From: Gammaproteobacteria bacterium
GTDB lineage: Bacteria; Pseudomonadota; Gammaproteobacteria; Eutrophobiales; Eutrophobiaceae
Length of the DNA: 64,000 nt
Assembly: GCA_965221695.1 (NCBI GenBank)
Contig: OZ244905.1
Span: forward strand, 2,912,001 to 2,976,000
Reading direction: 5' to 3'
In this document: positions 1-64,000 of the stretch, piece after piece
How the letters are laid out: every line of letters starts with the position of its first letter
How positions within the stretch are numbered: position 1 is the stretch's first letter
Position numbers and translations under genes: made by a program
Notes under the pieces: generated by a model
What the model was told of the DNA's origin: nothing
What the model saw: only the letters and a program-made list of their open reading frames with translations
The model's database searches: none

Positions 1-502
1 GGCGTTATTTTTGCTGGGAGTGTTGCCGGCTCTGTTGCTCTCCGGAAGAATTGAACTCGACCCGGACGACCGGGAGAAAACCATCTCCGCAATAGATGCG
101 CTGTTGCCACAGACCCAATGCGGCGACTGCGGCTATCCCGGCTGCCGGCCTTATGCACAAGCTATTGCAGAACAGGATGTGCCGCTGAATTTGTGCCCTC
201 CCGGCGGCGCCGCAACAGTCAGAAAGCTCGAAAACCTGTTAGGCAAGCCGCATCAGCATAGTGGCCCGCCCGTTCCTGAATCCCTGGTAGCCGTAATCGA
301 CGAAGAAACCTGCATAGGTTGTGTAAAATGCATCGACGCCTGCCCCGTGGACGCGATCGTAGGCAGCGCAAAACAACTCCACGCGGTTATCCCGGAATAC
401 TGCACGGGATGCAAACTGTGCCTCCCTCCCTGCCCGGTAGACTGCATCACTATAATAGGACATTCTCCCTCTCCCATTCCCGCGCAAGCGGGAATCCAGT
501 GA
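1..502 (+). CDS. rnfB: Rnf/Rsx electron transport complex subunit B (5' end outside window)
   Basis: [19 protein letters not shown] FeS motif plus two CxxCxxCxxxCP ferredoxin motifs; frame is open from the window start; stop codon lies inside a REP copy. Confidence 0.9.
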
Positions 503-582
503 GACAAAGGGTCGCTCTTGGGCGACACAATATTGGATTGGATCCCGCTTTTCAGCCGGCGTTGAGCAGGGCGGGAGTGGTG
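474..582. repeat. REP/BIME-like composite repeat copy
   Basis: CCATTCCCGCGCAAGCGGGAATCCAGTG + GTCGCTCTTGGGCGAC + degenerate inverted copy; same family as the 31038-31724 array. Confidence 0.85.
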
Positions 583-589
583 ATGGATT

Positions 590-1204
590 TCAGTCGCGAA
601 ACAAAGCATCCCTATTAGCGCGGTACTGGTTCAGTGTAAATTCCGCTGCGCGGATGACCGCGCGTTGGCTGGAGGTGGCGCCGCTGATATGGTCGAAATC
701 ACCGCCGTCTTTTTCTGTTGCCCAGGCATCCTTGGGCGTATTGTCCAGGGAGCGCTCGTTAAAACTCAGTATCCAGCGTGAATTATCCTGGTGCACCTGG
801 TCGCCCAGGCCCGGTGTTTCCCGGTGCTTGAGGATGCGCACGCCGGCAAGTGTTCCGTCGTAGCGGATACCTATCGCCAGTTCCATCATGCCGTTATAGC
901 CTCTTGCCAGCACGGGGCTGAAGATCAGGCCCACCGGTTCTGCCCCGCGCCGGGCGCGGAACACGTTGGCCGCTGCCTCCGTCCCGAAATGGGTCGGCAG
1001 GTCGAAACTGATCCTGTCCGCGGGCAAGTCATTGTCGTATTCCAGCGGCAGGACCTCAGCGCCGATTTCCAGGATCGGAAGGTGGCGGTTGCGCGTGATG
1101 GTATCCTGGAAGTATTTCCCCAGCGCATAAATTCCCAGCACTGCGGTAAAGCAGATGAACAACAACGGCAACATGTTCAGCAACAGATTTCTACTTACGG
1201 ACAT
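590..1204 (-). CDS. rnfG: Rnf complex subunit G (FMN-binding)
   Basis: N-terminal TM helix, GYNG, HRETPGLGD, FDHISGATSS flavinylation motif. Confidence 0.92.
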   Translation of the reverse strand: MSVSRNLLLNMLPLLFICFTAVLGIYALGKYFQDTITRNRHLPILEIGAEVLPLEYDNDLPADRISFDLPTHFGTEAAANVFRARRGAEPVGLIFSPVLARGYNGMMELAIGIRYDGTLAGVRILKHRETPGLGDQVHQDNSRWILSFNERSLDNTPKDAWATEKDGGDFDHISGATSSQRAVIRAAEFTLNQYRANRDALFRD

Positions 1205-1336
1205 TATCTTTCTCCGGGCGCTTTGGGGCGAGGCAGAAGGTCTATCAACGGCAACATGTTCAGCAACAGATTTCTGCTTACGGACATTATCTTTCTCCGG
1301 GCGCCTTGGGGCGGGTCAATAGGTCAACCAACGGCA
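1163..1336. repeat. 83-bp tandem duplication of the rnfD/rnfG junction
   Basis: 1163-1230 and 1246-1313 are identical except for 2 nt; CAACGGCA occurs at 1163, 1246 and 1329. Confidence 0.92.
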
Positions 1337-2294
1337 CGAAAACATTCGCAAGCAACACCGCAAACGCGACGCTGTCGGGATAAGCCCCCCAGGTGCGCAA
1401 CAGGCAGATTAGCGCGCCGATCAAAAAGCCGTAGATCAGGCGCCCGCGCGTAGTGGTAGACGCAGTCACAGGGTCTGTAGCGATAAAGAATGCGCACAAC
1501 ATTGTTGCGCCGCTGAACAGGTGGAACAGGGGTGAGGCATATACAGTCGGGTCGTAAACATAGAACGGCAGGCTGACGAGAAAAACGCCGGCGAGGACCG
1601 CCACGGGAATCTGCCACTTTATGACGCCGCGCGCCAGCAGGTAAACACCACCCAGCAGGTAAAGCAGGTTGATCCACTCCCAGCCGGCGCCGCCAACAAG
1701 CCCAAAAATCGGGGAGTTGCTGATTTCCGGCACCATCTCCATCAATTCCAGGCGGTTTTTCAGTTCATCCAGCGCGGTGGCGCCGCTGAGCATATCGGGC
1801 GCACCGTCCCCCGCCGGGAAAATACTGTGCAGGTAGCCGCCGATGCCATGGGCTTGCAGCGCCGGCCAGGTATTCATCTGTACCGGGAAGCAGGCCAGCA
1901 CGAACACATATCCCGCCATCGCCGGGTTGAATATATTACAGCCGATACCGCCAAAGGCATGTTTGCAGATTACGATGGCGAATGCGATGCCGCACAGGCA
2001 CACCCACCACGGCGCCAGCGGGGTGATGCTGACCGCGAACAGCAGGGCGGCGACCACTGCGCTGCCGTCCCGCAGGAACAGCGCCGGGTCGAGACCGCGC
2101 AGCCTGAGTAGCGCGAACTCCAGCAACAGCGCAAAACAGACAGCCAGCACGCACTGGATCAAAACGCCGGGGCCGAACAGCCAGGCATAGCAGAGCAGGC
2201 CGGGAACAAGCGCAACGCACACATCAGCCATCACCTTGCCGATTGTCCGGCCATCATGCCAGTGAGGCGAACTGCTTGGCGGGCTAGCCGGCAT
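1287..2294 (-). CDS. rnfD: Rnf complex subunit D
   Basis: SSPHWH start, KHAFGGIGCNIFNPAM, SGATAL FMN site, FFIATDPVT; ATG at 2294 overlaps the end of rnfC. Confidence 0.93.
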   Translation of the reverse strand: MPASPPSSSPHWHDGRTIGKVMADVCVALVPGLLCYAWLFGPGVLIQCVLAVCFALLLEFALLRLRGLDPALFLRDGSAVVAALLFAVSITPLAPWWVCLCGIAFAIVICKHAFGGIGCNIFNPAMAGYVFVLACFPVQMNTWPALQAHGIGGYLHSIFPAGDGAPDMLSGATALDELKNRLELMEMVPEISNSPIFGLVGGAGWEWINLLYLLGGVYLLARGVIKWQIPVAVLAGVFLVSLPFYVYDPTVYASPLFHLFSGATMLCAFFIATDPVTASTTTRGRLIYGFLIGALICLLRTWGAYPDSVAFAVLLANVFVPLVDLLTRPKAPGER

Positions 2295-3810
2295 CCCCGT
2301 CCTGAACCGGTTGTTGCCGGCGCTTTGCCCGGGTGCGCGCCAGCGCCTTCTGCACGTAGGCTTTCTTCTCCGCCTTGGTATCCTGCTCCGGGTCCGCCGC
2401 ACGCGTTTTATTGCGCTTGGTATCAGCCTCAATCCTCAGGCGATCGGTTTTCCGGTTAAAACGTTGTCGCGCCGCTACGGCGTCACGGTCGCGCGCGTCT
2501 TCTACAACGAGTTGCGCCTTGGCCTGGCGGTAATAGTGCACAAGAGGTATCCGGCTGGGGCAGACATAGGCGCAACAGCCGCATTCTATACAATCGAACA
2601 GGCGATACTCCCGGGACTGCTCGGCATCGCCGGATTTGGCAAACCAGAGCAATTGCTGGGGCAGCAGCAGCTCCGGGCAGACTTCCGCGCAATCGCCGCA
2701 ACGGATACAAGGCATCTCCGGGAGGGGCGGCGCGTTTTCTTCAATGATGATGCAGTTCGTGGTCTTGATAACAGGCATGTTGGGGTTGGTGACTCGCAGA
2801 CCCATCATCGGGCCGCCGATGATCACCTTGTTTTCTTCACTGAAGCGGTAGCCGCAGGTGGTCAGGCAGTCCTTCACCGGTGTGCCGATAAGCACTTGCA
2901 GGTTGACGGGGTTATCCACCTTCCCGGTCACCGTGACATAGCGCGAAACAATGGGTTCCCCGCGCGTGACCGCGCGGTACACCGCAGCGGCCGTGGCCAC
3001 ATTGTGGATGACTATGCCGATGTGGATAGGCAACCCCTCGCTGGGGACGTCCTTGCCGGTCAGGGTCTTGATGAGCTGTTTTTCGCCACCCGCAGGGTAA
3101 CGGGTGGGCACCTTGACCAGTTCCAGGTCGTCATCGACGAGACCGGCCAGCGCGTTGTAGGCCAGTTCCATGTCATCCTCTACCGCGATAACGCAATGCC
3201 TGGCCTGTACCGCATGGCGTATCATGCGCGCCCCGGAGACGACATAAGAGGCTTTCTCCTGGATCAACCGGTCGTCACAGGTGATCTGCGGCTCGCATTC
3301 AACACCATTAATAATTAAGGTATCGACTGCGTTCTCCACACCCTCCATCAATTTGACATGGGCCGGGAAGCCCGCGCCTCCGAGACCCGCAATGCCGCAA
3401 TCCCGGATCAGCTCCTGCAATTTTGCCGGTTCGGCGCGGTCATACTCCTCGGTGGGTTCGATATCGAACCACGCATCATTGCCGTCCGGTTCCAGTACGA
3501 TACAGCGCGCCTTGCTGATTGTCGGGTTGGGCACGGGGTAATCGCCGATATCGGTAATCGTCCCGGATGTGCTGGCATGAACGGGCACGCTGATATAACC
3601 GTCGTGGCGGGCAATGATCTGGCCTTTAAGCACCTTGTCGCCAATGCTGACCGCAGGCACAGCCGGCTGGCCGATATGTTGCTGCAACGGCAGGAACATC
3701 CGCTCCGGCAACGGATGCAGTATGGACATTTTACGGTCAGTAATCTCCTTATGCGGCTCCAGCAACAGTCCGCCCGGAAAATCATGTAATTCACGCTGAA
3801 ATGAGGACAC
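2284..3810 (-). CDS. rnfC: Rnf complex subunit C
   Basis: PLQQHIGQP, GLGGAGFPAHVKL, NGVECEP, GGPMMG, two 4Fe-4S motifs. Confidence 0.95.
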   Translation of the reverse strand: MSSFQRELHDFPGGLLLEPHKEITDRKMSILHPLPERMFLPLQQHIGQPAVPAVSIGDKVLKGQIIARHDGYISVPVHASTSGTITDIGDYPVPNPTISKARCIVLEPDGNDAWFDIEPTEEYDRAEPAKLQELIRDCGIAGLGGAGFPAHVKLMEGVENAVDTLIINGVECEPQITCDDRLIQEKASYVVSGARMIRHAVQARHCVIAVEDDMELAYNALAGLVDDDLELVKVPTRYPAGGEKQLIKTLTGKDVPSEGLPIHIGIVIHNVATAAAVYRAVTRGEPIVSRYVTVTGKVDNPVNLQVLIGTPVKDCLTTCGYRFSEENKVIIGGPMMGLRVTNPNMPVIKTTNCIIIEENAPPLPEMPCIRCGDCAEVCPELLLPQQLLWFAKSGDAEQSREYRLFDCIECGCCAYVCPSRIPLVHYYRQAKAQLVVEDARDRDAVAARQRFNRKTDRLRIEADTKRNKTRAADPEQDTKAEKKAYVQKALARTRAKRRQQPVQDGDAG

Positions 3811-3848
3811 CCATCAATTGTATAGGAGATATGAAATGAGTGGAATGA

Positions 3849-3910
3849 GAGAGTCCGGTTTAATACTGTGTCACCCTGCGGGCGACCCTTTATTTCCTTG
3901 GACGCCCTGC
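3849..3910. repeat. degenerate REP-family copy
   Basis: TGTGTCACCCTGCGGGCGACCC central hairpin with decayed flanks. Confidence 0.6.
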
Positions 3911-3949
3911 AATAAGAGAACAGGGAGTGAATTATGCTAAAGTAAAGCA

Positions 3950-5335
3950 ATGCAGCATTTCCCGATTTTCCTCGATCTGAACAAGCGCCGATGCCTGGTG
4001 GTGGGCGCCGGTGAAGTGGCTGCGAGGAAGGCGCTACAACTACTCAAAGCAGACGCTGATGTCCTGGTCGTCGCGCCCCGAGCGGAAGATGTAATCCAAG
4101 ACCTTACAGAGCAAGGCAAGGTGCGCCATGAGGCGCGCAAGTTCGAAAGCAAGGACGTATCCGGCTGCGCACTGGTGATTGCGGCGACAGCCGACCGGCA
4201 GGTGAACAGCCAGGTCGCCACCGCCGCGAAGGCTGAGAACATCCCGGTTAATGTGGTCGACGACCCCGCGCTATGCAGTTTTATCATGCCTTCCGTGGTT
4301 GATCGTGACCCGGTGCAAATCGCGGTATCCACGGGCGGCGCGTCACCGGTGCTTGCCAGGCTGCTCCGGACGAAACTGGAAACCCTGGTGCCGGCGAGTT
4401 ACGGGCGGCTGGCAACGGTTGTGCGGGAGTTCCGCGGGCGGGTCAAACAGCGCTTCCCGGAATTTCGCCAGCGCCGCCGGTTCTGGGAAAACATCCTGCA
4501 AGGACCGGTCGTCGAGCTGCTGTTCGCCGGACGGGAACAAGCCGCAATCCGCACGCTGGAGCGCGAACTCGACAGCGCGACACCCGCAGACCTCAAGACC
4601 GGAGAGGTCTACCTGGTCGGTGGCGGACCCGGCGATCCGGACCTGCTGACCTTCCGCGCCCTGCGCCTGATGCAACAGGCCGATGTGGTGCTCTACGACC
4701 GGCTGGTCTCACCGGCGATAGTGGACCTCGCCAGGAAAGAGGCAGAACGCATCTACGTCGGCAAACAGAGCGACAGCCACACGGTGCCCCAGTCCGAACT
4801 GAACAGCCTAATGGTAAAGCTCGCGCAACAGGGCAAGCGTGTGCTGCGCCTGAAGGGTGGCGACCCGTTCATTTTTGGTCGTGGCGGCGAGGAAATCGAG
4901 GAACTGGCAGGATTCGGCATCCCGTTCCAGGTGGTGCCGGGTATCACCGCCGCCGCCGGTTGCGCTTCCTACGCCGGCATCCCGCTGACCCACCGTGATC
5001 TCGCCCACTCCTGCCTGTTCGTCACCGGCCACCTGAAGGACGGCAAGCTGAACTTCAACTGGCCGGCCCTGTTGCAACCGAAACAGACGGTAGCCATCTA
5101 CATGGGAGTGAAGGGGGCGGATGTACTGCAGAAAAACCTGCTCGAACAGGGAATGCGGCCCGACATGCCCGCCGCCATCGTCCAGCAGGGCACCACACCG
5201 GACCAGCAGGTGTACACCGGCTCAGTCTCCACCCTCACAAGCCTGGTCGCGGACAATGAGATCAAACCACCGTCGATGATCATCATCGGCGAGGTAATTC
5301 GACTGCACGAAAAGCTGTCCTGGTTCCACGGGTGA
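3950..5335 (+). CDS. cysG: siroheme synthase (multifunctional)
   Basis: N-terminal dehydrogenase/ferrochelatase ([17 protein letters not shown]) plus SUMT domain ([29 protein letters not shown]). Confidence 0.96.
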
Positions 5336-5351
5336 ATGCAGCATGAATACA

Positions 5352-5484
5352 GGTCGCCCAATTTGACTGGACTTCCTGTTTCGAGAGAGTGGTTCGGTCG
5401 CGTCGCTCACAGGAGCGCTCCCCATCCCATTCCCGCGCAAGCGGGAATCCAGTGAGACAACGGTCGCCCGAAGGGCGACACAGT
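5352..5484. repeat. REP/BIME-like composite repeat copy between convergent cysG and msrB
   Basis: GACTGGACT...GAGTGG, CCATTCCCGCGCAAGCGGGAATCCAGTG, GTCGCCCGAAGGGCGAC. Confidence 0.88.
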
Positions 5485-5509
5485 TGCAATTTGAATCGCT
5501 GTCCCGTAA

Positions 5510-5917
5510 TTATTGTTCTTTTTCCAGGTGCAGCGCAACGGAGTTGATGCAGTACCGCAATCCGGTGGGCGCCGGGCCGTCCGGAAACACGTGGCCGAGG
5601 TGGGCGCCGCAAGCGCTGCACAGTACTTCAGTGCGCGGCCGGCCGAACAGGCTGGAGTCAAGCTCAGTCGTTACCGCAGCAGCGTCTTCCGGCTCAAAAA
5701 AACTGGGCCAGCCGGTACCCGAATCAAACTTGGCATCGGAACTGAACAGGGCCTGACCGCAACAGGCGCACCGGTATGTGCCGCTATCCTTGCAGTCGTT
5801 ATACCTGCCACTGAAAGGACGCTCCGTTCCCTTGCGACGGCACACCTCGTATTGTTCCGGCGTCAGTTCCCGCTGCCATTCCTGCTCAGTTTTCACGACT
5901 TTTTTGATTTCTGTCAT
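5510..5917 (-). CDS. msrB: peptide-methionine (R)-S-oxide reductase
   Basis: [33 protein letters not shown]; two CxxC zinc pairs. Confidence 0.97.
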
Positions 5918-5940
5918 CTCAACACTCCGCTGATTGAACC

Positions 5941-5962
5941 TGTGTCGCCCTTCGGGCGACCC
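5941..5962. repeat. solo central hairpin of the REP family
   Basis: TGTGTCGCCCTTCGGGCGACCC. Confidence 0.7.
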
Positions 5963-5967
5963 ATTAA

Positions 5968-7389
5968 CTACAATGCCCGCGAAGAAATAATCTCCTGCTC
6001 CGACACTGGCGGAGACGGCTCCGGCAGCGATTCCGCGTAGGTCAGATGCATCAGCATCGCGTGGTACTTGCGGATATTCTCCACGAAGGTAACAGGCTCA
6101 CTCCCCCTTGCTTGGCCGTGTTTTGTCTTTGAGTACCAGGCGGGCTGGCTTAACAGCGGCAGCGTCTGCTTCACATCAGCCCAGGAGTCGGGGTTGCCGC
6201 CGTTATGCTCAGTGAGTATCCTGGCATCCTCCAGGTGACCGAAGCCGACATTATAGGAAGCCAGCGCAAACCAGGTACGGTGCGGCTCAGGAATGCGTTC
6301 CGGTATTTTATCCACCAGGGTGGTCAGGTACCTGGCGCCGCCGTGGATACTCAGTACCGGGTCGAGCCGGTCGGTAATCCCGACCTGTTTTGCCGTTTGC
6401 AATGTCAGCATCATCAGCCCGCGCACGCCGGTGGGAGAGCGCGCCGACTTTTTCCAATGGGACTCCTGGTAGCTGACCGCGGCCAGCAGGCGCCAGTCAA
6501 AGCCGAATTCGTCGCCGGCGCTCTCGAAATAAGGTTTAAACTCCGGCAGCACATCGTTATACCGGTCGATAAACCTGCGCGCTTCCACATAATCGAATGC
6601 GTCGGCGAATGCGTATGCCTGCTCCAGCAGGTCGGCCAGTTTATCCTCGTTCCTGATATGGTTATGGAACTGCGTTATTGCTTTGATCAAGGAGTCATCA
6701 TCCGGCGACCGCTTAACGGCCCAGCCCAAGGGTTCCGGGCGGGTCAGGTCGAAGGCTGCCCGAAGTTCCGGCAACGCGATGCGCGCATAGGTCACCTCAT
6801 TGGACCTGGCCACGCCGTAAAGAATTTTGCCGTACTCAACCATCTCCAGCAGGTCAAAGCTGTTCTTGTCATCGTGCACGACCAGTTCCAGGTCCGGATA
6901 AGAAATCCGCAGTCGCTCGATCTGTTCCCGGGGCAAGGCCTGATGGGCGATATGCAGTTTGTGTGGAGAAATATCAGCCACGGAAGATGGACGGATATAG
7001 CCATAACGGTACACCACTTGCCGGGTCACCCACTCAAAACCCGGACCGTAGGCCAGGGGGTCGCCCGGTTTGAACGTCCGGGTCAGCCCCGCAGCGGCGA
7101 GGTCCGCCTGCCCGGCGCCCAGCAGGTCAGCAATCTCTTCCCTGCTGTCAGCCAGGACCAGGTTGAAATCGACTCCCAGCCAGTCGGCGAACAACCCGAC
7201 TAACTCGTATTCCAGGCCACGCTCAACGCCCGCATCATTACGCTGGTAGGTCATCGGCCCTGTCCGGGTCACAACCTTGATCACGCCGCGCTCGCGGATC
7301 AGTTCCAGGTGAGATTTGTTTTCAGCGCAACCCGGCAATACCAGACAAGCAGACAGCGCGGCAACAAGCAAACCCGGAAGATATTTCAC
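5968..7389 (-). CDS. mltF: membrane-bound lytic murein transglycosylase F
   Basis: SBP-like N-terminal domain plus SLT domain ([27 protein letters not shown]). Confidence 0.93.
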
Positions 7390-7395
7390 ATTACT

Positions 7396-7786
7396 AACCC
7401 GAAAATCTCACCAATTGATGCGATGATCGCTGAGGATTTTTTGATGCGCCCCATCCGTGGGGCGCCCCCTTCGGGCATCCTTCGGATGTCCAAATCCGCT
7501 CCAGGCGGATTTGTGCGTCAGTACGCGGGTGCTCGTGACCGAAAGCATAGTGGTACTTCTGGTTGAGGGACAAATCGGCAGGACAGCCGATTTGCACGGC
7601 GAAGGCCGCCCGCAGGGTTGCGCACAGGGATGTGTGCAATGAGCATGTGCCCGCTAACGCAAAAAAGACCAGCGAGGGCGCATCAAGCGCAGTGTGTAAT
7701 GGCAACATACTCGACAGATTACCATAACTCATTGACAGCAAACATCTATCCGATGCTGACAAGCGAATTGGTGAGATTTTCGGGTT
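7396..7786. mobile_element. MITE-like element with perfect 21-bp terminal inverted repeats
   Basis: AACCCGAAAATCTCACCAATT (7396-7416) and its reverse complement (7766-7786); several internal hairpins; no transposase; partial second copy at 54853-54946. Confidence 0.8.
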
Positions 7787-8789
7787 GACTCCTTTGCGCC
7801 AGGACAAGAGAAAAATAGTCATTATCCGATTCATAGTGGCGGATGACCTTCAATTCAGATTGTTCCAGCAAAGCTTCCAACTCATCGAAGTAGAACTTAT
7901 GACTCAATTCGGTCAGTATCCTCTCCCCGCATTCCAGGGTGAAACCGATGCCCAGGTTACCCAGGGTGATCTGCTGGCTCAGCCGGGACAGGAGATACAT
8001 TTCAATTCTGTTCGACTCATTATTATATATGGCCTGATGAATAAAATGATCCGTGCGGAAGTTCGCGGCCAATTCCCGGTTCAGTACCCGCAACAGATTC
8101 AGGTTGAACAAGGCGGTGATTCCTTGCGCATCATTATATGCCGCGTTTAGCGTCGCGGGGTCTTTAACCCTGTCTGCGCCCAGTAACAGGAAGTCGCCCG
8201 GTTTCATCTGTTGCCGGATGTGGCAGATGAATGCGCGCGCCTCGCCAGGCGTGAAGTTGCCGATTGTGCTGCCGAGGAACAGAAACAATGTGACGCCGGC
8301 ACTGTCCGGCAGGTGATCCAGACCGGCATGATAGTCCCCCAGCAACGGCCTGACAGCCAACCACTCATAATCATTCCGAAGTTTGCGAGCTGCTTCCACC
8401 AGCGCCGGCTCACAGATGTCGAACGGCAAATAGATACAGGTGTGTCCCTGCTTTTCACAGGCATCAAACAGACTGGTTGTTTTGCCGGAGTTGCCGCTGC
8501 CCAGTTCAATCAGAAAATCAGGAAGGGTCAACGCAATGATATCAGCGCCGTATTGCCGAAGTAACCTATGCTCGGAGCGAGTCAGATAGTACTCCGGCGT
8601 TTCACAAATACGGTTGAACAACTCCGTGCCGCGCTTGTCATAAAAATACTTTGGAGGCAACGCGCGCGGCCGCTCAACCAGGCCCTTGCGGGCATCTTCC
8701 GCCAGGTCCGGAACCTGCCAGGCAGGCGCAATGGAAATACACTGAACGCCATCTCGCTGCCGGGATGAACTGATGACTGTATCCACCAT
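7746..8789 (-). CDS. egtD: L-histidine N-alpha-methyltransferase (EgtD/Methyltransf_33 family)
   Basis: LPPKYFYD, PEYYLTRSE, IELGSG, FLGSTIGNF, AAYNDAQGITALFNLN. Confidence 0.88.
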   Translation of the reverse strand: MVDTVISSSRQRDGVQCISIAPAWQVPDLAEDARKGLVERPRALPPKYFYDKRGTELFNRICETPEYYLTRSEHRLLRQYGADIIALTLPDFLIELGSGNSGKTTSLFDACEKQGHTCIYLPFDICEPALVEAARKLRNDYEWLAVRPLLGDYHAGLDHLPDSAGVTLFLFLGSTIGNFTPGEARAFICHIRQQMKPGDFLLLGADRVKDPATLNAAYNDAQGITALFNLNLLRVLNRELAANFRTDHFIHQAIYNNESNRIEMYLLSRLSQQITLGNLGIGFTLECGERILTELSHKFYFDELEALLEQSELKVIRHYESDNDYFSLVLAQRSQPENLTNSLVSIG

Positions 8790-8856
8790 CCAAAGGGTAA
8801 CACAGTTTCAGAAATACAGTGTCGCCCTGTACTACGCGATGCGATAAACTTTAATT

Positions 8857-10101
8857 ATGACTATCCCGGCAAGATACCTGTTACTGCTCCTGCCCGGCAT
8901 ATACTTGCCCGGGTCAGCGGCCGAGGAACAGGTTGACTCCACGCGCCAACAGTCCATCATCCGCTACGAGGCACGCGCCGCCGACCTCGAAGCGACCGAA
9001 GGGCCACATGCTGAAGAACTCATCGAAGTCCGCTTAAGCCTGGGGCTGTTACACCAACAGGCCGGCGACCATGGGCGGGCGCTGGAGGCATTGCAGGCAG
9101 CGCTGCAATCCGTGCGTATCAACGAGGGACTGTACAGCATGAGCCAGGCGCCCGTGCTGGAAGCTATCATCGACAGCCATGTCGCCCTCGGCGCCAGGGA
9201 CGAACTACGCCGCGACTACGAGCGCCTGTTCTGGCTGTACCAGCGCAACTACGGCGAACGCAACGTCGGCCTCGTGCCGGTAATAAAGCGCATCGGCCAG
9301 TGGTACTTCGACCTCTACAACTTCAGCCCACCCAACACCACGGTGGAACCGTTGATTGCAGCAGACGACCTGTACGCGAAAGCGCTTGACATCCTCCCGG
9401 AAGACACCCTGTCTCCGGACCGGGCACACATATTATATAAGGTAGCCGTGATCAATCATCATGTCGCTGAAGACATGCAAGACCCGATGCTGTCCCACCG
9501 GGAAATCCGCGCCGCCATGATCCCTCACGGTCGACCATCCCCCTATCTGAACGAAACAGCAGTGCGCCAGTACTATGCAGACCAGAGTTTCTTCAAGGGC
9601 AAGCGTTCACTGAAACAGGTTGTGACGGCATACGAGCAAAACCTCCCCGATACCATCATGGAGTATGCCCGCGCGCTGGTATTCATGGGCGACTGGCTGA
9701 CCGTGCAACGCCGTGTGCTGGAGGGATCCCGGATGTACAAAAAGGCCTGGGCTGCGCTGGCAGAGCACAACGCGGCGCCGGCACAAGTGGACGAACTGTT
9801 CGGCGAACCACAACCCATTGAGCAACTGCCCATCCCGGGTGAGCAAGAGCCGAAACTTAATGAGGACAGCTACTACGTGGACGCGTTACTCGATGTGCCC
9901 GAGTCAGGCTGGCCCCGCAACATCAGGATACAAGCAATCCACCCCCCCGAAGAAACCGCGTTGCACAAACGCGCCGAACGCGGCATTGCCGCCACCCGCT
10001 ACCGCCCCCGCTATCGCAACGGCCAACCGGTCGCCACGAGCGATGTCCCCCTGCGCTTCATTTTCAAACACAAAGACCAACCGGGCTGGTTCCACTTTTG
10101 A
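8857..10101 (+). CDS. secreted TPR-like helical protein with C-terminal TonB_C-like domain
   Basis: signal peptide, TPR-like helices, C-terminal TRYRPRYRNGQPV resembling TonB C-terminal domains. Confidence 0.6.
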   Translation: MTIPARYLLLLLPGIYLPGSAAEEQVDSTRQQSIIRYEARAADLEATEGPHAEELIEVRLSLGLLHQQAGDHGRALEALQAALQSVRINEGLYSMSQAPVLEAIIDSHVALGARDELRRDYERLFWLYQRNYGERNVGLVPVIKRIGQWYFDLYNFSPPNTTVEPLIAADDLYAKALDILPEDTLSPDRAHILYKVAVINHHVAEDMQDPMLSHREIRAAMIPHGRPSPYLNETAVRQYYADQSFFKGKRSLKQVVTAYEQNLPDTIMEYARALVFMGDWLTVQRRVLEGSRMYKKAWAALAEHNAAPAQVDELFGEPQPIEQLPIPGEQEPKLNEDSYYVDALLDVPESGWPRNIRIQAIHPPEETALHKRAERGIAATRYRPRYRNGQPVATSDVPLRFIFKHKDQPGWFHF

Positions 10102-10232
10102 ACCACCGGTTTAGATCGAGAGCGCCTGGCGAGGTTTGCGTGAGCAACAAGTCGGACTGGAACGGAATAGGGTCTCCATTGAAAATACTGATGTTTTGGC
10201 GTGTTATCTTTGTATGCTATGATGTTCACAAG

Positions 10233-10502
10233 ATGAGAACCACCTTGACAATCGATGATAAAACCGCACGAGCGCTGAAAGATATTGCCCATCGCAGCGG
10301 CAAAACCTACAAGCAGGTTGTTAACGAGACTTTGCAGACCGGTTTGTCTGCAAACAATATCAGGGATATGGCAAAGCCCTATCGGCTCAAACCTGTTTCC
10401 ATGGGAGAAGTGACTGGCAGCTATAATTTGACCAAAGCCCTGGCCCTTGCCGATTACCTTGAAGAGGAAGAGATAGCCAGGAAACTGGAACTGAAAAAAT
10501 GA
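10233..10502 (+). CDS. vapB: VapB-type antitoxin (RHH-like)
   Basis: MRTTLTIDD N-terminus; ATGA overlap with the PIN toxin. Confidence 0.8.
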   Translation: MRTTLTIDDKTARALKDIAHRSGKTYKQVVNETLQTGLSANNIRDMAKPYRLKPVSMGEVTGSYNLTKALALADYLEEEEIARKLELKK

Positions 10503-10930
10503 TCCTGATCGATGCCAATCTTTTGATTTATGCCATCAACCGCGATGCTGACCAGCATCAGCGGGCGCGCAAGTGGTTGGAGCAGACTTTGTCGGGAGCG
10601 ACTGAGGTTGGTCTGGCTTGGATCGTGGTTTTGGCGTTTATTCGCATAACAACCCGCGCCGGAATTTTGGCTAAACCATTACATTATACTCAGGCGCTTG
10701 CTTATGTAGACGGCTGGCTCAGTCAACCACATGTGGATGTGCTGTCTCCGGGAGTACATCACTGGTCGATTTTCAGAAACCTGCTGAGCAACACCGGTAG
10801 TGCCGGCAACCTGACAACAGATGCTCATCTTGCCGCATTAGCCATTGAAATCGGGGCAGAAATCTATTCTGCGGATTATGATTTTCGCCGCTTTCCCGGG
10901 ATTACCCATATCAATCCTTTACAAGACTGA
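10499..10930 (+). CDS. vapC: VapC PIN-domain toxin
   Basis: ILIDANLLIYA, NLTTDAHLAALA, SADYDFRRF. Confidence 0.93.
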   Translation: MILIDANLLIYAINRDADQHQRARKWLEQTLSGATEVGLAWIVVLAFIRITTRAGILAKPLHYTQALAYVDGWLSQPHVDVLSPGVHHWSIFRNLLSNTGSAGNLTTDAHLAALAIEIGAEIYSADYDFRRFPGITHINPLQD

Positions 10931-10970
10931 AACTGTCAGGTAGACCTCTTACTTATCTGAAATACCGCCA

Positions 10971-11216
10971 ATGACAAATTCACAATATGTAATTTGTATT
11001 GACAATTCCGGTTATGAGGCATCTCTGGAACGGAGTAAAATATATCAACTCATTCCGGATGAACAGGCAGCCAGACATCGCCAACTGCGGGTCACGGATG
11101 AGTCAGGAGAAGACTACCTGTTTCCTGAGGCCTGTTTTATGACGGCAGCTTTGCCTGGAACAAAACGGCCCGCGACCCGACAGCGCCCACAGAAACACAA
11201 CCAAAGAAAAACTTGA
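10971..11216 (+). CDS. small hypothetical protein (TA-neighbourhood family, DESGEDYL motif)
   Basis: VICIDNSGYEASLE...RVTDESGEDYLFP resembles a small protein family I recall; C-terminus looks divergent. Confidence 0.6.
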   Translation: MTNSQYVICIDNSGYEASLERSKIYQLIPDEQAARHRQLRVTDESGEDYLFPEACFMTAALPGTKRPATRQRPQKHNQRKT

Positions 11217-11238
11217 CGCCGGTACGCAAAAACCAACA

Positions 11239-11694
11239 ATGACTGACCAGGCCGACAGATATCATTACACCGAATCCGGATTGCCCAATGTATGGATTGA
11301 GGGTTTGGCATTGCAGGATGATAACGAGGACGACACGGTTGTTATCCCATACATCCGTGAACTGCATAAACTGATTGCGTGCGAAACTGTGCAGTCAGAC
11401 GGCGCTTTGACCGGCGCGGAGTTAAGATATCTGCGCACTGAAATGGGAATGACCCAGGCACAACTCGGACAACTGGTTCACCGTGAGCGTTTGACTGTGT
11501 CGCGTTGGGAGCATGGTGAGAGCGAAATGGATGGCGCGGCCGAAGCGCTGGTACGCATCTTCGCAATCAGAAAGTTGGAACTGGATGAAGCCGACCTGGC
11601 TGAAATCAGCGCCAAGTGCCAATCTGTCACAACGCGCAAACTGCCTATTCGAATAGACGCATCCAACCCCGCAAACTACAGACTTGCGGCGTGA
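11239..11694 (+). CDS. XRE/HTH transcriptional regulator, MqsA-like antitoxin (orphan)
   Basis: YHYTESGLPNVW N-terminus; LTGAELRYLRTEMGMTQAQLG...VSRWE HTH. Confidence 0.8.
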   Translation: MTDQADRYHYTESGLPNVWIEGLALQDDNEDDTVVIPYIRELHKLIACETVQSDGALTGAELRYLRTEMGMTQAQLGQLVHRERLTVSRWEHGESEMDGAAEALVRIFAIRKLELDEADLAEISAKCQSVTTRKLPIRIDASNPANYRLAA

Positions 11695-11761
11695 TACAAG
11701 ATTTGACAATATCTGAAATGCCGCAAATGACAAATTCACAGAAACACAGCCAAAGAAAAAC

Positions 11762-11926
11762 TTGACACAGGCATAAATTCTTTCTTACTATTCTGTTGAC
11801 AAGGCTGAATATTGCTGGCATATTGCGATTGTTTAAGTCAAGGGGGGCGCCTGCGGCAGGTAGCGTTGGAATATCTGTATAATTTTTGCTACAGGTGTTG
11901 ACATACCCCACAAATATCGGCATATT
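11762..11926 (+). promoter_or_regulatory. tandem sigma70-like promoters upstream of the RTX gene
   Basis: TTGACA-18-TACTAT (11762), TTGACA-17-CATATT (11796), TTGACA-17-CATATT (11898). Confidence 0.55.
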
Positions 11927-12130
11927 GCAACCAACAAGAAAAACAAGTACTATGAACATCAGGCTTGGGGTGCCATTGACAGGATTTAAAGGTTTGCATG
12001 TTGACTTATATCACCCGCAGCGCGATATTTGTCGGCAGTGATTATATTTTTTTTGCAAATGTGTGTAATAATGTCTAAAATACAAGCGAATTCGTTTACT
12101 TCTATCTGATATACACGGGAGAACAAAGTT

Positions 12131-15100
12131 ATGTCTAATCACAATGAGACGACGATGCAAGATGCGGCAGCAGGTCTTGACACGACGTACAGTTTCACTC
12201 CGGATGCCAGGGGCTCGTACAGGCCAGGCGTAGACGGCCGGGAGGGCAACAACACGTTCGAAGGAGCGCTTACCCCCGGAGATTCGGACTGGGTAAGTAT
12301 CGAATTGAAGGCCGGAACGGTTTATACCATTACCGTAACAGGCAGAGAGCTCGACAATGATCGGAGCACAGTAACTGCACTGAACGACTCCATTCTCACG
12401 GTCTATGACTCCAAGGGCGTCATGGTCGACATGAACGATGATATCGATGGCGCAGACGGCATGCTCAATTCCGAGTTGGAGATCAATCCGGATGCGGACG
12501 GCGTATTCTACATCGCTGTCAGCGCCTTCTCGGCGAACCCGGGAGCGTCGGCCAGTGGTGGTTATACCGTCACAGTGGCAGAGTCGGAACCGCCTGACCC
12601 GAATATGGGCAAAGACATAACCGGTACCGCGAACGATGACAAGCTGATAGGCACCGAGAAGAATGAAAAGATTAATGGCGGCCCCGATGGTACGGGCACT
12701 CCTGCTACGAATGGCAATGACTCGCTGTATGGCTTGGGCGGTGATGACACACTGCAAGGCGGCACAGGCAACGATCTGCTGGTAGGCGGCCCGGGTTCCG
12801 ATGTGAACCAGGGTGGCGCAGGCGAGGATACCGTGTCCTATGCGACTTCAGCGGAAGGCGTCCGTGTCAGCCTGTTGACCGGGATTGCCCGCGGCGGCGA
12901 CGCCGGTGGCGACTCCTTTGGCGACCCGAATGCGGAAGAGTATACCAACGACATAGAGAACCTCCAGGGTTCCGGGCACGACGACGAGTTGGTCGGCGAT
13001 ACCCTGGCCAACGAAATCTGGGGTCTCGGCGGCGATGACGTAATAAGCGGCAATGTCGGCGATGACACCCTCTCCGGCGGCGCAGGCGACGACGAACTGG
13101 ACGGCGGCGACGGCGACGACACGCTGACTGGCGGCGCAGGCGCTGATGCGCTGACTGGCGGCAAAGGTGATGATACTGCGTCCTACGAAGGTTCTGCGTC
13201 GGGCGTCATGGTGCGCCTGCATTCTTACGTGGCAAGAAATGTCGATCGCGAAGCGGAAAACGATTCCGACGCCGCAGGCGACACCTTCGTCGGCAGGACG
13301 ACTTACAAGCACACGACCACAAATGCTGATGACGAGACCATCAATACGGAATCCACGGCTGCCGATATCGAAAACCTGACCGGTTCAAGCCATGCGGATA
13401 TCCTCGCAGGTGACGGCCGAGAAAATGAGATCAAAGGTGGTGATGGTGACGACACGATCTATGGCGGTCCTGGCGGTGATAAAGATACCAACGATGACGA
13501 CCTGTACGGCGAAGGTGGCAATGATACGCTGTACGGCGGTATCGGCGATGACGAGTTGTTCGGTGGCGACGGCGACGATGTGCTCGTGGGTGGCCCCGGT
13601 CTGGACAAGTATGAGGGCGGTGCCGGCAACGACCTGATTTATGTCGACAAAGCAGACGCCGATGATACTAACGGCAAAGTCCACGGCGGCGAAAACACTG
13701 CTGCGGGTTCACGTCCGGACAGCGATACCGTATCTTTTGAGCGGTTTACCGATGATGATGGTGGAATCACAGGTGTTGCTCTTGGTACTGGCATTTATCT
13801 GCAGATCGAAAATGCTATCGGCACCGACTTTGATGATACGATCACAGGTAGTGACAGTGAGGCAAATACCATAGAAGGTGGTGAAGGTGGCGATACGCTG
13901 AGTGGCGGCGCTGATAGTAATGATCCTGGCGATACTGTGTCTTATGCAAGTTCACCTAAGCGTGTGAGGATCGATTTTAGCGGTGCTACCGATACGGCCG
14001 TTGGCGGTCATGCCACGGGTGATACCCTTAAGAACTTCGAGAACATTATCGGGTCTGCTTATGATGATGTATTGGAAGGTGACGACACCGCCAACGTACT
14101 CACAGGCCTCGCCGGCGACGATGAACTGGCAGGCAATGGCGGTGATGATACGCTGAGTGGTGGCGACGGTGATGATGAGTTGAACGGCGGCTTAGGCGAC
14201 GACACTCTGGAAGGTGGCGCTGGCGCTGACGAACTGGATGGTGGCGCTGCGGAGGACAGTAATGGTAATCCGCTAGCTGCATCTACTAGAAATACACTGT
14301 CCTATGCCAGTTCGGACGCCGGTGTTTCGGTAAATCTGGCGTCTGCCAATGCTGCGGGCGGCCACGCCCAGGGCGACATCATTGCTGTCATTGATGATGT
14401 CGACCACGACGGCGACGAACTGACAGATTCTGACGGTGATAACGACCCCGACGACAGAACGGATACAGCCAGGATTGACGTTGCCACATTCGCCAGTCTC
14501 ACCGGTTCAGCGCACAATGACAGCCTGACCGGCGACTACCGGATGAATGTCCTCAACGGCGGCGATGGTATAGACAGTCTTGACGGCCGCGGCGGCTGGG
14601 ATATGCTCATCGGCGGCGCCGGCGCTGACCGGCTGGATGGTGGCGAGTCTGGCGCAGTGGCTGATGACCCGTCTACCGCTGGTACTGATGAGACAAGAGC
14701 GGAAGATGTCGACTGGGCAGTCTACCGGGATGCCAAAGGCGGCGTTACGGTGAACTTGCAGACCGGCATGGGTACTGCCGGCGACGCCGACGGTGATGAG
14801 CTGACTGATATCGAACTGGTCTGGGGTTCTAGCGACGAGGACAATGGTGATACGTTTATAGCCAGCGACGGCGCTGACCTGATCCACGGCGATCTTGGCA
14901 GCGATACGGTGTCCTACGAGGCCTCGAGCTTGGGAGTTACCGTTTCACTTGTTGGTGCAGCCAGGAGTAATACCTTTGATGATACGGATTGGGATAAGGA
15001 TCCGACAGATGGCGTCATCGCAACAGCTACGCCGACTAATGGACGAGGCCTGCCGGATGACGACTTGGCTCCAGCTCAAGATCTGCTTGACAAGGATGGG

Positions 15101-15742
15101 GCGGTTACAACCGATCCGGATGATAATGTCAACGGCGCAGCCGGCGACAGGCTGGGCGGCATTGAGAATATCACAGGTTCTGATTATGACGACTCCCTGA
15201 CCGGTGACGAGAATGCCAACACCCTCAATGGTGGTGGTGGCGAAGATACGTTGAACGGTGGAGATGGTGACGACACCTTGAATGGTGGCGCTGGTGAGGA
15301 CACCTTGAATGGTGGCGTTGGAGTTGACATCTTGAGTGGCGGAGCCGGTGATGACACCCTGGATGGTGGCGATGGCAATGACACCCTGAACGGTGGCGCT
15401 GGCGACGACAACCTGACGGGCGGAGCCGGTAATGACAGACTGAACGGCGGAACCGGCGATGATGATTTGGAAGGCGGAGCTGGCGATGACACGTATATCA
15501 TCGGCCTTGACAACGGCGACGATTACATCGTTGGTTTTGACAAGGATGCTGCTCTTGAGAGGATTGACCTTTCGGCCTTCGATAGCATTGACTCGTTCGA
15601 CGATCTGACCATCAGGGTACGCGGTGGCAATGCAGTGATCGACCTGTCCGCCCATGGCGGTGATTCGATCACGTTAGTCGGCATTAACCAAGATGATCTT
15701 ACTGACGGCACCTTCGGCGCCAACGACTTCATCATTGTGTAA
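12131..15742 (+). CDS. RTX/hemolysin-type Ca-binding repeat protein with N-terminal PPC-like domain (T1SS substrate)
   Basis: many GGxGxDxLx nonapeptides, recurring IENLxGS...D modules, no Sec signal, C-terminal amphipathic ...ANDFIIV. Confidence 0.92.
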   Translation: MSNHNETTMQDAAAGLDTTYSFTPDARGSYRPGVDGREGNNTFEGALTPGDSDWVSIELKAGTVYTITVTGRELDNDRSTVTALNDSILTVYDSKGVMVDMNDDIDGADGMLNSELEINPDADGVFYIAVSAFSANPGASASGGYTVTVAESEPPDPNMGKDITGTANDDKLIGTEKNEKINGGPDGTGTPATNGNDSLYGLGGDDTLQGGTGNDLLVGGPGSDVNQGGAGEDTVSYATSAEGVRVSLLTGIARGGDAGGDSFGDPNAEEYTNDIENLQGSGHDDELVGDTLANEIWGLGGDDVISGNVGDDTLSGGAGDDELDGGDGDDTLTGGAGADALTGGKGDDTASYEGSASGVMVRLHSYVARNVDREAENDSDAAGDTFVGRTTYKHTTTNADDETINTESTAADIENLTGSSHADILAGDGRENEIKGGDGDDTIYGGPGGDKDTNDDDLYGEGGNDTLYGGIGDDELFGGDGDDVLVGGPGLDKYEGGAGNDLIYVDKADADDTNGKVHGGENTAAGSRPDSDTVSFERFTDDDGGITGVALGTGIYLQIENAIGTDFDDTITGSDSEANTIEGGEGGDTLSGGADSNDPGDTVSYASSPKRVRIDFSGATDTAVGGHATGDTLKNFENIIGSAYDDVLEGDDTANVLTGLAGDDELAGNGGDDTLSGGDGDDELNGGLGDDTLEGGAGADELDGGAAEDSNGNPLAASTRNTLSYASSDAGVSVNLASANAAGGHAQGDIIAVIDDVDHDGDELTDSDGDNDPDDRTDTARIDVATFASLTGSAHNDSLTGDYRMNVLNGGDGIDSLDGRGGWDMLIGGAGADRLDGGESGAVADDPSTAGTDETRAEDVDWAVYRDAKGGVTVNLQTGMGTAGDADGDELTDIELVWGSSDEDNGDTFIASDGADLIHGDLGSDTVSYEASSLGVTVSLVGAARSNTFDDTDWDKDPTDGVIATATPTNGRGLPDDDLAPAQDLLDKDGAVTTDPDDNVNGAAGDRLGGIENITGSDYDDSLTGDENANTLNGGGGEDTLNGGDGDDTLNGGAGEDTLNGGVGVDILSGGAGDDTLDGGDGNDTLNGGAGDDNLTGGAGNDRLNGGTGDDDLEGGAGDDTYIIGLDNGDDYIVGFDKDAALERIDLSAFDSIDSFDDLTIRVRGGNAVIDLSAHGGDSITLVGINQDDLTDGTFGANDFIIV

Positions 15743-15795
15743 TAACCGGAGAGTGTGTTAAAACCAACTTCCTGATTGCACGGAAGTAAACGATC

Positions 15796-15844
15796 ACAGG
15801 GGCAGTTTAAACGGGCAACCGTTTAAATTCGCCCCTGTTTTATT
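15796..15844 (+). terminator. Rho-independent terminator of the RTX gene
   Basis: CAGGGGC-AGTTTAAACGG-GCAA-CCGTTTAAAT-TC-GCCCCTG followed by TTTTATTT. Confidence 0.8.
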
Positions 15845-15931
15845 TCCCCCTCCGAAAACCTAACCAACCCCCACTCCCTAGAATCTCGGGGTCCCGCCCC
15901 ACAGGTCATTACTCCACCCAGTAAAACTGAT

Positions 15932-15953
15932 GAGTCACCCTTCGGGCGACACA
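15932..15953. repeat. solo central hairpin of the REP family
   Basis: GAGTCACCCTTCGGGCGACACA. Confidence 0.65.
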
Positions 15954-16075
15954 ATAAGGAAGATGACAGACGAATCCGCAAGGTGTGCGGTGCGAAGAAT
16001 GTGGTGATTATCTGGCGCTTCTGTCTGAACCTGGCGCGGCGAATGTAGATTGCTTCACGCCCGATCCCGGCCAGC

Positions 16076-16504
16076 TTACAAGGTAAACTTATTCAGCGTA
16101 AATATGAATCCGACTATCAAAATCAGTTGGCCCACCATCCACTTAGCCATATCTTCCTTGGCGTTGCTAATGGCAACATCAATCTCCTGCCGAAGCGCCT
16201 CGACATTATGTTCGAGTTTGTCAAGACGCTGCTCAACCTTATTAAAACGTCGATCAATCTCATCAAAACGCTGGTCAAACTCGTCAAGACGCCGGTCAAT
16301 ATTTTCAACATCCACCCTCGTCGCCAGGTTATTCAACAGATCACCTTGTTCTGCCGCCAGCGCTTCTGCTTGCCGTTCGTCAAAACCGCATGCTGTCATC
16401 CGTTTTATGTAGGCATGTTCGTTGAACATGAGTATGTTGTGCTCCGGCGTAAAATAATGTGTTTCTGCCGCTTGTTTTGCTTGTGTTACTGTTGTTTCGT
16501 TCAT
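16076..16504 (-). CDS. DUF1640/CCDC90-like coiled-coil protein with C-terminal TM anchor
   Basis: FNEHAYIKRM..GFDERQAEA, LATRVD neck, heptad repeats, KWMVG + TM helix. Confidence 0.75.
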   Translation of the reverse strand: MNETTVTQAKQAAETHYFTPEHNILMFNEHAYIKRMTACGFDERQAEALAAEQGDLLNNLATRVDVENIDRRLDEFDQRFDEIDRRFNKVEQRLDKLEHNVEALRQEIDVAISNAKEDMAKWMVGQLILIVGFIFTLNKFTL

Positions 16505-16868
16505 ACGTAACTCCCATTATTCCGTTCATTAGTAATGTAAATGATCGAGTAACCATTTCTGCTTACTCCTTGGAATTAAGATTAGCAACCAGTAATGAGG
16601 CTGTCAATAAAGATATAGTTGACGCCAGCCTGGGATTGCAAGCTGCTGTTTCAGGTTCAAAGTGATCGCCGATTGCACAGAATTAGATGTCCAACAAAAA
16701 AATTTGCATGATTTTGTGACAAAACTCACGTAAGCCGAGAGTTAATTGTTGACAGTTTTGATTCCCGGATTCATACTTAATGGACACAAAGAAGACGAAA
16801 TAAACGCTTCGTGGAATTTACCGTTTCACCTGATAATCTATCCTGATGAAAATCCAGGGAGGGAAAAA

Positions 16869-17171
16869 ATGAAAAGTATGGCCAAAGAAATATATGATGC
16901 GTTTCTGGAAGCAGGCGTGTCCCAGGAAAGAGCCGAAGATGCTGCCGCTGTTGTGCCGCCAATTGACAACCTTGCAACCAAAACACAACTGGTTGAACTC
17001 CGCCATGACATGACAAAAATGGAATCTGGCATACGAGGAGACATGACAAAAATGGAGGCAGGTTTACGAGAGGATATGTCAAAAATGGAAATGAGATTGA
17101 TCAAGTGGATGGTCTCACTACAGGCGACTACGTTGGCGATGATCATCGCGCTATTCATCAAGTTTCTATAA
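16869..17171 (+). CDS. DUF1640/CCDC90-like coiled-coil protein with C-terminal TM anchor
   Basis: EIYDAFLEAGVSQERA, LATKTQL neck, 11-aa repeats DMTKMExGxRx, LIKWMV + TM helix; GGAGGG RBS. Confidence 0.78.
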   Translation: MKSMAKEIYDAFLEAGVSQERAEDAAAVVPPIDNLATKTQLVELRHDMTKMESGIRGDMTKMEAGLREDMSKMEMRLIKWMVSLQATTLAMIIALFIKFL

Positions 17172-17593
17172 CCGCAATCGAGCGAAGTCCGCGCCAATCG
17201 TGTTTGCGTCAAGAACCACCCTGTAGTCAAGCTCTGCACAGTTACCTTGATATCCGTGTGCAGCCGCGGCCGCCTTAGTAGCCGGTATCCTGCGCTATCC
17301 GGCTAGTCATGGCTGCCGACGGACTCCATTAGGGCTTAAATCAGAGTTTTTCAGAACCGAAATGAACCTCTGATGTGAAGTCAGAGCTTCCAGAAATACA
17401 TCAGCGTTATCACACATTAAATGCGGGCATGAAGCGCTTCTCGCCGTGTCATCAATAATCGTCCCCATTTTGTATTGTAACGATAAGTTTCTGTAACTGG
17501 CATCGCGTGATGTCCGTACCAGTAGAGTCATTGACAATTGACATGCCAGAATCCATACTCAATGAACTTCTGACATAATCAGAGATTTACCGA

Positions 17594-18874
17594 ATGAAAC
17601 ACTTACTTGTCGTTGTTTGTCTCTTTGCGAACGCCGCTGCTCTGGCGGAGAGTTATGTCATTCATGCCGGTGCATTGTTTGATAGTGTCTCCGGTAATGT
17701 TCTTGAAGAACAGAGCATTCACGTGGCAGATGGGAAAATCACCTCTGTTGCGGCGGGTTATCAAGCTGTTGCAGACGGGGCGCAGCTCATCGATTTGCGC
17801 GCTGCGACTGTCATGCCAGGTTTAATGGATATGCATGTGCACTTGGATATGCAGTTAGCGCCGGAGAGGTATATAGAAAAGTACACACTTAACCCGATTG
17901 AACTCGCTTACCGGTCGACGGTCTATGCCCGACGCACGTTGCTGGCCGGATTTACCACGGTGCGCAATGTCGGTGATACCGGCAATATCACTATTTCTCT
18001 GCGTAACGCGATTGAACAGGGTTATGTAGACGGGCCGCGCATCATTACCGCAGGCAAAGGCATTTCCGTGACCGGTGGTCACATGGATCCCACCAGTGGA
18101 AACAGTTATGCGCTGATGGGCGACCCGGGTCCGGCAGAGGGCGTGATCAACGGGCCGTACGAGGCGCGCAAAGCGGTGCGCCAGCGTTACAAGGACGGTG
18201 CGGATGTTATCAAGGTGGCTGCCACCGGCGGCATGCTGAGCACGACGAAAAACGGCCTGGCGCCGCATGTGGCCATGGATGAACTGGAAGCAATTGTGGA
18301 AACCGCAGCAGATTATGGCATGGTTGTGGCCGCGCACGCCCATGGCGCGGAAGGGATCAAGCGCGCCATACGTACCGGTGTCAATTCCATCGAGCACGGC
18401 TCAGAGTTGGATGATGAAGGAATAAGCCTGATGAAGCAGTATGGGACTTACCTTGTTCCGACAATGATGGCGCCGGATTTTGCGGTGGAGAAGGCCAGGA
18501 TTGACGGTTTTTTTCCTCCAGTCGTCCTGGCAAAAGTCAGAGTGTTTGAGCAATCCATTCCGGTCATGGTGAATAAAGCCTATACGAGCGGCGTCAACAT
18601 TGCTTTTGGCACGGACAGTGGTGTAACGCCCCATGGCGAGAATGCAAAGGAGTTTACGCTGTTGGTGGAGGCCGGGATGAAGCCGGCGCATGCGTTGCAG
18701 TCCGCGACGATCAATTCGGCAAGGTTGATCAGAATTGACGCGGAAGCGGGCAGTATTGAGGCCGGGAAACGGGCAGATATTGTTGCTGTGAAAGGCGACC
18801 CTTTGGCGGACATCAGCCTGATGCAGCAGGTCAGTTTTGTTATGAAGCAAGGGAAAATCTATAAACGGGAATAA
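17594..18874 (+). CDS. secreted metal-dependent amidohydrolase (Xaa-Pro dipeptidase-like)
   Basis: signal peptide, PGLMDMHVHL, AAHAHG, SIEHG, FGTDSG. Confidence 0.9.
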   Translation: MKHLLVVVCLFANAAALAESYVIHAGALFDSVSGNVLEEQSIHVADGKITSVAAGYQAVADGAQLIDLRAATVMPGLMDMHVHLDMQLAPERYIEKYTLNPIELAYRSTVYARRTLLAGFTTVRNVGDTGNITISLRNAIEQGYVDGPRIITAGKGISVTGGHMDPTSGNSYALMGDPGPAEGVINGPYEARKAVRQRYKDGADVIKVAATGGMLSTTKNGLAPHVAMDELEAIVETAADYGMVVAAHAHGAEGIKRAIRTGVNSIEHGSELDDEGISLMKQYGTYLVPTMMAPDFAVEKARIDGFFPPVVLAKVRVFEQSIPVMVNKAYTSGVNIAFGTDSGVTPHGENAKEFTLLVEAGMKPAHALQSATINSARLIRIDAEAGSIEAGKRADIVAVKGDPLADISLMQQVSFVMKQGKIYKRE

Positions 18875-19034
18875 GTAACACTGAATACACTGGCCCTCAG
18901 TCATCACCGCTACAGGGTTGGTGTTATCCACGCAAGCCCGCGCCTTTCAAAAACCGCAAAAATATCGTATATTGTCGGGTTAATATCGTAATACCCTAAC
19001 CACCTCTGATCAGGTGACGCCTCGGCGACTTCGT

Positions 19035-20783
19035 ATGCAACCAAAGCTTCCAGGAAATACAGGCCCGGCAGAAGAAACCCAATTGCAGGCGGCATTGCGC
19101 CGTTGCCGCAAGGGTTTGCTGGGTGTGACCCTGTTCAGCGCGATGGCCAATATACTGATGCTGGTGGCGCCGGTCTACATGCTGCAGATGTACGACCGGG
19201 TATTGACCAGCGCCAGTTACGAGACCTTGATCGTGCTGACCGTGGTGGCGGTCTTCCTGCTGGCCTGCTTCGGTCTGTTGGATTGGGTGCGCCAGCGGCT
19301 GATGGCGCGTATCGCGCTGTTCCTGAACTACGAGGTCATGGATGACGTGCTGACCGGCGTGTTCCGCGGCAGCCTGCAACGCTTCCGGCAGAGCGCCGAC
19401 CAGCCGGTACGCGATCTCGATACGGTGCGCCAGTTCATATCCAGCCCGCCCGCGCTGTCCTTCTTCGACGCCCCCTGGGCGCCGGTGTTCATCGGCGCCA
19501 TCTTCCTGATCCACCCGTGGCTGGGTTTTTTTGCAATTTTCGCCGCGTTGTTCATCCTGATGCTGGCCTTGCTTACGGAGTGGACCTCCCGCGGGCCGTT
19601 CCGTAATGCATCGGAACACACTGCGGAGTCTCACCGGTTTATTGAAAGCAGCCTGCGCCATGCGGATGTGCTCGAAGCGATGGGCATGTTCGAGGGTTTT
19701 CGCCGCCGCTGGCGTGACAAGCATGACCGCGGCATCGCGTTTCAGGCTCGGGGCGGTTCCAGGGTCAGCATGTTGCTGGCCACTTCCAAGTCCGGCCGCC
19801 AGATCGTTCAGGTAGGCATTCTGGGCCTCGGCGCCTGGTTGGTACTGAAGCAGGCAATCTCGCCGGGCATGATGATCGCCGCTTCCATTATCCTCGGGCG
19901 TGCGCTGGCGCCCATCGAACAAGGCATTTCGGGATGGCGTGGCTTCGTCTCGGCGCGCCAGTCCTGGCGCCGCTTGAACAACCTGCTCGACGCCGCGCCA
20001 CCGGCGCAAGGCGGGGGCGCGACCAGTTTGCCCCGGCCCACCGGCCTGCTGGAGGTGGAGAGCGTGTCCGCGGCGCCGCCGGGGGCCACCAAAGCGACGC
20101 TGCTACGGATAAATTTTACCCTGGAGCCGGGTTCCAGCACGGGGCTGATCGGCCCCAGCGGCAGCGGCAAGAGCACCCTGGCCCGCCTGCTGGTGGGCGT
20201 ATGGACTCCCCAGGCGGGGGCGGTGCGCCTCGATGGCGCAATGATCGCCGACTGGCCGACCGAAAGCCGGTTCCGCCATGTGGGCTACCTGCCCCAGGAG
20301 GTGGAACTGTTCGAGGGCACGGTGGCCGAGAACATTGCTCGCCTGTCCGAACCGGACAACGAGGCAGTGATCGCCGCCGCACAGCAGGCGAACTGCCATG
20401 ACATGATCATGCGCCTGCCGGAGAACTATAACACGCCGATAGCGGCCGGTGGCGCCAACCTGTCAGCCGGCCAACGCCAGCGCGTGGCCTTGGCGCGGGC
20501 CATATACGGCGACCCGGCGCTGATCATCCTGGACGAGCCGGACGCGAACCTCGATGCAGACGGCGAGATGGCGCTCAGGAACGCGTTGCTCGCGTTGTCC
20601 AAGCGCGGCGTAACGCTGCTGATAGTGACCCACAACTTCCGCCTGCTGCAAGTGGTCAGGAATGTGATGGCGCTGAAAGATGGCGTGCTGCTGGAGAACG
20701 GCCCACGGGAAGAAGTCCTGAAACGCTTCATGCGCCCCGCTCCGGCAGTCGCCGGCGCAAAGAAAGCGCAAGCTGGAAACTAA
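19035..20783 (+). CDS. type I secretion ABC permease/ATPase (PrtD/AprD family)
   Basis: YMLQMYDRVL, FFDAPW, GPSGSGKST, LSAGQRQR, LDEP. Confidence 0.93.
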   Translation: MQPKLPGNTGPAEETQLQAALRRCRKGLLGVTLFSAMANILMLVAPVYMLQMYDRVLTSASYETLIVLTVVAVFLLACFGLLDWVRQRLMARIALFLNYEVMDDVLTGVFRGSLQRFRQSADQPVRDLDTVRQFISSPPALSFFDAPWAPVFIGAIFLIHPWLGFFAIFAALFILMLALLTEWTSRGPFRNASEHTAESHRFIESSLRHADVLEAMGMFEGFRRRWRDKHDRGIAFQARGGSRVSMLLATSKSGRQIVQVGILGLGAWLVLKQAISPGMMIAASIILGRALAPIEQGISGWRGFVSARQSWRRLNNLLDAAPPAQGGGATSLPRPTGLLEVESVSAAPPGATKATLLRINFTLEPGSSTGLIGPSGSGKSTLARLLVGVWTPQAGAVRLDGAMIADWPTESRFRHVGYLPQEVELFEGTVAENIARLSEPDNEAVIAAAQQANCHDMIMRLPENYNTPIAAGGANLSAGQRQRVALARAIYGDPALIILDEPDANLDADGEMALRNALLALSKRGVTLLIVTHNFRLLQVVRNVMALKDGVLLENGPREEVLKRFMRPAPAVAGAKKAQAGN

Positions 20784-20787
20784 TATA

Positions 20788-20876
20788 AGGGGTCGCCCCT
20801 CGGGCGACACAGAACATGACTGGACTCCCGCTTCCGCGGGAGTGGTACGGTGGTGAAGCTCGCGGGAGTGGTACGC
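20788..20876. repeat. REP-family copy inside the T1SS operon
   Basis: GGGTCGCCCCTCGGGCGACAC + GACTGGACTCCCGCTTCCGCGGGAGTGGTACG, with local duplication of CGCGGGAGTGGTACG. Confidence 0.85.
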
Positions 20877-20885
20877 AAATACAAG

Positions 20886-22334
20886 ATGACAACAGAAGCA
20901 AAACAATCATTTCCAAACATGGTCGCCGGCACACTGGCCGCCTGGCTTCAACGCCTGTCTGGCTCCGCCGCCGCCCTGTTGCGCGGACCAAAAGAGGACG
21001 AAGTCGACCTGTCCCGGGACGCCGCGGACGAGAAGGCGGAACTGAAAAACCTGCTGAACCGGGACGTGGTCATGCGCCGTGGCATCATCGTTGTTGTCAT
21101 CGCGCTGGGTGGCTTCCTCGCCTGGTCTATGTTGGCGCCCCTGACCGAAGGGGTGGTCGCGATGGGCACAGTGGTGGTGGACACGCAGAACAAGACCATC
21201 CAACACCTTGAAGGTGGTATCGTGGAGAAGCTGCATGTGCGCGAGGGCAGCGAGGTCAAGACCGGCGATGTGCTCATCGAACTCAGCGAAACCCAGAACC
21301 GCGCTCAACTTGAACTGCTGGAGAGCCGGTATTACGGCCGCCTGGCAGAAATCAACCGGCTCAACGCGGAACGCCTGTTGCAGGATGGGATCACCTTCTC
21401 CGATGAACTGCTGGCGTTACGCGATGACCCGGTTATCGCCGACATCCTGGCAGTGCAAGAGAACCTGTTCCAGGTGCGGCGTCGCCAGTACTACGGGCAG
21501 ATTGAGGTACTGCGACATCGCATCACTCAGCTTGAGGAGCAGGTGCGTGGCCTGGAGTCGACCCGGGAGGCATTGCTGCGCGAACGTGGTCTCATTGAGA
21601 AGGACCTGGAGAGTCTGGTCGCCCTCAAGGAACAGCAACTGATTGATGAAGGCGTACTCATCGGCCGCCAGCGCGAATACGAACAGGCCATTGGAAAACT
21701 GGGCACCATGGCTGCTGATATCGCCGCGACCCGGGTGAAGATCGGCGAGACGCGCCAGGAGATCCTGCAGATTGAACATGGCTGGGGCACGGAGGTATCC
21801 GACCAAATCACCGCGGCGCAACAGCAGTGGTTCGAGACCCGCGAGCGCATTAATGCAGTGTCGGACGTGTTACAGCGTACCACCATCGTCGCGCCCCAGG
21901 ATGGCAAGGTGATTGGCCTGTCCGTGCATACCCTGGGCGGAGTGATACCGCCGGGTAGCCCGATTATGAACATTGTCCCGAGCGAAGACCGGCTCGTAGT
22001 GGAAGGCCAGGTGCGCCCCATCGATATCGATAATGTCTATCCCGGCCAGACGGCCCGCCTGCGGTTTTCCTCGTTCAGTTGGCGCACCACACCCCAGGTG
22101 GAGGGCAAAGTCGAGCGCGTCTCGGCAGACGTCTTCCGTGACGAGCAGCAGGGCACATCCTACTATATCGCCCGCATCCTGGTGCCTGAAGAGGAAATGG
22201 CCAAGCTGGGCGATGCCACCATCGGCGCCGGTATGCCCGTCGACATCATGTTCACCGGCGGCTACCGCACCGCAATGGAGTACTTGACCGACCCCATCAC
22301 GGACATCTTAGATAAGGCCCTGGTAGAAGAATGA
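20886..22334 (+). CDS. HlyD-family type I secretion periplasmic adaptor
   Basis: TM helix, IQHLEGGIV, long coiled coil, IVAPQDGKV, AGMPVD, EYLTDPI. Confidence 0.93.
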   Translation: MTTEAKQSFPNMVAGTLAAWLQRLSGSAAALLRGPKEDEVDLSRDAADEKAELKNLLNRDVVMRRGIIVVVIALGGFLAWSMLAPLTEGVVAMGTVVVDTQNKTIQHLEGGIVEKLHVREGSEVKTGDVLIELSETQNRAQLELLESRYYGRLAEINRLNAERLLQDGITFSDELLALRDDPVIADILAVQENLFQVRRRQYYGQIEVLRHRITQLEEQVRGLESTREALLRERGLIEKDLESLVALKEQQLIDEGVLIGRQREYEQAIGKLGTMAADIAATRVKIGETRQEILQIEHGWGTEVSDQITAAQQQWFETRERINAVSDVLQRTTIVAPQDGKVIGLSVHTLGGVIPPGSPIMNIVPSEDRLVVEGQVRPIDIDNVYPGQTARLRFSSFSWRTTPQVEGKVERVSADVFRDEQQGTSYYIARILVPEEEMAKLGDATIGAGMPVDIMFTGGYRTAMEYLTDPITDILDKALVEE

Positions 22335-23776
22335 GTATCGGGAATCCAGTAAGACAAGGGGTCACCCTGCGGGCGACGCGGTATTTGACTGGACTCCCGC
22401 TTTCGCGGGAGTGGTGCGGTGGCGCCGCAGGCGCACTTTATTCCCTTATGCTCGCGCTAAACTTCGCACTGCCCACTGCCGCTGCCGCCGAGAACGCAGT
22501 CACCGACAGTGTAGTCACCAACAGCGCAGTCACCAGCAACGCAGCCGTCGACAGCGCCGCTGCTGACAGCGCAGGCGCCTACACCCTCTCGCAGGCATTC
22601 CTCGACACTTTGGCGCGGGACCCTCAAATACAGGCGGCGGAGAGCCGCGTCGCCGAGGCGCGCGAGCGGATGGAGGAAGTGAACGCCAGTCTGCGTCCCT
22701 CGCTTACCCTGTCCGGCAATACCGGTTATGCCTATAACCGCAACCAGGCTCGCATCACATCGATCTACGAAGGCCACTCGTCCCGGGGCAGGGTGCAGTT
22801 GAATCAAAACCTGTACACCTTTGGCCGTATTGAAGGCCGCCGCCAGCGTGTTGATGCCGAGATCGCCGAAGCGGAATTTGCCCTCGAAGAAGTACGCCAG
22901 GATGTACTGGCGGAGGTTGCCCGCGCCTTTTCCGAACAGTTGTTCCGGGAACGCATCTACCAGAGCCGCCAAGACTTTGAGAAGCTGCTGGGTGAGTTGG
23001 AGGATGCGGCGCGCCGCCGCATCGAACTGGGCACCCTGGACCGCACCGAATTATTTGGCGTGCTGCGCCGTCTGCACCAGGCAAAGGCGCAGCGCATCGA
23101 GGCACATTCCCGTTACCGCGTGGCGCGCGCGCAATTGGCCCGCCTGACGGGTCTGGAACACGACAACCTGGCCCCTGCCTCCCTGGCAAGTCTGGAACTG
23201 GCGGCGCCGACCAGTCTCGACTTCGCGTTGCACCAGGCAGAAAAGCAGTCTCCTGCGTTGATGCAAGCGCGTATGCGCCTGGAGGCTGCCGAGGGTGAGC
23301 TCGCATTCCGCAAGGCCGAACTCTGGCCGACCCTGAGCCTGGAAGTAAACGCCAGCACAGGCAATGTCGGGCAGATCGACACCACTGATGTCGTCGGTGG
23401 AGTCAATATCTCTGTGCCGATGTATGAGGGCGGCGCCAAGCGCTCGCAGTTGCGCGGCGCCAGGCTGGCGGTGGAGACTGCGCGCCGGGAACTGTTTGCG
23501 GTACAGGAACGGGTCGATATTGATGTGCGTTCCAACTGGGACCTGCTTCAAGGTCTGGTTATGTCTCTGCTGGAATTCGAGGCAGCCGTCGCCGACATGG
23601 ATGAAGTAGTGGCTTTGACCGGTAGTAAACTCGACGTAGGCCGCGCCACTTTCGTGCAGCACATCGAAGCCCGGCAAGACGCGCTGGATGTTGAATACGA
23701 ACTACTGAACAGCCACCTTCGCCTGGAAGAAACCCGCATCGAATTGCTGCGCGTCCTGGCGGAACTCAGTCCCTGA
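22331..23776 (+). CDS. TolC-family outer membrane protein (alternative start ATG 22448)
   Basis: two OEP repeats (LRPSLTLS, LWPTLSLE, SVPMYEGG); third gene of the T1SS operon. Confidence 0.85.
   Translation: MSIGNPVRQGVTLRATRYLTGLPLSREWCGGAAGALYSLMLALNFALPTAAAAENAVTDSVVTNSAVTSNAAVDSAAADSAGAYTLSQAFLDTLARDPQIQAAESRVAEARERMEEVNASLRPSLTLSGNTGYAYNRNQARITSIYEGHSSRGRVQLNQNLYTFGRIEGRRQRVDAEIAEAEFALEEVRQDVLAEVARAFSEQLFRERIYQSRQDFEKLLGELEDAARRRIELGTLDRTELFGVLRRLHQAKAQRIEAHSRYRVARAQLARLTGLEHDNLAPASLASLELAAPTSLDFALHQAEKQSPALMQARMRLEAAEGELAFRKAELWPTLSLEVNASTGNVGQIDTTDVVGGVNISVPMYEGGAKRSQLRGARLAVETARRELFAVQERVDIDVRSNWDLLQGLVMSLLEFEAAVADMDEVVALTGSKLDVGRATFVQHIEARQDALDVEYELLNSHLRLEETRIELLRVLAELSP
22340..22423. 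repeat. REP-family copy at the hlyD/tolC junction
   Basis: GGGAATCCAGT...GTCACCCTGCGGGCGAC...GACTGGACTCCCGCTTTCGCGGGAGTGG. Confidence 0.88.
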
Positions 23777-23798
23777 TCCAGCCCCTCCCGCGCCTCTA

Positions 23799-25016
23799 TT
23801 ATTGAACCTTGGAGAAAACCAGGGTCGCGTTGGTCCCGCCAAAACCGAAGCTGTTGGACATTACCGTGTTCAGCCCGGCGTTGTCGACACGCTCCAGGGC
23901 AACAGGCATGCCTTCAGCATCCGGGTCAAGGTTACGGATATTGGCGGACTTGCAGACAAAATTATGTTTGAGCATCAGCAAGCTGAAAATGGCCTCGTTA
24001 ACGCCCGCAGCGCCGAGGCCGTGGCCGGACAGGGCTTTGGTTGAACTGATCGCCGGGATGTTGTTCCTGAATACCGTTCTGATCGCGCCCAGTTCGCCCG
24101 TGTCGCCGGCCGGTGTGCTGGTTGCATGAGCATTGATGTAGTCGACCGGGACCGTGGTAGTTGCCAGCGCCATCTCCATGCAGCGTACTGCGCCTTCGCC
24201 GGAAGGCTTGACCATGTCGAAGCCGTCTGAAGTAGCGCCGTAACCGCAAACCTCCGCATAGATTTTCGCATTCCGTTCTCTGGCATGTTCATACTCCTCC
24301 AGGACGACGATACCACCGCCGCCGGAGATGACGAACCCGTCCCGATCCGCATCGAAAGGCCGGGATGCGCTCGCCGGGTCGTCATTATATCGGGATGACA
24401 GCGCTCCCATCGCGTCGAACAACAGGGTCCCGCTCCAGTGGACCTCATCGCCGCCGCCGGCAAAGATAATATCCTGCTTGCCGGACTGGATAAGCTCGTA
24501 GCCGTTGCCTATGCAATGGGCGCTGGTGGCGCAGGCCGAGGCAATCGAATAATTGATCCCCTTGATTCGGTAGGCCACTGCCAGGCAGGCGCTGGCCGTG
24601 CTCGCCATGACCCGTGGCACCATTGTCGGCCCGACTTTTCTGGCGCCTCGACTGCGCAATATGTCTGCCGCGGCGATCATGTTCTCCGTGGAACTACCGC
24701 CGGTTCCCACGATCAAGCCGGCGCGCGGGTTGGATACCTGGTCTTCATCGAGGCCTGCATCGGCCACCGCGTCCTGCATTGCCAGGTAGGCATAAGCGGC
24801 GCCATCGCCCATAAAACGTTTATGCTTTCTTTCTATCAGCGCATCCAGATCCAGTTTTATCGGGGCATGCAGGTGGGAACGAAAGCCCAGCTCGGCATAT
24901 TCTGGCGCATATTCCACGCCGCCAGTGGCCGATTTCAATGCGCTGAGGACTTCCGCCTGGCTGTTTCCTATACTGGATTTGATACCCAGGCCGGTAATGA
25001 CTACTCGTTTCAACAT
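23799..25016 (-). CDS. fabB: beta-ketoacyl-ACP synthase I
   Basis: [46 protein letters not shown]; downstream of fabA. Confidence 0.96.
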
Positions 25017-25049
25017 ATTACCCTGATGCTTTGAAGGCTGCGAAAATTA

Positions 25050-25559
25050 TCATAAATCCCGAAATAACCCTACCCGGAGGTCTTTCGCCGAATAGGTCTC
25101 TTTGTCATTGACATACATGTAGCCGTCTGCGATTCCCATGACCAGGCTTCGGGAAACGACTTTTTTCATATCAATAACGTATTTTACCAATTTGCAATCG
25201 GGCGTGACCTGTCCGGAGAACTTGATTTTGCCAGCGCCCAACGCCCGACCGCGACCCGGCGCGCCGGTCCAGCCCAGGTAGAAGCCAACCAGTTGCCACA
25301 TCGCGTCAAGACCCAGGCAGCCCGGCATCACCGGGTCACCCTGAAAGTGACATTCAAAAAACCATAGTTGTGGATGAATATCCAACTCGGCGACGACATA
25401 TCCCTTTCCCTTATTGCCCCCGCTCTCACTGATATCAGTAATACGGTCAAACATCAGCATATTATGCAACGGCAACTGGGCATTACCCTCCCCGAACAAC
25501 TCACCCTGACCACAGGCAATCAGTTCCTCTTTGGAATACGAACTTTTTCCTTTGCGCAT
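25050..25559 (-). CDS. fabA: 3-hydroxydecanoyl-ACP dehydratase/isomerase
   Basis: [25 protein letters not shown]. Confidence 0.97.
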
Positions 25560-25660
25560 AGGTTGCACAGTATCGCATGTTTGACCCGAATTTCAACAAG
25601 ATCAGGGCGCTGCGCATCCCGACGATATGTAATAGTTGGCACAGGCCAGGCTATTCCCCT

Positions 25661-25737
25661 ATACCACTCCCGCAACAGCGGGAGTCCAGTCAAATACTTT
25701 ATCGCCTGAAAGGCGACCCTTTGTTCACTGGATTACG
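25661..25737. repeat. REP-family copy (reverse orientation)
   Basis: ACCACTCCCGCAACAGCGGGAGTCCAGTC...TCGCCTGAAAGGCGACCC...CACTGGATT. Confidence 0.82.
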
Positions 25738-25803
25738 TAGTTTGCCCCCGCTCAGCGCCACACTTAGTAAAACTAACACAGCAAATAATGCTAGAATCGG
25801 CGT

Positions 25804-27030
25804 ATGACCAATCAGCAGGGAATTTCGGACAGGCGGCCTAGTGTGCCGGTCAGCATCGGGCCGGTTAAGGTAGGCGGCGGCGCGCCTGTTGTCGTGCAGT
25901 CGATGACGAATACCGATACCGCCGATGCGGTGGCGACGGTGAAGCAGGTACAGCAACTGGCTGCCGCCGGGTCGGAGCTGGTGCGCATCACGGTCAATAA
26001 CGAGGATGCGGCGCGCCAGGTTGCCCGTATCCGCGAGCGGCTGGATGCGCTGGGTTGCAATGTGCCTCTTATCGGCGATTTCCATTACAACGGCCACCTG
26101 TTACTGACGAAATACCCCGATTGCGCCGAGGCGCTGGCCAAGTACCGCATCAATCCGGGCAACGTGGGTTTCGGCAGGAAGCGGGACAGCCAGTTCGCCA
26201 CTCTCATCGAGAAAGCCATCGAATATGACAAACCGATACGCATCGGCGTGAACTGGGGCAGCCTGGACCAGGAACTTGCGACCCACATGATGGACGAGAA
26301 TGCCAAATTGGCGGAACCCCTGGACGCCGACAGTGTGATGCAGGAGGCTTTGATCGTTTCCGCGCTGAACAGCGCGCAGAAAGCCGAGGAGATTGGCCTG
26401 CCCCGGGACAGGATTATCCTGTCCTGCAAGGTGAGCGGGGTGCAGAAGCTGATTTCGGTTTACCGGGACCTGGCCGGACGCAGCGATTATGCGCTGCATC
26501 TCGGCCTGACCGAAGCCGGGATGGGTTCCAAGGGGATTGTCGCGTCTACCGCGGCGCTGGGAGTCCTGTTGCAGGAAGGTATAGGCGATACCATCCGGAT
26601 TTCCCTGACCCCCGAACCGGGTGGCGACCGCGCCACCGAGGTGTTCGTGGCCCAGGAACTGCTGCAAACGATGGGCCTGCGTTCATTCACCCCGCTGGTC
26701 ACAGCCTGTCCCGGCTGCGGCCGCACCACCAGCACCGTGTTCCAGGAACTGGCGGATAATATCCAGGCTTATATCCGGACCCAGATGCCGATATGGCGCG
26801 GGAAATACCCTGGCGTAGAGGAGTTGAACCTGGCGGTAATGGGCTGCGTGGTGAACGGCCCGGGAGAGAGTAAGCATGCGGACATCGGTATCAGCCTGCC
26901 TGGCACCGGTGAAGCGCCTTCAGCGCCGGTCTTTGTCGATGGAAAGAAGACTGTCACTCTGCGCGGGGAAAATATTGCCGCCGAATTCCAGGCTATAGTG
27001 GATAATTACATAGAAAACCGCTTTGGATAA
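25804..27030 (+). CDS. ispG: (E)-4-hydroxy-3-methylbut-2-enyl-diphosphate synthase
   Basis: [39 protein letters not shown]. Confidence 0.97.
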
Positions 27031-27062
27031 GCTGTAAGCGGAACAAAGGGCACATCCACAAA

Positions 27063-27093
27063 TGCCTCACCCGCCTCCACGACGGGTGAGGCA
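27063..27093. terminator. hairpin between convergent genes (probable terminator)
   Basis: TGCCTCACCCG-CCTCCACGA-CGGGTGAGGCA flanked by A-runs. Confidence 0.6.
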
Positions 27094-27165
27094 AAATGTA
27101 AGCAGAATTCCTTACAACTGACCGGAGAGTCGATCTGCTATCGATTTATCCGGATTGTCGGTTCC

Positions 27166-27519
27166 TCAGCCTTTCATCCGATTCATGGTTCGCCCGACGA
27201 GAATGCTGACTACGCCTGCATTCAACGCTGTGGTAACCTGATCGAGGATACCGTCAAGGTGTGAACCAACCGCAGGAATCATCTGTAATACGCCATTAGC
27301 GTCTCCGCCACCCCCTCCATCGGGCATGGTTGCCGCAACGCCCACAGCAATGGTGACTGCAAGGTAAGCTACGGGGTCTTCCGCGTCAATTGCCGTCCAG
27401 CCATAGATCAATCCGAGGATGACCAAGGCCAGGGGAAGCAAGTTCGACGGAACGGCCCCAGGGGCGACGCCTTCGATGATTGCCGCTAAAACGATCAATC
27501 CAATAACGATTCTAGTCAT
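27166..27519 (-). CDS. small hydrophobic membrane protein of unknown function
   Basis: 117 aa, 3-4 hydrophobic segments, GGAGGG RBS upstream. Confidence 0.7.
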   Translation of the reverse strand: MTRIVIGLIVLAAIIEGVAPGAVPSNLLPLALVILGLIYGWTAIDAEDPVAYLAVTIAVGVAATMPDGGGGGDANGVLQMIPAVGSHLDGILDQVTTALNAGVVSILVGRTMNRMKG

Positions 27520-27748
27520 ACTAATTCCCTCCTACAGTTATTATTGCATGAAGGGCCTACCGTCGACTGCCCCAAGCTTGTCCCTCAGACGCAATCTTCG
27601 GTAAGCCGCCACACAACTATAGCACATAAACAACGTAAGCGGTCAAGAGGAAATTCGCATATTTGTGAACGCGGAGGCTGGCATGACACCCTTGCGCGAA
27701 TAATATACAATCGGCACACACCATTTATAAGACTTCGTGAGGAACAAA

Positions 27749-29686
27749 ATGTCTGAAGTGAAAGCCTATCCGGTCTCTCCGACTGTTGCCGGCGATGCCA
27801 ATATTAACGAAAAACAATACGCCGCGATGTACGACCAGTCCATCAACGATCCGGACGCGTTCTGGGCCGAACAGGCTGAAAAGTTCGTAAGCTGGTCCAG
27901 GAAGTGGGACAAGGTCCAGGACTGGGACTATAACAAGGTGGACATCAAGTGGTTCAGTGGGGCTAAACTGAATGTATCGTACAACTGCCTGGACCGGCAC
28001 CTGGAGACCCGCGGTGATGATGTGGCCATTATCTGGGAGGGCGACGACCCCAGTGTCGATAAAAAGATCACCTACCGGGAACTGCACCGGGAAGTATGCC
28101 GTTTCGCCAACGTTCTGAAGGCCAGGGGCGTCGGCAAGGGTGACCGCGTGTCCATCTACATGCCGATGATCCCGGAGGCGGCCGTGGCGATGCTGGCCTG
28201 CACCCGTATCGGCGCGGTTCACTCGATCGTGTTCGGCGGGTTCTCCCCGGAGGCGCTCAAGGACCGCATCCTGGATTCCGATTGCCGCGTGGTCGTTACC
28301 GCGGACGAAACCGTGCGCGGCGGCCGCACTACACCGCTGAAGGCGAACACCGACAAGGCCCTTGAGCATTGCCCGGATGTGCACAGCGTGATCGTGGTGC
28401 AGCGCTCCGGCGCCGATGTGGACTGGACCGAGGGGCGTGACCTCTGGTACCACGAGCAGATGGAGCAGGCCGCTGACGACTGCCCACCGGAGGAAATGGA
28501 CGCGGAAGACCCGCTGTTTATCCTTTACACCTCCGGTTCCACCGGCAAACCCAAGGGAGTTCTGCACACCACCGGCGGTTACCTGCTGTATGCCGCCCTG
28601 ACCCACAAGTACGTGTTTGATTATCACGACGGCGAGGTCTACTGGTGTACCGCCGATGTGGGCTGGGTAACGGGGCATACCTACATTGTTTACGGACCGC
28701 TGTGCAACGGCGCCATCACCCTGATGTTCGAGGGCGTGCCCACCTATCCTGATGCGGGCCGCTTCTGGCAGGTGGTGGACAAGCACCAGGTCAACATCTT
28801 CTATACCGCGCCGACGGCGTTACGCGCCCTGATGGGGCAGGGCGACGAGTTTGTGAAACGGCACGACCGCGGCAGCCTGCGCATACTCGGCAGTGTCGGC
28901 GAACCGATCAACCCGGAGGCCTGGGAGTGGTACTACCACGTGGTCGGCGACGAGCGCTGTCCGATTGCGGACACCTGGTGGCAGACCGAGACCGGCGGTA
29001 TTCTCATTTCTCCGTACCCGGGCGCCACTGCCCTGAAACCCGGCTCCGCCACCCGGCCCTGTTTCGGTGTGGAGCCATGCCTGGTGGACGACAAGGGTAA
29101 CGAACTGGATGGCGCGACCTCCGGCGCGCTGTGCATCAAACGCTCCTGGCCAGGCCAGATGCGCACTGTGTACGGCGACCACCAGCGCTTTATTGACACC
29201 TACTTCAAGACCTTCCCCGGCATGTATTTCACCGGCGACGGGGCGCGCCGCGACGAAGACGGCTATTACTGGATCACCGGGCGCGTGGACGACGTGATCA
29301 ATGTCTCCGGTCACCGCATGGGCACCGCCGAAGTGGAAAGCGCGCTGGTGCTGCATGATGCGGTTGCCGAGGCCGCCGTGGTAGGCTTCCCCCATGATAT
29401 CAAGGGGCAGGGCATCTATGCCTACGTGACCCTGATGGGCGGGGTCGAATCTTCCCCGGAACTGCGCCGGGAGCTGGTTTTACATGTACGCAAGGAGATC
29501 GGCCCCATCGCCAGCCCGGATGTGGTCCAGTGGGCGCCGGGCTTGCCCAAGACCCGTTCCGGCAAGATCATGCGTCGCATCCTGCGCAAAATCGCCGCCA
29601 ATGAACTGGATAACCTGGGCGACACCAGCACCCTGGCAGACCCCGCAGTCGTCGATGACTTGATTGAGAACCGGGAAGTGAAATAA
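27749..29686 (+). CDS. acs: acetyl-CoA synthetase
   Basis: [33 protein letters not shown]. Confidence 0.97.
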
Positions 29687-29832
29687 AGGGTCGCCCTCCG
29701 GGCGATGCAGAATTAGACTGGACTCCCGCTTCCGCGGGAGTGGTATGGTGGCGGGTTCACGGGAGCGCCCCCAACCCATTCCCGCGAAAGCGGGAATCCA
29801 GTGAAATACTATGTCGTCCGGAGGACGACACA
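29687..29832. repeat. REP/BIME-like composite repeat between acs and phaC
   Basis: central hairpin, inverted REP, CCATTCCCGCGAAAGCGGGAATCCAGTG, and variant hairpin GTCGTCCGGAGGACGAC. Confidence 0.88.
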
Positions 29833-29847
29833 TTATACTTCCAGTAA

Positions 29848-31032
29848 ATGATCACTGAAAACATCGCCGAATTGAAAGAGTATTTCAACCTCTGGTTGGA
29901 AGCCGGCGAACAGGCGTATGCGGAAATCGCGTTTACTGACGAGTACGCCCGCAATTTTGCCGGTCTGGTGAATGCCTTCCTGGCCATGCGCGCTGAGTTG
30001 GATGCGCAGCCTGACGGGGTCGCCCTGCCGGGGCTTCCCGGCTTTGCCGGCTTGCCCGGCGCGACGCCCGTTGAAGTCGGACCGTCAGCCAGGGACGAGG
30101 CGCACCGGGAGGACAAGGTTCGCCTATACCGTTACCGGGCGTTAGTCGATGAACCCCATGCCGTCCCGGTGCTGATCGTCTACGCCCTGGTCAACAGGCC
30201 ATATATCATGGACTTGCAGGAAGGGCGTTCCTTGGTACAGGGGCTGCTCAAGGCCGGCCTGGACGTTTACCTGCTCGACTGGGGTTGTCCCGACGATGGT
30301 GATACGGGCCTAACCCTGGATGATTACATCAACCGCTACCTGGGCAACGCGGTGGATATCATCCGGCAGCGCCACAGCGCGGAACGCATCAACCTGCTGG
30401 GTGTGTGCCAGGGTGGTACCTTCTGCCTTTGTTATACCGCCTTGCATCAGGATAAGGTCGCCAACCTGGTGACCAGCGTGACGCCGGTGGACTTTCACAC
30501 CCCGCGCGACCTGCTCAGCCACCTGGTGCGGCACGTGGACATGGACCTGGCCGTAGATACGCTGGGCAATATACCCGGCGAGTTCCTGAACTGGTTGTTC
30601 CTGATGTTGAAACCGTACAAGCTGACCGGGAAGAAGTACCTGGATGCGTTGGAGCTACTGCATGACAAGGACCGGTTCGCTACCTTCATGCGCATGGAAA
30701 AATGGATCTTCGACAGTCCGGACCAGGCCGGCGCCGCCTGCCGCCAATTTGCGAGGGATTTCTACCAGGGCAACAAGCTGGTCAAGGGCGAGGTCGAAAT
30801 CGGCGGCAAACGGATAAACCTGGAGTCGATCACCGTCCCGGTCCTGAACATTTTCGCCACCAACGACCACCTGGTCCCGGTCGATGCGTCAAAAGCGCTG
30901 GCCGGCTGCATCAGCAGCAAGGATTACACCGAACTGGAGCTTCCCGGCGGCCACATCGGCATCTACGTAGGCGCCGGCGCCAAAGACACCTTACCCGTCG
31001 CCATCAACAACTGGCTCAGGCAACGGCCCTGA
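29848..31032 (+). CDS. phaC: class III poly(3-hydroxyalkanoate) synthase PhaC with PhaE-like N-terminal segment
   Basis: VYALVNRPY, lipase box GVCQGG (Cys), MEKWIFDSPDQAG, NDHLVP (Asp), GGHIGIY (His). Confidence 0.92.
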   Translation: MITENIAELKEYFNLWLEAGEQAYAEIAFTDEYARNFAGLVNAFLAMRAELDAQPDGVALPGLPGFAGLPGATPVEVGPSARDEAHREDKVRLYRYRALVDEPHAVPVLIVYALVNRPYIMDLQEGRSLVQGLLKAGLDVYLLDWGCPDDGDTGLTLDDYINRYLGNAVDIIRQRHSAERINLLGVCQGGTFCLCYTALHQDKVANLVTSVTPVDFHTPRDLLSHLVRHVDMDLAVDTLGNIPGEFLNWLFLMLKPYKLTGKKYLDALELLHDKDRFATFMRMEKWIFDSPDQAGAACRQFARDFYQGNKLVKGEVEIGGKRINLESITVPVLNIFATNDHLVPVDASKALAGCISSKDYTELELPGGHIGIYVGAGAKDTLPVAINNWLRQRP

Positions 31033-31037
31033 CAATA

Positions 31038-31724
31038 CCATTCCCGTGCAAACGGGAATCCAGTGAAACAAAGGGTCGCCCTTTGGGCGACACAGTATTC
31101 TACTGGACTCCCACTTTCGTGGGAGTGGTATGGTGGCGGGGTTAGCGGTAGCGCCCCGCATCCCATTCCCGTGGAAACGGGAATCCAGTGGGACAACGAG
31201 TCGCCCTTCGGGCGACACAGTATCTGACTGGACTCCCGCTTCCGCGGGAGTGGTACGGTGGCTGGGTTTACGGAAGCGCCCCCCATCCCATTCCCGTGGA
31301 AACGGGAATCCAGTGAGACAACGAGTCGCCCTTTGGGCGACACAGTATCTGACTGGACTCCTGCTTTCGCAGGAGTGGTACGGTGGCGGTGTTCACGCAA
31401 GCGCCCCCATCCCATTCCCGTGGAAACGGGAATCCAGTGAAACAAGGGGTCGCCCTTTGGGCGACACAGTATTCTACTGGACTCCCACTTTCGTGGGAGT
31501 GGTATGGTGGCAGTGTTCACGGGAGTGCTCCCCACCCCATTCCCGTGGAAACGGGAATCCAGTGAGACAACGAGTCGCCCTTTGGGCGACACAGTATCTG
31601 ACTGGACTCCTGCTTTCGCAGGAGTGGTACGGTGGCGGTGTTCACGCAAGCGCCCCCATCCCATTCCCGTGGAAACGGGAATCCAGTGGGACAAGGGGTC
31701 GCCCTTCGGGCGACACTGTATTTG
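31038..31724. repeat. tandem array of 124-125 bp three-hairpin REP/BIME-like units (5 full + 1 partial)
   Basis: units start at 31038, 31163, 31288, 31412, 31537 and 31661; units 3 and 5 are identical. Confidence 0.95.
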
Positions 31725-31726
31725 AT

Positions 31727-32020
31727 TTAAAGGATCTCCTCATATAAATCTCTCCATGCTGGATTTTGTTTTTCAATAAGTTCCGTCTTCCATTTTCTGT
31801 TCCATTTTTTTATTTGCTTCTCTCGCATGAGAGCAGCGTCCCTATCACCATGTACTTCATAGTAAACCAGGCGATGTACGCTATATTTTTTGGTAAATCC
31901 ATCCACCACCTTATTTTTATGTTCCCACACGCGTGCAGGTAAATCGTTAGTGACGCCTGTATAAAGCGTGCCGTTCTGTTTGTTTGCCATGATATAAACT
32001 ATTGGCAGTTGTTCGCTCAT
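31727..32020 (-). CDS. small GIY-YIG nuclease family protein
   Basis: VYIMAN...TLYTGVTNDL..RVWEH, FTKKY, LVYYE, REKQIKKWNRKWK..LIE..NP.WRDL; AT-rich relative to neighbours. Confidence 0.93.
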   Translation of the reverse strand: MSEQLPIVYIMANKQNGTLYTGVTNDLPARVWEHKNKVVDGFTKKYSVHRLVYYEVHGDRDAALMREKQIKKWNRKWKTELIEKQNPAWRDLYEEIL

Positions 32021-32034
32021 ATCCCTTCCGCGAA

Positions 32035-33021
32035 TCAGCAATATCCATTCTCCTTAAACCAGTCGACCGCGTCCTCTATCGCAACGCGCGCCGGACGGGC
32101 TTCGTAACCCAGCGTTTGTTGCGCCAGGGCGGAGGAAAAATACATGTATTTTTTCGACATTTTAACGCCGTCTACTGTCGCGAACGGTTCCTTCCCGCTT
32201 GCCCGCGCCCACTGCTCCGCCAGCCAGGCGATGGGGTAGACTGCGTTGTGGGGCAGCCGCAGGCGCGGCGGCGCCAGGCCCGCGTAGTCGCAGATGATGC
32301 CGAGGATGGTCTGCAATGACAGGTTTTCCCCGCCCAGGATGTAACGTTTGCCGGCTTCGCCTTTTTCAAACGCCAGCAGGTGTCCGGCTGCGACATCATC
32401 CACATGGGCGATGTTCAGGCCCGTGTCCACGTAAGCCGGGATTTTCCCCCTTAGCGCATCGACGATGATGCGGCCGGTGGGCGTGGGTTTGATATCCCGC
32501 GGCCCGATGGGCGTGGACGGGTTGACGATAACCACGGGCAAACCCTGTTCCTCGACCAGTTCCAGCGCCGCCTGTTCGGCGAGGAACTTCGAGCGCTTGT
32601 AATGGCCGACCATGTGCCTCAAGCTTACCGGCGTGGTCTCGTCGGCAGGACTCCGGTCCCGGTTGATGCCCAGGGTTGCCACGCTGCTGGTGTACACCAT
32701 CCTGCTGACGCCGGCGTCTGCGGCCGCGCGCAACAGGTTCCGGGTCCCGTCCACGTTGGTTTGGTACATGCGTTCCGGGTCGGGTATCCACAGGCGGTAA
32801 TCCGCGGCGACATGGAACAAGTGGTTACAACCGAGCGCCGCTCGTTGCAGCGAGGCTGGGTCAGTCAGGTCGCCTTCGGCCAGTTCGACATCCAGTTGTT
32901 CCAGGTTGCGCCGGTCACTACCGGGCCTGACCAGCGCTCTTACCTGGCGGCCCTGCGCTAGCAGCGCCCGCGCCAGCGCGGATCCGACGAAACCGTTGGC
33001 GCCTGTTACCAGTGTGGTCAT
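32035..33021 (-). CDS. hpnA: hopanoid-associated NAD-dependent epimerase/dehydratase
   Basis: TGANGFVG, FHVAADYRLW, HYKRSK, GPRDIKPTPTG. Confidence 0.92.
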   Translation of the reverse strand: MTTLVTGANGFVGSALARALLAQGRQVRALVRPGSDRRNLEQLDVELAEGDLTDPASLQRAALGCNHLFHVAADYRLWIPDPERMYQTNVDGTRNLLRAAADAGVSRMVYTSSVATLGINRDRSPADETTPVSLRHMVGHYKRSKFLAEQAALELVEEQGLPVVIVNPSTPIGPRDIKPTPTGRIIVDALRGKIPAYVDTGLNIAHVDDVAAGHLLAFEKGEAGKRYILGGENLSLQTILGIICDYAGLAPPRLRLPHNAVYPIAWLAEQWARASGKEPFATVDGVKMSKKYMYFSSALAQQTLGYEARPARVAIEDAVDWFKENGYC

Positions 33022-33049
33022 GGCTTGGTACGGCTTCTGGAAGTGGAAT

Positions 33050-33655
33050 TCAATTTCGTCCCCTCTTGCATTGCTGGTACTCGCGCAGAGTCCACAATGC
33101 GAACACGGGCGCGCCGATGGCGGCGATGATGAGGAACGGCTGCAGCATATCGAACAACGTGACCAGCGGCAGCAGGTAGAAGATATCTTCGATCTCGAAC
33201 AGCCCGATGCCGGGTTGTTCAACCTTGAACCTGCCGGTAGCGCTGCCGATCATCATACGCAGGTGAAAGGTTACGGCCACGGCAACGCCGGCGAGAATTC
33301 CGATGAACAGCGCCCCGGCGCCCAGCGGACCGTGCAGCAGGCCAAAGCCTATGCTCACAAACAGCAAGATATTGATGATGGCATCGCTAATGAGATCGTA
33401 GAAATGGCCGGACTTACTGGTCTTGCCGGTGAGCCGGGCCAGCTCTCCGTCGCTATGGTCGAGAAAGTTTGACAGCGCAAAACACCAGGCGCCGGCGTTA
33501 ATCCGTTGCGGGTCCCCGGTGGCGAGCAGCATACAGGCGACGACACCGGTGATCAAACGCACCGTCGTCAGGTGGTTGGGTGTGACAGCAGTATTGCGTA
33601 ACGGATAAACCAGCCAAGCCGCCAGCCGCGCGTCCAGCGGTTTGTCATTGTGCAT
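33050..33655 (-). CDS. CDP-alcohol phosphatidyltransferase family protein
   Basis: TPNHLT, DHSDGELAR...SGHFYDLISD signature. Confidence 0.9.
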   Translation of the reverse strand: MHNDKPLDARLAAWLVYPLRNTAVTPNHLTTVRLITGVVACMLLATGDPQRINAGAWCFALSNFLDHSDGELARLTGKTSKSGHFYDLISDAIINILLFVSIGFGLLHGPLGAGALFIGILAGVAVAVTFHLRMMIGSATGRFKVEQPGIGLFEIEDIFYLLPLVTLFDMLQPFLIIAAIGAPVFALWTLREYQQCKRGRN

Positions 33656-33739
33656 TCGGGCGCTTCCGACAGGCTTCCATAGGCTATGAATTATATCGCA
33701 TCAGATAGTTAAAACACACGAGGACTCATGTAATTTATA

Positions 33740-36385
33740 TTAATCCCGCGGTTTTCCAACTACGGTCAGCAGCGCCGGCAGCACCAGCAGCATGCAGACC
33801 AGGGTGACGCCGATGCCCAGGGTGAGCAGTATGCCCATACTGGCCGTGCCTGCGTGGGGCGACAGCGCGAGGTTGCCGACCCCGCCCATGGTGGTCAGCG
33901 AGCTGACGACGACTGCACGCGCGGAACTGGTGGCCAGGATATTTCTCCCGTCCGGCAGGTCTGTACGGAACCTGTGGATGATATGGATGCCGCTGTCCAC
34001 GCCGATGCCCAGTAGCAGGGGCAGGGCGATGACGTTGGCGAAGTTCAGCGGCAAGCCGGCCAGCACGCTGATGGCGCCGGTGATCAGCGCCGCAGTGAGC
34101 AGGGGGACCAGCGCCAGAAACACGTCTCTTTTGCGCGCCAGCAGTAGATACAGCATGATCGTGATGGCAATGAACGCGTACAAAAAGGCCTGACGGAACG
34201 CTAAGGATACCGCATCGCTGGCTTCCAGGTTGATGACCGGTGGTCCGGTGACTGCGGGTGATATGGACTGAATTCCGCGCACGAATTCCCGCAGCGCCTG
34301 GTTGTCTTGCATGTCTCGCCGCGGGTAGATTTCGATGCGATGCTTGCCGTCGGCGCTGACCCAAAGACGTTTGAGCGCATCCGGTAGGGTTTCCAGGGAG
34401 ATGAAATCGGCGTCCAGAGATGCATTCAATACCTCCAGCCGCCCGGGGAGCGATGCCAGCAGCATCTGTTCCAGTTGCGCAAGCTGTGCTGCGTCGGGGT
34501 GAGAAATCCCCGGTTTTTGCCCGGTTGAATCTTGTGGTTCCCGAACGCTACCCGTTTGTGCTTGCAGCAACGCCGCCAGGTTGGCTTGCAGGCGCGTATG
34601 GACCGGGTCGTTAACCCCGGCTTGTTGCAGTGTTTCCTGGAATCCGAGCAGCGCGGTCAGGCGCGCCCCGCCGGTTTGCGCTGCGGGGTCCGGCGCCGCA
34701 ACCACCAGGTCGCCCAGCAGCAGGCCCATCTCATCGATGATAAACAGCTTCTCGTCTTGGTCTACGGGGATGAAGTCCGCCACTGTGACCACCTTGTCCA
34801 CCAGTTCAGATTGAGTAAACGCGTCACGGTACCTGTCCGCCTCATCGTCGCCGGCGATCATGATTGCGGTCCAGGGCGTCAGGTCATTGTCCGCGAGCAG
34901 CTCCCGGTATGCAGTCAGCGCGCCGCCGTCTTGGGGGTGCAGGTTCAGCGGATTGTGGTCGAAGCGCAGGCCGCCCAGCGCGGCGGCGGAGACCAGGACC
35001 ACGCAGACCGAGACGCCGAGTATCTTTCCTGCATGCTGTTCCACCAGGTGTGCGCCGCCGAGTGTCGCCCGGTGCGCGCCCGCGTTGTAGGGCAGCAGTG
35101 ACAACAGCGCCGGTATCACCGTGAGTGTGACCACGAAACTGACGAACATGCCGACGCCGGATATCCAGCCGAGTTCGGCGACACCCGTGAAATCTGTGGG
35201 GATGAAGGCAAAAAAGCCGATAGCGGTGCTGACCGCGCACAAGAACAGGGAGTCGCCGATGTTGACCGATGTCTCATCCAGGGCGCGCGCCCGGTCCGTA
35301 CCGTCGAGCAGGTGTTCCCGATAACGCAAGCAGTAGTGGATAGCAAAATCGACCCCCAGGCCGATGTACAACACCGCGAAGGCCACAGAAATCAGGTTCA
35401 GTTCGCCTACCGTGAGAATGGCGAACGCGGCGGTAAAAATCAGGCCGGTTACGAGGCTGATCACACTGACCAGCGCCAGCATGAAGGAACTCAGGCCCGT
35501 GACCATGATGAAAGTGACCAGGCACAGGGCCAGAAAGATGGCCGTTTCCGTACCTTGCATCACGCTCACCATTTCCTCGTGCGCGAGCATGGTGGCCCCG
35601 GTCAGGCGCAGTCCTGCGCCCGGGGACGCGGCGATGCCGAGTTCATCGTAGGCTGCGCGGATCATGTCGACGGCCGGGGTTGCCGGAAAAAATCCGGCGT
35701 AATCCAGTTTTGGCTGTGTCAGGATAAATTCGCGGTACGGAGCCGTGCCCGCGTCGTCTGCGTCTCCGGACATGAGTTGCTGCCAGGACAGGCGATAGGG
35801 GCGGCCGTCTTGCAGCGCTTCCAACGCTGTGTTGATGCGGGTGAAGATGGGTTCGAGTTGTACCTGCTCACCGTCACCGGCGGCCTCCAGCGCTTCGCCC
35901 AGCGCCCCGAACAGGCCCTGGAGAGTGGGGTCCCGGGCCAGTCTCGCAAGAAACGGCTGCACCTCGGCGAGATTGTCGGACAGGTCTTGCAGTTGCGCGG
36001 GTTCCAGGTACAGCAGTCCGGATTCCCGAAATACCGGCAGCGCGTTCGGGTAGTAGACGAACTCGAACAGGTCCCGCTCTGCCTGCAGCCGCTCGTACAG
36101 CAGCATTGCCGCATCGCCGGCCTGGTCCGGCGTAGCGGCTTCCAGGACGATCAGGATGTTGTTGTCGTACTGCGGGAACAGCCGCTCATATTCCTGGTCC
36201 AGTTGCCGCCAGGCAAGCTGTGCGGAAAGCATGTCTTCCGTGTCGGTATTCACTGCAATATTGTCCACGGTGTAGCGCACCGCAAAAAAGGCAAGCGCAA
36301 ACACCGCCAGCAACACTGCCGGCGCGGCCCTGCGTACCAGGCGCACCCACTTGAGCAACAGCATGGAGGAGAATTGCTTCAGCAT
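33740..36385 (-). CDS. hpnN: hopanoid transporter, MMPL/RND family
   Basis: two RND TM blocks (IGLGVDFAIH, LGIGVDSGIH), PLNFANVIALPLLL; hpn context. Confidence 0.9.
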   Translation of the reverse strand: MLKQFSSMLLLKWVRLVRRAAPAVLLAVFALAFFAVRYTVDNIAVNTDTEDMLSAQLAWRQLDQEYERLFPQYDNNILIVLEAATPDQAGDAAMLLYERLQAERDLFEFVYYPNALPVFRESGLLYLEPAQLQDLSDNLAEVQPFLARLARDPTLQGLFGALGEALEAAGDGEQVQLEPIFTRINTALEALQDGRPYRLSWQQLMSGDADDAGTAPYREFILTQPKLDYAGFFPATPAVDMIRAAYDELGIAASPGAGLRLTGATMLAHEEMVSVMQGTETAIFLALCLVTFIMVTGLSSFMLALVSVISLVTGLIFTAAFAILTVGELNLISVAFAVLYIGLGVDFAIHYCLRYREHLLDGTDRARALDETSVNIGDSLFLCAVSTAIGFFAFIPTDFTGVAELGWISGVGMFVSFVVTLTVIPALLSLLPYNAGAHRATLGGAHLVEQHAGKILGVSVCVVLVSAAALGGLRFDHNPLNLHPQDGGALTAYRELLADNDLTPWTAIMIAGDDEADRYRDAFTQSELVDKVVTVADFIPVDQDEKLFIIDEMGLLLGDLVVAAPDPAAQTGGARLTALLGFQETLQQAGVNDPVHTRLQANLAALLQAQTGSVREPQDSTGQKPGISHPDAAQLAQLEQMLLASLPGRLEVLNASLDADFISLETLPDALKRLWVSADGKHRIEIYPRRDMQDNQALREFVRGIQSISPAVTGPPVINLEASDAVSLAFRQAFLYAFIAITIMLYLLLARKRDVFLALVPLLTAALITGAISVLAGLPLNFANVIALPLLLGIGVDSGIHIIHRFRTDLPDGRNILATSSARAVVVSSLTTMGGVGNLALSPHAGTASMGILLTLGIGVTLVCMLLVLPALLTVVGKPRD

Positions 36386-36389
36386 ATTA

Positions 36390-36652
36390 GTACTCTTTCA
36401 ACTTAATTTTGACATGTTCAGCGGGTCGGGAAGCGGTTGAGCGCAAGGCGCGGTGCGCAGGGAATGGCGCGCCCTTCGCAAGCGGCGCAACGCAGCGGGC
36501 GACCGCTTCCCGGCCCGCCCATAGGGAGCCACACAGCGACGCCAATACGGCGTTGCAGCCCTTGGCAAGGGCGCGCCATTCCCGGCGGGCTGCGCCTTGT
36601 CTTGTCGTCGCTGTGTGGCTCTGAATATGTCAAAATTAAGTTGAAAGAGTAC
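36390..36652. mobile_element. MITE with ~32-bp TIRs and TA duplication (IS630/Tc1-type ends)
   Basis: TA-GTACTCTTTCAACTTAATTTTGACATGTTCAG ... CTGAATATGTCAAAATTAAGTTGAAAGAGTAC-TA (1 mismatch); internal inverted repeats. Confidence 0.88.
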
Positions 36653-36661
36653 TAGTATTAA

Positions 36662-36824
36662 TGGGTCACCCTTCGGGCGACACGGTATTCGACTGGACTC
36701 CTGCTTCCCAGCCTGCCCCTGTATGGCGTTGAGCAGGGGCAGGAGTGGTTATGGTGGCGGCGCTCACGCAAGCGCCCCGCATCCCATTCCCGCGCAAGCG
36801 GGAATCCAGTGAAACAACAGGTTA
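36662..36824. repeat. REP/BIME-like copy with loop insertion
   Basis: central hairpin, inverted REP carrying a ~30-bp insert, then CCATTCCCGCGCAAGCGGGAATCCAGTG. Confidence 0.88.
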
Positions 36825-36891
36825 CCTTTTTATAAACCAGTTAGATGTTTTTGACAAGTCCAGTCTTGTCCTTGTTACAGCGGCGTAGCCA

Positions 36892-37674
36892 TCACCCCTG
36901 CGCCAACAAGACTCTGCCGGTTCGCTTCAGGGTGATGTTGGCGCAGTGCGCGGCGAGGGCCAGGCGTACGATTGTCGGGATTTGTGCGGGAGACCTGGCG
37001 AGGTCGAGCATAAGTCCTGCGGCATCGACTTCGCCAAAGGCGTCAACCCGTCGCAGAGCGGTGTCCGGTAGCGCCATGCCCGCGTCATCGATGATGGCGC
37101 GCAATACCAAGGTCGGCAGGCCGTAGCGGCCCGCTATTTCAAGCGCTCCGGCGCTTTCCATATCGACTGCCAACGCCCCGGTGCGTTCGAACAGCTTTTG
37201 CTTCTGCACGGCCGATGCAACCGGTTCCGCCACACAGGCCAGCAACCCTTTATGAATCCTGGTTTGGGACATGCGGAAAACTTTCAGGACACCCATATAA
37301 CTTTCAGGACAATTTCGCGCAAAATAACCAGGTCGCCCTTGAGAATTTCGGGACAACCATTCTATAGCCAGCTCAGACAAGTCTGCGTCCGCGGTATATT
37401 TCTTTCCCTCTTCGCAGACCTGTTGTGCAACCACCAGGTCGCCCGGCCTGAGTGAAGGCGCCAATGCTCCTGCGGTACCGACCACAGCCAGGCAGTCAGC
37501 GCCTGCATCGACCAGGTTCTGTGCGGCCTGCCGCGCCCGCCCCCGGCCCATACCGGACAGGATCAGCAGGGTTTTTTCATTGAGTTCCACAGGTTGCTGC
37601 GCGGGCAGTTTCCCGTGCTTAAAGCGCCGCGCCTCGGAACGAAGCGCACAGATTATGCCAAGTCTGTGGTTCAA
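36892..37674 (-). CDS. hpnG: hopanoid-associated phosphorylase/nucleosidase
   Basis: LGIICALRSEA, SGMG, GTAGALAP.LRPGD, AVDMES, LRAIID; TTG start overlaps the squalene synthase stop. Confidence 0.85.
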   Translation of the reverse strand: MNHRLGIICALRSEARRFKHGKLPAQQPVELNEKTLLILSGMGRGRARQAAQNLVDAGADCLAVVGTAGALAPSLRPGDLVVAQQVCEEGKKYTADADLSELAIEWLSRNSQGRPGYFARNCPESYMGVLKVFRMSQTRIHKGLLACVAEPVASAVQKQKLFERTGALAVDMESAGALEIAGRYGLPTLVLRAIIDDAGMALPDTALRRVDAFGEVDAAGLMLDLARSPAQIPTIVRLALAAHCANITLKRTGRVLLAQG

Positions 37675-38711
37675 GCCGCGGGCAGGCCGGCTGCCAGCCT
37701 GTTGAACAGCCATCTCAGCAGGAAGTCGTGACGGGTAAGCAGATTCGTGGAGATGATAGTGGTCTTGACGGCGCGGCGCGAGATCTTGACTTGGTCGCCG
37801 GAGGTAAACCCGCGCCGGCTGTTGATGTTGCGTAAGGTCAGCACCGCCATGCCCAGCGCCCACAGGCAGAAGCGCCTGATCCCGGTCTCATTGCTTGGCA
37901 GCAGCAGCGTGTATGTCAGTGCATTGCTCAAATGCATACGGGCAACGCCGATCAACTGACCCAAAGCCTGCTGAAATTCCTCGCCGTTGCGCAGGGGCGC
38001 CCCATCGTCCAGGGAAACGCCGTGGCTTTCCAGCACCGAGCGCGGCAACCAGCACATGTTGCGTTGCTGGTCGTCCCAGATGTCCTTGAGGATATTGGTC
38101 ATCTGCAGGCCCTGGCCGAACGATACCGCCAGTTGCATCAGCTCGTCGTGGTGTTGGTCGATGACGCTGGAATAGTCGCAGAACAGCTCGGTGAGCATCT
38201 CTCCCACGACACCCGCGACGTAATAACAGTAGCTGTCCATGTCTTGCTGGTCTTTCAGGCCGTTTGCGACGTTTGCCTCCTGGTATCGGGACATGCCATC
38301 GGCCATGATCCTGATACAGCGTTGCAATGCCGCCTGCTGTCGTTCGTTGAAACTGAGAGTGATGCGGATGACTGCGGGCGTGTTCCGAACCAGGTCGTGT
38401 TCCTCGTCGGTAGCGCTTGCTGACAACCGGGGCTGCAGGTCAAGCGCGAACTGCTGCGCGTCTTCTGTGCCATTGACCACCCGGATAAACCGGTCGGAGA
38501 ACTGCCGTTTGTCTACATAGGGCAATTGCTTGTCGTCTTCGATGGTATCGGCGATGCGGCACAGCAGGTAGGCATTGCCCACCACCCGCTCCAGGGAATC
38601 AGGGAGTTGCGGAATGGTCAGCGCAAAGGTGCGTGAAACACCTTGAAGAATTTCATGTTGGTAGGCAAGGTCTGCCGGCGCCGGTCTGTTCATTGGAGAG
38701 AAATATGCCAA
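37671..38711 (-). CDS. squalene synthase (farnesyl-diphosphate farnesyltransferase, single-enzyme type)
   Basis: VSRTFAL flap, DTIEDD, YCYYVAGVVG, GLQMTNILKD, VKISRR; start may be 38693. Confidence 0.85.
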   Translation of the reverse strand: MAYFSPMNRPAPADLAYQHEILQGVSRTFALTIPQLPDSLERVVGNAYLLCRIADTIEDDKQLPYVDKRQFSDRFIRVVNGTEDAQQFALDLQPRLSASATDEEHDLVRNTPAVIRITLSFNERQQAALQRCIRIMADGMSRYQEANVANGLKDQQDMDSYCYYVAGVVGEMLTELFCDYSSVIDQHHDELMQLAVSFGQGLQMTNILKDIWDDQQRNMCWLPRSVLESHGVSLDDGAPLRNGEEFQQALGQLIGVARMHLSNALTYTLLLPSNETGIRRFCLWALGMAVLTLRNINSRRGFTSGDQVKISRRAVKTTIISTNLLTRHDFLLRWLFNRLAAGLPAA

Positions 38712-38851
38712 CTATCGATGACAATGGCAAGGGTTTCATGTATTACTTGTTTCATGTATTGCTCAGCAGTTCCCGCTCACTTCTGGAATCACAGGCGTTC
38801 CGCCCTTAGGCAGGCGAGACGCCCGTGCCCCCAGCGCTACGGCGCCAGCCA

Positions 38852-39850
38852 TTACCGATCCGATGATGTGGTTAATCCTTTTCGCCGTTTCAGATAGCGC
38901 CGGCTTTCCACTTGTTGCAGGGTAAGCAGCCCCATCGGATCGAATATCAGGTCGCGGATGCGCAATGACAGTGACAAGGCCAGGCAAAATCCGGGGTCGA
39001 AGCCAACCAGCGCGCCGATCAGGATGAACGCGCCTTCCTGTACCCCGTAAGCGTTGGGAATGATGAACGCGAGATCGCTCAAAACGGTTGTCAGGCTACG
39101 CAGTAACAAGGCTTCGAACATGCTGACAGGTTGTCCCAGCAGCAGGCAGGCCAACCACAGCTCGACGGTGTGCAGCGCCAGCGATGCCAGCCGATACAGC
39201 GTCGCGAGCAGGATTTTGCGCTGCTTGCCGTACAATTCCCGCACCAGCCGGTCCGCTTCCTCGGCAGAAAACCTGACGCCTTGCCAGGCTTCGTGTTTTA
39301 CCAGCTTCTCCGCCAATTTCGCCAGCGCCCCGAGCATGCCGTAACGCTGGATAACGATGAGGCCGCCGGCGCTGAATAACAGGAACAGAATGCCGGCTAC
39401 CGCGTACGGAACCAAGCGGTTGTCACCGGGCAAGAGGGTCAGAAGCAACACGCCGATCAGCGCCCAGCAGGCAAGCGCCAGCGCTTGAACGGTCTTGTCT
39501 GCCATCACCGATGCCGCGGCATGGGCCGTGCCCGTGCCCCAGATAGACAGCAGCCTTGCCTTGACCACCTCTCCGCCAATGGATGCCACGGGTAACAGGT
39601 TGTTGACCGCGCGCCCCATCCACAATGCCAGCAGCGCATGGCTGAAGCGCGGCGTCTCGCTGGAACGGAATAACTGGCGCCAGCCCTCGGTTGCCGGCAA
39701 CAACGTAGGCAACCAGACCAACGGCAGCAACAGCAGGTACCAACCCGAATTCAGCAGTAGCCGGAACACATCCATGAAGCCCTGCCAGAGCAACAGGCCA
39801 ATGAGCAGCGCCAGCCCGAGTACAAGGCCAAGTTGTGTCAGTAACCGCAT
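38852..39850 (-). CDS. lysylphosphatidylglycerol-synthase/flippase-like membrane protein (HpnL-like)
   Basis: AVNNLLPVASIGGEVVKARLL, IPNAYGVQEG; hpn context. Confidence 0.8.
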   Translation of the reverse strand: MRLLTQLGLVLGLALLIGLLLWQGFMDVFRLLLNSGWYLLLLPLVWLPTLLPATEGWRQLFRSSETPRFSHALLALWMGRAVNNLLPVASIGGEVVKARLLSIWGTGTAHAAASVMADKTVQALALACWALIGVLLLTLLPGDNRLVPYAVAGILFLLFSAGGLIVIQRYGMLGALAKLAEKLVKHEAWQGVRFSAEEADRLVRELYGKQRKILLATLYRLASLALHTVELWLACLLLGQPVSMFEALLLRSLTTVLSDLAFIIPNAYGVQEGAFILIGALVGFDPGFCLALSLSLRIRDLIFDPMGLLTLQQVESRRYLKRRKGLTTSSDR

Positions 39851-40041
39851 GGGGAAATAAGCCGTCTGCAAATATCCGTATCAAGGACATATAAATTCAA
39901 AAATCCACCCTCTTGTCGTCCATGAGCGTCGGTCTTGATGACATGAAATCATCATAAGCAACCGGTAGCTCTGCAAAAGAAGTCCAGTATACCTTATATC
40001 CATCTGTGACAAGAGGTCAATCAAGTTTTCCATGAAGCAAA

Positions 40042-40392
40042 ATGGTATTCACGCACATCGCAATTATTTATAATAAAATGACCGTCCACATATTTTTGCG
40101 CGATTTGGAAGGCGCTGTGAAGGATCAGGATGATTTTTCAGATGGCCGTATACCGCGTAGCGCAGCTTGGGAGATGGATAAAACACAGAAGACCTTTGCC
40201 GAGCAGTTTTATCTTGAGGAGGCCGGTTTTTTCCGGCGCCTCGGTCGCGATATCCGTCTGCTCGTTTATCTCGTCATGACTATCATAATGTGGGTCAAGG
40301 CCGGGAAGTTCCGCTCTGAATTCCGTCGCTGCCGGGCCGCAGGCGAACCGTATTATGTCGACAGATTCAGCTCCCCGGAGACCGAAAAGTGA
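40042..40392 (+). CDS. small protein with one hydrophobic segment, coupled to the RdhA-like gene (start may be 40117 or 40174)
   Basis: LLVYLVMTIIMWV segment; GTGA overlap with the next gene. Confidence 0.6.
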   Translation: MVFTHIAIIYNKMTVHIFLRDLEGAVKDQDDFSDGRIPRSAAWEMDKTQKTFAEQFYLEEAGFFRRLGRDIRLLVYLVMTIIMWVKAGKFRSEFRRCRAAGEPYYVDRFSSPETEK

Positions 40393-41375
40393 AACTGTAT
40401 GCGACCCCCTCGGCGGAAAATCTGCCGGGATATAAAGCGCAACCTGCTTCCGGAAATAGCATAAACGGTCGGGGTTTGAAGGAAAAAGTGCGCCCCAGGC
40501 GGGTGTTCCACGCGCCGTGGAAGAGGGAACTGCCCTGGACCGGCATGAATGACTTTTTCCTGATGAACAACACCTGGTCGATAATGATACAGGCTCTTAA
40601 GAACCGGTGGTTGATGCGGCGTTGCGCCGGGCCGGTCGCAAAACGCCGGATTGAAGCTAATGATCCTGATGAAATGGCCCGGCAGATAAAGCGGAAAGCC
40701 AAGGAGTTGGGCGCAGGGATCGTAGGAATTACCGAAATGGAACCCAATGATCTGTATGAGGACATGGAATTGAAGTACCGGTATGCCATTTGTATCGGCA
40801 TCCCCATGCGCCGGGAGGAAATGCTGCACGTGCCCCACAAACGCGCCGGGCTGGAGGTCCAGCGCGTCTATGGAGAGGTGGCCAGGGTGTCCGTTGAACT
40901 AGCGGAATACATACGCGCCATGGGCTGGCCAGCCTATGCCTACGGCGACCCGCGCAGCACGGAGGCGTTGCAGATACCTATGGCGATTCGCGCCGGGCTG
41001 GGCCAGCTTGGGAAGCACGGTTCGATGATCTCGAAAGAATACGGTTCCAACTTCCGTCTGTCTGCTGTCGGCACGGACCTCCCGCTCAGGCTGGACAGTC
41101 CTATCGATATCGGGGTGGATGACCTGTGCCTGGGCTGCCGGCGCTGTACGATCGATTGTCCGCCCGACGCCATTCTTGATGAGAAGCAGTGGGTGCGCGG
41201 CGAATACCGCTGGTATGTGGATTTCGATAAATGCGTGCCTTATTTCACGACGACGTATGGTTGCGCAATCTGCATAGAAGTCTGCCCCTGGTCGGAGCCA
41301 GGTCGTGGCCCGAAGCTGTCGCAGTTGCTGCTGGCGAAGCGAAATAAAACAGCGAGCGCAACCACAGTGGGGTGA
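40389..41375 (+). CDS. reductive dehalogenase-like cobalamin/2x4Fe-4S protein (short, no Tat signal)
   Basis: IKRKAKELGAGIVGI, LAEYIRAMGWPA, AGLGQLGKHG, TDLPL..D.PIDIG, CLGCRRCTIDCP, KC-x9-CAICIEVCPW. Confidence 0.78.
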   Translation: MKLYATPSAENLPGYKAQPASGNSINGRGLKEKVRPRRVFHAPWKRELPWTGMNDFFLMNNTWSIMIQALKNRWLMRRCAGPVAKRRIEANDPDEMARQIKRKAKELGAGIVGITEMEPNDLYEDMELKYRYAICIGIPMRREEMLHVPHKRAGLEVQRVYGEVARVSVELAEYIRAMGWPAYAYGDPRSTEALQIPMAIRAGLGQLGKHGSMISKEYGSNFRLSAVGTDLPLRLDSPIDIGVDDLCLGCRRCTIDCPPDAILDEKQWVRGEYRWYVDFDKCVPYFTTTYGCAICIEVCPWSEPGRGPKLSQLLLAKRNKTASATTVG

Positions 41376-41576
41376 CTCAGGGAAGCTCTGAATTAATCTT
41401 TCGGGGGTTGCTTGGAAGCGCGTCTTACCGGGCTTGATCCCATATATTATTTTCCGTGATATCAGGTTATTGGTTTTGTTGATTGGCATACCGCTCCCCG
41501 GTTAACTAAAGTTATCTATGGATATATCCGTCCCAAGTGTGGCGGGTACTGCGCGAAATCAGCCTGGGGGTCATCA

Positions 41577-43742
41577 ATGAAGCTTCAGTCACATGTTTTC
41601 AGTGTCATAATTGCGGTTCTGACCTTGTTCATCTCAATGGATTCTTCTGCGGCGGTACTTGAGGAGATTATTGTTACCGCACAGAAACGGGAGCAGAACC
41701 TGCAAAACGTCGGTATCTCGATCACCGCCCTCAGCGGCGATCAGATGCGCAAATTCGAGTTCAACAACAGCACGGAGGTAGTACAGCAGATTCCGGGCGT
41801 GACGAATTTTTCCACTCAGGGCAGGGGCGCTGCGGCGTTCACCTACATAAGAGGCATCGGGCAGAATGACTTCGGTGATGCGCACGAGTCGCCCGTGGTC
41901 GGATATAACGATGAGTTTTACCTGTTACCGCAGACCGCAATCGATTTCGGGTTGTTTGACCTGGACAGGGTGGAAGTCTTGCGCGGCCCGCAAGGGACCT
42001 TGTTCGGGCGCAATACCACGGGCGGATTGATGCATTATGTGACCAGTAAACCAACCGACGAATTCAACGGTTTTCTTGACGCCACTTATGCTTCCTATGA
42101 CGAAGTCGTCGTGGAAGGCGCGATCGGCGGCCCGCTCGGCGAAAACGTGTCGGCGCGGGTTGCCGGACTGTTTCACGAGGCCGATGGATATATCAAGAAC
42201 AGAGGGCCGTTTCCGGACGGTTCCGATGCCGGCGCCTGGGCGCTACGCGGCCAACTTGCGTTTGAACCGACTGATACGTTCAAGCTTCTGGCCAAGGTTC
42301 AATACGGGGAGAGAGACGTGATACCCCTCTACACGGATCATGAAATTGTCTCATTCGACCCGGCTACCGGACTTGCCTCCCTGAATCCAGAGGGGGTTGA
42401 TATTCTTGGGTATTCCGAAAGCCAGCGCGGTGTCGAGGAGCCAAGAGAAGTCTGGACTGACAACCCGCAAGACCTGGAATCCGAGTCGTTTCATTCTCTG
42501 TTACGCGCCGAATGGGACCTCGGGGCGGTGACGTTGACCTCACTCACAGGCTACCTGTACCTGACCCGTGACAACGTGGAGGACTGTGACGGCTCCATCA
42601 ATGATCTCTGTACGGCTGCGTTTCCCTATGACAACGAACATATTACCCAGGAGCTGAGGATTGCGGGGGAAACCGGGCAGTTCAGGTGGACCACCGGGGT
42701 TTATTATTTATACCAGGACGCAGAGGCTCATCCATCTGCTTCGTTGATCGGAGGCGTAGTGACGTTTGATGCGCCATGGGAACTGGAAACGGAGTCCATC
42801 TCGGTATTCGGGCAAGCCGAGATCAGTCTGCATGAAGACTGGACGCTCATCGGTGGCGTGCGTTACACGCATGATGAAAAGAACTTTGAAACGGAAAACC
42901 GCACCAGCGGCGCATTCGCCAACGCGGCAGCCAATTTTACTCAAGAAGCCGTGGGCGACCTGACCAAACGCACAGAAGACCTGGTCTCCGCAAAGATTGA
43001 GTTGGACTGGCGCCCGACGGACGACCTGCTGGTTTACGGGTCTGTGTCCCGCGGCACCAAGGCAGGGGGCTTCAATAACGGGTTTTACAGTATTCCGACT
43101 CCCGATCAGGTGCCGTATGCGGATGAGACCCTGTACGCTTTTGAAATTGGCATCAAGAATACGTTCTATGATGGCCGGGCGCGTTTCAATGCCGCGGCAT
43201 TTTATTACGACTACTCGGATTTTCACACCTATAACTGGAACGGTCTCGGCGGGGCGATTTCGAATTCAGACGCATCATCCTTCGGCGGCGAGATTGAGTT
43301 CAGCGTGACTCCCGTCGAGCGCCTGAATATTTCCGTTGGTATGGCATTGCTCGATTCGGAAATCGAGGATGTGTCAAATGGCGCGATCATACGCGACGTT
43401 GAGATGTCTTTCGCGCCAGCTTTCGATATCACCGGCCTGGTGAGCTATAACTGGCCGGTAGGAAATGGTGAACTGGAGGCTCAATGGAATTTCAATTACA
43501 TGGATAACAGGTACAACAACAACTATAACGAGCCTGCATCTGACCTTGGAGAGAGTTTCGTTACCAATGCGAGGCTTTCCTACCTGACGGCAAACCAGGA
43601 TTGGGAAATCAGTTTCTTTGTGAAAAACATCACGGATGAGACCAACCTGATCAAGATTTTCGTATTCCCGTTCAATTACCGGCAGGCCGTGTATGATCCG
43701 CCGCGCTGGTTCGGAGGGTCGATACGCAGAAACTGGAATTAG
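41577..43742 (+). CDS. TonB-dependent receptor
   Basis: signal peptide, LEEIIVTAQKREQ TonB box, RVEVLRGPQGTLFGRN, C-terminal PRWFG..IRRNW. Confidence 0.95.
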   Translation: MKLQSHVFSVIIAVLTLFISMDSSAAVLEEIIVTAQKREQNLQNVGISITALSGDQMRKFEFNNSTEVVQQIPGVTNFSTQGRGAAAFTYIRGIGQNDFGDAHESPVVGYNDEFYLLPQTAIDFGLFDLDRVEVLRGPQGTLFGRNTTGGLMHYVTSKPTDEFNGFLDATYASYDEVVVEGAIGGPLGENVSARVAGLFHEADGYIKNRGPFPDGSDAGAWALRGQLAFEPTDTFKLLAKVQYGERDVIPLYTDHEIVSFDPATGLASLNPEGVDILGYSESQRGVEEPREVWTDNPQDLESESFHSLLRAEWDLGAVTLTSLTGYLYLTRDNVEDCDGSINDLCTAAFPYDNEHITQELRIAGETGQFRWTTGVYYLYQDAEAHPSASLIGGVVTFDAPWELETESISVFGQAEISLHEDWTLIGGVRYTHDEKNFETENRTSGAFANAAANFTQEAVGDLTKRTEDLVSAKIELDWRPTDDLLVYGSVSRGTKAGGFNNGFYSIPTPDQVPYADETLYAFEIGIKNTFYDGRARFNAAAFYYDYSDFHTYNWNGLGGAISNSDASSFGGEIEFSVTPVERLNISVGMALLDSEIEDVSNGAIIRDVEMSFAPAFDITGLVSYNWPVGNGELEAQWNFNYMDNRYNNNYNEPASDLGESFVTNARLSYLTANQDWEISFFVKNITDETNLIKIFVFPFNYRQAVYDPPRWFGGSIRRNWN

Positions 43743-43873
43743 CCAAGCGCGGCATCAGAATCCGTTGGTGGCGGCCTGGGATCGCAAGCGTGCCGCCTGC
43801 CAGCGGGCAAGACGCCCGTACTCCCAGGGGGATGCCTGCGCTTCCACTTCCGGGGGGTTAAGCTGGAGCTATC

Positions 43874-45649
43874 TTAGCTGCTGCGCAATGTGGCGGTTTC
43901 TGCTGTATCGATAATGCCTTGTTCATTAACCTCGACCCGGTATGTCTCCCGCGCGCGTTGCGGGGATATCCAGCCGCGCTGCACGTCGCGCGCGATCCGG
44001 TCCGGATCACGCGTTCGGGGTGGGCCATAACCGGCGCCGCCGCTGCATATCGAGACGACGCGCTCCCCGGGTTTCACGGTAACCTGTTCATAGGTGCCGA
44101 GCGGCTTTGACAGTTCCCCGTTGAGGTCGCGAACATATTGGCGCGCCAATGAACCGTTTTCGCCCCCTTGAACGCCAATGGCCTCATGATTCGTGCCTTC
44201 ACTTAACCACACCGCGGTCAAATCACCGTCCAATGGACCAAACTCCACCTGCGCGCTCGGCGCTCCACAATAGCGTCCGGCGCCTTCGCTGTCTTGGACG
44301 ATGCGTTCGGAATGGATCAGTACCGGGTATTTCATTTCCAGTATCTCGATGCTGTCCCGGCGCAGGAAGCCGGCTGCGCCAAGGCCGAGGATAGTCAACC
44401 AACCGTCCGCGACGGGACCGGCAGCGCCGCCGGTGAAACCGAGCCAGAGTTGGTTGACGAAAGGTCCGCGTCCGGGGCGGTTGTCGATGCCGGATATCAC
44501 CGCCGTGGAAGCCGGCGAAGCCTTGCCGGTCGCCGCCATGCCGTGGCCATCGCCCAGTCCGGCAATGGCGCGTACCACGCAGTTGGCGAGCAATTCGGAG
44601 AGGTTGGTCGTCGCCACCGAGCAACTGTACGGGTGTACCGGAATACCCACCACACAGTTCTCGCGTAAGCGCACGCGTAGGCGGCGAAAACTGCCGGCAT
44701 TTGACGGAACCACGGAGCCAAGCCCGGTGAACACGCCCATCATTGCCGCGGTACGCGCGGTCGCTTCGGTAAGATTCAGGCCGCACGGCTGGCAATCCGG
44801 GTTATCGGTCAGGTCAACCTCAATGAGCGCCGCATCACGATCGACCTTGACGCGTGCGTTCACTTCAATCCCATCGGGTAGCGCTCCGGGTATCGGATCA
44901 TGCCAGGCTGATGTCCTGACCTCGCCTGATGGCAGGCGTCTGACAGCATCAATCATCATGCGTTCGCTGTAATCGAACCATTCGCGGGGATATGCGGCCA
45001 GCGCTTCCCCGTCCATCTCCAGCAACAGGTCGAGAAGTTTTCGCTCGCCGATCCTGGCAGCGCCGAGCAAGGCCAGGAAGTCGCCATGCCATAGTTCGGG
45101 CACGCGAATCCGGACCTGGGCCATGCGCAGCACATCCTCGCGGTCCTGATAGTCTTCTTGTACTTTTACACATGGAAAAATGAGAGCGCCCTCTTCGTAC
45201 ACATCCCTGGCGGCTGCGGAATAAGTCGTGGGCACCGAATTTCCGCAATCGGCTAAATGAGCTTTGGCGATAACGGTGAACCTGTGCCGGCCGGAGTCAT
45301 CCACGACGGGAACGAGTATGGTCCAGTCGGCGGCATGTGAATTTCCGTGGTAGGGCGAGTTGTGCAGGAAAGCATCGCCGCGCCGAGGTTCAGGGTTGAA
45401 GCGCACCATCCATTGCGCCATCAGGTCCGGGCCACTCATCACATGGATCGGCAGGCTCTCGGCCATGGCCAGCATCTCGTGTTCGGCAGTGAGGATACAG
45501 CAGGAAAAATCCCGCGCGGTGTTGAGGATGGCAGAACGGGCGGTACGCAATAAGGTATTGGTCATCGCCCGCACAATTCCGTCGAAACGGTTGTTCAACA
45601 GTGCAAGCTTGTGCCCGTCCAGCGTGTGTGTGTTTGCGTTGTGTTTCAT
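43874..45649 (-). CDS. hydantoinase B/oxoprolinase family protein
   Basis: RTARSAIL..ARDFSC, NSPYHGNSHAAD, AHLADCG, DSEGAGR, GGAGYG.P..RD. Confidence 0.93.
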   Translation of the reverse strand: MKHNANTHTLDGHKLALLNNRFDGIVRAMTNTLLRTARSAILNTARDFSCCILTAEHEMLAMAESLPIHVMSGPDLMAQWMVRFNPEPRRGDAFLHNSPYHGNSHAADWTILVPVVDDSGRHRFTVIAKAHLADCGNSVPTTYSAAARDVYEEGALIFPCVKVQEDYQDREDVLRMAQVRIRVPELWHGDFLALLGAARIGERKLLDLLLEMDGEALAAYPREWFDYSERMMIDAVRRLPSGEVRTSAWHDPIPGALPDGIEVNARVKVDRDAALIEVDLTDNPDCQPCGLNLTEATARTAAMMGVFTGLGSVVPSNAGSFRRLRVRLRENCVVGIPVHPYSCSVATTNLSELLANCVVRAIAGLGDGHGMAATGKASPASTAVISGIDNRPGRGPFVNQLWLGFTGGAAGPVADGWLTILGLGAAGFLRRDSIEILEMKYPVLIHSERIVQDSEGAGRYCGAPSAQVEFGPLDGDLTAVWLSEGTNHEAIGVQGGENGSLARQYVRDLNGELSKPLGTYEQVTVKPGERVVSICSGGAGYGPPRTRDPDRIARDVQRGWISPQRARETYRVEVNEQGIIDTAETATLRSS

Positions 45650-45652
45650 GAT

Positions 45653-47743
45653 TCAATTCCCTCGCGGGTTGACCAGCAAGGAGTCGTTGGCGCTGAGTGC
45701 AACTTCAGATCCGGAATCGACAACGAGCGTGGTCACCGGTGATTCGACCAGTAACGGGCCCCCATAGCGTCGTCCGATTTCCAGGTTGCGCGCTTGATAG
45801 ACTGGGGTATCGACTGTTCCCAGCTCCGGGAAATATGCCTTACGCGTGCCGTCTGCTCTACTCCTTCCCGGAGCCGAAGGCGGTTGTATCTTATCCGGAT
45901 CCTGCAGAGAGCAACTGACCCGCGCCACCCAAGTCAATACTTCCACATCCGAAGCCGTGTCGCGTACCGCGAACAGCGCGTCATGCGTGTCGTGAAAGCT
46001 GTCTACCAGGGCGGCGACATCCGCATCGGACCTGAATTCGGCGCGCGCCAGGGGCACTTCAATTTCCCATACCTGTTCCTGGTAGCGCGCTTCCACAGAG
46101 AAATTGATCTCGGAACGGATCGAACCGGCGCCGGGACCGTTACAGAAATTGCTGCACTGCTTCTGGAGACCGGCAAGCACCGTGTTTGCGCGTTTGCGGT
46201 CGAAGACCCGGGTGGACATGAGTTCGGTTGCGGTGAAGGTGGCGCGCAGGTCCGACAACAACGCGCCGGTTGCGCTGAGCGCGGCGGACGCACTAGGTAT
46301 CAGCGCCGGCCAGCAACCAAGACGGTGGGCGATGCCGGCGCAGTACAGTCCGCCGCCGCCACCTCCAACGATTAGTAGGCCCTGGCGCGGGTCTATCCCC
46401 TTGTTCAGGGTAATTTCTTCGATCGCAGTGACCATTCGCTCCGTTGCCAGGGTCAGAATCGCAGAAGCGGCCTCGTTAAGGTCTAGCCCCAGGGGCTTGG
46501 CGACATGTCGCTGAATCACATCGGTAGCCGGTTCTACGGCAACATCGATCTCACCGCCCAGGAAATAGTCGGGGTCTATGTAACCCAACGCCAGGCAGGC
46601 ATCGGTTACCGTTGGACGCTCACCACCACGCTGGTAGCAAGCCGGGCCGGGATCCGCCCCGGCGCTGATTGGACCGACATGAAGCATGCCGCCTGAATCG
46701 ACCCAGGCTATGCTACCTCCACCGGCGCCGACGCTGCGCACATCCACAGACGGGAAGCCGGTAATATAGCCGGCAGTCTGGTCACCAACCATGGTTTCGC
46801 GTGTGGTCGGGATCTCGCCACCACGCAACACGCTGACATCAAACGTGGTGCCGCCGGCGTCGGTGACTATGGCGGTCATCGCGCCGCCATCCAGCGCAGC
46901 GAAATGCCGGCCGGCCACCGGCGCCCCGGCCGGGCCCGAGCCTATCGAGTGTATCGGGGTTTCAGCGACATGTTCGGCGTCCAACACGCCGCCGGATGAA
47001 GTCATGATCAGCAATCGCCCATGGAAGCCGCTTGACTGAAGCTTCTGTTTGAGATGGCGGAAAAAACGGCTCATCAACGGCTTCAGTGAGGCGTCGATGG
47101 ATGTCGATGAGGCGCGTCTGAACTCGCGTACCGACGGGTTGAGGCGGTTCGAAAGAGTGTAGGGCACGCCGGGTAGTTCCTGCTCCAGTAACTCGCCGAT
47201 GCGGCTTTCATGATTATTGTTGATCATCGACCAGAGCAGGCATACGGCAACTGCGTCCACTTTCGCCGCGCGTAATTGTGCCATGACCTCCATACTCTGT
47301 TTCTCATCCAGCGCGGTGAGTACCTCTCCTGATGAGGAAAGGCGCTCGCGGATCTCAAACGTCAACGATCTTGGAATGTAAGGATCCGGGAACTCCTGGC
47401 TGTAGTCAAACAGGGCGCTTCGCCCGCCGCCCTCGCGTAATAACAGGATATCCGGATGGCCCTCGGTGACAAGCAATGCAGTGCGAGCGGCGCTGCCAGT
47501 GATGATGGAGTTGGTTGCCAGGGTCGTGCCGAATACGAACAGGTCGCTTCTCCCCAGCAATTCCGCTATGGAGGAACCGAAGTCAGTTGCCGCCGCGCCC
47601 AGTGTATCGAACAGGCCGATAACAGGATCGTGTGGCGTGGTGGGACGCTTGTACAAACGGGCCGCGCCATCGGCGCTGTTGACGATAAGGTCAGTAAACG
47701 TGCCGCCGGTGTCTGCTGCGAATGTCAGACGTGGTTCGTTCAT
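45653..47743 (-). CDS. hydantoinase A/oxoprolinase family protein (ATP-binding subunit)
   Basis: DTGGTFTD, GTTLATN, SGPAGA, DAGGTTFDV, GAGGGSIA, SAGADPGPACY. Confidence 0.94.
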   Translation of the reverse strand: MNEPRLTFAADTGGTFTDLIVNSADGAARLYKRPTTPHDPVIGLFDTLGAAATDFGSSIAELLGRSDLFVFGTTLATNSIITGSAARTALLVTEGHPDILLLREGGGRSALFDYSQEFPDPYIPRSLTFEIRERLSSSGEVLTALDEKQSMEVMAQLRAAKVDAVAVCLLWSMINNNHESRIGELLEQELPGVPYTLSNRLNPSVREFRRASSTSIDASLKPLMSRFFRHLKQKLQSSGFHGRLLIMTSSGGVLDAEHVAETPIHSIGSGPAGAPVAGRHFAALDGGAMTAIVTDAGGTTFDVSVLRGGEIPTTRETMVGDQTAGYITGFPSVDVRSVGAGGGSIAWVDSGGMLHVGPISAGADPGPACYQRGGERPTVTDACLALGYIDPDYFLGGEIDVAVEPATDVIQRHVAKPLGLDLNEAASAILTLATERMVTAIEEITLNKGIDPRQGLLIVGGGGGGLYCAGIAHRLGCWPALIPSASAALSATGALLSDLRATFTATELMSTRVFDRKRANTVLAGLQKQCSNFCNGPGAGSIRSEINFSVEARYQEQVWEIEVPLARAEFRSDADVAALVDSFHDTHDALFAVRDTASDVEVLTWVARVSCSLQDPDKIQPPSAPGRSRADGTRKAYFPELGTVDTPVYQARNLEIGRRYGGPLLVESPVTTLVVDSGSEVALSANDSLLVNPRGN

Positions 47744-47747
47744 AGCA

Positions 47748-48473
47748 TCACAACTCGGCCTGGTGACATAGATGCAGTTCGGGTATGACGGTATCCGGAC
47801 CCTGGCGCAGGCAGAAGGCGACCGCGCGCGCCACCGCGTCGGGATTCAGCCAGCCGCGCTCAGGATCCCATTGCTCTGACTCTCTTGCCATCGGCGTTTC
47901 CGCGCGTCCCGGTGTGATCGCGGTGACCCTGATTGAGGTGTTCTTCAGATCCTGGGCCGTGGAATGGGCAAGACCCAGGATGCCCCACTTACTGGCGCTG
48001 TAGGCGCAACTGTGCAGAGCGCCGCGCCTTCCCGCAATGGAGGAGATGAAGATCAGTCGGCCCTCATCATGCTCCAGCATGGTTTGCCGCAGCGTTTCCC
48101 GGGCGCAAAGAAATTCGCCGCGCAGGTTGACGGTCATGATTCTGTCCCAGGTTTCTGCGCTGGTCTCCCATACTGGCGCTACCATCCGGATACCGGCGTT
48201 GTTCACCAGTGCGTGAATGCGGCCGAATGTTGCCACCGTTTGTCCGACGGCGTCGACCACATCCTGCTCAGAGGCGACATTTGCGCGCAATGGCAGAGTT
48301 GTCACGCCGTGCCGGTTTTCCAGCTCTTCCAGCGCTGCCGCCAGTTCTTCATTGCGGGTGTCCAGGCCCGCAATTGTCATTCCTGCGCGCGCAAGTTCTG
48401 CCGCGATATGCAGGCCGAGACCGCGTGCGGCGCCGGTGATCAGCGCGACTTGTCCAGTCAGATCGACCATCAC
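47748..48473 (-). CDS. short-chain dehydrogenase/reductase
   Basis: TGAARGLG, NNAG, YSASK. Confidence 0.93.
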   Translation of the reverse strand: MMVDLTGQVALITGAARGLGLHIAAELARAGMTIAGLDTRNEELAAALEELENRHGVTTLPLRANVASEQDVVDAVGQTVATFGRIHALVNNAGIRMVAPVWETSAETWDRIMTVNLRGEFLCARETLRQTMLEHDEGRLIFISSIAGRRGALHSCAYSASKWGILGLAHSTAQDLKNTSIRVTAITPGRAETPMARESEQWDPERGWLNPDAVARAVAFCLRQGPDTVIPELHLCHQAEL

Positions 48474-48811
48474 GGCAACCCCAGGTCGGAGAGCGGGCGA
48501 CCCATGCGCACATCAACCTTAATATATTTAAAGAGAGGTTGCTCACCATACCGGAACTGATCGACGACTTCAGTCATGACCTCATGGTTGGGCGCATCAC
48601 ACATAACATAAAATGTCCACGGATAGCCAAATGTTGGTCCAATCTGAATTTGGTCGTCGTCCATTGATGAGAGCACTTCTATACCGTAGCGCTCCTTCCA
48701 TCCGCCGAACACTTCCCGACATTTGTCGAACACAGACCTGCGTTCATCGGCGGTGGCCTCAAAGAATGCCGGCTGTACCCCGGCGCATACCAGTACTCGT
48801 ATCATTGCCAT
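48470..48811 (-). CDS. IacB-like protein
   Basis: RVLVC.GV...FF, MDDDQIQIGP..GYPWTFY, KVDVRMGRPL resemble indole-3-acetate catabolism protein IacB as I recall it. Confidence 0.72.
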   Translation of the reverse strand: MAMIRVLVCAGVQPAFFEATADERRSVFDKCREVFGGWKERYGIEVLSSMDDDQIQIGPTFGYPWTFYVMCDAPNHEVMTEVVDQFRYGEQPLFKYIKVDVRMGRPLSDLGLP

Positions 48812-48843
48812 TCCCCATCATCAGGTTCGTTCAAATAATCGGG

Positions 48844-49125
48844 TCAATACCGATAAGCGATTATCAATGCAATCACAGTGACGCTGATTATGGCGCTCAG
48901 CGTCATGCAGATCATCAATACGGCGCTGCGTTTGAAATAGCCCTCCGCGGCGAAAGCGGCTTGTACCGCCGCGTAAATGATGAACATCTGGATTGCCAGT
49001 CCCTCGGTCACCTGGGTCTGTATCAGTCTGATCAACTGCGGAAGCATTGCCGACACATTCACTATTCCCATAGTCCAGATGATGATCGGCCAGTGTATCC
49101 GTTTTGCAAACTCTTCTCGTGTCAT
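48844..49125 (-). CDS. SemiSWEET/PQ-loop family small transporter
   Basis: 93 aa, three TM helices, MLPQLIR..QT..TEGL motif. Confidence 0.75.
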   Translation of the reverse strand: MTREEFAKRIHWPIIIWTMGIVNVSAMLPQLIRLIQTQVTEGLAIQMFIIYAAVQAAFAAEGYFKRSAVLMICMTLSAIISVTVIALIIAYRY

Positions 49126-50717
49126 GTTCTGCCTCCTCTCAAGTTTGTAAGGTCACGATCCCAAGTCGTCGGGCTTACTCCCCACTCCCTGAGCATATAC
49201 TTTTTTACTTTTCCATTCTCGGTCATTGGCAGTTGCTGCACGAATTCCAGGTAACGCGGAATGGCAAACCGGGCAATCTTGTCATTAAGGAACCGGATTA
49301 CCATGTCCGGTTCCAACCTGCGGCCGTCACGCGTAACGAGGAATGCCATGACGTCTTCCTCGCCCACTTCCGCAGGGACACCGACAACGGCGGCATTCTC
49401 TACATCCGGGTGGGACAGCATCGCCTGTTCGACTTCCCAGGAGGAGATATTTTCGCCGCGCCGCCTGATGGCGTCTTTGATGCGGTCGAGATAGTGGTAA
49501 AGACCCTGTTCGTCTTGCATCACCCGGTCCCCGGTATGGAACCAGAGATTGCGCCAGGCGGATACTGTTGCGTCGGGATTGCCAAAATAGCCATTGGCCA
49601 TGCTGAACGGTTCGGTAGCGCGAACCAGCAATTCTCCAGGCGTGCCGGCAGGAACTTCAGAGTCGTTTTCATCGACTATGCGCGCCTCGAAACCGGGGAC
49701 AACACGACCCATGGTCCCAGGCGCATAGCCGCCTACCGTGTTCGACATGACCAGGTTAGTCTCGGTCGAACCGTAACCATCAATGCAGCGAACGCCAAAG
49801 CGTTGCCGGAATTGTTCCACATGTTCCGCCGGTGTTGCCGGCGACAAGCAGACGCGTATCTGATGCGCCTGGTCTGCAGGTTCGGGCGCTTGTTTGAGCA
49901 GGATGTGCGCCATGGCTCCCAGCAGATAGGTGACCGTCGCGTCTGCTTGTCTTGCCTGGATCCAGAACCTGGAAGCGGAGAACCTCCGCTCAAACGCGTA
50001 AGTCGCGCCGGCCAACAGCGCTTGCCAGATCGTATTCAGGGCATTGGTATGGAAGAACGGCAAGGTAGTGAACAAAACATCATCTGAAGTGACCTCCAAG
50101 GCTTCGCCTGTCAGCGCGCCCCACCAGAAGAACTGAGCATGAGGGCAGTTGACGCCCTTGGATGGGCCGCTGGTGCCTGAAGTAAACAGGATTGCCAGCG
50201 TGTCTCCGGGTCGCGCTGCATGGGCGGCAAGAGAAGAGCTATGCACTGGCGCGGGGCCAGCCTTCAGGCTATGTTGCGTGCCCGCGATGCTGGCGTAATC
50301 GGCAATCCGAACCTCTGATGACGGTACAATTTCCGGGTCAGCCGGGTACGCAAGCAGTTCCTGTTCGGTGATGATGAGCGCAGGGTCAACCAGGGACAGG
50401 GCGTGGCGAAGCTGTGCGCCACGAAACGCGGTATTGACAGGCGCCAGAACTGCGCCCAGCCAGGCTGCGCCGAACCAAAGCTCGATAAAATCCGTACTGT
50501 TCGACATGAACGCGACGATCCGGTCGCCGGCCTTTATCCCGGCAGCCGCTAGCTGTCCCGCGCAGCGCGCAGCGACTTCCGGCGCCTCGGCATAGGTGAT
50601 TGAACGAGAGGTAGAAGCAATCAACAGCTTGCTCTTGTAACGGACTGACTGGCGCTTGAGGAGCTCGGGCATTGTCCGACTCGCGTAGGGAAATGCTCTG
50701 GCCTCTTGAATGCTCAA
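49122..50717 (-). CDS. ATP-dependent acyl-CoA ligase (CaiC-like)
   Basis: FTSGTSGPSKG, YGSTE, WFHTGD, RRRGENISSWEVE, TENGKVKK. Confidence 0.92.
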   Translation of the reverse strand: MSIQEARAFPYASRTMPELLKRQSVRYKSKLLIASTSRSITYAEAPEVAARCAGQLAAAGIKAGDRIVAFMSNSTDFIELWFGAAWLGAVLAPVNTAFRGAQLRHALSLVDPALIITEQELLAYPADPEIVPSSEVRIADYASIAGTQHSLKAGPAPVHSSSLAAHAARPGDTLAILFTSGTSGPSKGVNCPHAQFFWWGALTGEALEVTSDDVLFTTLPFFHTNALNTIWQALLAGATYAFERRFSASRFWIQARQADATVTYLLGAMAHILLKQAPEPADQAHQIRVCLSPATPAEHVEQFRQRFGVRCIDGYGSTETNLVMSNTVGGYAPGTMGRVVPGFEARIVDENDSEVPAGTPGELLVRATEPFSMANGYFGNPDATVSAWRNLWFHTGDRVMQDEQGLYHYLDRIKDAIRRRGENISSWEVEQAMLSHPDVENAAVVGVPAEVGEEDVMAFLVTRDGRRLEPDMVIRFLNDKIARFAIPRYLEFVQQLPMTENGKVKKYMLREWGVSPTTWDRDLTNLRGGRT

Positions 50718-50779
50718 ACAATCTGCTCCTCATTGCAGTGAGTTCTTAGGAAACTAACAATCATGAGGACGACATTCTA

Positions 50780-50794
50780 ATCATAATTAATGAT
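50780..50794. promoter_or_regulatory. putative LysR operator (ATC-N9-GAT palindrome)
   Basis: ATCAT-AATTA-ATGAT about 60 bp upstream of the CoA ligase start; fits T-N11-A. Confidence 0.5.
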
Positions 50795-50856
50795 ATTGAA
50801 TCATCATGAAAAACTATCTTATAACAAGACATTCCGTTAATCATGCTCTCCCCGTA

Positions 50857-51768
50857 TCAGACGCTGTGCGCCAGTTTTTTTAGCAGGTTGCGGAACCATG
50901 CGTGCCCGGCATCGTCATCCAGGTGTTTATGCCACATCTGATAGACAGGGACTGGGTGTGAAAACACAGGGTTGGGGCAGATCGCGAGGTCCATTTGCTT
51001 AGTGTAGAAATTTGCCAGTCGCTCAGGCAAGCAGGCTACCAGAGCGGTGTTGGCTACTATGCCGGGCATTGCCAACAGGTGCGACACCTCGGTAACCACT
51101 TTGCGCTCCAGCCCTTGTTTCTCAAGTTCGCGTTCTATCATTGGGATATGTGTGCGCGTGGGCCGCAACGCAACATGTTCCAGTTCCAGAAAGTCTTCTA
51201 TGGATAAGCCTCCTTTCACTTTCGGGTGCCCAGTACGGGCCACACAATAACTGCGGTCCTCGAAGGCCAGCTCCACATGGAATTGCGGGTCGTCAATTCT
51301 GACCCAGTCCCAAACGAGGTCAACCGTTCCGGATCTCATTTCAGGTGTCAGCGTTGCGCCAGGTTCAGGCAGGCAGATGACCTCCACACCGGGTGCGTTG
51401 ACGTTCAGTTCGCTGATGAGATATGGCAGAAAGTGCAACTCACCGTAATCAGTCAATGCCACGGTAAATTGGCGATGCAGGGACTCCGGACGAAACTCCA
51501 AATCGTCTTCCAACGTAGCGTCTACCAGTTTCAATGATTCCCGGATGGGCGCAGCAATTTCCAGGGCTTTTGCAGTGGGCGCAACACCCTTGGGTGTGCG
51601 TATGAATAACTCATCGCTGTACAGCGCGCGCAAACTGCCCAGGGCGTTGCTTATCGCCGGCTGCGAAACGCATAACCTTTCCGCTGCCCGTGTGATATTG
51701 CGCTCTCTCATCACCGCATCAAACACCTTGAGTAGGTTAAGGTTTACATTGCGGATACTGACTGACAT
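50857..51768 (-). CDS. LysR-type regulator (NodD/NahR/DntR-like)
   Basis: NLNLLKVFDAVMRERNITRAAERL.VSQPAISNAL HTH; WH...D.GH.WFR C-terminus. Confidence 0.93.
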   Translation of the reverse strand: MSVSIRNVNLNLLKVFDAVMRERNITRAAERLCVSQPAISNALGSLRALYSDELFIRTPKGVAPTAKALEIAAPIRESLKLVDATLEDDLEFRPESLHRQFTVALTDYGELHFLPYLISELNVNAPGVEVICLPEPGATLTPEMRSGTVDLVWDWVRIDDPQFHVELAFEDRSYCVARTGHPKVKGGLSIEDFLELEHVALRPTRTHIPMIERELEKQGLERKVVTEVSHLLAMPGIVANTALVACLPERLANFYTKQMDLAICPNPVFSHPVPVYQMWHKHLDDDAGHAWFRNLLKKLAHSV

Positions 51769-51978
51769 GTGTTGTGTGCCCTGAAGATCATTACGCGCAG
51801 ATAGCTGATTGTGGCTGGATTGTCGGTAATTTTCAAGGTCGGGTAGGTATCCCGATTTCATGCGATGTCTTTGTTTATTTCATGATGGTCATTTTATGGG
51901 TGTCTTGATTTTGTGTTGTTGCGGCGATCGGCTTTGTTAAATTGCCTGGCTTGGTGCAATATATGAGCTTTGTTAAAT

Positions 51979-52135
51979 TAAGGAAACTCTGAACAAGTCC
52001 ATCCTGGACTTGTCAGAGTACGGAAAACAAAAATGCGATTTTTGTTTTCCTCACAATATCAATGCCTTACAGTCATTGATATTGACGATACATCCTTGTA
52101 CCGTAGGAACCTCTGACTTAATCAGAGGTTCCTTA
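51979..52135. mobile_element. MITE with IS5-like ends directly upstream of argS
   Basis: TAAGGAAACTCTGAACAAGTC ... GACTTAATCAGAGGTTCCTTA imperfect 21-bp IRs; internal hairpins; related remnants near 41378 and 59162. Confidence 0.7.
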
Positions 52136-52146
52136 AGGAAGATTGA

Positions 52147-53982
52147 ATGAGTTTTGTTGAAGCGATAAGGCGTTTGTTGAACAAGGCCGTTGCAGACTGT
52201 TTTTCGGGTTCGGAGCCGGCATTTGACTGCCAGGTGGCGCCGTGCCAGGACAGGAAGTTCGGTGATTACCAGTCCAATCTGGCGTTCCTGTTGGCTAAAC
52301 GCGAGAAGACCAGTCCGCGCAATATTGCCGAAACGGTTGTCGAAGCTGTTCGCAAAGAGATGGAAGCGGTTCCCGCTGCTGACGAAGAGAATGCCGGTGG
52401 CGGTACGTTAGTTGCATCGGCGCTGGTGGAGACTATTGAGATCGCCGGGCCGGGGTTCATCAATATCCGTATAAAAAACACTGCGCTGCTCTCCGAACTG
52501 GTTCATACACAGACTGACCCGCGCTGCGGCGTGGCGCGCACGGCGAGCCCGCAACGCATCGTGGTGGACTATTCCAGTCCGAACCTGGCCAAGGATCTGC
52601 ATGTGGGCACCATGCGCTCAACGGTCATCGGCGACTCGATTGCCAGGGCGCTGGAATTCCTGGGCCATGAGGTACTGCGTCAGAACCATTACGGGGACTG
52701 GGGCGCCAATTTTGGCGTGCTGGTTGCGATGATCAAACAGGAGTACGGTTCCGACCTGGACGGCTTGAAGGCCGCGCCCCTGGAAGCGGTGGAAGAACTG
52801 TACACCAGGGCAAGCGCGTTGAAGACATCCAGTGAAGAATTTGCAGCCAGGGCTGCCGCGGAGGTGAACAGGCTGCAGGCCGGCAATGCGGAATCACTAG
52901 CCGTCTGGCAAGTGTTGATGGACAAGACCCTGGACAACTGTCATGCGTTGTATAAGGACTTCAATGTCAGCCTCGATGCGTCCCACGACTGCCCGGAAAG
53001 CTTCTACCGGGATGATTTGCCCGGTGTGGTCAATGAGTTGTCCGAAAAAAACCTGCTGGTTGAGGACAATAACGCGATGTGTGCGTACCTGGACGGGTTC
53101 CAAAACGTTGACGGCGACCCGCTCCCGGTGATCGTGCAGAAAAGTGATGAGGGATATAACTATTCCACCACGGAGCTGGCCGGGATCAAGCACCGGGTCG
53201 AGCGTTTACAGGCGCGCCAGATTATCGTCGTCACCGATCGCGGCCAGGAACTGCATTTTCGCATGATTCGGGCGCTCGCCGAAAAAGCGGGCTGGCTGCC
53301 CGACGGCGTGCGCTTGAGACACTTGGGGTACGGCGTGATATTGCAGGAGATCACGGAAGACGAGCAGACCAGGAAGACCCGGTTCAGGACTCGGAGTGGT
53401 GGCACCGTGAAGATCAGGGAGTTGCTGGCGGAGGGACGCCGCCGCAGCGAAAAGCTGACGCTGGAACGCAATCCGGATCTCACTGCGGATGAACTGGACG
53501 GGATAGCCGCAAAGCTGACCATCGCCGCGCTCAAATACGCTGACCTGAGACAGCGTCCGGAGTCGGATTACACCTTCAACTGGGACCAGATGCTTGCGAA
53601 CCAGGGCAATACGGGTATCTATATCCTTTACAGTTATGTGCGCATTGCCAGCTTGTTCAGGAAAGCCGAACTGGATTTGGTCTCGCCGCCGGCAGACCTC
53701 GGCCCGGCTGTCATCTCCAATGAACTGGAGCGGGAACTCCTGCTGCGGGTGGTTTCCTTCCCCGAACTTTTTTCCGGTTATGAAGAGGAACTGACGTCAC
53801 ACAACATATGCAGTTACCTGTATGAACTGGCCGGCTGCTACAGCCGCTTCTGGAAAGATTGCCCCATTCTCACGGCGCCGGAAGAGCAGAAGCGCTCACG
53901 GCTGGTATTGAGCCGGGCCGTGGCCGCCCGCCTGAAACTCGGCTTATCGCTACTGGGCATTATGGTAGTGGAGAAGATGTAA
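52147..53982 (+). CDS. argS: arginine--tRNA ligase
   Basis: FGDYQSN, IAGPGFIN, DYSSPNLAK.LHVG, NHYGDWG, KYADL, GNTGIYILY, LLGI..VEKM. Confidence 0.95.
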   Translation: MSFVEAIRRLLNKAVADCFSGSEPAFDCQVAPCQDRKFGDYQSNLAFLLAKREKTSPRNIAETVVEAVRKEMEAVPAADEENAGGGTLVASALVETIEIAGPGFINIRIKNTALLSELVHTQTDPRCGVARTASPQRIVVDYSSPNLAKDLHVGTMRSTVIGDSIARALEFLGHEVLRQNHYGDWGANFGVLVAMIKQEYGSDLDGLKAAPLEAVEELYTRASALKTSSEEFAARAAAEVNRLQAGNAESLAVWQVLMDKTLDNCHALYKDFNVSLDASHDCPESFYRDDLPGVVNELSEKNLLVEDNNAMCAYLDGFQNVDGDPLPVIVQKSDEGYNYSTTELAGIKHRVERLQARQIIVVTDRGQELHFRMIRALAEKAGWLPDGVRLRHLGYGVILQEITEDEQTRKTRFRTRSGGTVKIRELLAEGRRRSEKLTLERNPDLTADELDGIAAKLTIAALKYADLRQRPESDYTFNWDQMLANQGNTGIYILYSYVRIASLFRKAELDLVSPPADLGPAVISNELERELLLRVVSFPELFSGYEEELTSHNICSYLYELAGCYSRFWKDCPILTAPEEQKRSRLVLSRAVAARLKLGLSLLGIMVVEKM

Positions 53983-53992
53983 ATTTTTGCAA

Positions 53993-54859
53993 TCAGCGCT
54001 TCTTGAGTTGCGTCAGGGCTTCGTTTGTGTAGGTGATTTCGTACCTGCTTTTTAATTCTTCGAGCAGGTCTTTTTCTGTCTGTTTGAAGCGGTCTCTTTG
54101 CCAGTCCTGTAATACCCGGGGTCTGCTTTCGTTGAACGGGATCGGTTCGGCATGATGTATTTCGTACAGGAAGACCAGGTGGTATCCGTAGCCGGACGGG
54201 ACCGGGCCTTGCCAGCTACCGGTATCCAGCGCTAACAGGCTGGTGGCGAAATCCTCGCCGAACAGCCTGCCCAGTTGCGATCGGCCGATGTCGATGAAGT
54301 CGCGAGGCAGCATGAACGCATCTCCGATGTCTTCCCAGGCGGCCTCATCAGAACCCTCCAGGCGGGACAACAGCGCAGCGGCGTCTTCTCTTGGGTTACC
54401 GCCGGGACGGTCATGGCTGAAATAGATATGCCTGAACCCAAGCCTGGGTTCGGTGCGGTACAGTTCAGGGTGGGCATCGTACCAGGCCCGGAGTTCGGCT
54501 TCATTCGGCTCGGCCTGCTGCGCCGCGCTTTCGGCCAGCAGGCTCATCTTCTGCGCCAGGCGGCGCCGGATGATCGGGTCGTCCAGTTCCAGCCCCAGCG
54601 CTCTGGCTTCCCTGGAGAACAGTTCTTCAAACAGAAAGTCCGACAGCAGGCTGTCCAGTTCCTCCGGCGATGGCTCACGGTCCGCGCGCAACAACCAGCC
54701 GGACTTCAGACGTTCGATGACGCCGGCGTCAACGATGATCAGTCGCTCTGCGCTGTCATCCGGGCCAACCAGCGCGTACAGGAAAAAAATCAGGCCGCCG
54801 GCCAGAAAAAAATGCGCCAGCGGTTCATGCAGGAATTTATTCAGCAAACGAAGGCGCAT
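53993..54859 (-). CDS. PpiC/rotamase-type peptidyl-prolyl isomerase domain protein
   Basis: EPLAHF, REARALGL..DDPIIRRRLAQKM, WQGPVPSGYGYHLV. Confidence 0.85.
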   Translation of the reverse strand: MRLRLLNKFLHEPLAHFFLAGGLIFFLYALVGPDDSAERLIIVDAGVIERLKSGWLLRADREPSPEELDSLLSDFLFEELFSREARALGLELDDPIIRRRLAQKMSLLAESAAQQAEPNEAELRAWYDAHPELYRTEPRLGFRHIYFSHDRPGGNPREDAAALLSRLEGSDEAAWEDIGDAFMLPRDFIDIGRSQLGRLFGEDFATSLLALDTGSWQGPVPSGYGYHLVFLYEIHHAEPIPFNESRPRVLQDWQRDRFKQTEKDLLEELKSRYEITYTNEALTQLKKR

Positions 54860-54946
54860 CAAGCGCAATGTATAATGGCAACATACTCGACAGATTACCA
54901 TAACTCATAGTCAGCAAACATCTATCCGATGCTGACAAGCGAATTG
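54853..54946. repeat. partial copy of the 7396-7786 MITE
   Basis: ~94 bp nearly identical to 7677-7770. Confidence 0.88.
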
Positions 54947-54988
54947 TTATAATATCCCTGCCCTTTACCACTAAGCATTGGAAATACC

Positions 54989-57157
54989 TTGATGAACGAA
55001 AGAGTTGAACAATACGGACTATCGATAGCAAAACAACTGTACGACCTGGTCAATGACGAGATCATACCGGGTACCGGCGTGGAGCCGGAGCGATTCTGGA
55101 AGGAAATGGCCGGAATCGTTGCCGATCTCGGCCCGAAAAACCGCGCGTTGCTGAACCGGCGCAACGAACTCCAGGACCGGATCGATCAATGGCACCGAGC
55201 CAACCCGGAAATCAGCGGTGCGGAGTACAAGGCCTTCTTAGAAGAGATAGGCTATATCAAGCCGGAGGGCAAGCCATTCAAGGTCAGCGTCACCAATGCC
55301 GACGCCGAGATAACCCGAATCGCGGGGCCGCAACTGGTGGTGCCGGTAGACAACTCCCGTTATGCCCTGAATGCGGCAAACGCCCGCTGGGGCAGCCTGT
55401 ACGACGCACTGTACAGTACCGACGTAATCCCGGAGACCGAGGGCTGCAAGCGCGGCGCCAGGTACAATCCCGTGCGCGGTCGCCGAGTCATCGACTATGC
55501 GCGCCGTTTCCTGGACCGGGCAACACCCATGGCCGTGGGCAGCCATGACTACGTGGTGAAGTACAAGGTAAAAGCGGGCCAGTTGGTCGGTATCATGGGC
55601 GACGGCAGCGAGTACGGCCTGGGTAAGCGGGAGCGCTTTGCCGGATACACCGGCGATCCGGACAACCCGGACAGCATACTGTTGCGCCATAATGCGCTGC
55701 ATATCGAGCTCAAGCTGGGGGAAGGTTACTATATCGGCCGCAATGACCTGGCCGGCATTTACGACATCCAGTTGGAATCAGCAGTCAGCGCCATCATGGA
55801 TTGCGAGGATTCAGTGGCCGCAGTGGACGCCGACGACAAGGTGGCGGTCTACCGGAACTGGCTGGGTCTGATGAAAGGCGACCTGACCCGAACGGTGGTA
55901 AAGGACGGCGAGGCTATCGAGCGCACCCTGAATGAAGACCGCAAGTACAAGACGCCGGGCGGCAGGGCGCTGACGTTGCAAGGCCGCGCCCTGATGCTGC
56001 TGCGCAACGTTGGCCTGCACATGTACACCGATGCCGTGACCACGGCTGCCGGCGAGAATATCCCGGAAGGGTTTCTCGATGCGATGGTGACCACGCTGGC
56101 GGCAAAGCATGACCTGCTGGGCAACGGCAGGTTCAGGAACAGCCGCACCGGCTCCATCTACATCGTCAAGCCGAAACTGCACGGTCCGGATGAGGCGGCC
56201 GCCACCGTGGAACTGTTCGAACGGGTGGAAGACGCGTTGGGCCTGGAGCGGCTGACCCTGAAGATCGGCATAATGGATGAGGAACGCAGGACCACGGTCA
56301 ACCTGAAAGAGTGTATTCGCGCCGCGGAAAATCGGGTGATCTTTATCAATACCGGATTTCTTGACCGCACTGCCGATGAAATCCATACGAGCATGGAAGC
56401 CGGCCCGATGATGCCCAAGGCCAGGTTGAAGACCGCGCCGTGGCTGCTGGCCTATGAAGACTGGAACGTGGATATCGGCATGGTCACCGGATTGCCCAGG
56501 CATGCGCAAATCGGCAAAGGCATGTGGCCTGAACCGGACAATATGGCAGCCATGATGGACGTCAAAGTGAACCATCCCCGCGCCGGGGCCACCAGCGCCT
56601 GGGTGCCGTCACCGACCGCCGCTACGCTACATGCGATGCATTACCACCGCATCAACGTCGGCACCCGCCAACGCGAACTTATCCGCTTGAGCCGCGTCAA
56701 ACCGGATGATCTGTTGCAGGTCCCGCTGCTGGACGGGAACGCGCTCAACGACTTCGAGATCCGGCGGGAACTTGAAAACAATGCCCAGGGCATACTGGGC
56801 TACGTGGTGCGCTGGATTGAGCATGGAATCGGGTGTTCCAAGGTGCCTGACGTTAACAACGTCAACCTGATGGAGGACCGGGCAACCCTGCGTATTTCCA
56901 GCCAGCACATTGCCAACTGGCTGCACCATGGCCTCGTCACCAGGGACCAGGTGGTGGATGCCTTCAGGAAGATGGCGCCACTGGTGGATTACCAGAATGC
57001 CGAAGACCCTGATTACGTGAACATGGCCCCTGATTTTAACAGCAGCCTCCCGTTCCAGGCGGCGCTGGACCTGGTGTTCTGCGGCCGCGAGGAACCGAAC
57101 GGCTACACGGAACGGGTATTGCACCTACGCCGGCGCGAGTACAAGCGCGGGAAGTAA
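54989..57157 (+). CDS. glcB: malate synthase G
   Basis: [55 protein letters not shown]. Confidence 0.97.
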
Positions 57158-57385
57158 CATTATTGCTTAATCTCCTCAGGGCAAGCGCATAGTATTGTAT
57201 TACTGCTTTTTTTGGGGGCGCGGGCGAGACGCCTCGCTCCCGGGGTGTGATGCCTGGATCGGCATGGCAGAGACCAGGAAGCAAAGTACTAGCACAGATA
57301 ATCTGCATTGGTCTGTGAAAAAATTTTGCACTGCACAAAAAATAGGTTACAATTTGGTTAATATATTTAACCTGGTAATTTATCT

Positions 57386-58201
57386 ATGCAGATTCAAGAC
57401 AGAGTTGCTGTTGTAACTGGTGGCGCCAGCGGTATCGGTCGCGCCGTTTCCCTGGAACTGGCCCGCAGAGGCATCAAAAAAATTGCGCTGGTGGATCAAT
57501 CCGAGCAGACGGATATTGCCGCAGAGCAGATCAACAATGAAATCACCCGTGACATTGCCGTTGCCTATCGCGGTGACGTAACCGATGAAGCGTTCCGTAC
57601 CCGAATTTTTGATGATGTGGGCGAGAAGTACGGGATCGCCAGTATTTGCGTGCCTGCCGCCGGTATTACCCTGGATGCGCTGGCAGTGAAGATCAATAAG
57701 GAAACGGGAAAGGCGGAGATCTATCCCCAGGAGAAATTCAGGCGGGTTACGGAGATTAACCTGGTTGCCCCGGTATACTGGGCAATGGAGATGATTGCGC
57801 GCATCGCCCAGGACCGCTACCTGCGCGGCCTGAAAAAATGGCATCCCAGCGAGAGTGTGCAGGGCACCGTGATCTTCATCGGTTCCGTGTCATCCCAGGG
57901 TGTCAAAGGCCAGGTGGCTTATGCATCAACCAAGGCAGGTCTGGAAGGCGCTGCGGCCACCTTGATGAAGGAGTCGATATATTACGGCGTGCGCTGCGGC
58001 GTGATCCACCCCGGATTTACCGATACTCCGATGGTACGGGCATTGGGGGACGAATATATCGAGAGCCATATCCTGCCGGATACTCAGATAAGCAGGTTAA
58101 TTCGCCCGGACGAGATCGCGGACGCGATCTGTTTTATGATTTCGAACTCCATCGTGTCGGGCGAGTTGTGGGCGGACGCCGGCTGGCATCCTTCCGCGTA
58201 A
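57386..58201 (+). CDS. SDR oxidoreductase (FabG-like)
   Basis: TGGASGIG, GQVAYASTK, PGFTDTPM. Confidence 0.9.
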   Translation: MQIQDRVAVVTGGASGIGRAVSLELARRGIKKIALVDQSEQTDIAAEQINNEITRDIAVAYRGDVTDEAFRTRIFDDVGEKYGIASICVPAAGITLDALAVKINKETGKAEIYPQEKFRRVTEINLVAPVYWAMEMIARIAQDRYLRGLKKWHPSESVQGTVIFIGSVSSQGVKGQVAYASTKAGLEGAAATLMKESIYYGVRCGVIHPGFTDTPMVRALGDEYIESHILPDTQISRLIRPDEIADAICFMISNSIVSGELWADAGWHPSA

Positions 58202-58206
58202 AAGAA

Positions 58207-58300
58207 GAGTCGCCCTCCGGGCGACCAAAATTTGACTGGACTCCCGCTACTCAGCCAGCCCCTGTATGGCGTTGAGCAGGGGCGGGAGTGGTACGGTGGC
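58207..58300. repeat. REP-family copy with loop insertion
   Basis: GAGTCGCCCTCCGGGCGAC + GACTGGACTCCCGC-insert-GCGGGAGTGGTACGG. Confidence 0.85.
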
Positions 58301-58364
58301 CTGGCTTGGTTGATGCCAACCGCGATAGATGCTGCCAGGTGGGCAGCGCCTTGATTATGAGGCT

Positions 58365-59141
58365 TTAATCTATAACCAGGATTGGTTCGTCTTCCAGTCC
58401 GGTTTCGAAAATGTCGTCATAACCCTCTGACGGGGGGTTACCGTCATGGATGAGGTACCTGCGCTGCTGCAGGTAGGCTTCACGGGTAAAAGCGTAAGGA
58501 TCGATGGACGCCTCATTTACGAACTCTGACGCTTCGAGCAGGTTTGCCCGTTCATTGACCAGGTTCAGGAACGTGACCGGAAACAGGTAAAGCGTCGAAA
58601 CATACGTTAACGGGTTGGAAAAGTAACTGCCCGCCAGATCCGGGCTGTTACGCGCGGTGTACGGTCCAAGAAAAGGCAGGTACAGATAAGCCCCCTGGTC
58701 CACTCCCCAGGTCGCGAGGGTCTGACCAAGGTCTTCCTCATGTTCCTCCAGCCCCATGTCCGTGGCAACATCGAACAGTCCGCCAATTCCGACTGTGGAG
58801 TTGACGACGAAACGGGTTACATCGGATAACCCCTGGCCGAGTTTCCCCTGCAGGAACGAGTGCAGGATAACGTTCAGGTATTCAAGATTGTCGAAAAAAT
58901 TAGTAACGCTGTTACGTACCGGTTCCGGCGTGGCTTTCACATAGTTTTCTGCGATGGGTGTCATGATATGCCGATCAAGCGTGTCGTTGAAGCGGTAGAA
59001 CGCCCGGTTTGTGTCTTCATACGGATCAGGGTTGATTTCCCCGTCAATAGTTTCAGTGCTGGCGCAGCCAGTGAGCAAGGCCGCCGCAAGGAGCGCCGCG
59101 GGCAAGGAAAATGGACTGTTCGCGCTGGTTCTATGTGTCAT
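58365..59141 (-). CDS. mlaA: VacJ/MlaA family lipoprotein
   Basis: lipobox LLTGC, DPYE..NR, RFVVNSTVGIGGLFDVA, EDLGQTL, YLQQR. Confidence 0.92.
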   Translation of the reverse strand: MTHRTSANSPFSLPAALLAAALLTGCASTETIDGEINPDPYEDTNRAFYRFNDTLDRHIMTPIAENYVKATPEPVRNSVTNFFDNLEYLNVILHSFLQGKLGQGLSDVTRFVVNSTVGIGGLFDVATDMGLEEHEEDLGQTLATWGVDQGAYLYLPFLGPYTARNSPDLAGSYFSNPLTYVSTLYLFPVTFLNLVNERANLLEASEFVNEASIDPYAFTREAYLQQRRYLIHDGNPPSEGYDDIFETGLEDEPILVID

Positions 59142-59202
59142 GATGGTTGTTCTCCTTCTGCTTAGGAACCTCTGAGATTAAGTCAGAACTTCCCTTAATC
59201 AA

Positions 59203-59814
59203 CTATTCAGTATCTTTTTCCATCTTGTTAATTTTAGATAATATCTCTTTAACAAGCCCATTAAAACCTTTTTCTTTGATAACGGCAGTATATTCAGCCC
59301 GTTTCAATGATAGGTCGTTCACGCCATTGGCGCTCACGCTGATAATATACCATTTTCCATGTTTTTCGTGCAGTAGGTAATCCAGAGACACCGGATCGTC
59401 GTTCGGGCGGAGTAGCTCAGTCTTGATCAATACTCGTCCTCGCCGCAATGGCGCCTGCGAAATTTCCAGGAACTGCTCGCCGTCATAGCCGTTGAAGCGG
59501 GAAGCGTAGGTGGCTGTGCTGGAGCGGCTGAATAATCCGGCGAATTCCGTCTTCTGCGCGTCGCTGAGTTGCTCCCGGTGACGACCCAGCGCAATAGCGG
59601 CGATATATGGGATATCGAAACAGTCGTTGATATACGGTTCCAGTTCCTGGTAGCGACCCTGGTAGCCCAGTTCTTCGGCGCGCCGCATCACGTCCAGCAG
59701 CTTCTCGTGAAACCGCTGCACGGTGACGCCGGCTGCCGTGTCCGACTCTGCTGTGGCATGGCAGGACAAGAGCGCGATCAGCGCGGCACAAAGCAGGTAG
59801 CATGGCAACCGCAA
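59203..59814 (-). CDS. hpnM: HpnM / MlaC-Ttg2D family periplasmic protein
   Basis: signal peptide, ATYASRF, LDYLLH, ANGVNDLSLKRAEY; TTG start with GGAGG RBS; hpn context. Confidence 0.78.
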   Translation of the reverse strand: MRLPCYLLCAALIALLSCHATAESDTAAGVTVQRFHEKLLDVMRRAEELGYQGRYQELEPYINDCFDIPYIAAIALGRHREQLSDAQKTEFAGLFSRSSTATYASRFNGYDGEQFLEISQAPLRRGRVLIKTELLRPNDDPVSLDYLLHEKHGKWYIISVSANGVNDLSLKRAEYTAVIKEKGFNGLVKEILSKINKMEKDTE

Positions 59815-59816
59815 TG

Positions 59817-60941
59817 TTATAACCTCCCCGTGTATCTGCGTTGTTTCCAGCCGGCGCCGGCGCCGTTCCAGTGACGCCAGGCGGAACTCCAGGTCATCAG
59901 CAGGTACAGCGCGCCGGCAAACGGAAACGCCGCGCACCAGGCCGGGTTTATGCGGTAATAGCGCAGTGTGGGCAGGTAACTGGCGGTCATCAGCAGTATG
60001 CCGGCCAGGGCCGTCAGGCGGACGGCAAGGTCTGCGCTGAACAGGCCGGCCAGCGGTAATACGAAGCCGGCTGCGAGCAGCGCGGTGCACAATGCCAGCA
60101 GGATGAAGGAGTGGTGTAACTGAGTGTACGCGGTCCTGGCGACCATGTTCCAGATGCTGGCCAGCCCGTCATAGCAGCGCCGGCTCTGCGCCGAGTGGGA
60201 CAAACCAATCCAGGTGGCCAGGCCGGCATCCCTGAAGCGGCGAGCCAGCGCGCAGTCATCGATCAGCTTGTCCTTGATAGCTTCAAAACCGCCTGCCCGG
60301 ACCAGTGAATCCGTGCGTAGCAGGATGCAGCCGCCGGCCGCGGCCGCGACCACCTTCGAGCCATTGTTGGAGAGGTGAAACGGGTACAGCAACTTGAAAA
60401 AATAAACGAATGCCGGCATCAGCAGTTTTTCCCAGCGAGATTCCATGCGCAGGAACGCGAGCAACGACACCAGGTGCAAGTCATGTTCTTGCATCCTGGT
60501 CTTGAGCGCGCTGATAGTCCCCGGTTGCAGGCGGATATCGGCATCGAGCAGCAGCATGATCTTTGTGTTTACCCGTGGTAGGCCCTGGTGCAGCGCCCAC
60601 AATTTGCCGCTCCAGCCGGGTTCCAGGGCGCGGCCATTGACGATGGTCAGGTTGTCCAGGCGCATCCGCTTTGCTTCGGCCACGGTGGCATCTGTTGATT
60701 GGTCGTTGATCAGCACGATGCTGTGCCCTTGTCCTTGCGCGGCTAAGGAGTTGAGGGTTTCGGCGATGACCTCGGCCTCGTTGCGTGCCGGAATCAGTAC
60801 GGTGACATCGGACAGGTCCGTGTTCCGGTCGTCGTTACCTGCTTCCAGTGTTTCCCGGTTGCGCCAGGGCTGCCAAGGGAGCGCCAGGATACCGGTCCAG
60901 AGCATGACTCCCGGTAATACCAGCCAGAATGTGTCCGTCAA
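59817..60941 (-). CDS. hpnB: hopanoid-associated glycosyltransferase (GT2)
   Basis: IPARNE, GWSGKLWA, DADI, AAAAGGC, LIDDCALA, WNMVARTAYTQL. Confidence 0.9.
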   Translation of the reverse strand: MTDTFWLVLPGVMLWTGILALPWQPWRNRETLEAGNDDRNTDLSDVTVLIPARNEAEVIAETLNSLAAQGQGHSIVLINDQSTDATVAEAKRMRLDNLTIVNGRALEPGWSGKLWALHQGLPRVNTKIMLLLDADIRLQPGTISALKTRMQEHDLHLVSLLAFLRMESRWEKLLMPAFVYFFKLLYPFHLSNNGSKVVAAAAGGCILLRTDSLVRAGGFEAIKDKLIDDCALARRFRDAGLATWIGLSHSAQSRRCYDGLASIWNMVARTAYTQLHHSFILLALCTALLAAGFVLPLAGLFSADLAVRLTALAGILLMTASYLPTLRYYRINPAWCAAFPFAGALYLLMTWSSAWRHWNGAGAGWKQRRYTGRL

Positions 60942-62083
60942 GCGACTTGCTTGTCCTGTTTATCGCGGTGGACAATCACCGGCGCCGGTTTGATTTCGGC
61001 TACCAGTCTGGGTTTTGACAGTGTGTCGTCCTCTGCATAGAGCACGGGCAGTTCCGGGGCCATGTCCCCACTGGTCCGGGGCCCTTGCAGCGCCACCTTC
61101 AGCGCTTCCCATGGGCGTTTGACCGCATCTTCAACGGCGGAGGCTTCAAAGCCGCAGTGTACCATGCAGTTCGCGCATTTCGGATTGATGCCGTTGCCGT
61201 ACCTGTGCCATTCCGTTTCTTCCATCAGCGCCTTGAAGCTTGGCGCGTAGCCCTCGCCGACCAGCAGGTAGCAGGGTTTTTGCCAGCCGAACACGTTGCG
61301 GGTGGGATTACCCCAGGGGGTGCACTGGTATTGCTGGTTGCCTGCCAGGAAATCCAGGTACAGGGAAGACTGGTTGAAACGCCATTTTTTTCCGGCCCCC
61401 AGCTTGAAGATGTCCCGGAACAGTTGTTTGCTTTCCTTGCGCTTTAAGAATACGTCCTGGCGCGGCGCCCGTTCGTAGCTGTAGCCGGGGGAGATGGTCA
61501 CCCCCTCGACGCCAAGCGCCATGGCCATGTCCATGAATTCCGCTACTTCATCGGCTGTCTCGCCCTGGAACAGGGTGCAGTTGATGGTGACTCGAAAGCC
61601 TTTGTCCCGTGCCTGCTTGATGACAGAGATGCACTTGTCGAACACACCGGTGCGGCACACTGAAGCGTCGTGCCGATCGCGGTTACCGTCCAAGTGGATG
61701 GAAAACGTCAGGTACTGGGAAGGTGAATAGTCACTCATGCGCCGCTCGAGCAGCAGCGCATTGGTGCACAGATACACATATTTCTTTCTGGCGACGAAAC
61801 CGCGCACGATTTCCGGCATGTCCTGGTGGATCAAGGGTTCCCCGCCGGCAATGGATACGACCGGGGCGCCGCATTCATCGACCGCCTGCATGCATTCTTC
61901 AACACTGAGGCGCTTGTCCAGTATCTCATCCGGGTAATCGATCTTACCGCAACCGGAGCACGCCAGGTTGCAGCGGAACAGGGGTTCCAGCATCAGCACC
62001 AGCGGAAAGCGCTGTTCACCCCGGAGTTTTTTCCCCAGGATGTACTTTGAGATACGAAGTTGTTGGGTTAATGGTACGGCCAT
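60938..62083 (-). CDS. hpnH: adenosyl-hopene transferase (radical SAM)
   Basis: LMLEPLFRCNLACSGCGKI, YQCTPWG, KCANCMVHCGFE. Confidence 0.96.
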   Translation of the reverse strand: MAVPLTQQLRISKYILGKKLRGEQRFPLVLMLEPLFRCNLACSGCGKIDYPDEILDKRLSVEECMQAVDECGAPVVSIAGGEPLIHQDMPEIVRGFVARKKYVYLCTNALLLERRMSDYSPSQYLTFSIHLDGNRDRHDASVCRTGVFDKCISVIKQARDKGFRVTINCTLFQGETADEVAEFMDMAMALGVEGVTISPGYSYERAPRQDVFLKRKESKQLFRDIFKLGAGKKWRFNQSSLYLDFLAGNQQYQCTPWGNPTRNVFGWQKPCYLLVGEGYAPSFKALMEETEWHRYGNGINPKCANCMVHCGFEASAVEDAVKRPWEALKVALQGPRTSGDMAPELPVLYAEDDTLSKPRLVAEIKPAPVIVHRDKQDKQVA

Positions 62084-62315
62084 CAGCAGCCTTCACGTCA
62101 GTTAATTACTAAAAACAGAGTGTTTCAGCAGCCTGAAACGCGTTAACCGCAAAGGATATAGGATAAACCGGTAAATGTACAGTCACATCACACAATTCAC
62201 AAAAAAAGAGCGCCCAACTAGGACACGTATATTATTTTGTTGGATGTTCTGTCTTTTTATTGGGCGTCCTGTTATCGTGATATACTGGTTTTTTGACTGA
62301 TAATTGGAAAGGCGT

Positions 62316-64000
62316 ATGTCAAACCAGCTAGAGACGCCTGTACTGGACGGGATTGATTCACCTGAGGATTTGCGGCGGTTGCCGGAAGAGCAACTGGAGC
62401 CGCTAGCGCAGGAGATGCGAGCCTTCCTGCTGCATTGGGCAAGCAGCAACAGCGGCCATTTTGCCGCCAGCCTGGGCGCCGTGGAACTGACCATTGCCCT
62501 GCACTATATCTACAATACGCCGGATGACCGGTTGGTTTGGGATGTAGGCCACCAGGCTTACGGGCACAAGATCCTTACCGGCCGCCGGGACCGCCTGCAC
62601 AGCATCAGGAAACACGGTGGGTTGGCGCCTTTTCCCAAGCGGGATGAGAGCCCGTATGATACTTTCGGCGTGGGCCATTCTAGCACGTCCATCAGCGCCG
62701 CCCTGGGTATGGCCATCGCCGCCCGCAATACCGGTAGTGAGCGCAAATGCGTCGCTATCATTGGCGACGGCGGCATGACCGCAGGTATGGCTTTCGAAGC
62801 CCTGAACCATGCCGGCGATACCCGCGCAAACCTGCTGGTGATTTTGAACGATAACAACATGTCGATCTCGCCCAACGTGGGCGCGCTCGCGAACCGCTTC
62901 GCCCAGTTGTTGTCCGGTAAGGTTTATACCACCGTGCGGGAGCAGGGAATGAAAGTCTTGTCCAAGGTACCGGGAGCGCTGGAGCTCTCCCGGCGCGCGG
63001 AAGAACATATAAAAGGCATGATCGTTCCGGGCGCCCTGTTTGAGGAATTCGGTTTCAATTACATCGGCCCGGTGGACGGCCACCACCTGCCTACCCTGCT
63101 GGCGACCATCCGCAATATCAGCCAGTTGGAAGGGCCTCAGTTCCTGCACATCATAACCCGCAAGGGCAAGGGCTATGGTCCGGCGGAGGATGACCCGGTG
63201 AAATGGCATGCGGTGAGCAAGCCGTTCGACCCGGAGACCGGCAAGGCCGCAGCTTCCAAGCCTGCGCAACCCCCCAAACCTACGTACAGCCAGGTGTTCA
63301 GCGACTGGGTCTGCGATATGGCGGCCCTGGACCCGCGCCTGGTGGCGATAACGCCGGCCATGCGCGAAGGGTCCGGGCTGGTGCGCTTCGAACAGGAGTA
63401 CCCGGATCGCTATTTTGACGTGGCCATAGCCGAACAGCACAGTGTTGCCGTGGCCGCGGGCATGGCCTGTGATGGCCTCAAGCCGGTGGTCGCGATCTAT
63501 TCAACCTTCTTACAACGGGCTTACGACCAGGTGGTGCATGACGTCGTGAACCAGAAATTACCGGTGCTGTTCGCGATTGACCGGGCCGGCGTGGTCGGCG
63601 CTGACGGCCCCACCCACAACGGTTCCTATGATTTCTGTTACCTGCGTTGTCTGCCACATATGGTGGTGATGGCGCCGGCGGATGAGAATGAATGCCGGCA
63701 GATGCTGTACACGGGCTTTTTACTGGATCAACCGGTAGCAGTGCGCTATCCCCGGGGCGCCGGCCCGGGGGCGGTTGTCGAGCAAGAAATGACCGCGCTG
63801 CCGCTGGGCAAGGGAGAAGTGCGCCGGCTGGGTGAAAAAATTGCGTTGCTGGCCTTCGGCAATGTATTGAAGACAGCGTTGGAAGTGGGCGAGGAACTGG
63901 GCGCGACGGTTGCCAATATGCGTTTTGTGAAACCGCTGGACGAGGAGTTGGTTGCCGAACTGGCTGCGTCCCATGACCTGCTGGTGACCGTGGAAGAAAA
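62316..64000 (+). CDS. dxs: 1-deoxy-D-xylulose-5-phosphate synthase (3' end outside window)
   Basis: hand translation from ATG 62316: [55 protein letters not shown]; absent from the ORF track because no stop is reached. Confidence 0.96.

Follow-up and report, generated by a model that had tools for sequence, protein, structure and literature searches.

Knowledge of reductive dehalogenases comes mainly from anaerobes that respire organohalides and from a small number of large 'catabolic' enzymes. In the respiratory systems the catalytic subunit RdhA carries a Tat signal and is accompanied by RdhB, a protein of about three transmembrane helices that sits on the C-terminal helices of RdhA. In the solved PceA2B2 complex (PDB 8Q4H; PceA, PDB 4UQU), PceB binds these helices beside the distal cluster, where it forms a menaquinone site, and residues Y337 and R396 of DhPceA are named as essential (available text of PMC10624902). 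The catabolic enzymes NpRdhA (PDB 4RAS, 6ZXU) and BhbA are cytoplasmic, lack a Tat signal and combine two [4Fe-4S] motifs with a dyad of Tyr and Lys/Arg; their defining feature is an N-terminal, vestigial second copy of the cobalamin-binding domain (PMC10463259, in the part available). Roles have been assigned to Y426, the proton donor, and K488 of NpRdhA, and to two residues that bind the hydroxyl group of the substrate, S422 and R552 (PMC7565698, available portion). Hybrid or transmembrane RdhAs (Atashgahi 2019) are described in the accessible text of PMC6797604 as proteins of 444–487 aa with an EXE motif and three RdhB-like transmembrane helices. Across the accessible parts of PMC6797604 and PMC12219181 (Han et al. 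2025), some non-canonical RdhA-like proteins have one N-terminal helix, some have helices encoded by an adjacent gene and some are of 300–400 aa. In Table S4 of Han et al., for instance, a 'novel clade' gene of 321 aa is preceded by a gene whose product has a single transmembrane helix. Han et al. studied anaerobic sediments and took adjacent proteins as RdhB or transmembrane anchors, and the available text of PMC12219181 defines no conserved partner family of about 70 aa.

The gene pair described here, found in a window of 64,000 nucleotides (the whole stretch of DNA that was analysed), encodes a compact 328-aa enzyme whose best match in both sequence and structure is NpRdhA. The enzyme shares with the NpRdhA and BhbA type the two [4Fe-4S] motifs, the dyad, the absence of a Tat signal and, we infer, a cytoplasmic location. 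However, it is half the size of NpRdhA, aligns only to the catalytic half of that protein (residues 280–591), lacks the vestigial second cobalamin-like domain of the catabolic enzymes and has a separate 72-aa subunit for which NpRdhA has no equivalent. With PceA/PceB it shares the catalytic fold, a Tyr/Arg dyad and a small helical partner whose gene adjoins the catalytic gene, but it has neither the Tat signal nor the C-terminal membrane helices of PceA. The partner has one borderline helix rather than the three of RdhB, is encoded upstream and is predicted to dock at the N-terminal rather than the C-terminal side of the enzyme. Like the hybrid RdhAs and the groups of Han et al., the enzyme is a non-canonical RdhA-like protein without a Tat signal (available parts of PMC6797604 and PMC12219181). 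The N-terminally fused transmembrane helices of the hybrid enzymes are absent, the highest 19-residue hydropathy of the enzyme being 1.06, and relatives in which partner and enzyme are fused have one helix only. The comparison with the 'novel clade' and 'simplified cytosolic' groups is one of lengths and transmembrane-helix columns in Table S4 (PMC12219181, seen in part).

Gene layout and placement of the enzyme

Both the 328-aa reading frame and its GTGA overlap with a small upstream frame, pointed out in a first-pass annotation, are present in the sequence (Table 1). The small frame is real and overlapping, but its conserved product is 72 aa long and not the full 116 aa. In its homologues (n = 14, 72–95 aa) the alignment begins at M45 of the 116-aa frame; residues 1–44 are covered by none of them, and close relatives have either unrelated extensions or none. 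Since only the last 72 residues are conserved, the true start is most likely ATG 40174, which is preceded by poor Shine-Dalgarno spacing. Homologues of the enzyme begin at the same MKL N-terminus, and its GTG start is therefore right. The overlap is exactly 4 nt in 35 of 69 related loci and of any length in 45. Promoter and terminator scans of the region gave site counts not above those of shuffled sequence, so the hairpin behind the stop codon is suggestive by its position only.

Table 1. Features of the gene pair in window coordinates.
Feature	Position	Strand	Remarks
Full small ORF, 116 aa	40042–40392	+	ATG start
In-frame 5' extension of the small ORF	40042–40173	+	Not conserved; probably untranslated leader
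Small-partner gene, 72 aa	40174–40392	+	Most likely true extent; stop TGA 40390–40392; helical subunit
GGAG	40377–40380	+	8 nt 5' of the enzyme GTG
GTGA start/stop overlap	40389–40392	+	Translational coupling (putative)
328-aa enzyme gene	40389–41375	+	GTG start; RdhA-like, predicted cobalamin-binding core and two [4Fe-4S] sites
Codons of enzyme residues 10–83	40416–40637	+	Strand and helices at the N-terminus; predicted binding region for the partner
Y161 codon	40869–40871	+	Equivalent to NpRdhA Y426 (proton donor) by profile alignment
R223 codon	41055–41057	+	Aligned with NpRdhA K488 in the profile alignment; counterpart of the PceA active-site Arg
First Fe-S motif CxxCxxCxxxCP (C247/C250/C253/C257-P258)	41127–41162	+	Homologue alignment
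Second Fe-S motif (C282...C292xxC295xxxC299P300)	41232–41288	+	Homologue alignment
Terminator-like hairpin with T-rich tail	41377–41400	+	Directly 3' of the stop codon; weak evidence

Within the RdhA/QueG superfamily, of which it is a member, the large protein stands far nearer to the reductive dehalogenases than to QueG. Against the reductive dehalogenase model (NCBIfam TIGR02486) it scores 121.9 bits, below the cutoff of 160.35 and with a match confined to residues 129–302, and against the QueG model (NCBIfam TIGR00276) it scores 59.5 bits with a cutoff of 200. The six compact paralogues in the genome likewise stay below the dehalogenase cutoff (106.5–127.0 bits), whereas its two NpRdhA-type paralogues pass it (191.2 and 209.4 bits). 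A profile search of the PDB returned NpRdhA (E 2.6e-50) and PceA (9.2e-40) well ahead of QueG (1.4e-14). An AF2 model of the enzyme (pLDDT 87.9, pTM 0.89) contains the RdhA fold, a cobalamin-binding nitroreductase-like core followed by a ferredoxin module for two [4Fe-4S] clusters, and by analogy the compact enzyme would bind cobalamin. Foldseek searches with the model gave PceA at 1e-18, NpRdhA with TMq 0.72–0.75 and QueG at 4.4e-8 with TMq 0.42–0.45. Superposition by VIA-align followed the same order: Z 29.3 for NpRdhA (rmsd 2.6, 285 residues aligned), 27–28 for PceA and 8q4h, and 15.7 for QueG (195 residues aligned). The earlier assignment to a compact RdhA type, as opposed to QueG, thus agrees with family scores, PDB profiles, Foldseek, VIA-align and the QueG alignment described below.

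Several finer points of that annotation also stood. Pfam and NCBIfam searches confirm that no reductase domain is fused to the 328-aa enzyme, and in Pfam the enzyme matches nothing beyond the Fer4 families (Fer4_7 over residues 247–301). It has no hydrophobic segment or transmembrane helix and no Tat signal: the only RR within its first 60 residues (37–38) was considered as one and rejected, being unconserved and without a hydrophobic h-region behind it. Both Fe-S motifs are present and do not vary in the homologue alignment; of 213 aligned rows (120 close homologues and 93 representatives), every one has the first motif, and all eight cysteines are kept in all or nearly all. The pairing of a Tyr (QRVY) with an Arg (SNFRL) as a PceA-like catalytic dyad, originally made by eye, is borne out by the profile alignment; Y161 is kept in all 120 close homologues and 90 of the 93 representatives, and R223 in all 120 and in 91, respectively. 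In the same alignment V157 and F286 replace the hydroxyl-binding S422 and R552 of NpRdhA, and the substrate is therefore not an NpRdhA-type halophenol.

A conserved partner and its predicted docking

The small protein is a real, conserved partner of the enzyme, and the pairing is not due to chance. Of 80 related loci, 69 have a match to an HMM of the small protein directly 5' of the enzyme gene; among the 7,885 six-frame segments of the 80 loci these 69 matches are the only ones, all adjoining the enzyme gene upstream. In the whole 3.54-Mb genome the HMM matches exactly three places, each upstream of a compact paralogue. The enzyme–partner pairing spans many bacterial phyla, with E-values for the partner of 8e-10 to 5e-26 across them, and the partner is absent from 2 of the 78 loci that could be evaluated (L019 and L068). 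Searches of Pfam and NCBIfam placed the small protein in no family, the ESM Atlas gave no usable match and the published literature searched contains no description of such a partner family.

Nature has also joined the two proteins. The partner occurs as an N-terminal fusion in six database proteins (P0138, P0139, P0147, P0155, P0149 and P0188), which form a sister clade of the split forms in the tree, and at six loci (L058, L069, L084, L085, L087 and L088). One of the fused proteins, P0149 (764 aa), continues at its C-terminus into an FNR/2Fe-2S reductase of the NAD(P)H type, the same kind of domain as in the self-sufficient RdhAs (PMC10463259, in the part available). The word-indexed search found no homologue of 575–2000 aa at E ≤ 1e-20, which is weak evidence, P0149 itself having come from another library. 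Long 'core' frames at seven loci were considered as C-terminal fusions and rejected, being overlaps or extensions from neighbouring genes (L020, L033, L039, L050 and L078) or other-frame or upstream-extended reading frames (L026 and L049).

Prediction of the complex of enzyme and partner gave scores of 0.85, 0.85 and 0.82, with 0.01 for the best of three controls; the mark used is reached by 116 of 157 solved complexes and by 2 of 215 mismatched pairs, a rough guide here given that our own unpaired alignments were used. The partner was modelled at pLDDT 79–80, and at least 89% of the contacts were common to the runs. The predicted interface involves enzyme residues 10–17, 43–46 and 51–83, including the two helices (51–60 and 63–76) of the AF2 model, and so the predicted docking site lies on the N-terminal helices of the enzyme and not at the position that RdhB occupies on PceA. 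This docking, together with the sister clade of fusions, supports one of the two roles first proposed for the partner, that of a split-off N-terminal domain. If the model is right, the pair represents a way of building an RdhA complex unlike the RdhA–RdhB arrangement.

Candidate function and competing readings

We think it probable that the pair is a two-subunit cytoplasmic member of the RdhA branch in which the partner is a detached N-terminal module and the chemistry resembles reductive dehalogenation. The 328-aa subunit would form a minimal catalytic core, its nitroreductase-like cobalamin-binding fold being followed by a bacterial-ferredoxin module with two [4Fe-4S] clusters. An external donor would feed electrons to the corrinoid by way of the two clusters, and the substrate would be reduced at cobalt with a proton supplied by Y161, tuned by R223, as in PceA and NpRdhA. 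The 72-aa protein would be made together with the enzyme by translational coupling as a stoichiometric subunit, its central amphipathic helix packing on residues 51–83 and its YYVD tail running along residues 10–17. Most likely the pair reductively dehalogenates a hydrophobic natural organohalogen or carries out some closely related reduction.

The one clue to the donor comes from P0149, where the fused FNR/2Fe-2S domain of NAD(P)H type points to such a reductase in that relative. For Rnf, suggested earlier as the source of low-potential electrons, gene position offers no support: RnfB and RnfC are encoded about 36 kb from the pair, at the start of the window, and we set this link aside. The neighbours in the related loci are heterogeneous, with no halogen-related gene, reductase or ferredoxin among them and no electron-transfer gene that is conserved; this analysis covered 122 ORFs of 67 loci, 13 of the 80 having been dropped when a simple gene caller missed the core gene. 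The neighbours that do occur are scattered (SNF symporter in five loci, MFS in five, Hydantoinase_B in three, UbiD in two, GST in two and tRNA-guanine transglycosylase in one). Rfam gave no match in the window, so there is no cobalamin riboswitch near the pair; one is present elsewhere in the genome.

The substrate need not be halogenated at all. An RdhA scaffold with its Tyr/Arg dyad could serve another cobalamin-dependent reduction, for example of an epoxide, an N-oxide or some other leaving group, and we regard this as possible but less likely. The lack of a halogen-related neighbour would fit, as would the family scores, in which the enzyme and all six compact paralogues fall below the dehalogenase cutoff that the two NpRdhA-type proteins pass. 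QueG provides a precedent for other chemistry within the superfamily, and the GLGxxGKH motif of the compact enzyme is similar to that of QueG. Genomes hold multiple paralogues, and the carriers include, by their record titles, Acidobacteria, Actinomycetota, Cyanobacteriota and Gammaproteobacteria, which are mostly aerobic. Against this, the carbon-protonating dyad of RdhA is kept nearly without exception, sequence and fold are much nearer to the RdhAs than to QueG, and we know of no alternative chemistry for this RdhA branch.

A different question is whether the small protein is a subunit at all in the sense above, or a single-pass, RdhB-like anchor that fastens the enzyme to the inner membrane from the cytoplasmic side, perhaps with electrons from the quinone pool. 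The two roles overlap in part, as a subunit could also act as a tether. The hydrophobic stretch first noticed in the small protein is present but borderline only, with a 19-residue Kyte-Doolittle maximum of 1.54, below the classical 1.6. It is followed by a basic, R/K-rich stretch in keeping with the positive-inside rule, and the partner of paralogue P3 has a clear hydrophobic segment of 21 residues. Transmembrane-type hydropathy (≥ 1.6) is reached by 10 of the 69 separate partners and 7 of the 12 fused forms. On the other hand, the median for the partner helix is 1.02 and an Arg is conserved within it in most lineages, so that in most cases its polarity is too high for an anchor that spans the membrane. 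In the complex model the N-terminal helices of the enzyme cover one face of the helix; the face without contacts is hydrophobic here (I27, L30, V31, V34, M35, I38 and V41), which leaves room for a membrane or dimer contact. Han et al. read the single N-terminal helices of their 'novel clade' as anchors (PMC12219181, available text), whereas the PceB of the solved complex binds the C-terminal helices of PceA, where the quinone site is found (PMC10624902, available text). P0149 has its own NAD(P)H-type reductase and therefore no need of quinol. That reductase and the absence of Tat and transmembrane segments from the enzyme suggest a cytoplasmic location. As a general role, the atypical anchor proposed at first is doubtful in view of these hydropathy counts and a predicted docking unlike that of RdhB on PceA, and we judge the anchor reading rather unlikely.

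That the enzyme is a paralogue of QueG with queuosine precursors or tRNA as its substrate is very improbable. QueG (PDB 5D08, 5D6S) belongs to the same superfamily and shares with the compact enzyme a cobalamin fold, a pair of [4Fe-4S] sites, a conserved Tyr in the equivalent place and the GLGxxGKH motif. The Asp of its DYH loop is catalytic (PDB 5T8Y). Some sources name homologues of the compact enzyme 'epoxyqueuosine reductase', the QueG model does match weakly, and at locus L031 a tRNA-guanine transglycosylase gene lies just upstream. However, that adjacency is seen in 1 of the 67 loci with called neighbours, the model score is far below its cutoff and the structural match to QueG is half that to the RdhAs. 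Aligned with the QueG of its own genome, a true family member at 496.9 bits encoded elsewhere, the compact enzyme reads RVYG in place of RDYH, as expected from the DYH motif having been reported missing, and thus lacks both the Asp and the His; QueG has Phe at the position of R223, and the compact enzyme has no C-terminal extension and hence none of the tRNA-binding domain. Identity with QueG was rejected on this alignment, and clustering with QueG, one of two outcomes that would have undone the first assignment, was found in neither sequence nor fold. The other, a small frame that is not conserved, is contradicted by the 69 loci and the fusions. That the small frame is a leader peptide or a chance ORF could draw on its lack of a Pfam, NCBIfam or atlas match and on the poor Shine-Dalgarno spacing, but is barely credible given an amino-acid sequence kept across phyla, the positional specificity of the HMM, the natural in-frame fusions and a complex prediction that passes its controls.

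Distribution and wider significance

The family is large: the word-indexed search returned 1,709 matches of about 320–335 aa, and in species-representative genomes the number of confirmed loci is at least 586. The record titles of the carriers cover at least nine phyla. Tentatively, and with odds that favour a narrower interpretation, the pair could stand for a hitherto undefined heterodimeric class of oxygen-tolerant cytoplasmic cobalamin/Fe-S reductases that cannot do without a subunit of about 70 aa, separate or fused, occurs in bacterial lineages of which many are aerobic, and acts on natural metabolites. The same reading would have the subunit complete the substrate-facing N-terminal region, and serve in some lineages as a peripheral membrane tether; the metabolites might be halogenated or not, rather than pollutants. 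Were it true, up to six paralogues in a genome would mean that oxic soils and seas host a considerable B12-dependent reductive metabolism that has stayed hidden. Seen as a two-subunit RdhA type, the family also prompts one to ask which compounds its bacterial hosts reduce with cobalamin. For B12 biochemistry and biocatalysis, the compact enzyme may offer a small scaffold that is probably soluble and possibly tolerant of oxygen. Where homologues carry any name in their sources, they are called generic Fe-S proteins or are misnamed as QueG, PreA or PorD, an annotation that recognition of a two-subunit RdhA type would correct.

A compact RdhA-type enzyme

The overlap reported between a small upstream ORF and a reductive dehalogenase (RdhA)-like gene is evident in the sequence, where the GTG start of the enzyme and the TGA stop of the small ORF share GTGA; a GGAG lies 8 nt 5' of the GTG. 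Enzyme homologues share the MKL start and show conservation from the outset, which indicates that this start is correct. The small product is shorter than the full open frame originally assigned to it: its 14 database homologues (72–95 aa) align only from M45 on, so that the conserved product is 72 aa long and starts at ATG 40174.

Coordinates of the gene pair, of Rnf genes in the window and of RdhA/QueG relatives elsewhere in the genome (G000:C1)
Feature	Location	Strand	Remark
Small ORF	window 40042-40392	+	116 aa as open frame
Large ORF (enzyme)	window 40389-41375	+	328 aa, GTG start
RnfB	window 2-499	+	truncated by window start
RnfC	window 2287-3810	-	
RdhA/QueG relative outside window	G000:C1 3413032-3414188	-	
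RdhA/QueG relative outside window	G000:C1 2534280-2535507	-	
RdhA/QueG relative outside window	G000:C1 1762599-1764702	-	
RdhA/QueG relative outside window	G000:C1 1637325-1638416	+	
RdhA/QueG relative outside window	G000:C1 2021787-2022896	+	
RdhA/QueG relative outside window	G000:C1 870114-872315	-	
RdhA/QueG relative outside window	G000:C1 783630-785876	-	

A Pfam search of the enzyme matched Fe-S domains only. The NCBIfam RdhA family model (RDH) scored 121.9 bits over residues 129–302, under its cutoff of 160.35, and the model for the epoxyqueuosine reductase QueG, whose cutoff is 200, scored 59.5 bits. A profile made from 26 family members and searched against PDB sequences found NpRdhA (2.6e-50), PceA (9.2e-40), DhPceA (2.4e-32) and QueG (1.4e-14), and the same alignment yielded a confident AlphaFold2 model (pLDDT 87.9, pTM 0.89). 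Structure comparisons with this model concur with the sequence-based ranking. Foldseek returned PceA at 1e-18, NpRdhA with TMq 0.72–0.75 and QueG at 4.4e-8 with TMq 0.42–0.45, while VIA-align superposed model residues 32–320 on chain residues 280–591 of NpRdhA (Z 29.3, rmsd 2.6, 285 residues), followed by 8Q4H (Z 27.8), PceA (Z 27), QueG (Z 15.7, 195 residues) and MMACHC (Z 7.5). Since the enzyme is nearer to the RdhAs than to QueG by both sequence and structure, it belongs with the former and does not cluster with the latter; it is a compact RdhA subtype, as first proposed.

The Tyr and Arg that had been placed by eye at the PceA catalytic-pair positions are also found there by alignment to NpRdhA, with Y161 (QRVY) on Y426 and R223 (SNFRL) on K488. 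Y426 and K488 form the proton-donor dyad of NpRdhA, in which S422 and R552 bind the phenolic hydroxyl of the substrate (Halliwell et al. 2020, PMC7565698), and Y337 and R396 are described as the two conserved essential residues of DhPceA (Cimmino et al. 2023, PMC10624902). In an alignment of the query with 212 proteins no shorter than 290 aa (from 270 retrieved), Y161 is conserved in 120/120 close homologues and 90/93 representatives (three gaps), R223 in 120/120 and 91/93 (one Lys, one gap), and the eight cluster cysteines in all or nearly all rows. S422 and R552 are replaced by V157 and the invariant F286, which predicts a more hydrophobic pocket than that of NpRdhA. The genome's own QueG reads RDYH where the enzyme has RVYG, confirming the missing DYH motif; it has Phe in place of R223 and carries a long C-terminal extension that the enzyme lacks.

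Other features are absent as well. The enzyme has no Tat signal (the sole RR in its first 60 residues, at 37–38, is unconserved and is not followed by a hydrophobic region), no hydrophobic segment (maximum 19-residue hydropathy 1.06), no reductase domain by Pfam or NCBIfam and, in the VIA-align superposition on NpRdhA, no vestigial second cobalamin-like domain, the trait given as defining the catabolic RdhA class (PMC10463259). These absences put it outside all four subfamilies of Fisher et al. 2023.

Conservation of the small partner

An HMM seeded with the 15 sequences of the small-protein alignment (A1) was iterated on the upstream regions of 80 related loci, and matched 47 of them at first pass and 69 at convergence. 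Six-frame translation of these loci (439,879 bases) gives 7,885 segments of 30 aa or more; among them the 69 matches all lie directly upstream of the enzyme, and there are none elsewhere. Eleven loci have no match. At L037 and L078 the contig ends with no DNA upstream of the enzyme; L084, L085, L087 and L088 carry the partner fused in frame to the N-terminus of the enzyme, as identified by eye, the enzyme being preceded by a helix, then a basic RR.R.G..IWL(E/D) tail and a Pro-rich linker; L056, L059 and L082 have a sub-threshold look-alike small ORF; and only at L019 and L068 is nothing present. L058 and L069 are HMM-positive and also in-frame fusions, and six database proteins (P0138, P0139, P0147, P0155, P0149 and P0188) are N-terminally fused. 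The small ORF is therefore conserved, upstream of or fused to this clade, with nothing of the kind in two of the 78 evaluable loci. The genes overlap in 45 of the 69 loci (by 4 nt in 35 and by 1 nt in six), three of these being fused or open cases; the gap is 0–20 nt in 23 and larger in one. In the closest relative (L009:2281-2559, 88% identity), the small ORF lacks the usual stop and extends to 93 aa over the enzyme gene, which may reflect a frameshift or assembly error in the MAG.

A six-frame search of the entire genome with the HMM gives exactly three matches, upstream of the query and of its compact paralogues P2 and P3. The ORF listing likewise has an overlapping small ORF upstream of P2 and P3 and none upstream of P4, P5 or P6, and a tblastn search picked up one further, weak copy immediately upstream of the nearest paralogue. 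A FastTree phylogeny (117 rows, with the genome's QueG as root and local SH-like supports only) was built from the query, eight own-genome proteins (two NpRdhA-type as C-terminal halves only), 15 of the 120 close homologues and those 93 of the 150 representatives that reach 290 aa. The enzymes associated with a partner group in one clade (support 94), within which a 20-row subclade (99) holds the query, P2 and P3; its seven-row sister (92) comprises the six fused database proteins and P0146 (329 aa). A separate compact clade contains P4 and P6, and a third clade contains P5 and the NpRdhA-type paralogues.

Predicted docking, membrane contact and electron supply

Complex prediction with our own alignments (A2 and A3) scored the enzyme and partner at 0.85, 0.85 and 0.82, against 0.01 for the best of three controls, with partner pLDDT 79–80 and at least 89% of contacts common to the runs. 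The score mark, reached by 116/157 solved complexes and 2/215 mismatched pairs, is a rough guide only when own alignments are used; the prediction supports binding of the partner to the enzyme. In the model the partner helix (25–54) runs along enzyme helices 51–83, its YYVD tail (57–66) along enzyme residues 10–17, and partner residues 5–17 contact enzyme 79–83. In the solved PceA2B2 complex, PceA binds PceB through its C-terminal helices, next to the distal cluster, where PceB forms the menaquinone site (PMC10624902), whereas docking here is predicted at the N-terminus, which argues that the partner is not an RdhB equivalent. Given the predicted docking and the fusions, the most plausible reading of the partner is a detached N-terminal module, one of the two possibilities first suggested.

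In the window's protein, the helix face left free of contacts in the model is hydrophobic, so the partner may attach peripherally to the membrane or mediate a dimer of heterodimers. The other suggestion, an atypical anchor, is doubtful as a universal reading: fused forms are more hydrophobic (7/12 reach a 19-residue Kyte-Doolittle mean of 1.6) and the window's partner has 1.54, but only 10/69 split partners reach 1.6 (median 1.02), and the helix is amphipathic, not hydrophobic throughout, with conserved arginines within it.

One relative, P0149 (764 aa), is a natural "self-sufficient" form of the family: a single chain that opens with a partner-like N-terminal helix, continues with the enzyme and closes with an FNR/2Fe-2S reductase (PRK10684-type, 1.7e-21, residues 501–762). 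Together with the lack of any export signal found in the enzyme, this fusion argues for a cytoplasmic enzyme able to take electrons from an NAD(P)H-linked donor. The proposed supply by Rnf is unsupported; RnfB and RnfC lie ~36 kb away with nothing tying them to the pair, and no donor gene is conserved among neighbours of the related loci. The two Rnf genes are not adjacent, are on opposite strands, and have two ORFs without family match between them (791-1450, 1843-2187).

The pair is a new two-subunit variant of RdhA-type enzyme. The first-pass annotation thus stands in its observation, the compact subtype and the split-off module, and is doubtful on the anchor as a universal reading and unsupported on Rnf. 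The hybrids of Atashgahi 2019 are given as 444–487 aa with three RdhB-like TMHs. From cold-seep metagenomes, Han et al. 2025 describe four RdhA-like groups, including "simplified cytosolic" forms with a mean length of 395 aa and a "novel clade" (302–484 aa) characterised by one N-terminal helix, neighbouring TMH-bearing genes or both (e.g. a 321-aa gene preceded by a 1-TMH gene, Table S4). Compact RdhA-like genes with small helical neighbours are thus already catalogued there, read as membrane-anchored respiratory enzymes; our comparison with these groups is by description. We found no description in the literature of a conserved ~70-aa partner family, its fusions or its N-terminal docking.

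Family distribution and genomic setting

The compact family is widespread, and misnamed where it has names at all. At E <= 0.001 a word-indexed search gave 1,709 proteins; among these, the 120 matches listed are 280–349 aa long, have 57–88% identity and mostly span more than 93% of the query, and their source names are mostly absent or otherwise generic Fe-S protein, QueG, PreA or PorD. Exhaustive search of 50%-identity representatives gave 3,806 at 0.001, 1,305 at 1e-10 and 206 at 1e-30, and at least 586 of 598 candidate stretches in species-representative genomes were confirmed. The 80 retained loci are all from MAGs, whose titles (bins can be contaminated) name Gamma-, Alpha- and Betaproteobacteria, Acidobacteriota, Actinomycetota, Chloroflexota, Bacteroidota, Gemmatimonadales, Planctomycetota, Cyanobacteriota and one "Gracilibacteria" bin.

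The 3.54-Mb genome encodes six compact paralogues including the window's (RDH model 106.5–127.0 bits, all under cutoff), two NpRdhA-type proteins of 733 and 748 aa over the cutoff (191.2 and 209.4 bits) and a true QueG (496.9 bits), a set of cobalamin-fold reductases unusually large for 3.5 Mb. Of the five compact paralogues outside the window, two come with a small partner gene of their own and two are in tandem. The single cobalamin riboswitch (G000:C1:2702046-2702266, 86.7 bits) is distant from all RdhA-like genes.

In the window the pair neighbours a TonB-dependent receptor (41577-43742), hydantoinase B/A, an SDR, an acyl-CoA ligase and a LysR regulator; the receptor and hydantoinase recur only in the closest relatives, L009–L012. 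Past the enzyme's stop codon is a terminator-like hairpin, and the receptor gene has a promoter-like site in front of it; neither type of site is more frequent than in shuffles. Hopanoid genes flank the block, with HpnA, an MMPL protein (HpnN-like), HpnG, squalene synthase and HpnL upstream (32038-39871) and HpnB and HpnH, with Dxs, downstream (59820-63998); the ~20 kb between these sets also holds ArgS and malate synthase G. Elsewhere, a sodium:neurotransmitter-symporter-family transporter lies downstream of and convergent to the pair in five loci (L027, L061, L066, L070, L072) and a Trp/Tyr permease neighbours it in L054; these could hint at amino-acid-like substrates, and are too sparse to rely on. 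In one of 67 loci with neighbours called, from an alphaproteobacterial MAG (L031:1121-2242), a TGT (queuine tRNA-ribosyltransferase) gene is directly upstream of the pair.

Further off, the stretch 12131-23773 of the window encodes a 1203-aa protein that carries RTX-type calcium-binding repeats and gives weak serralysin-like matches; after it comes a type I secretion set (PrtD-type ABC, HlyD-type adaptor, TolC-type channel). In the region 10098-11691, a VapC-type PIN toxin ORF (10499-10927) starts where the preceding 134-aa ORF ends, and an MqsA-family antitoxin-like ORF lies at 11239-11691.
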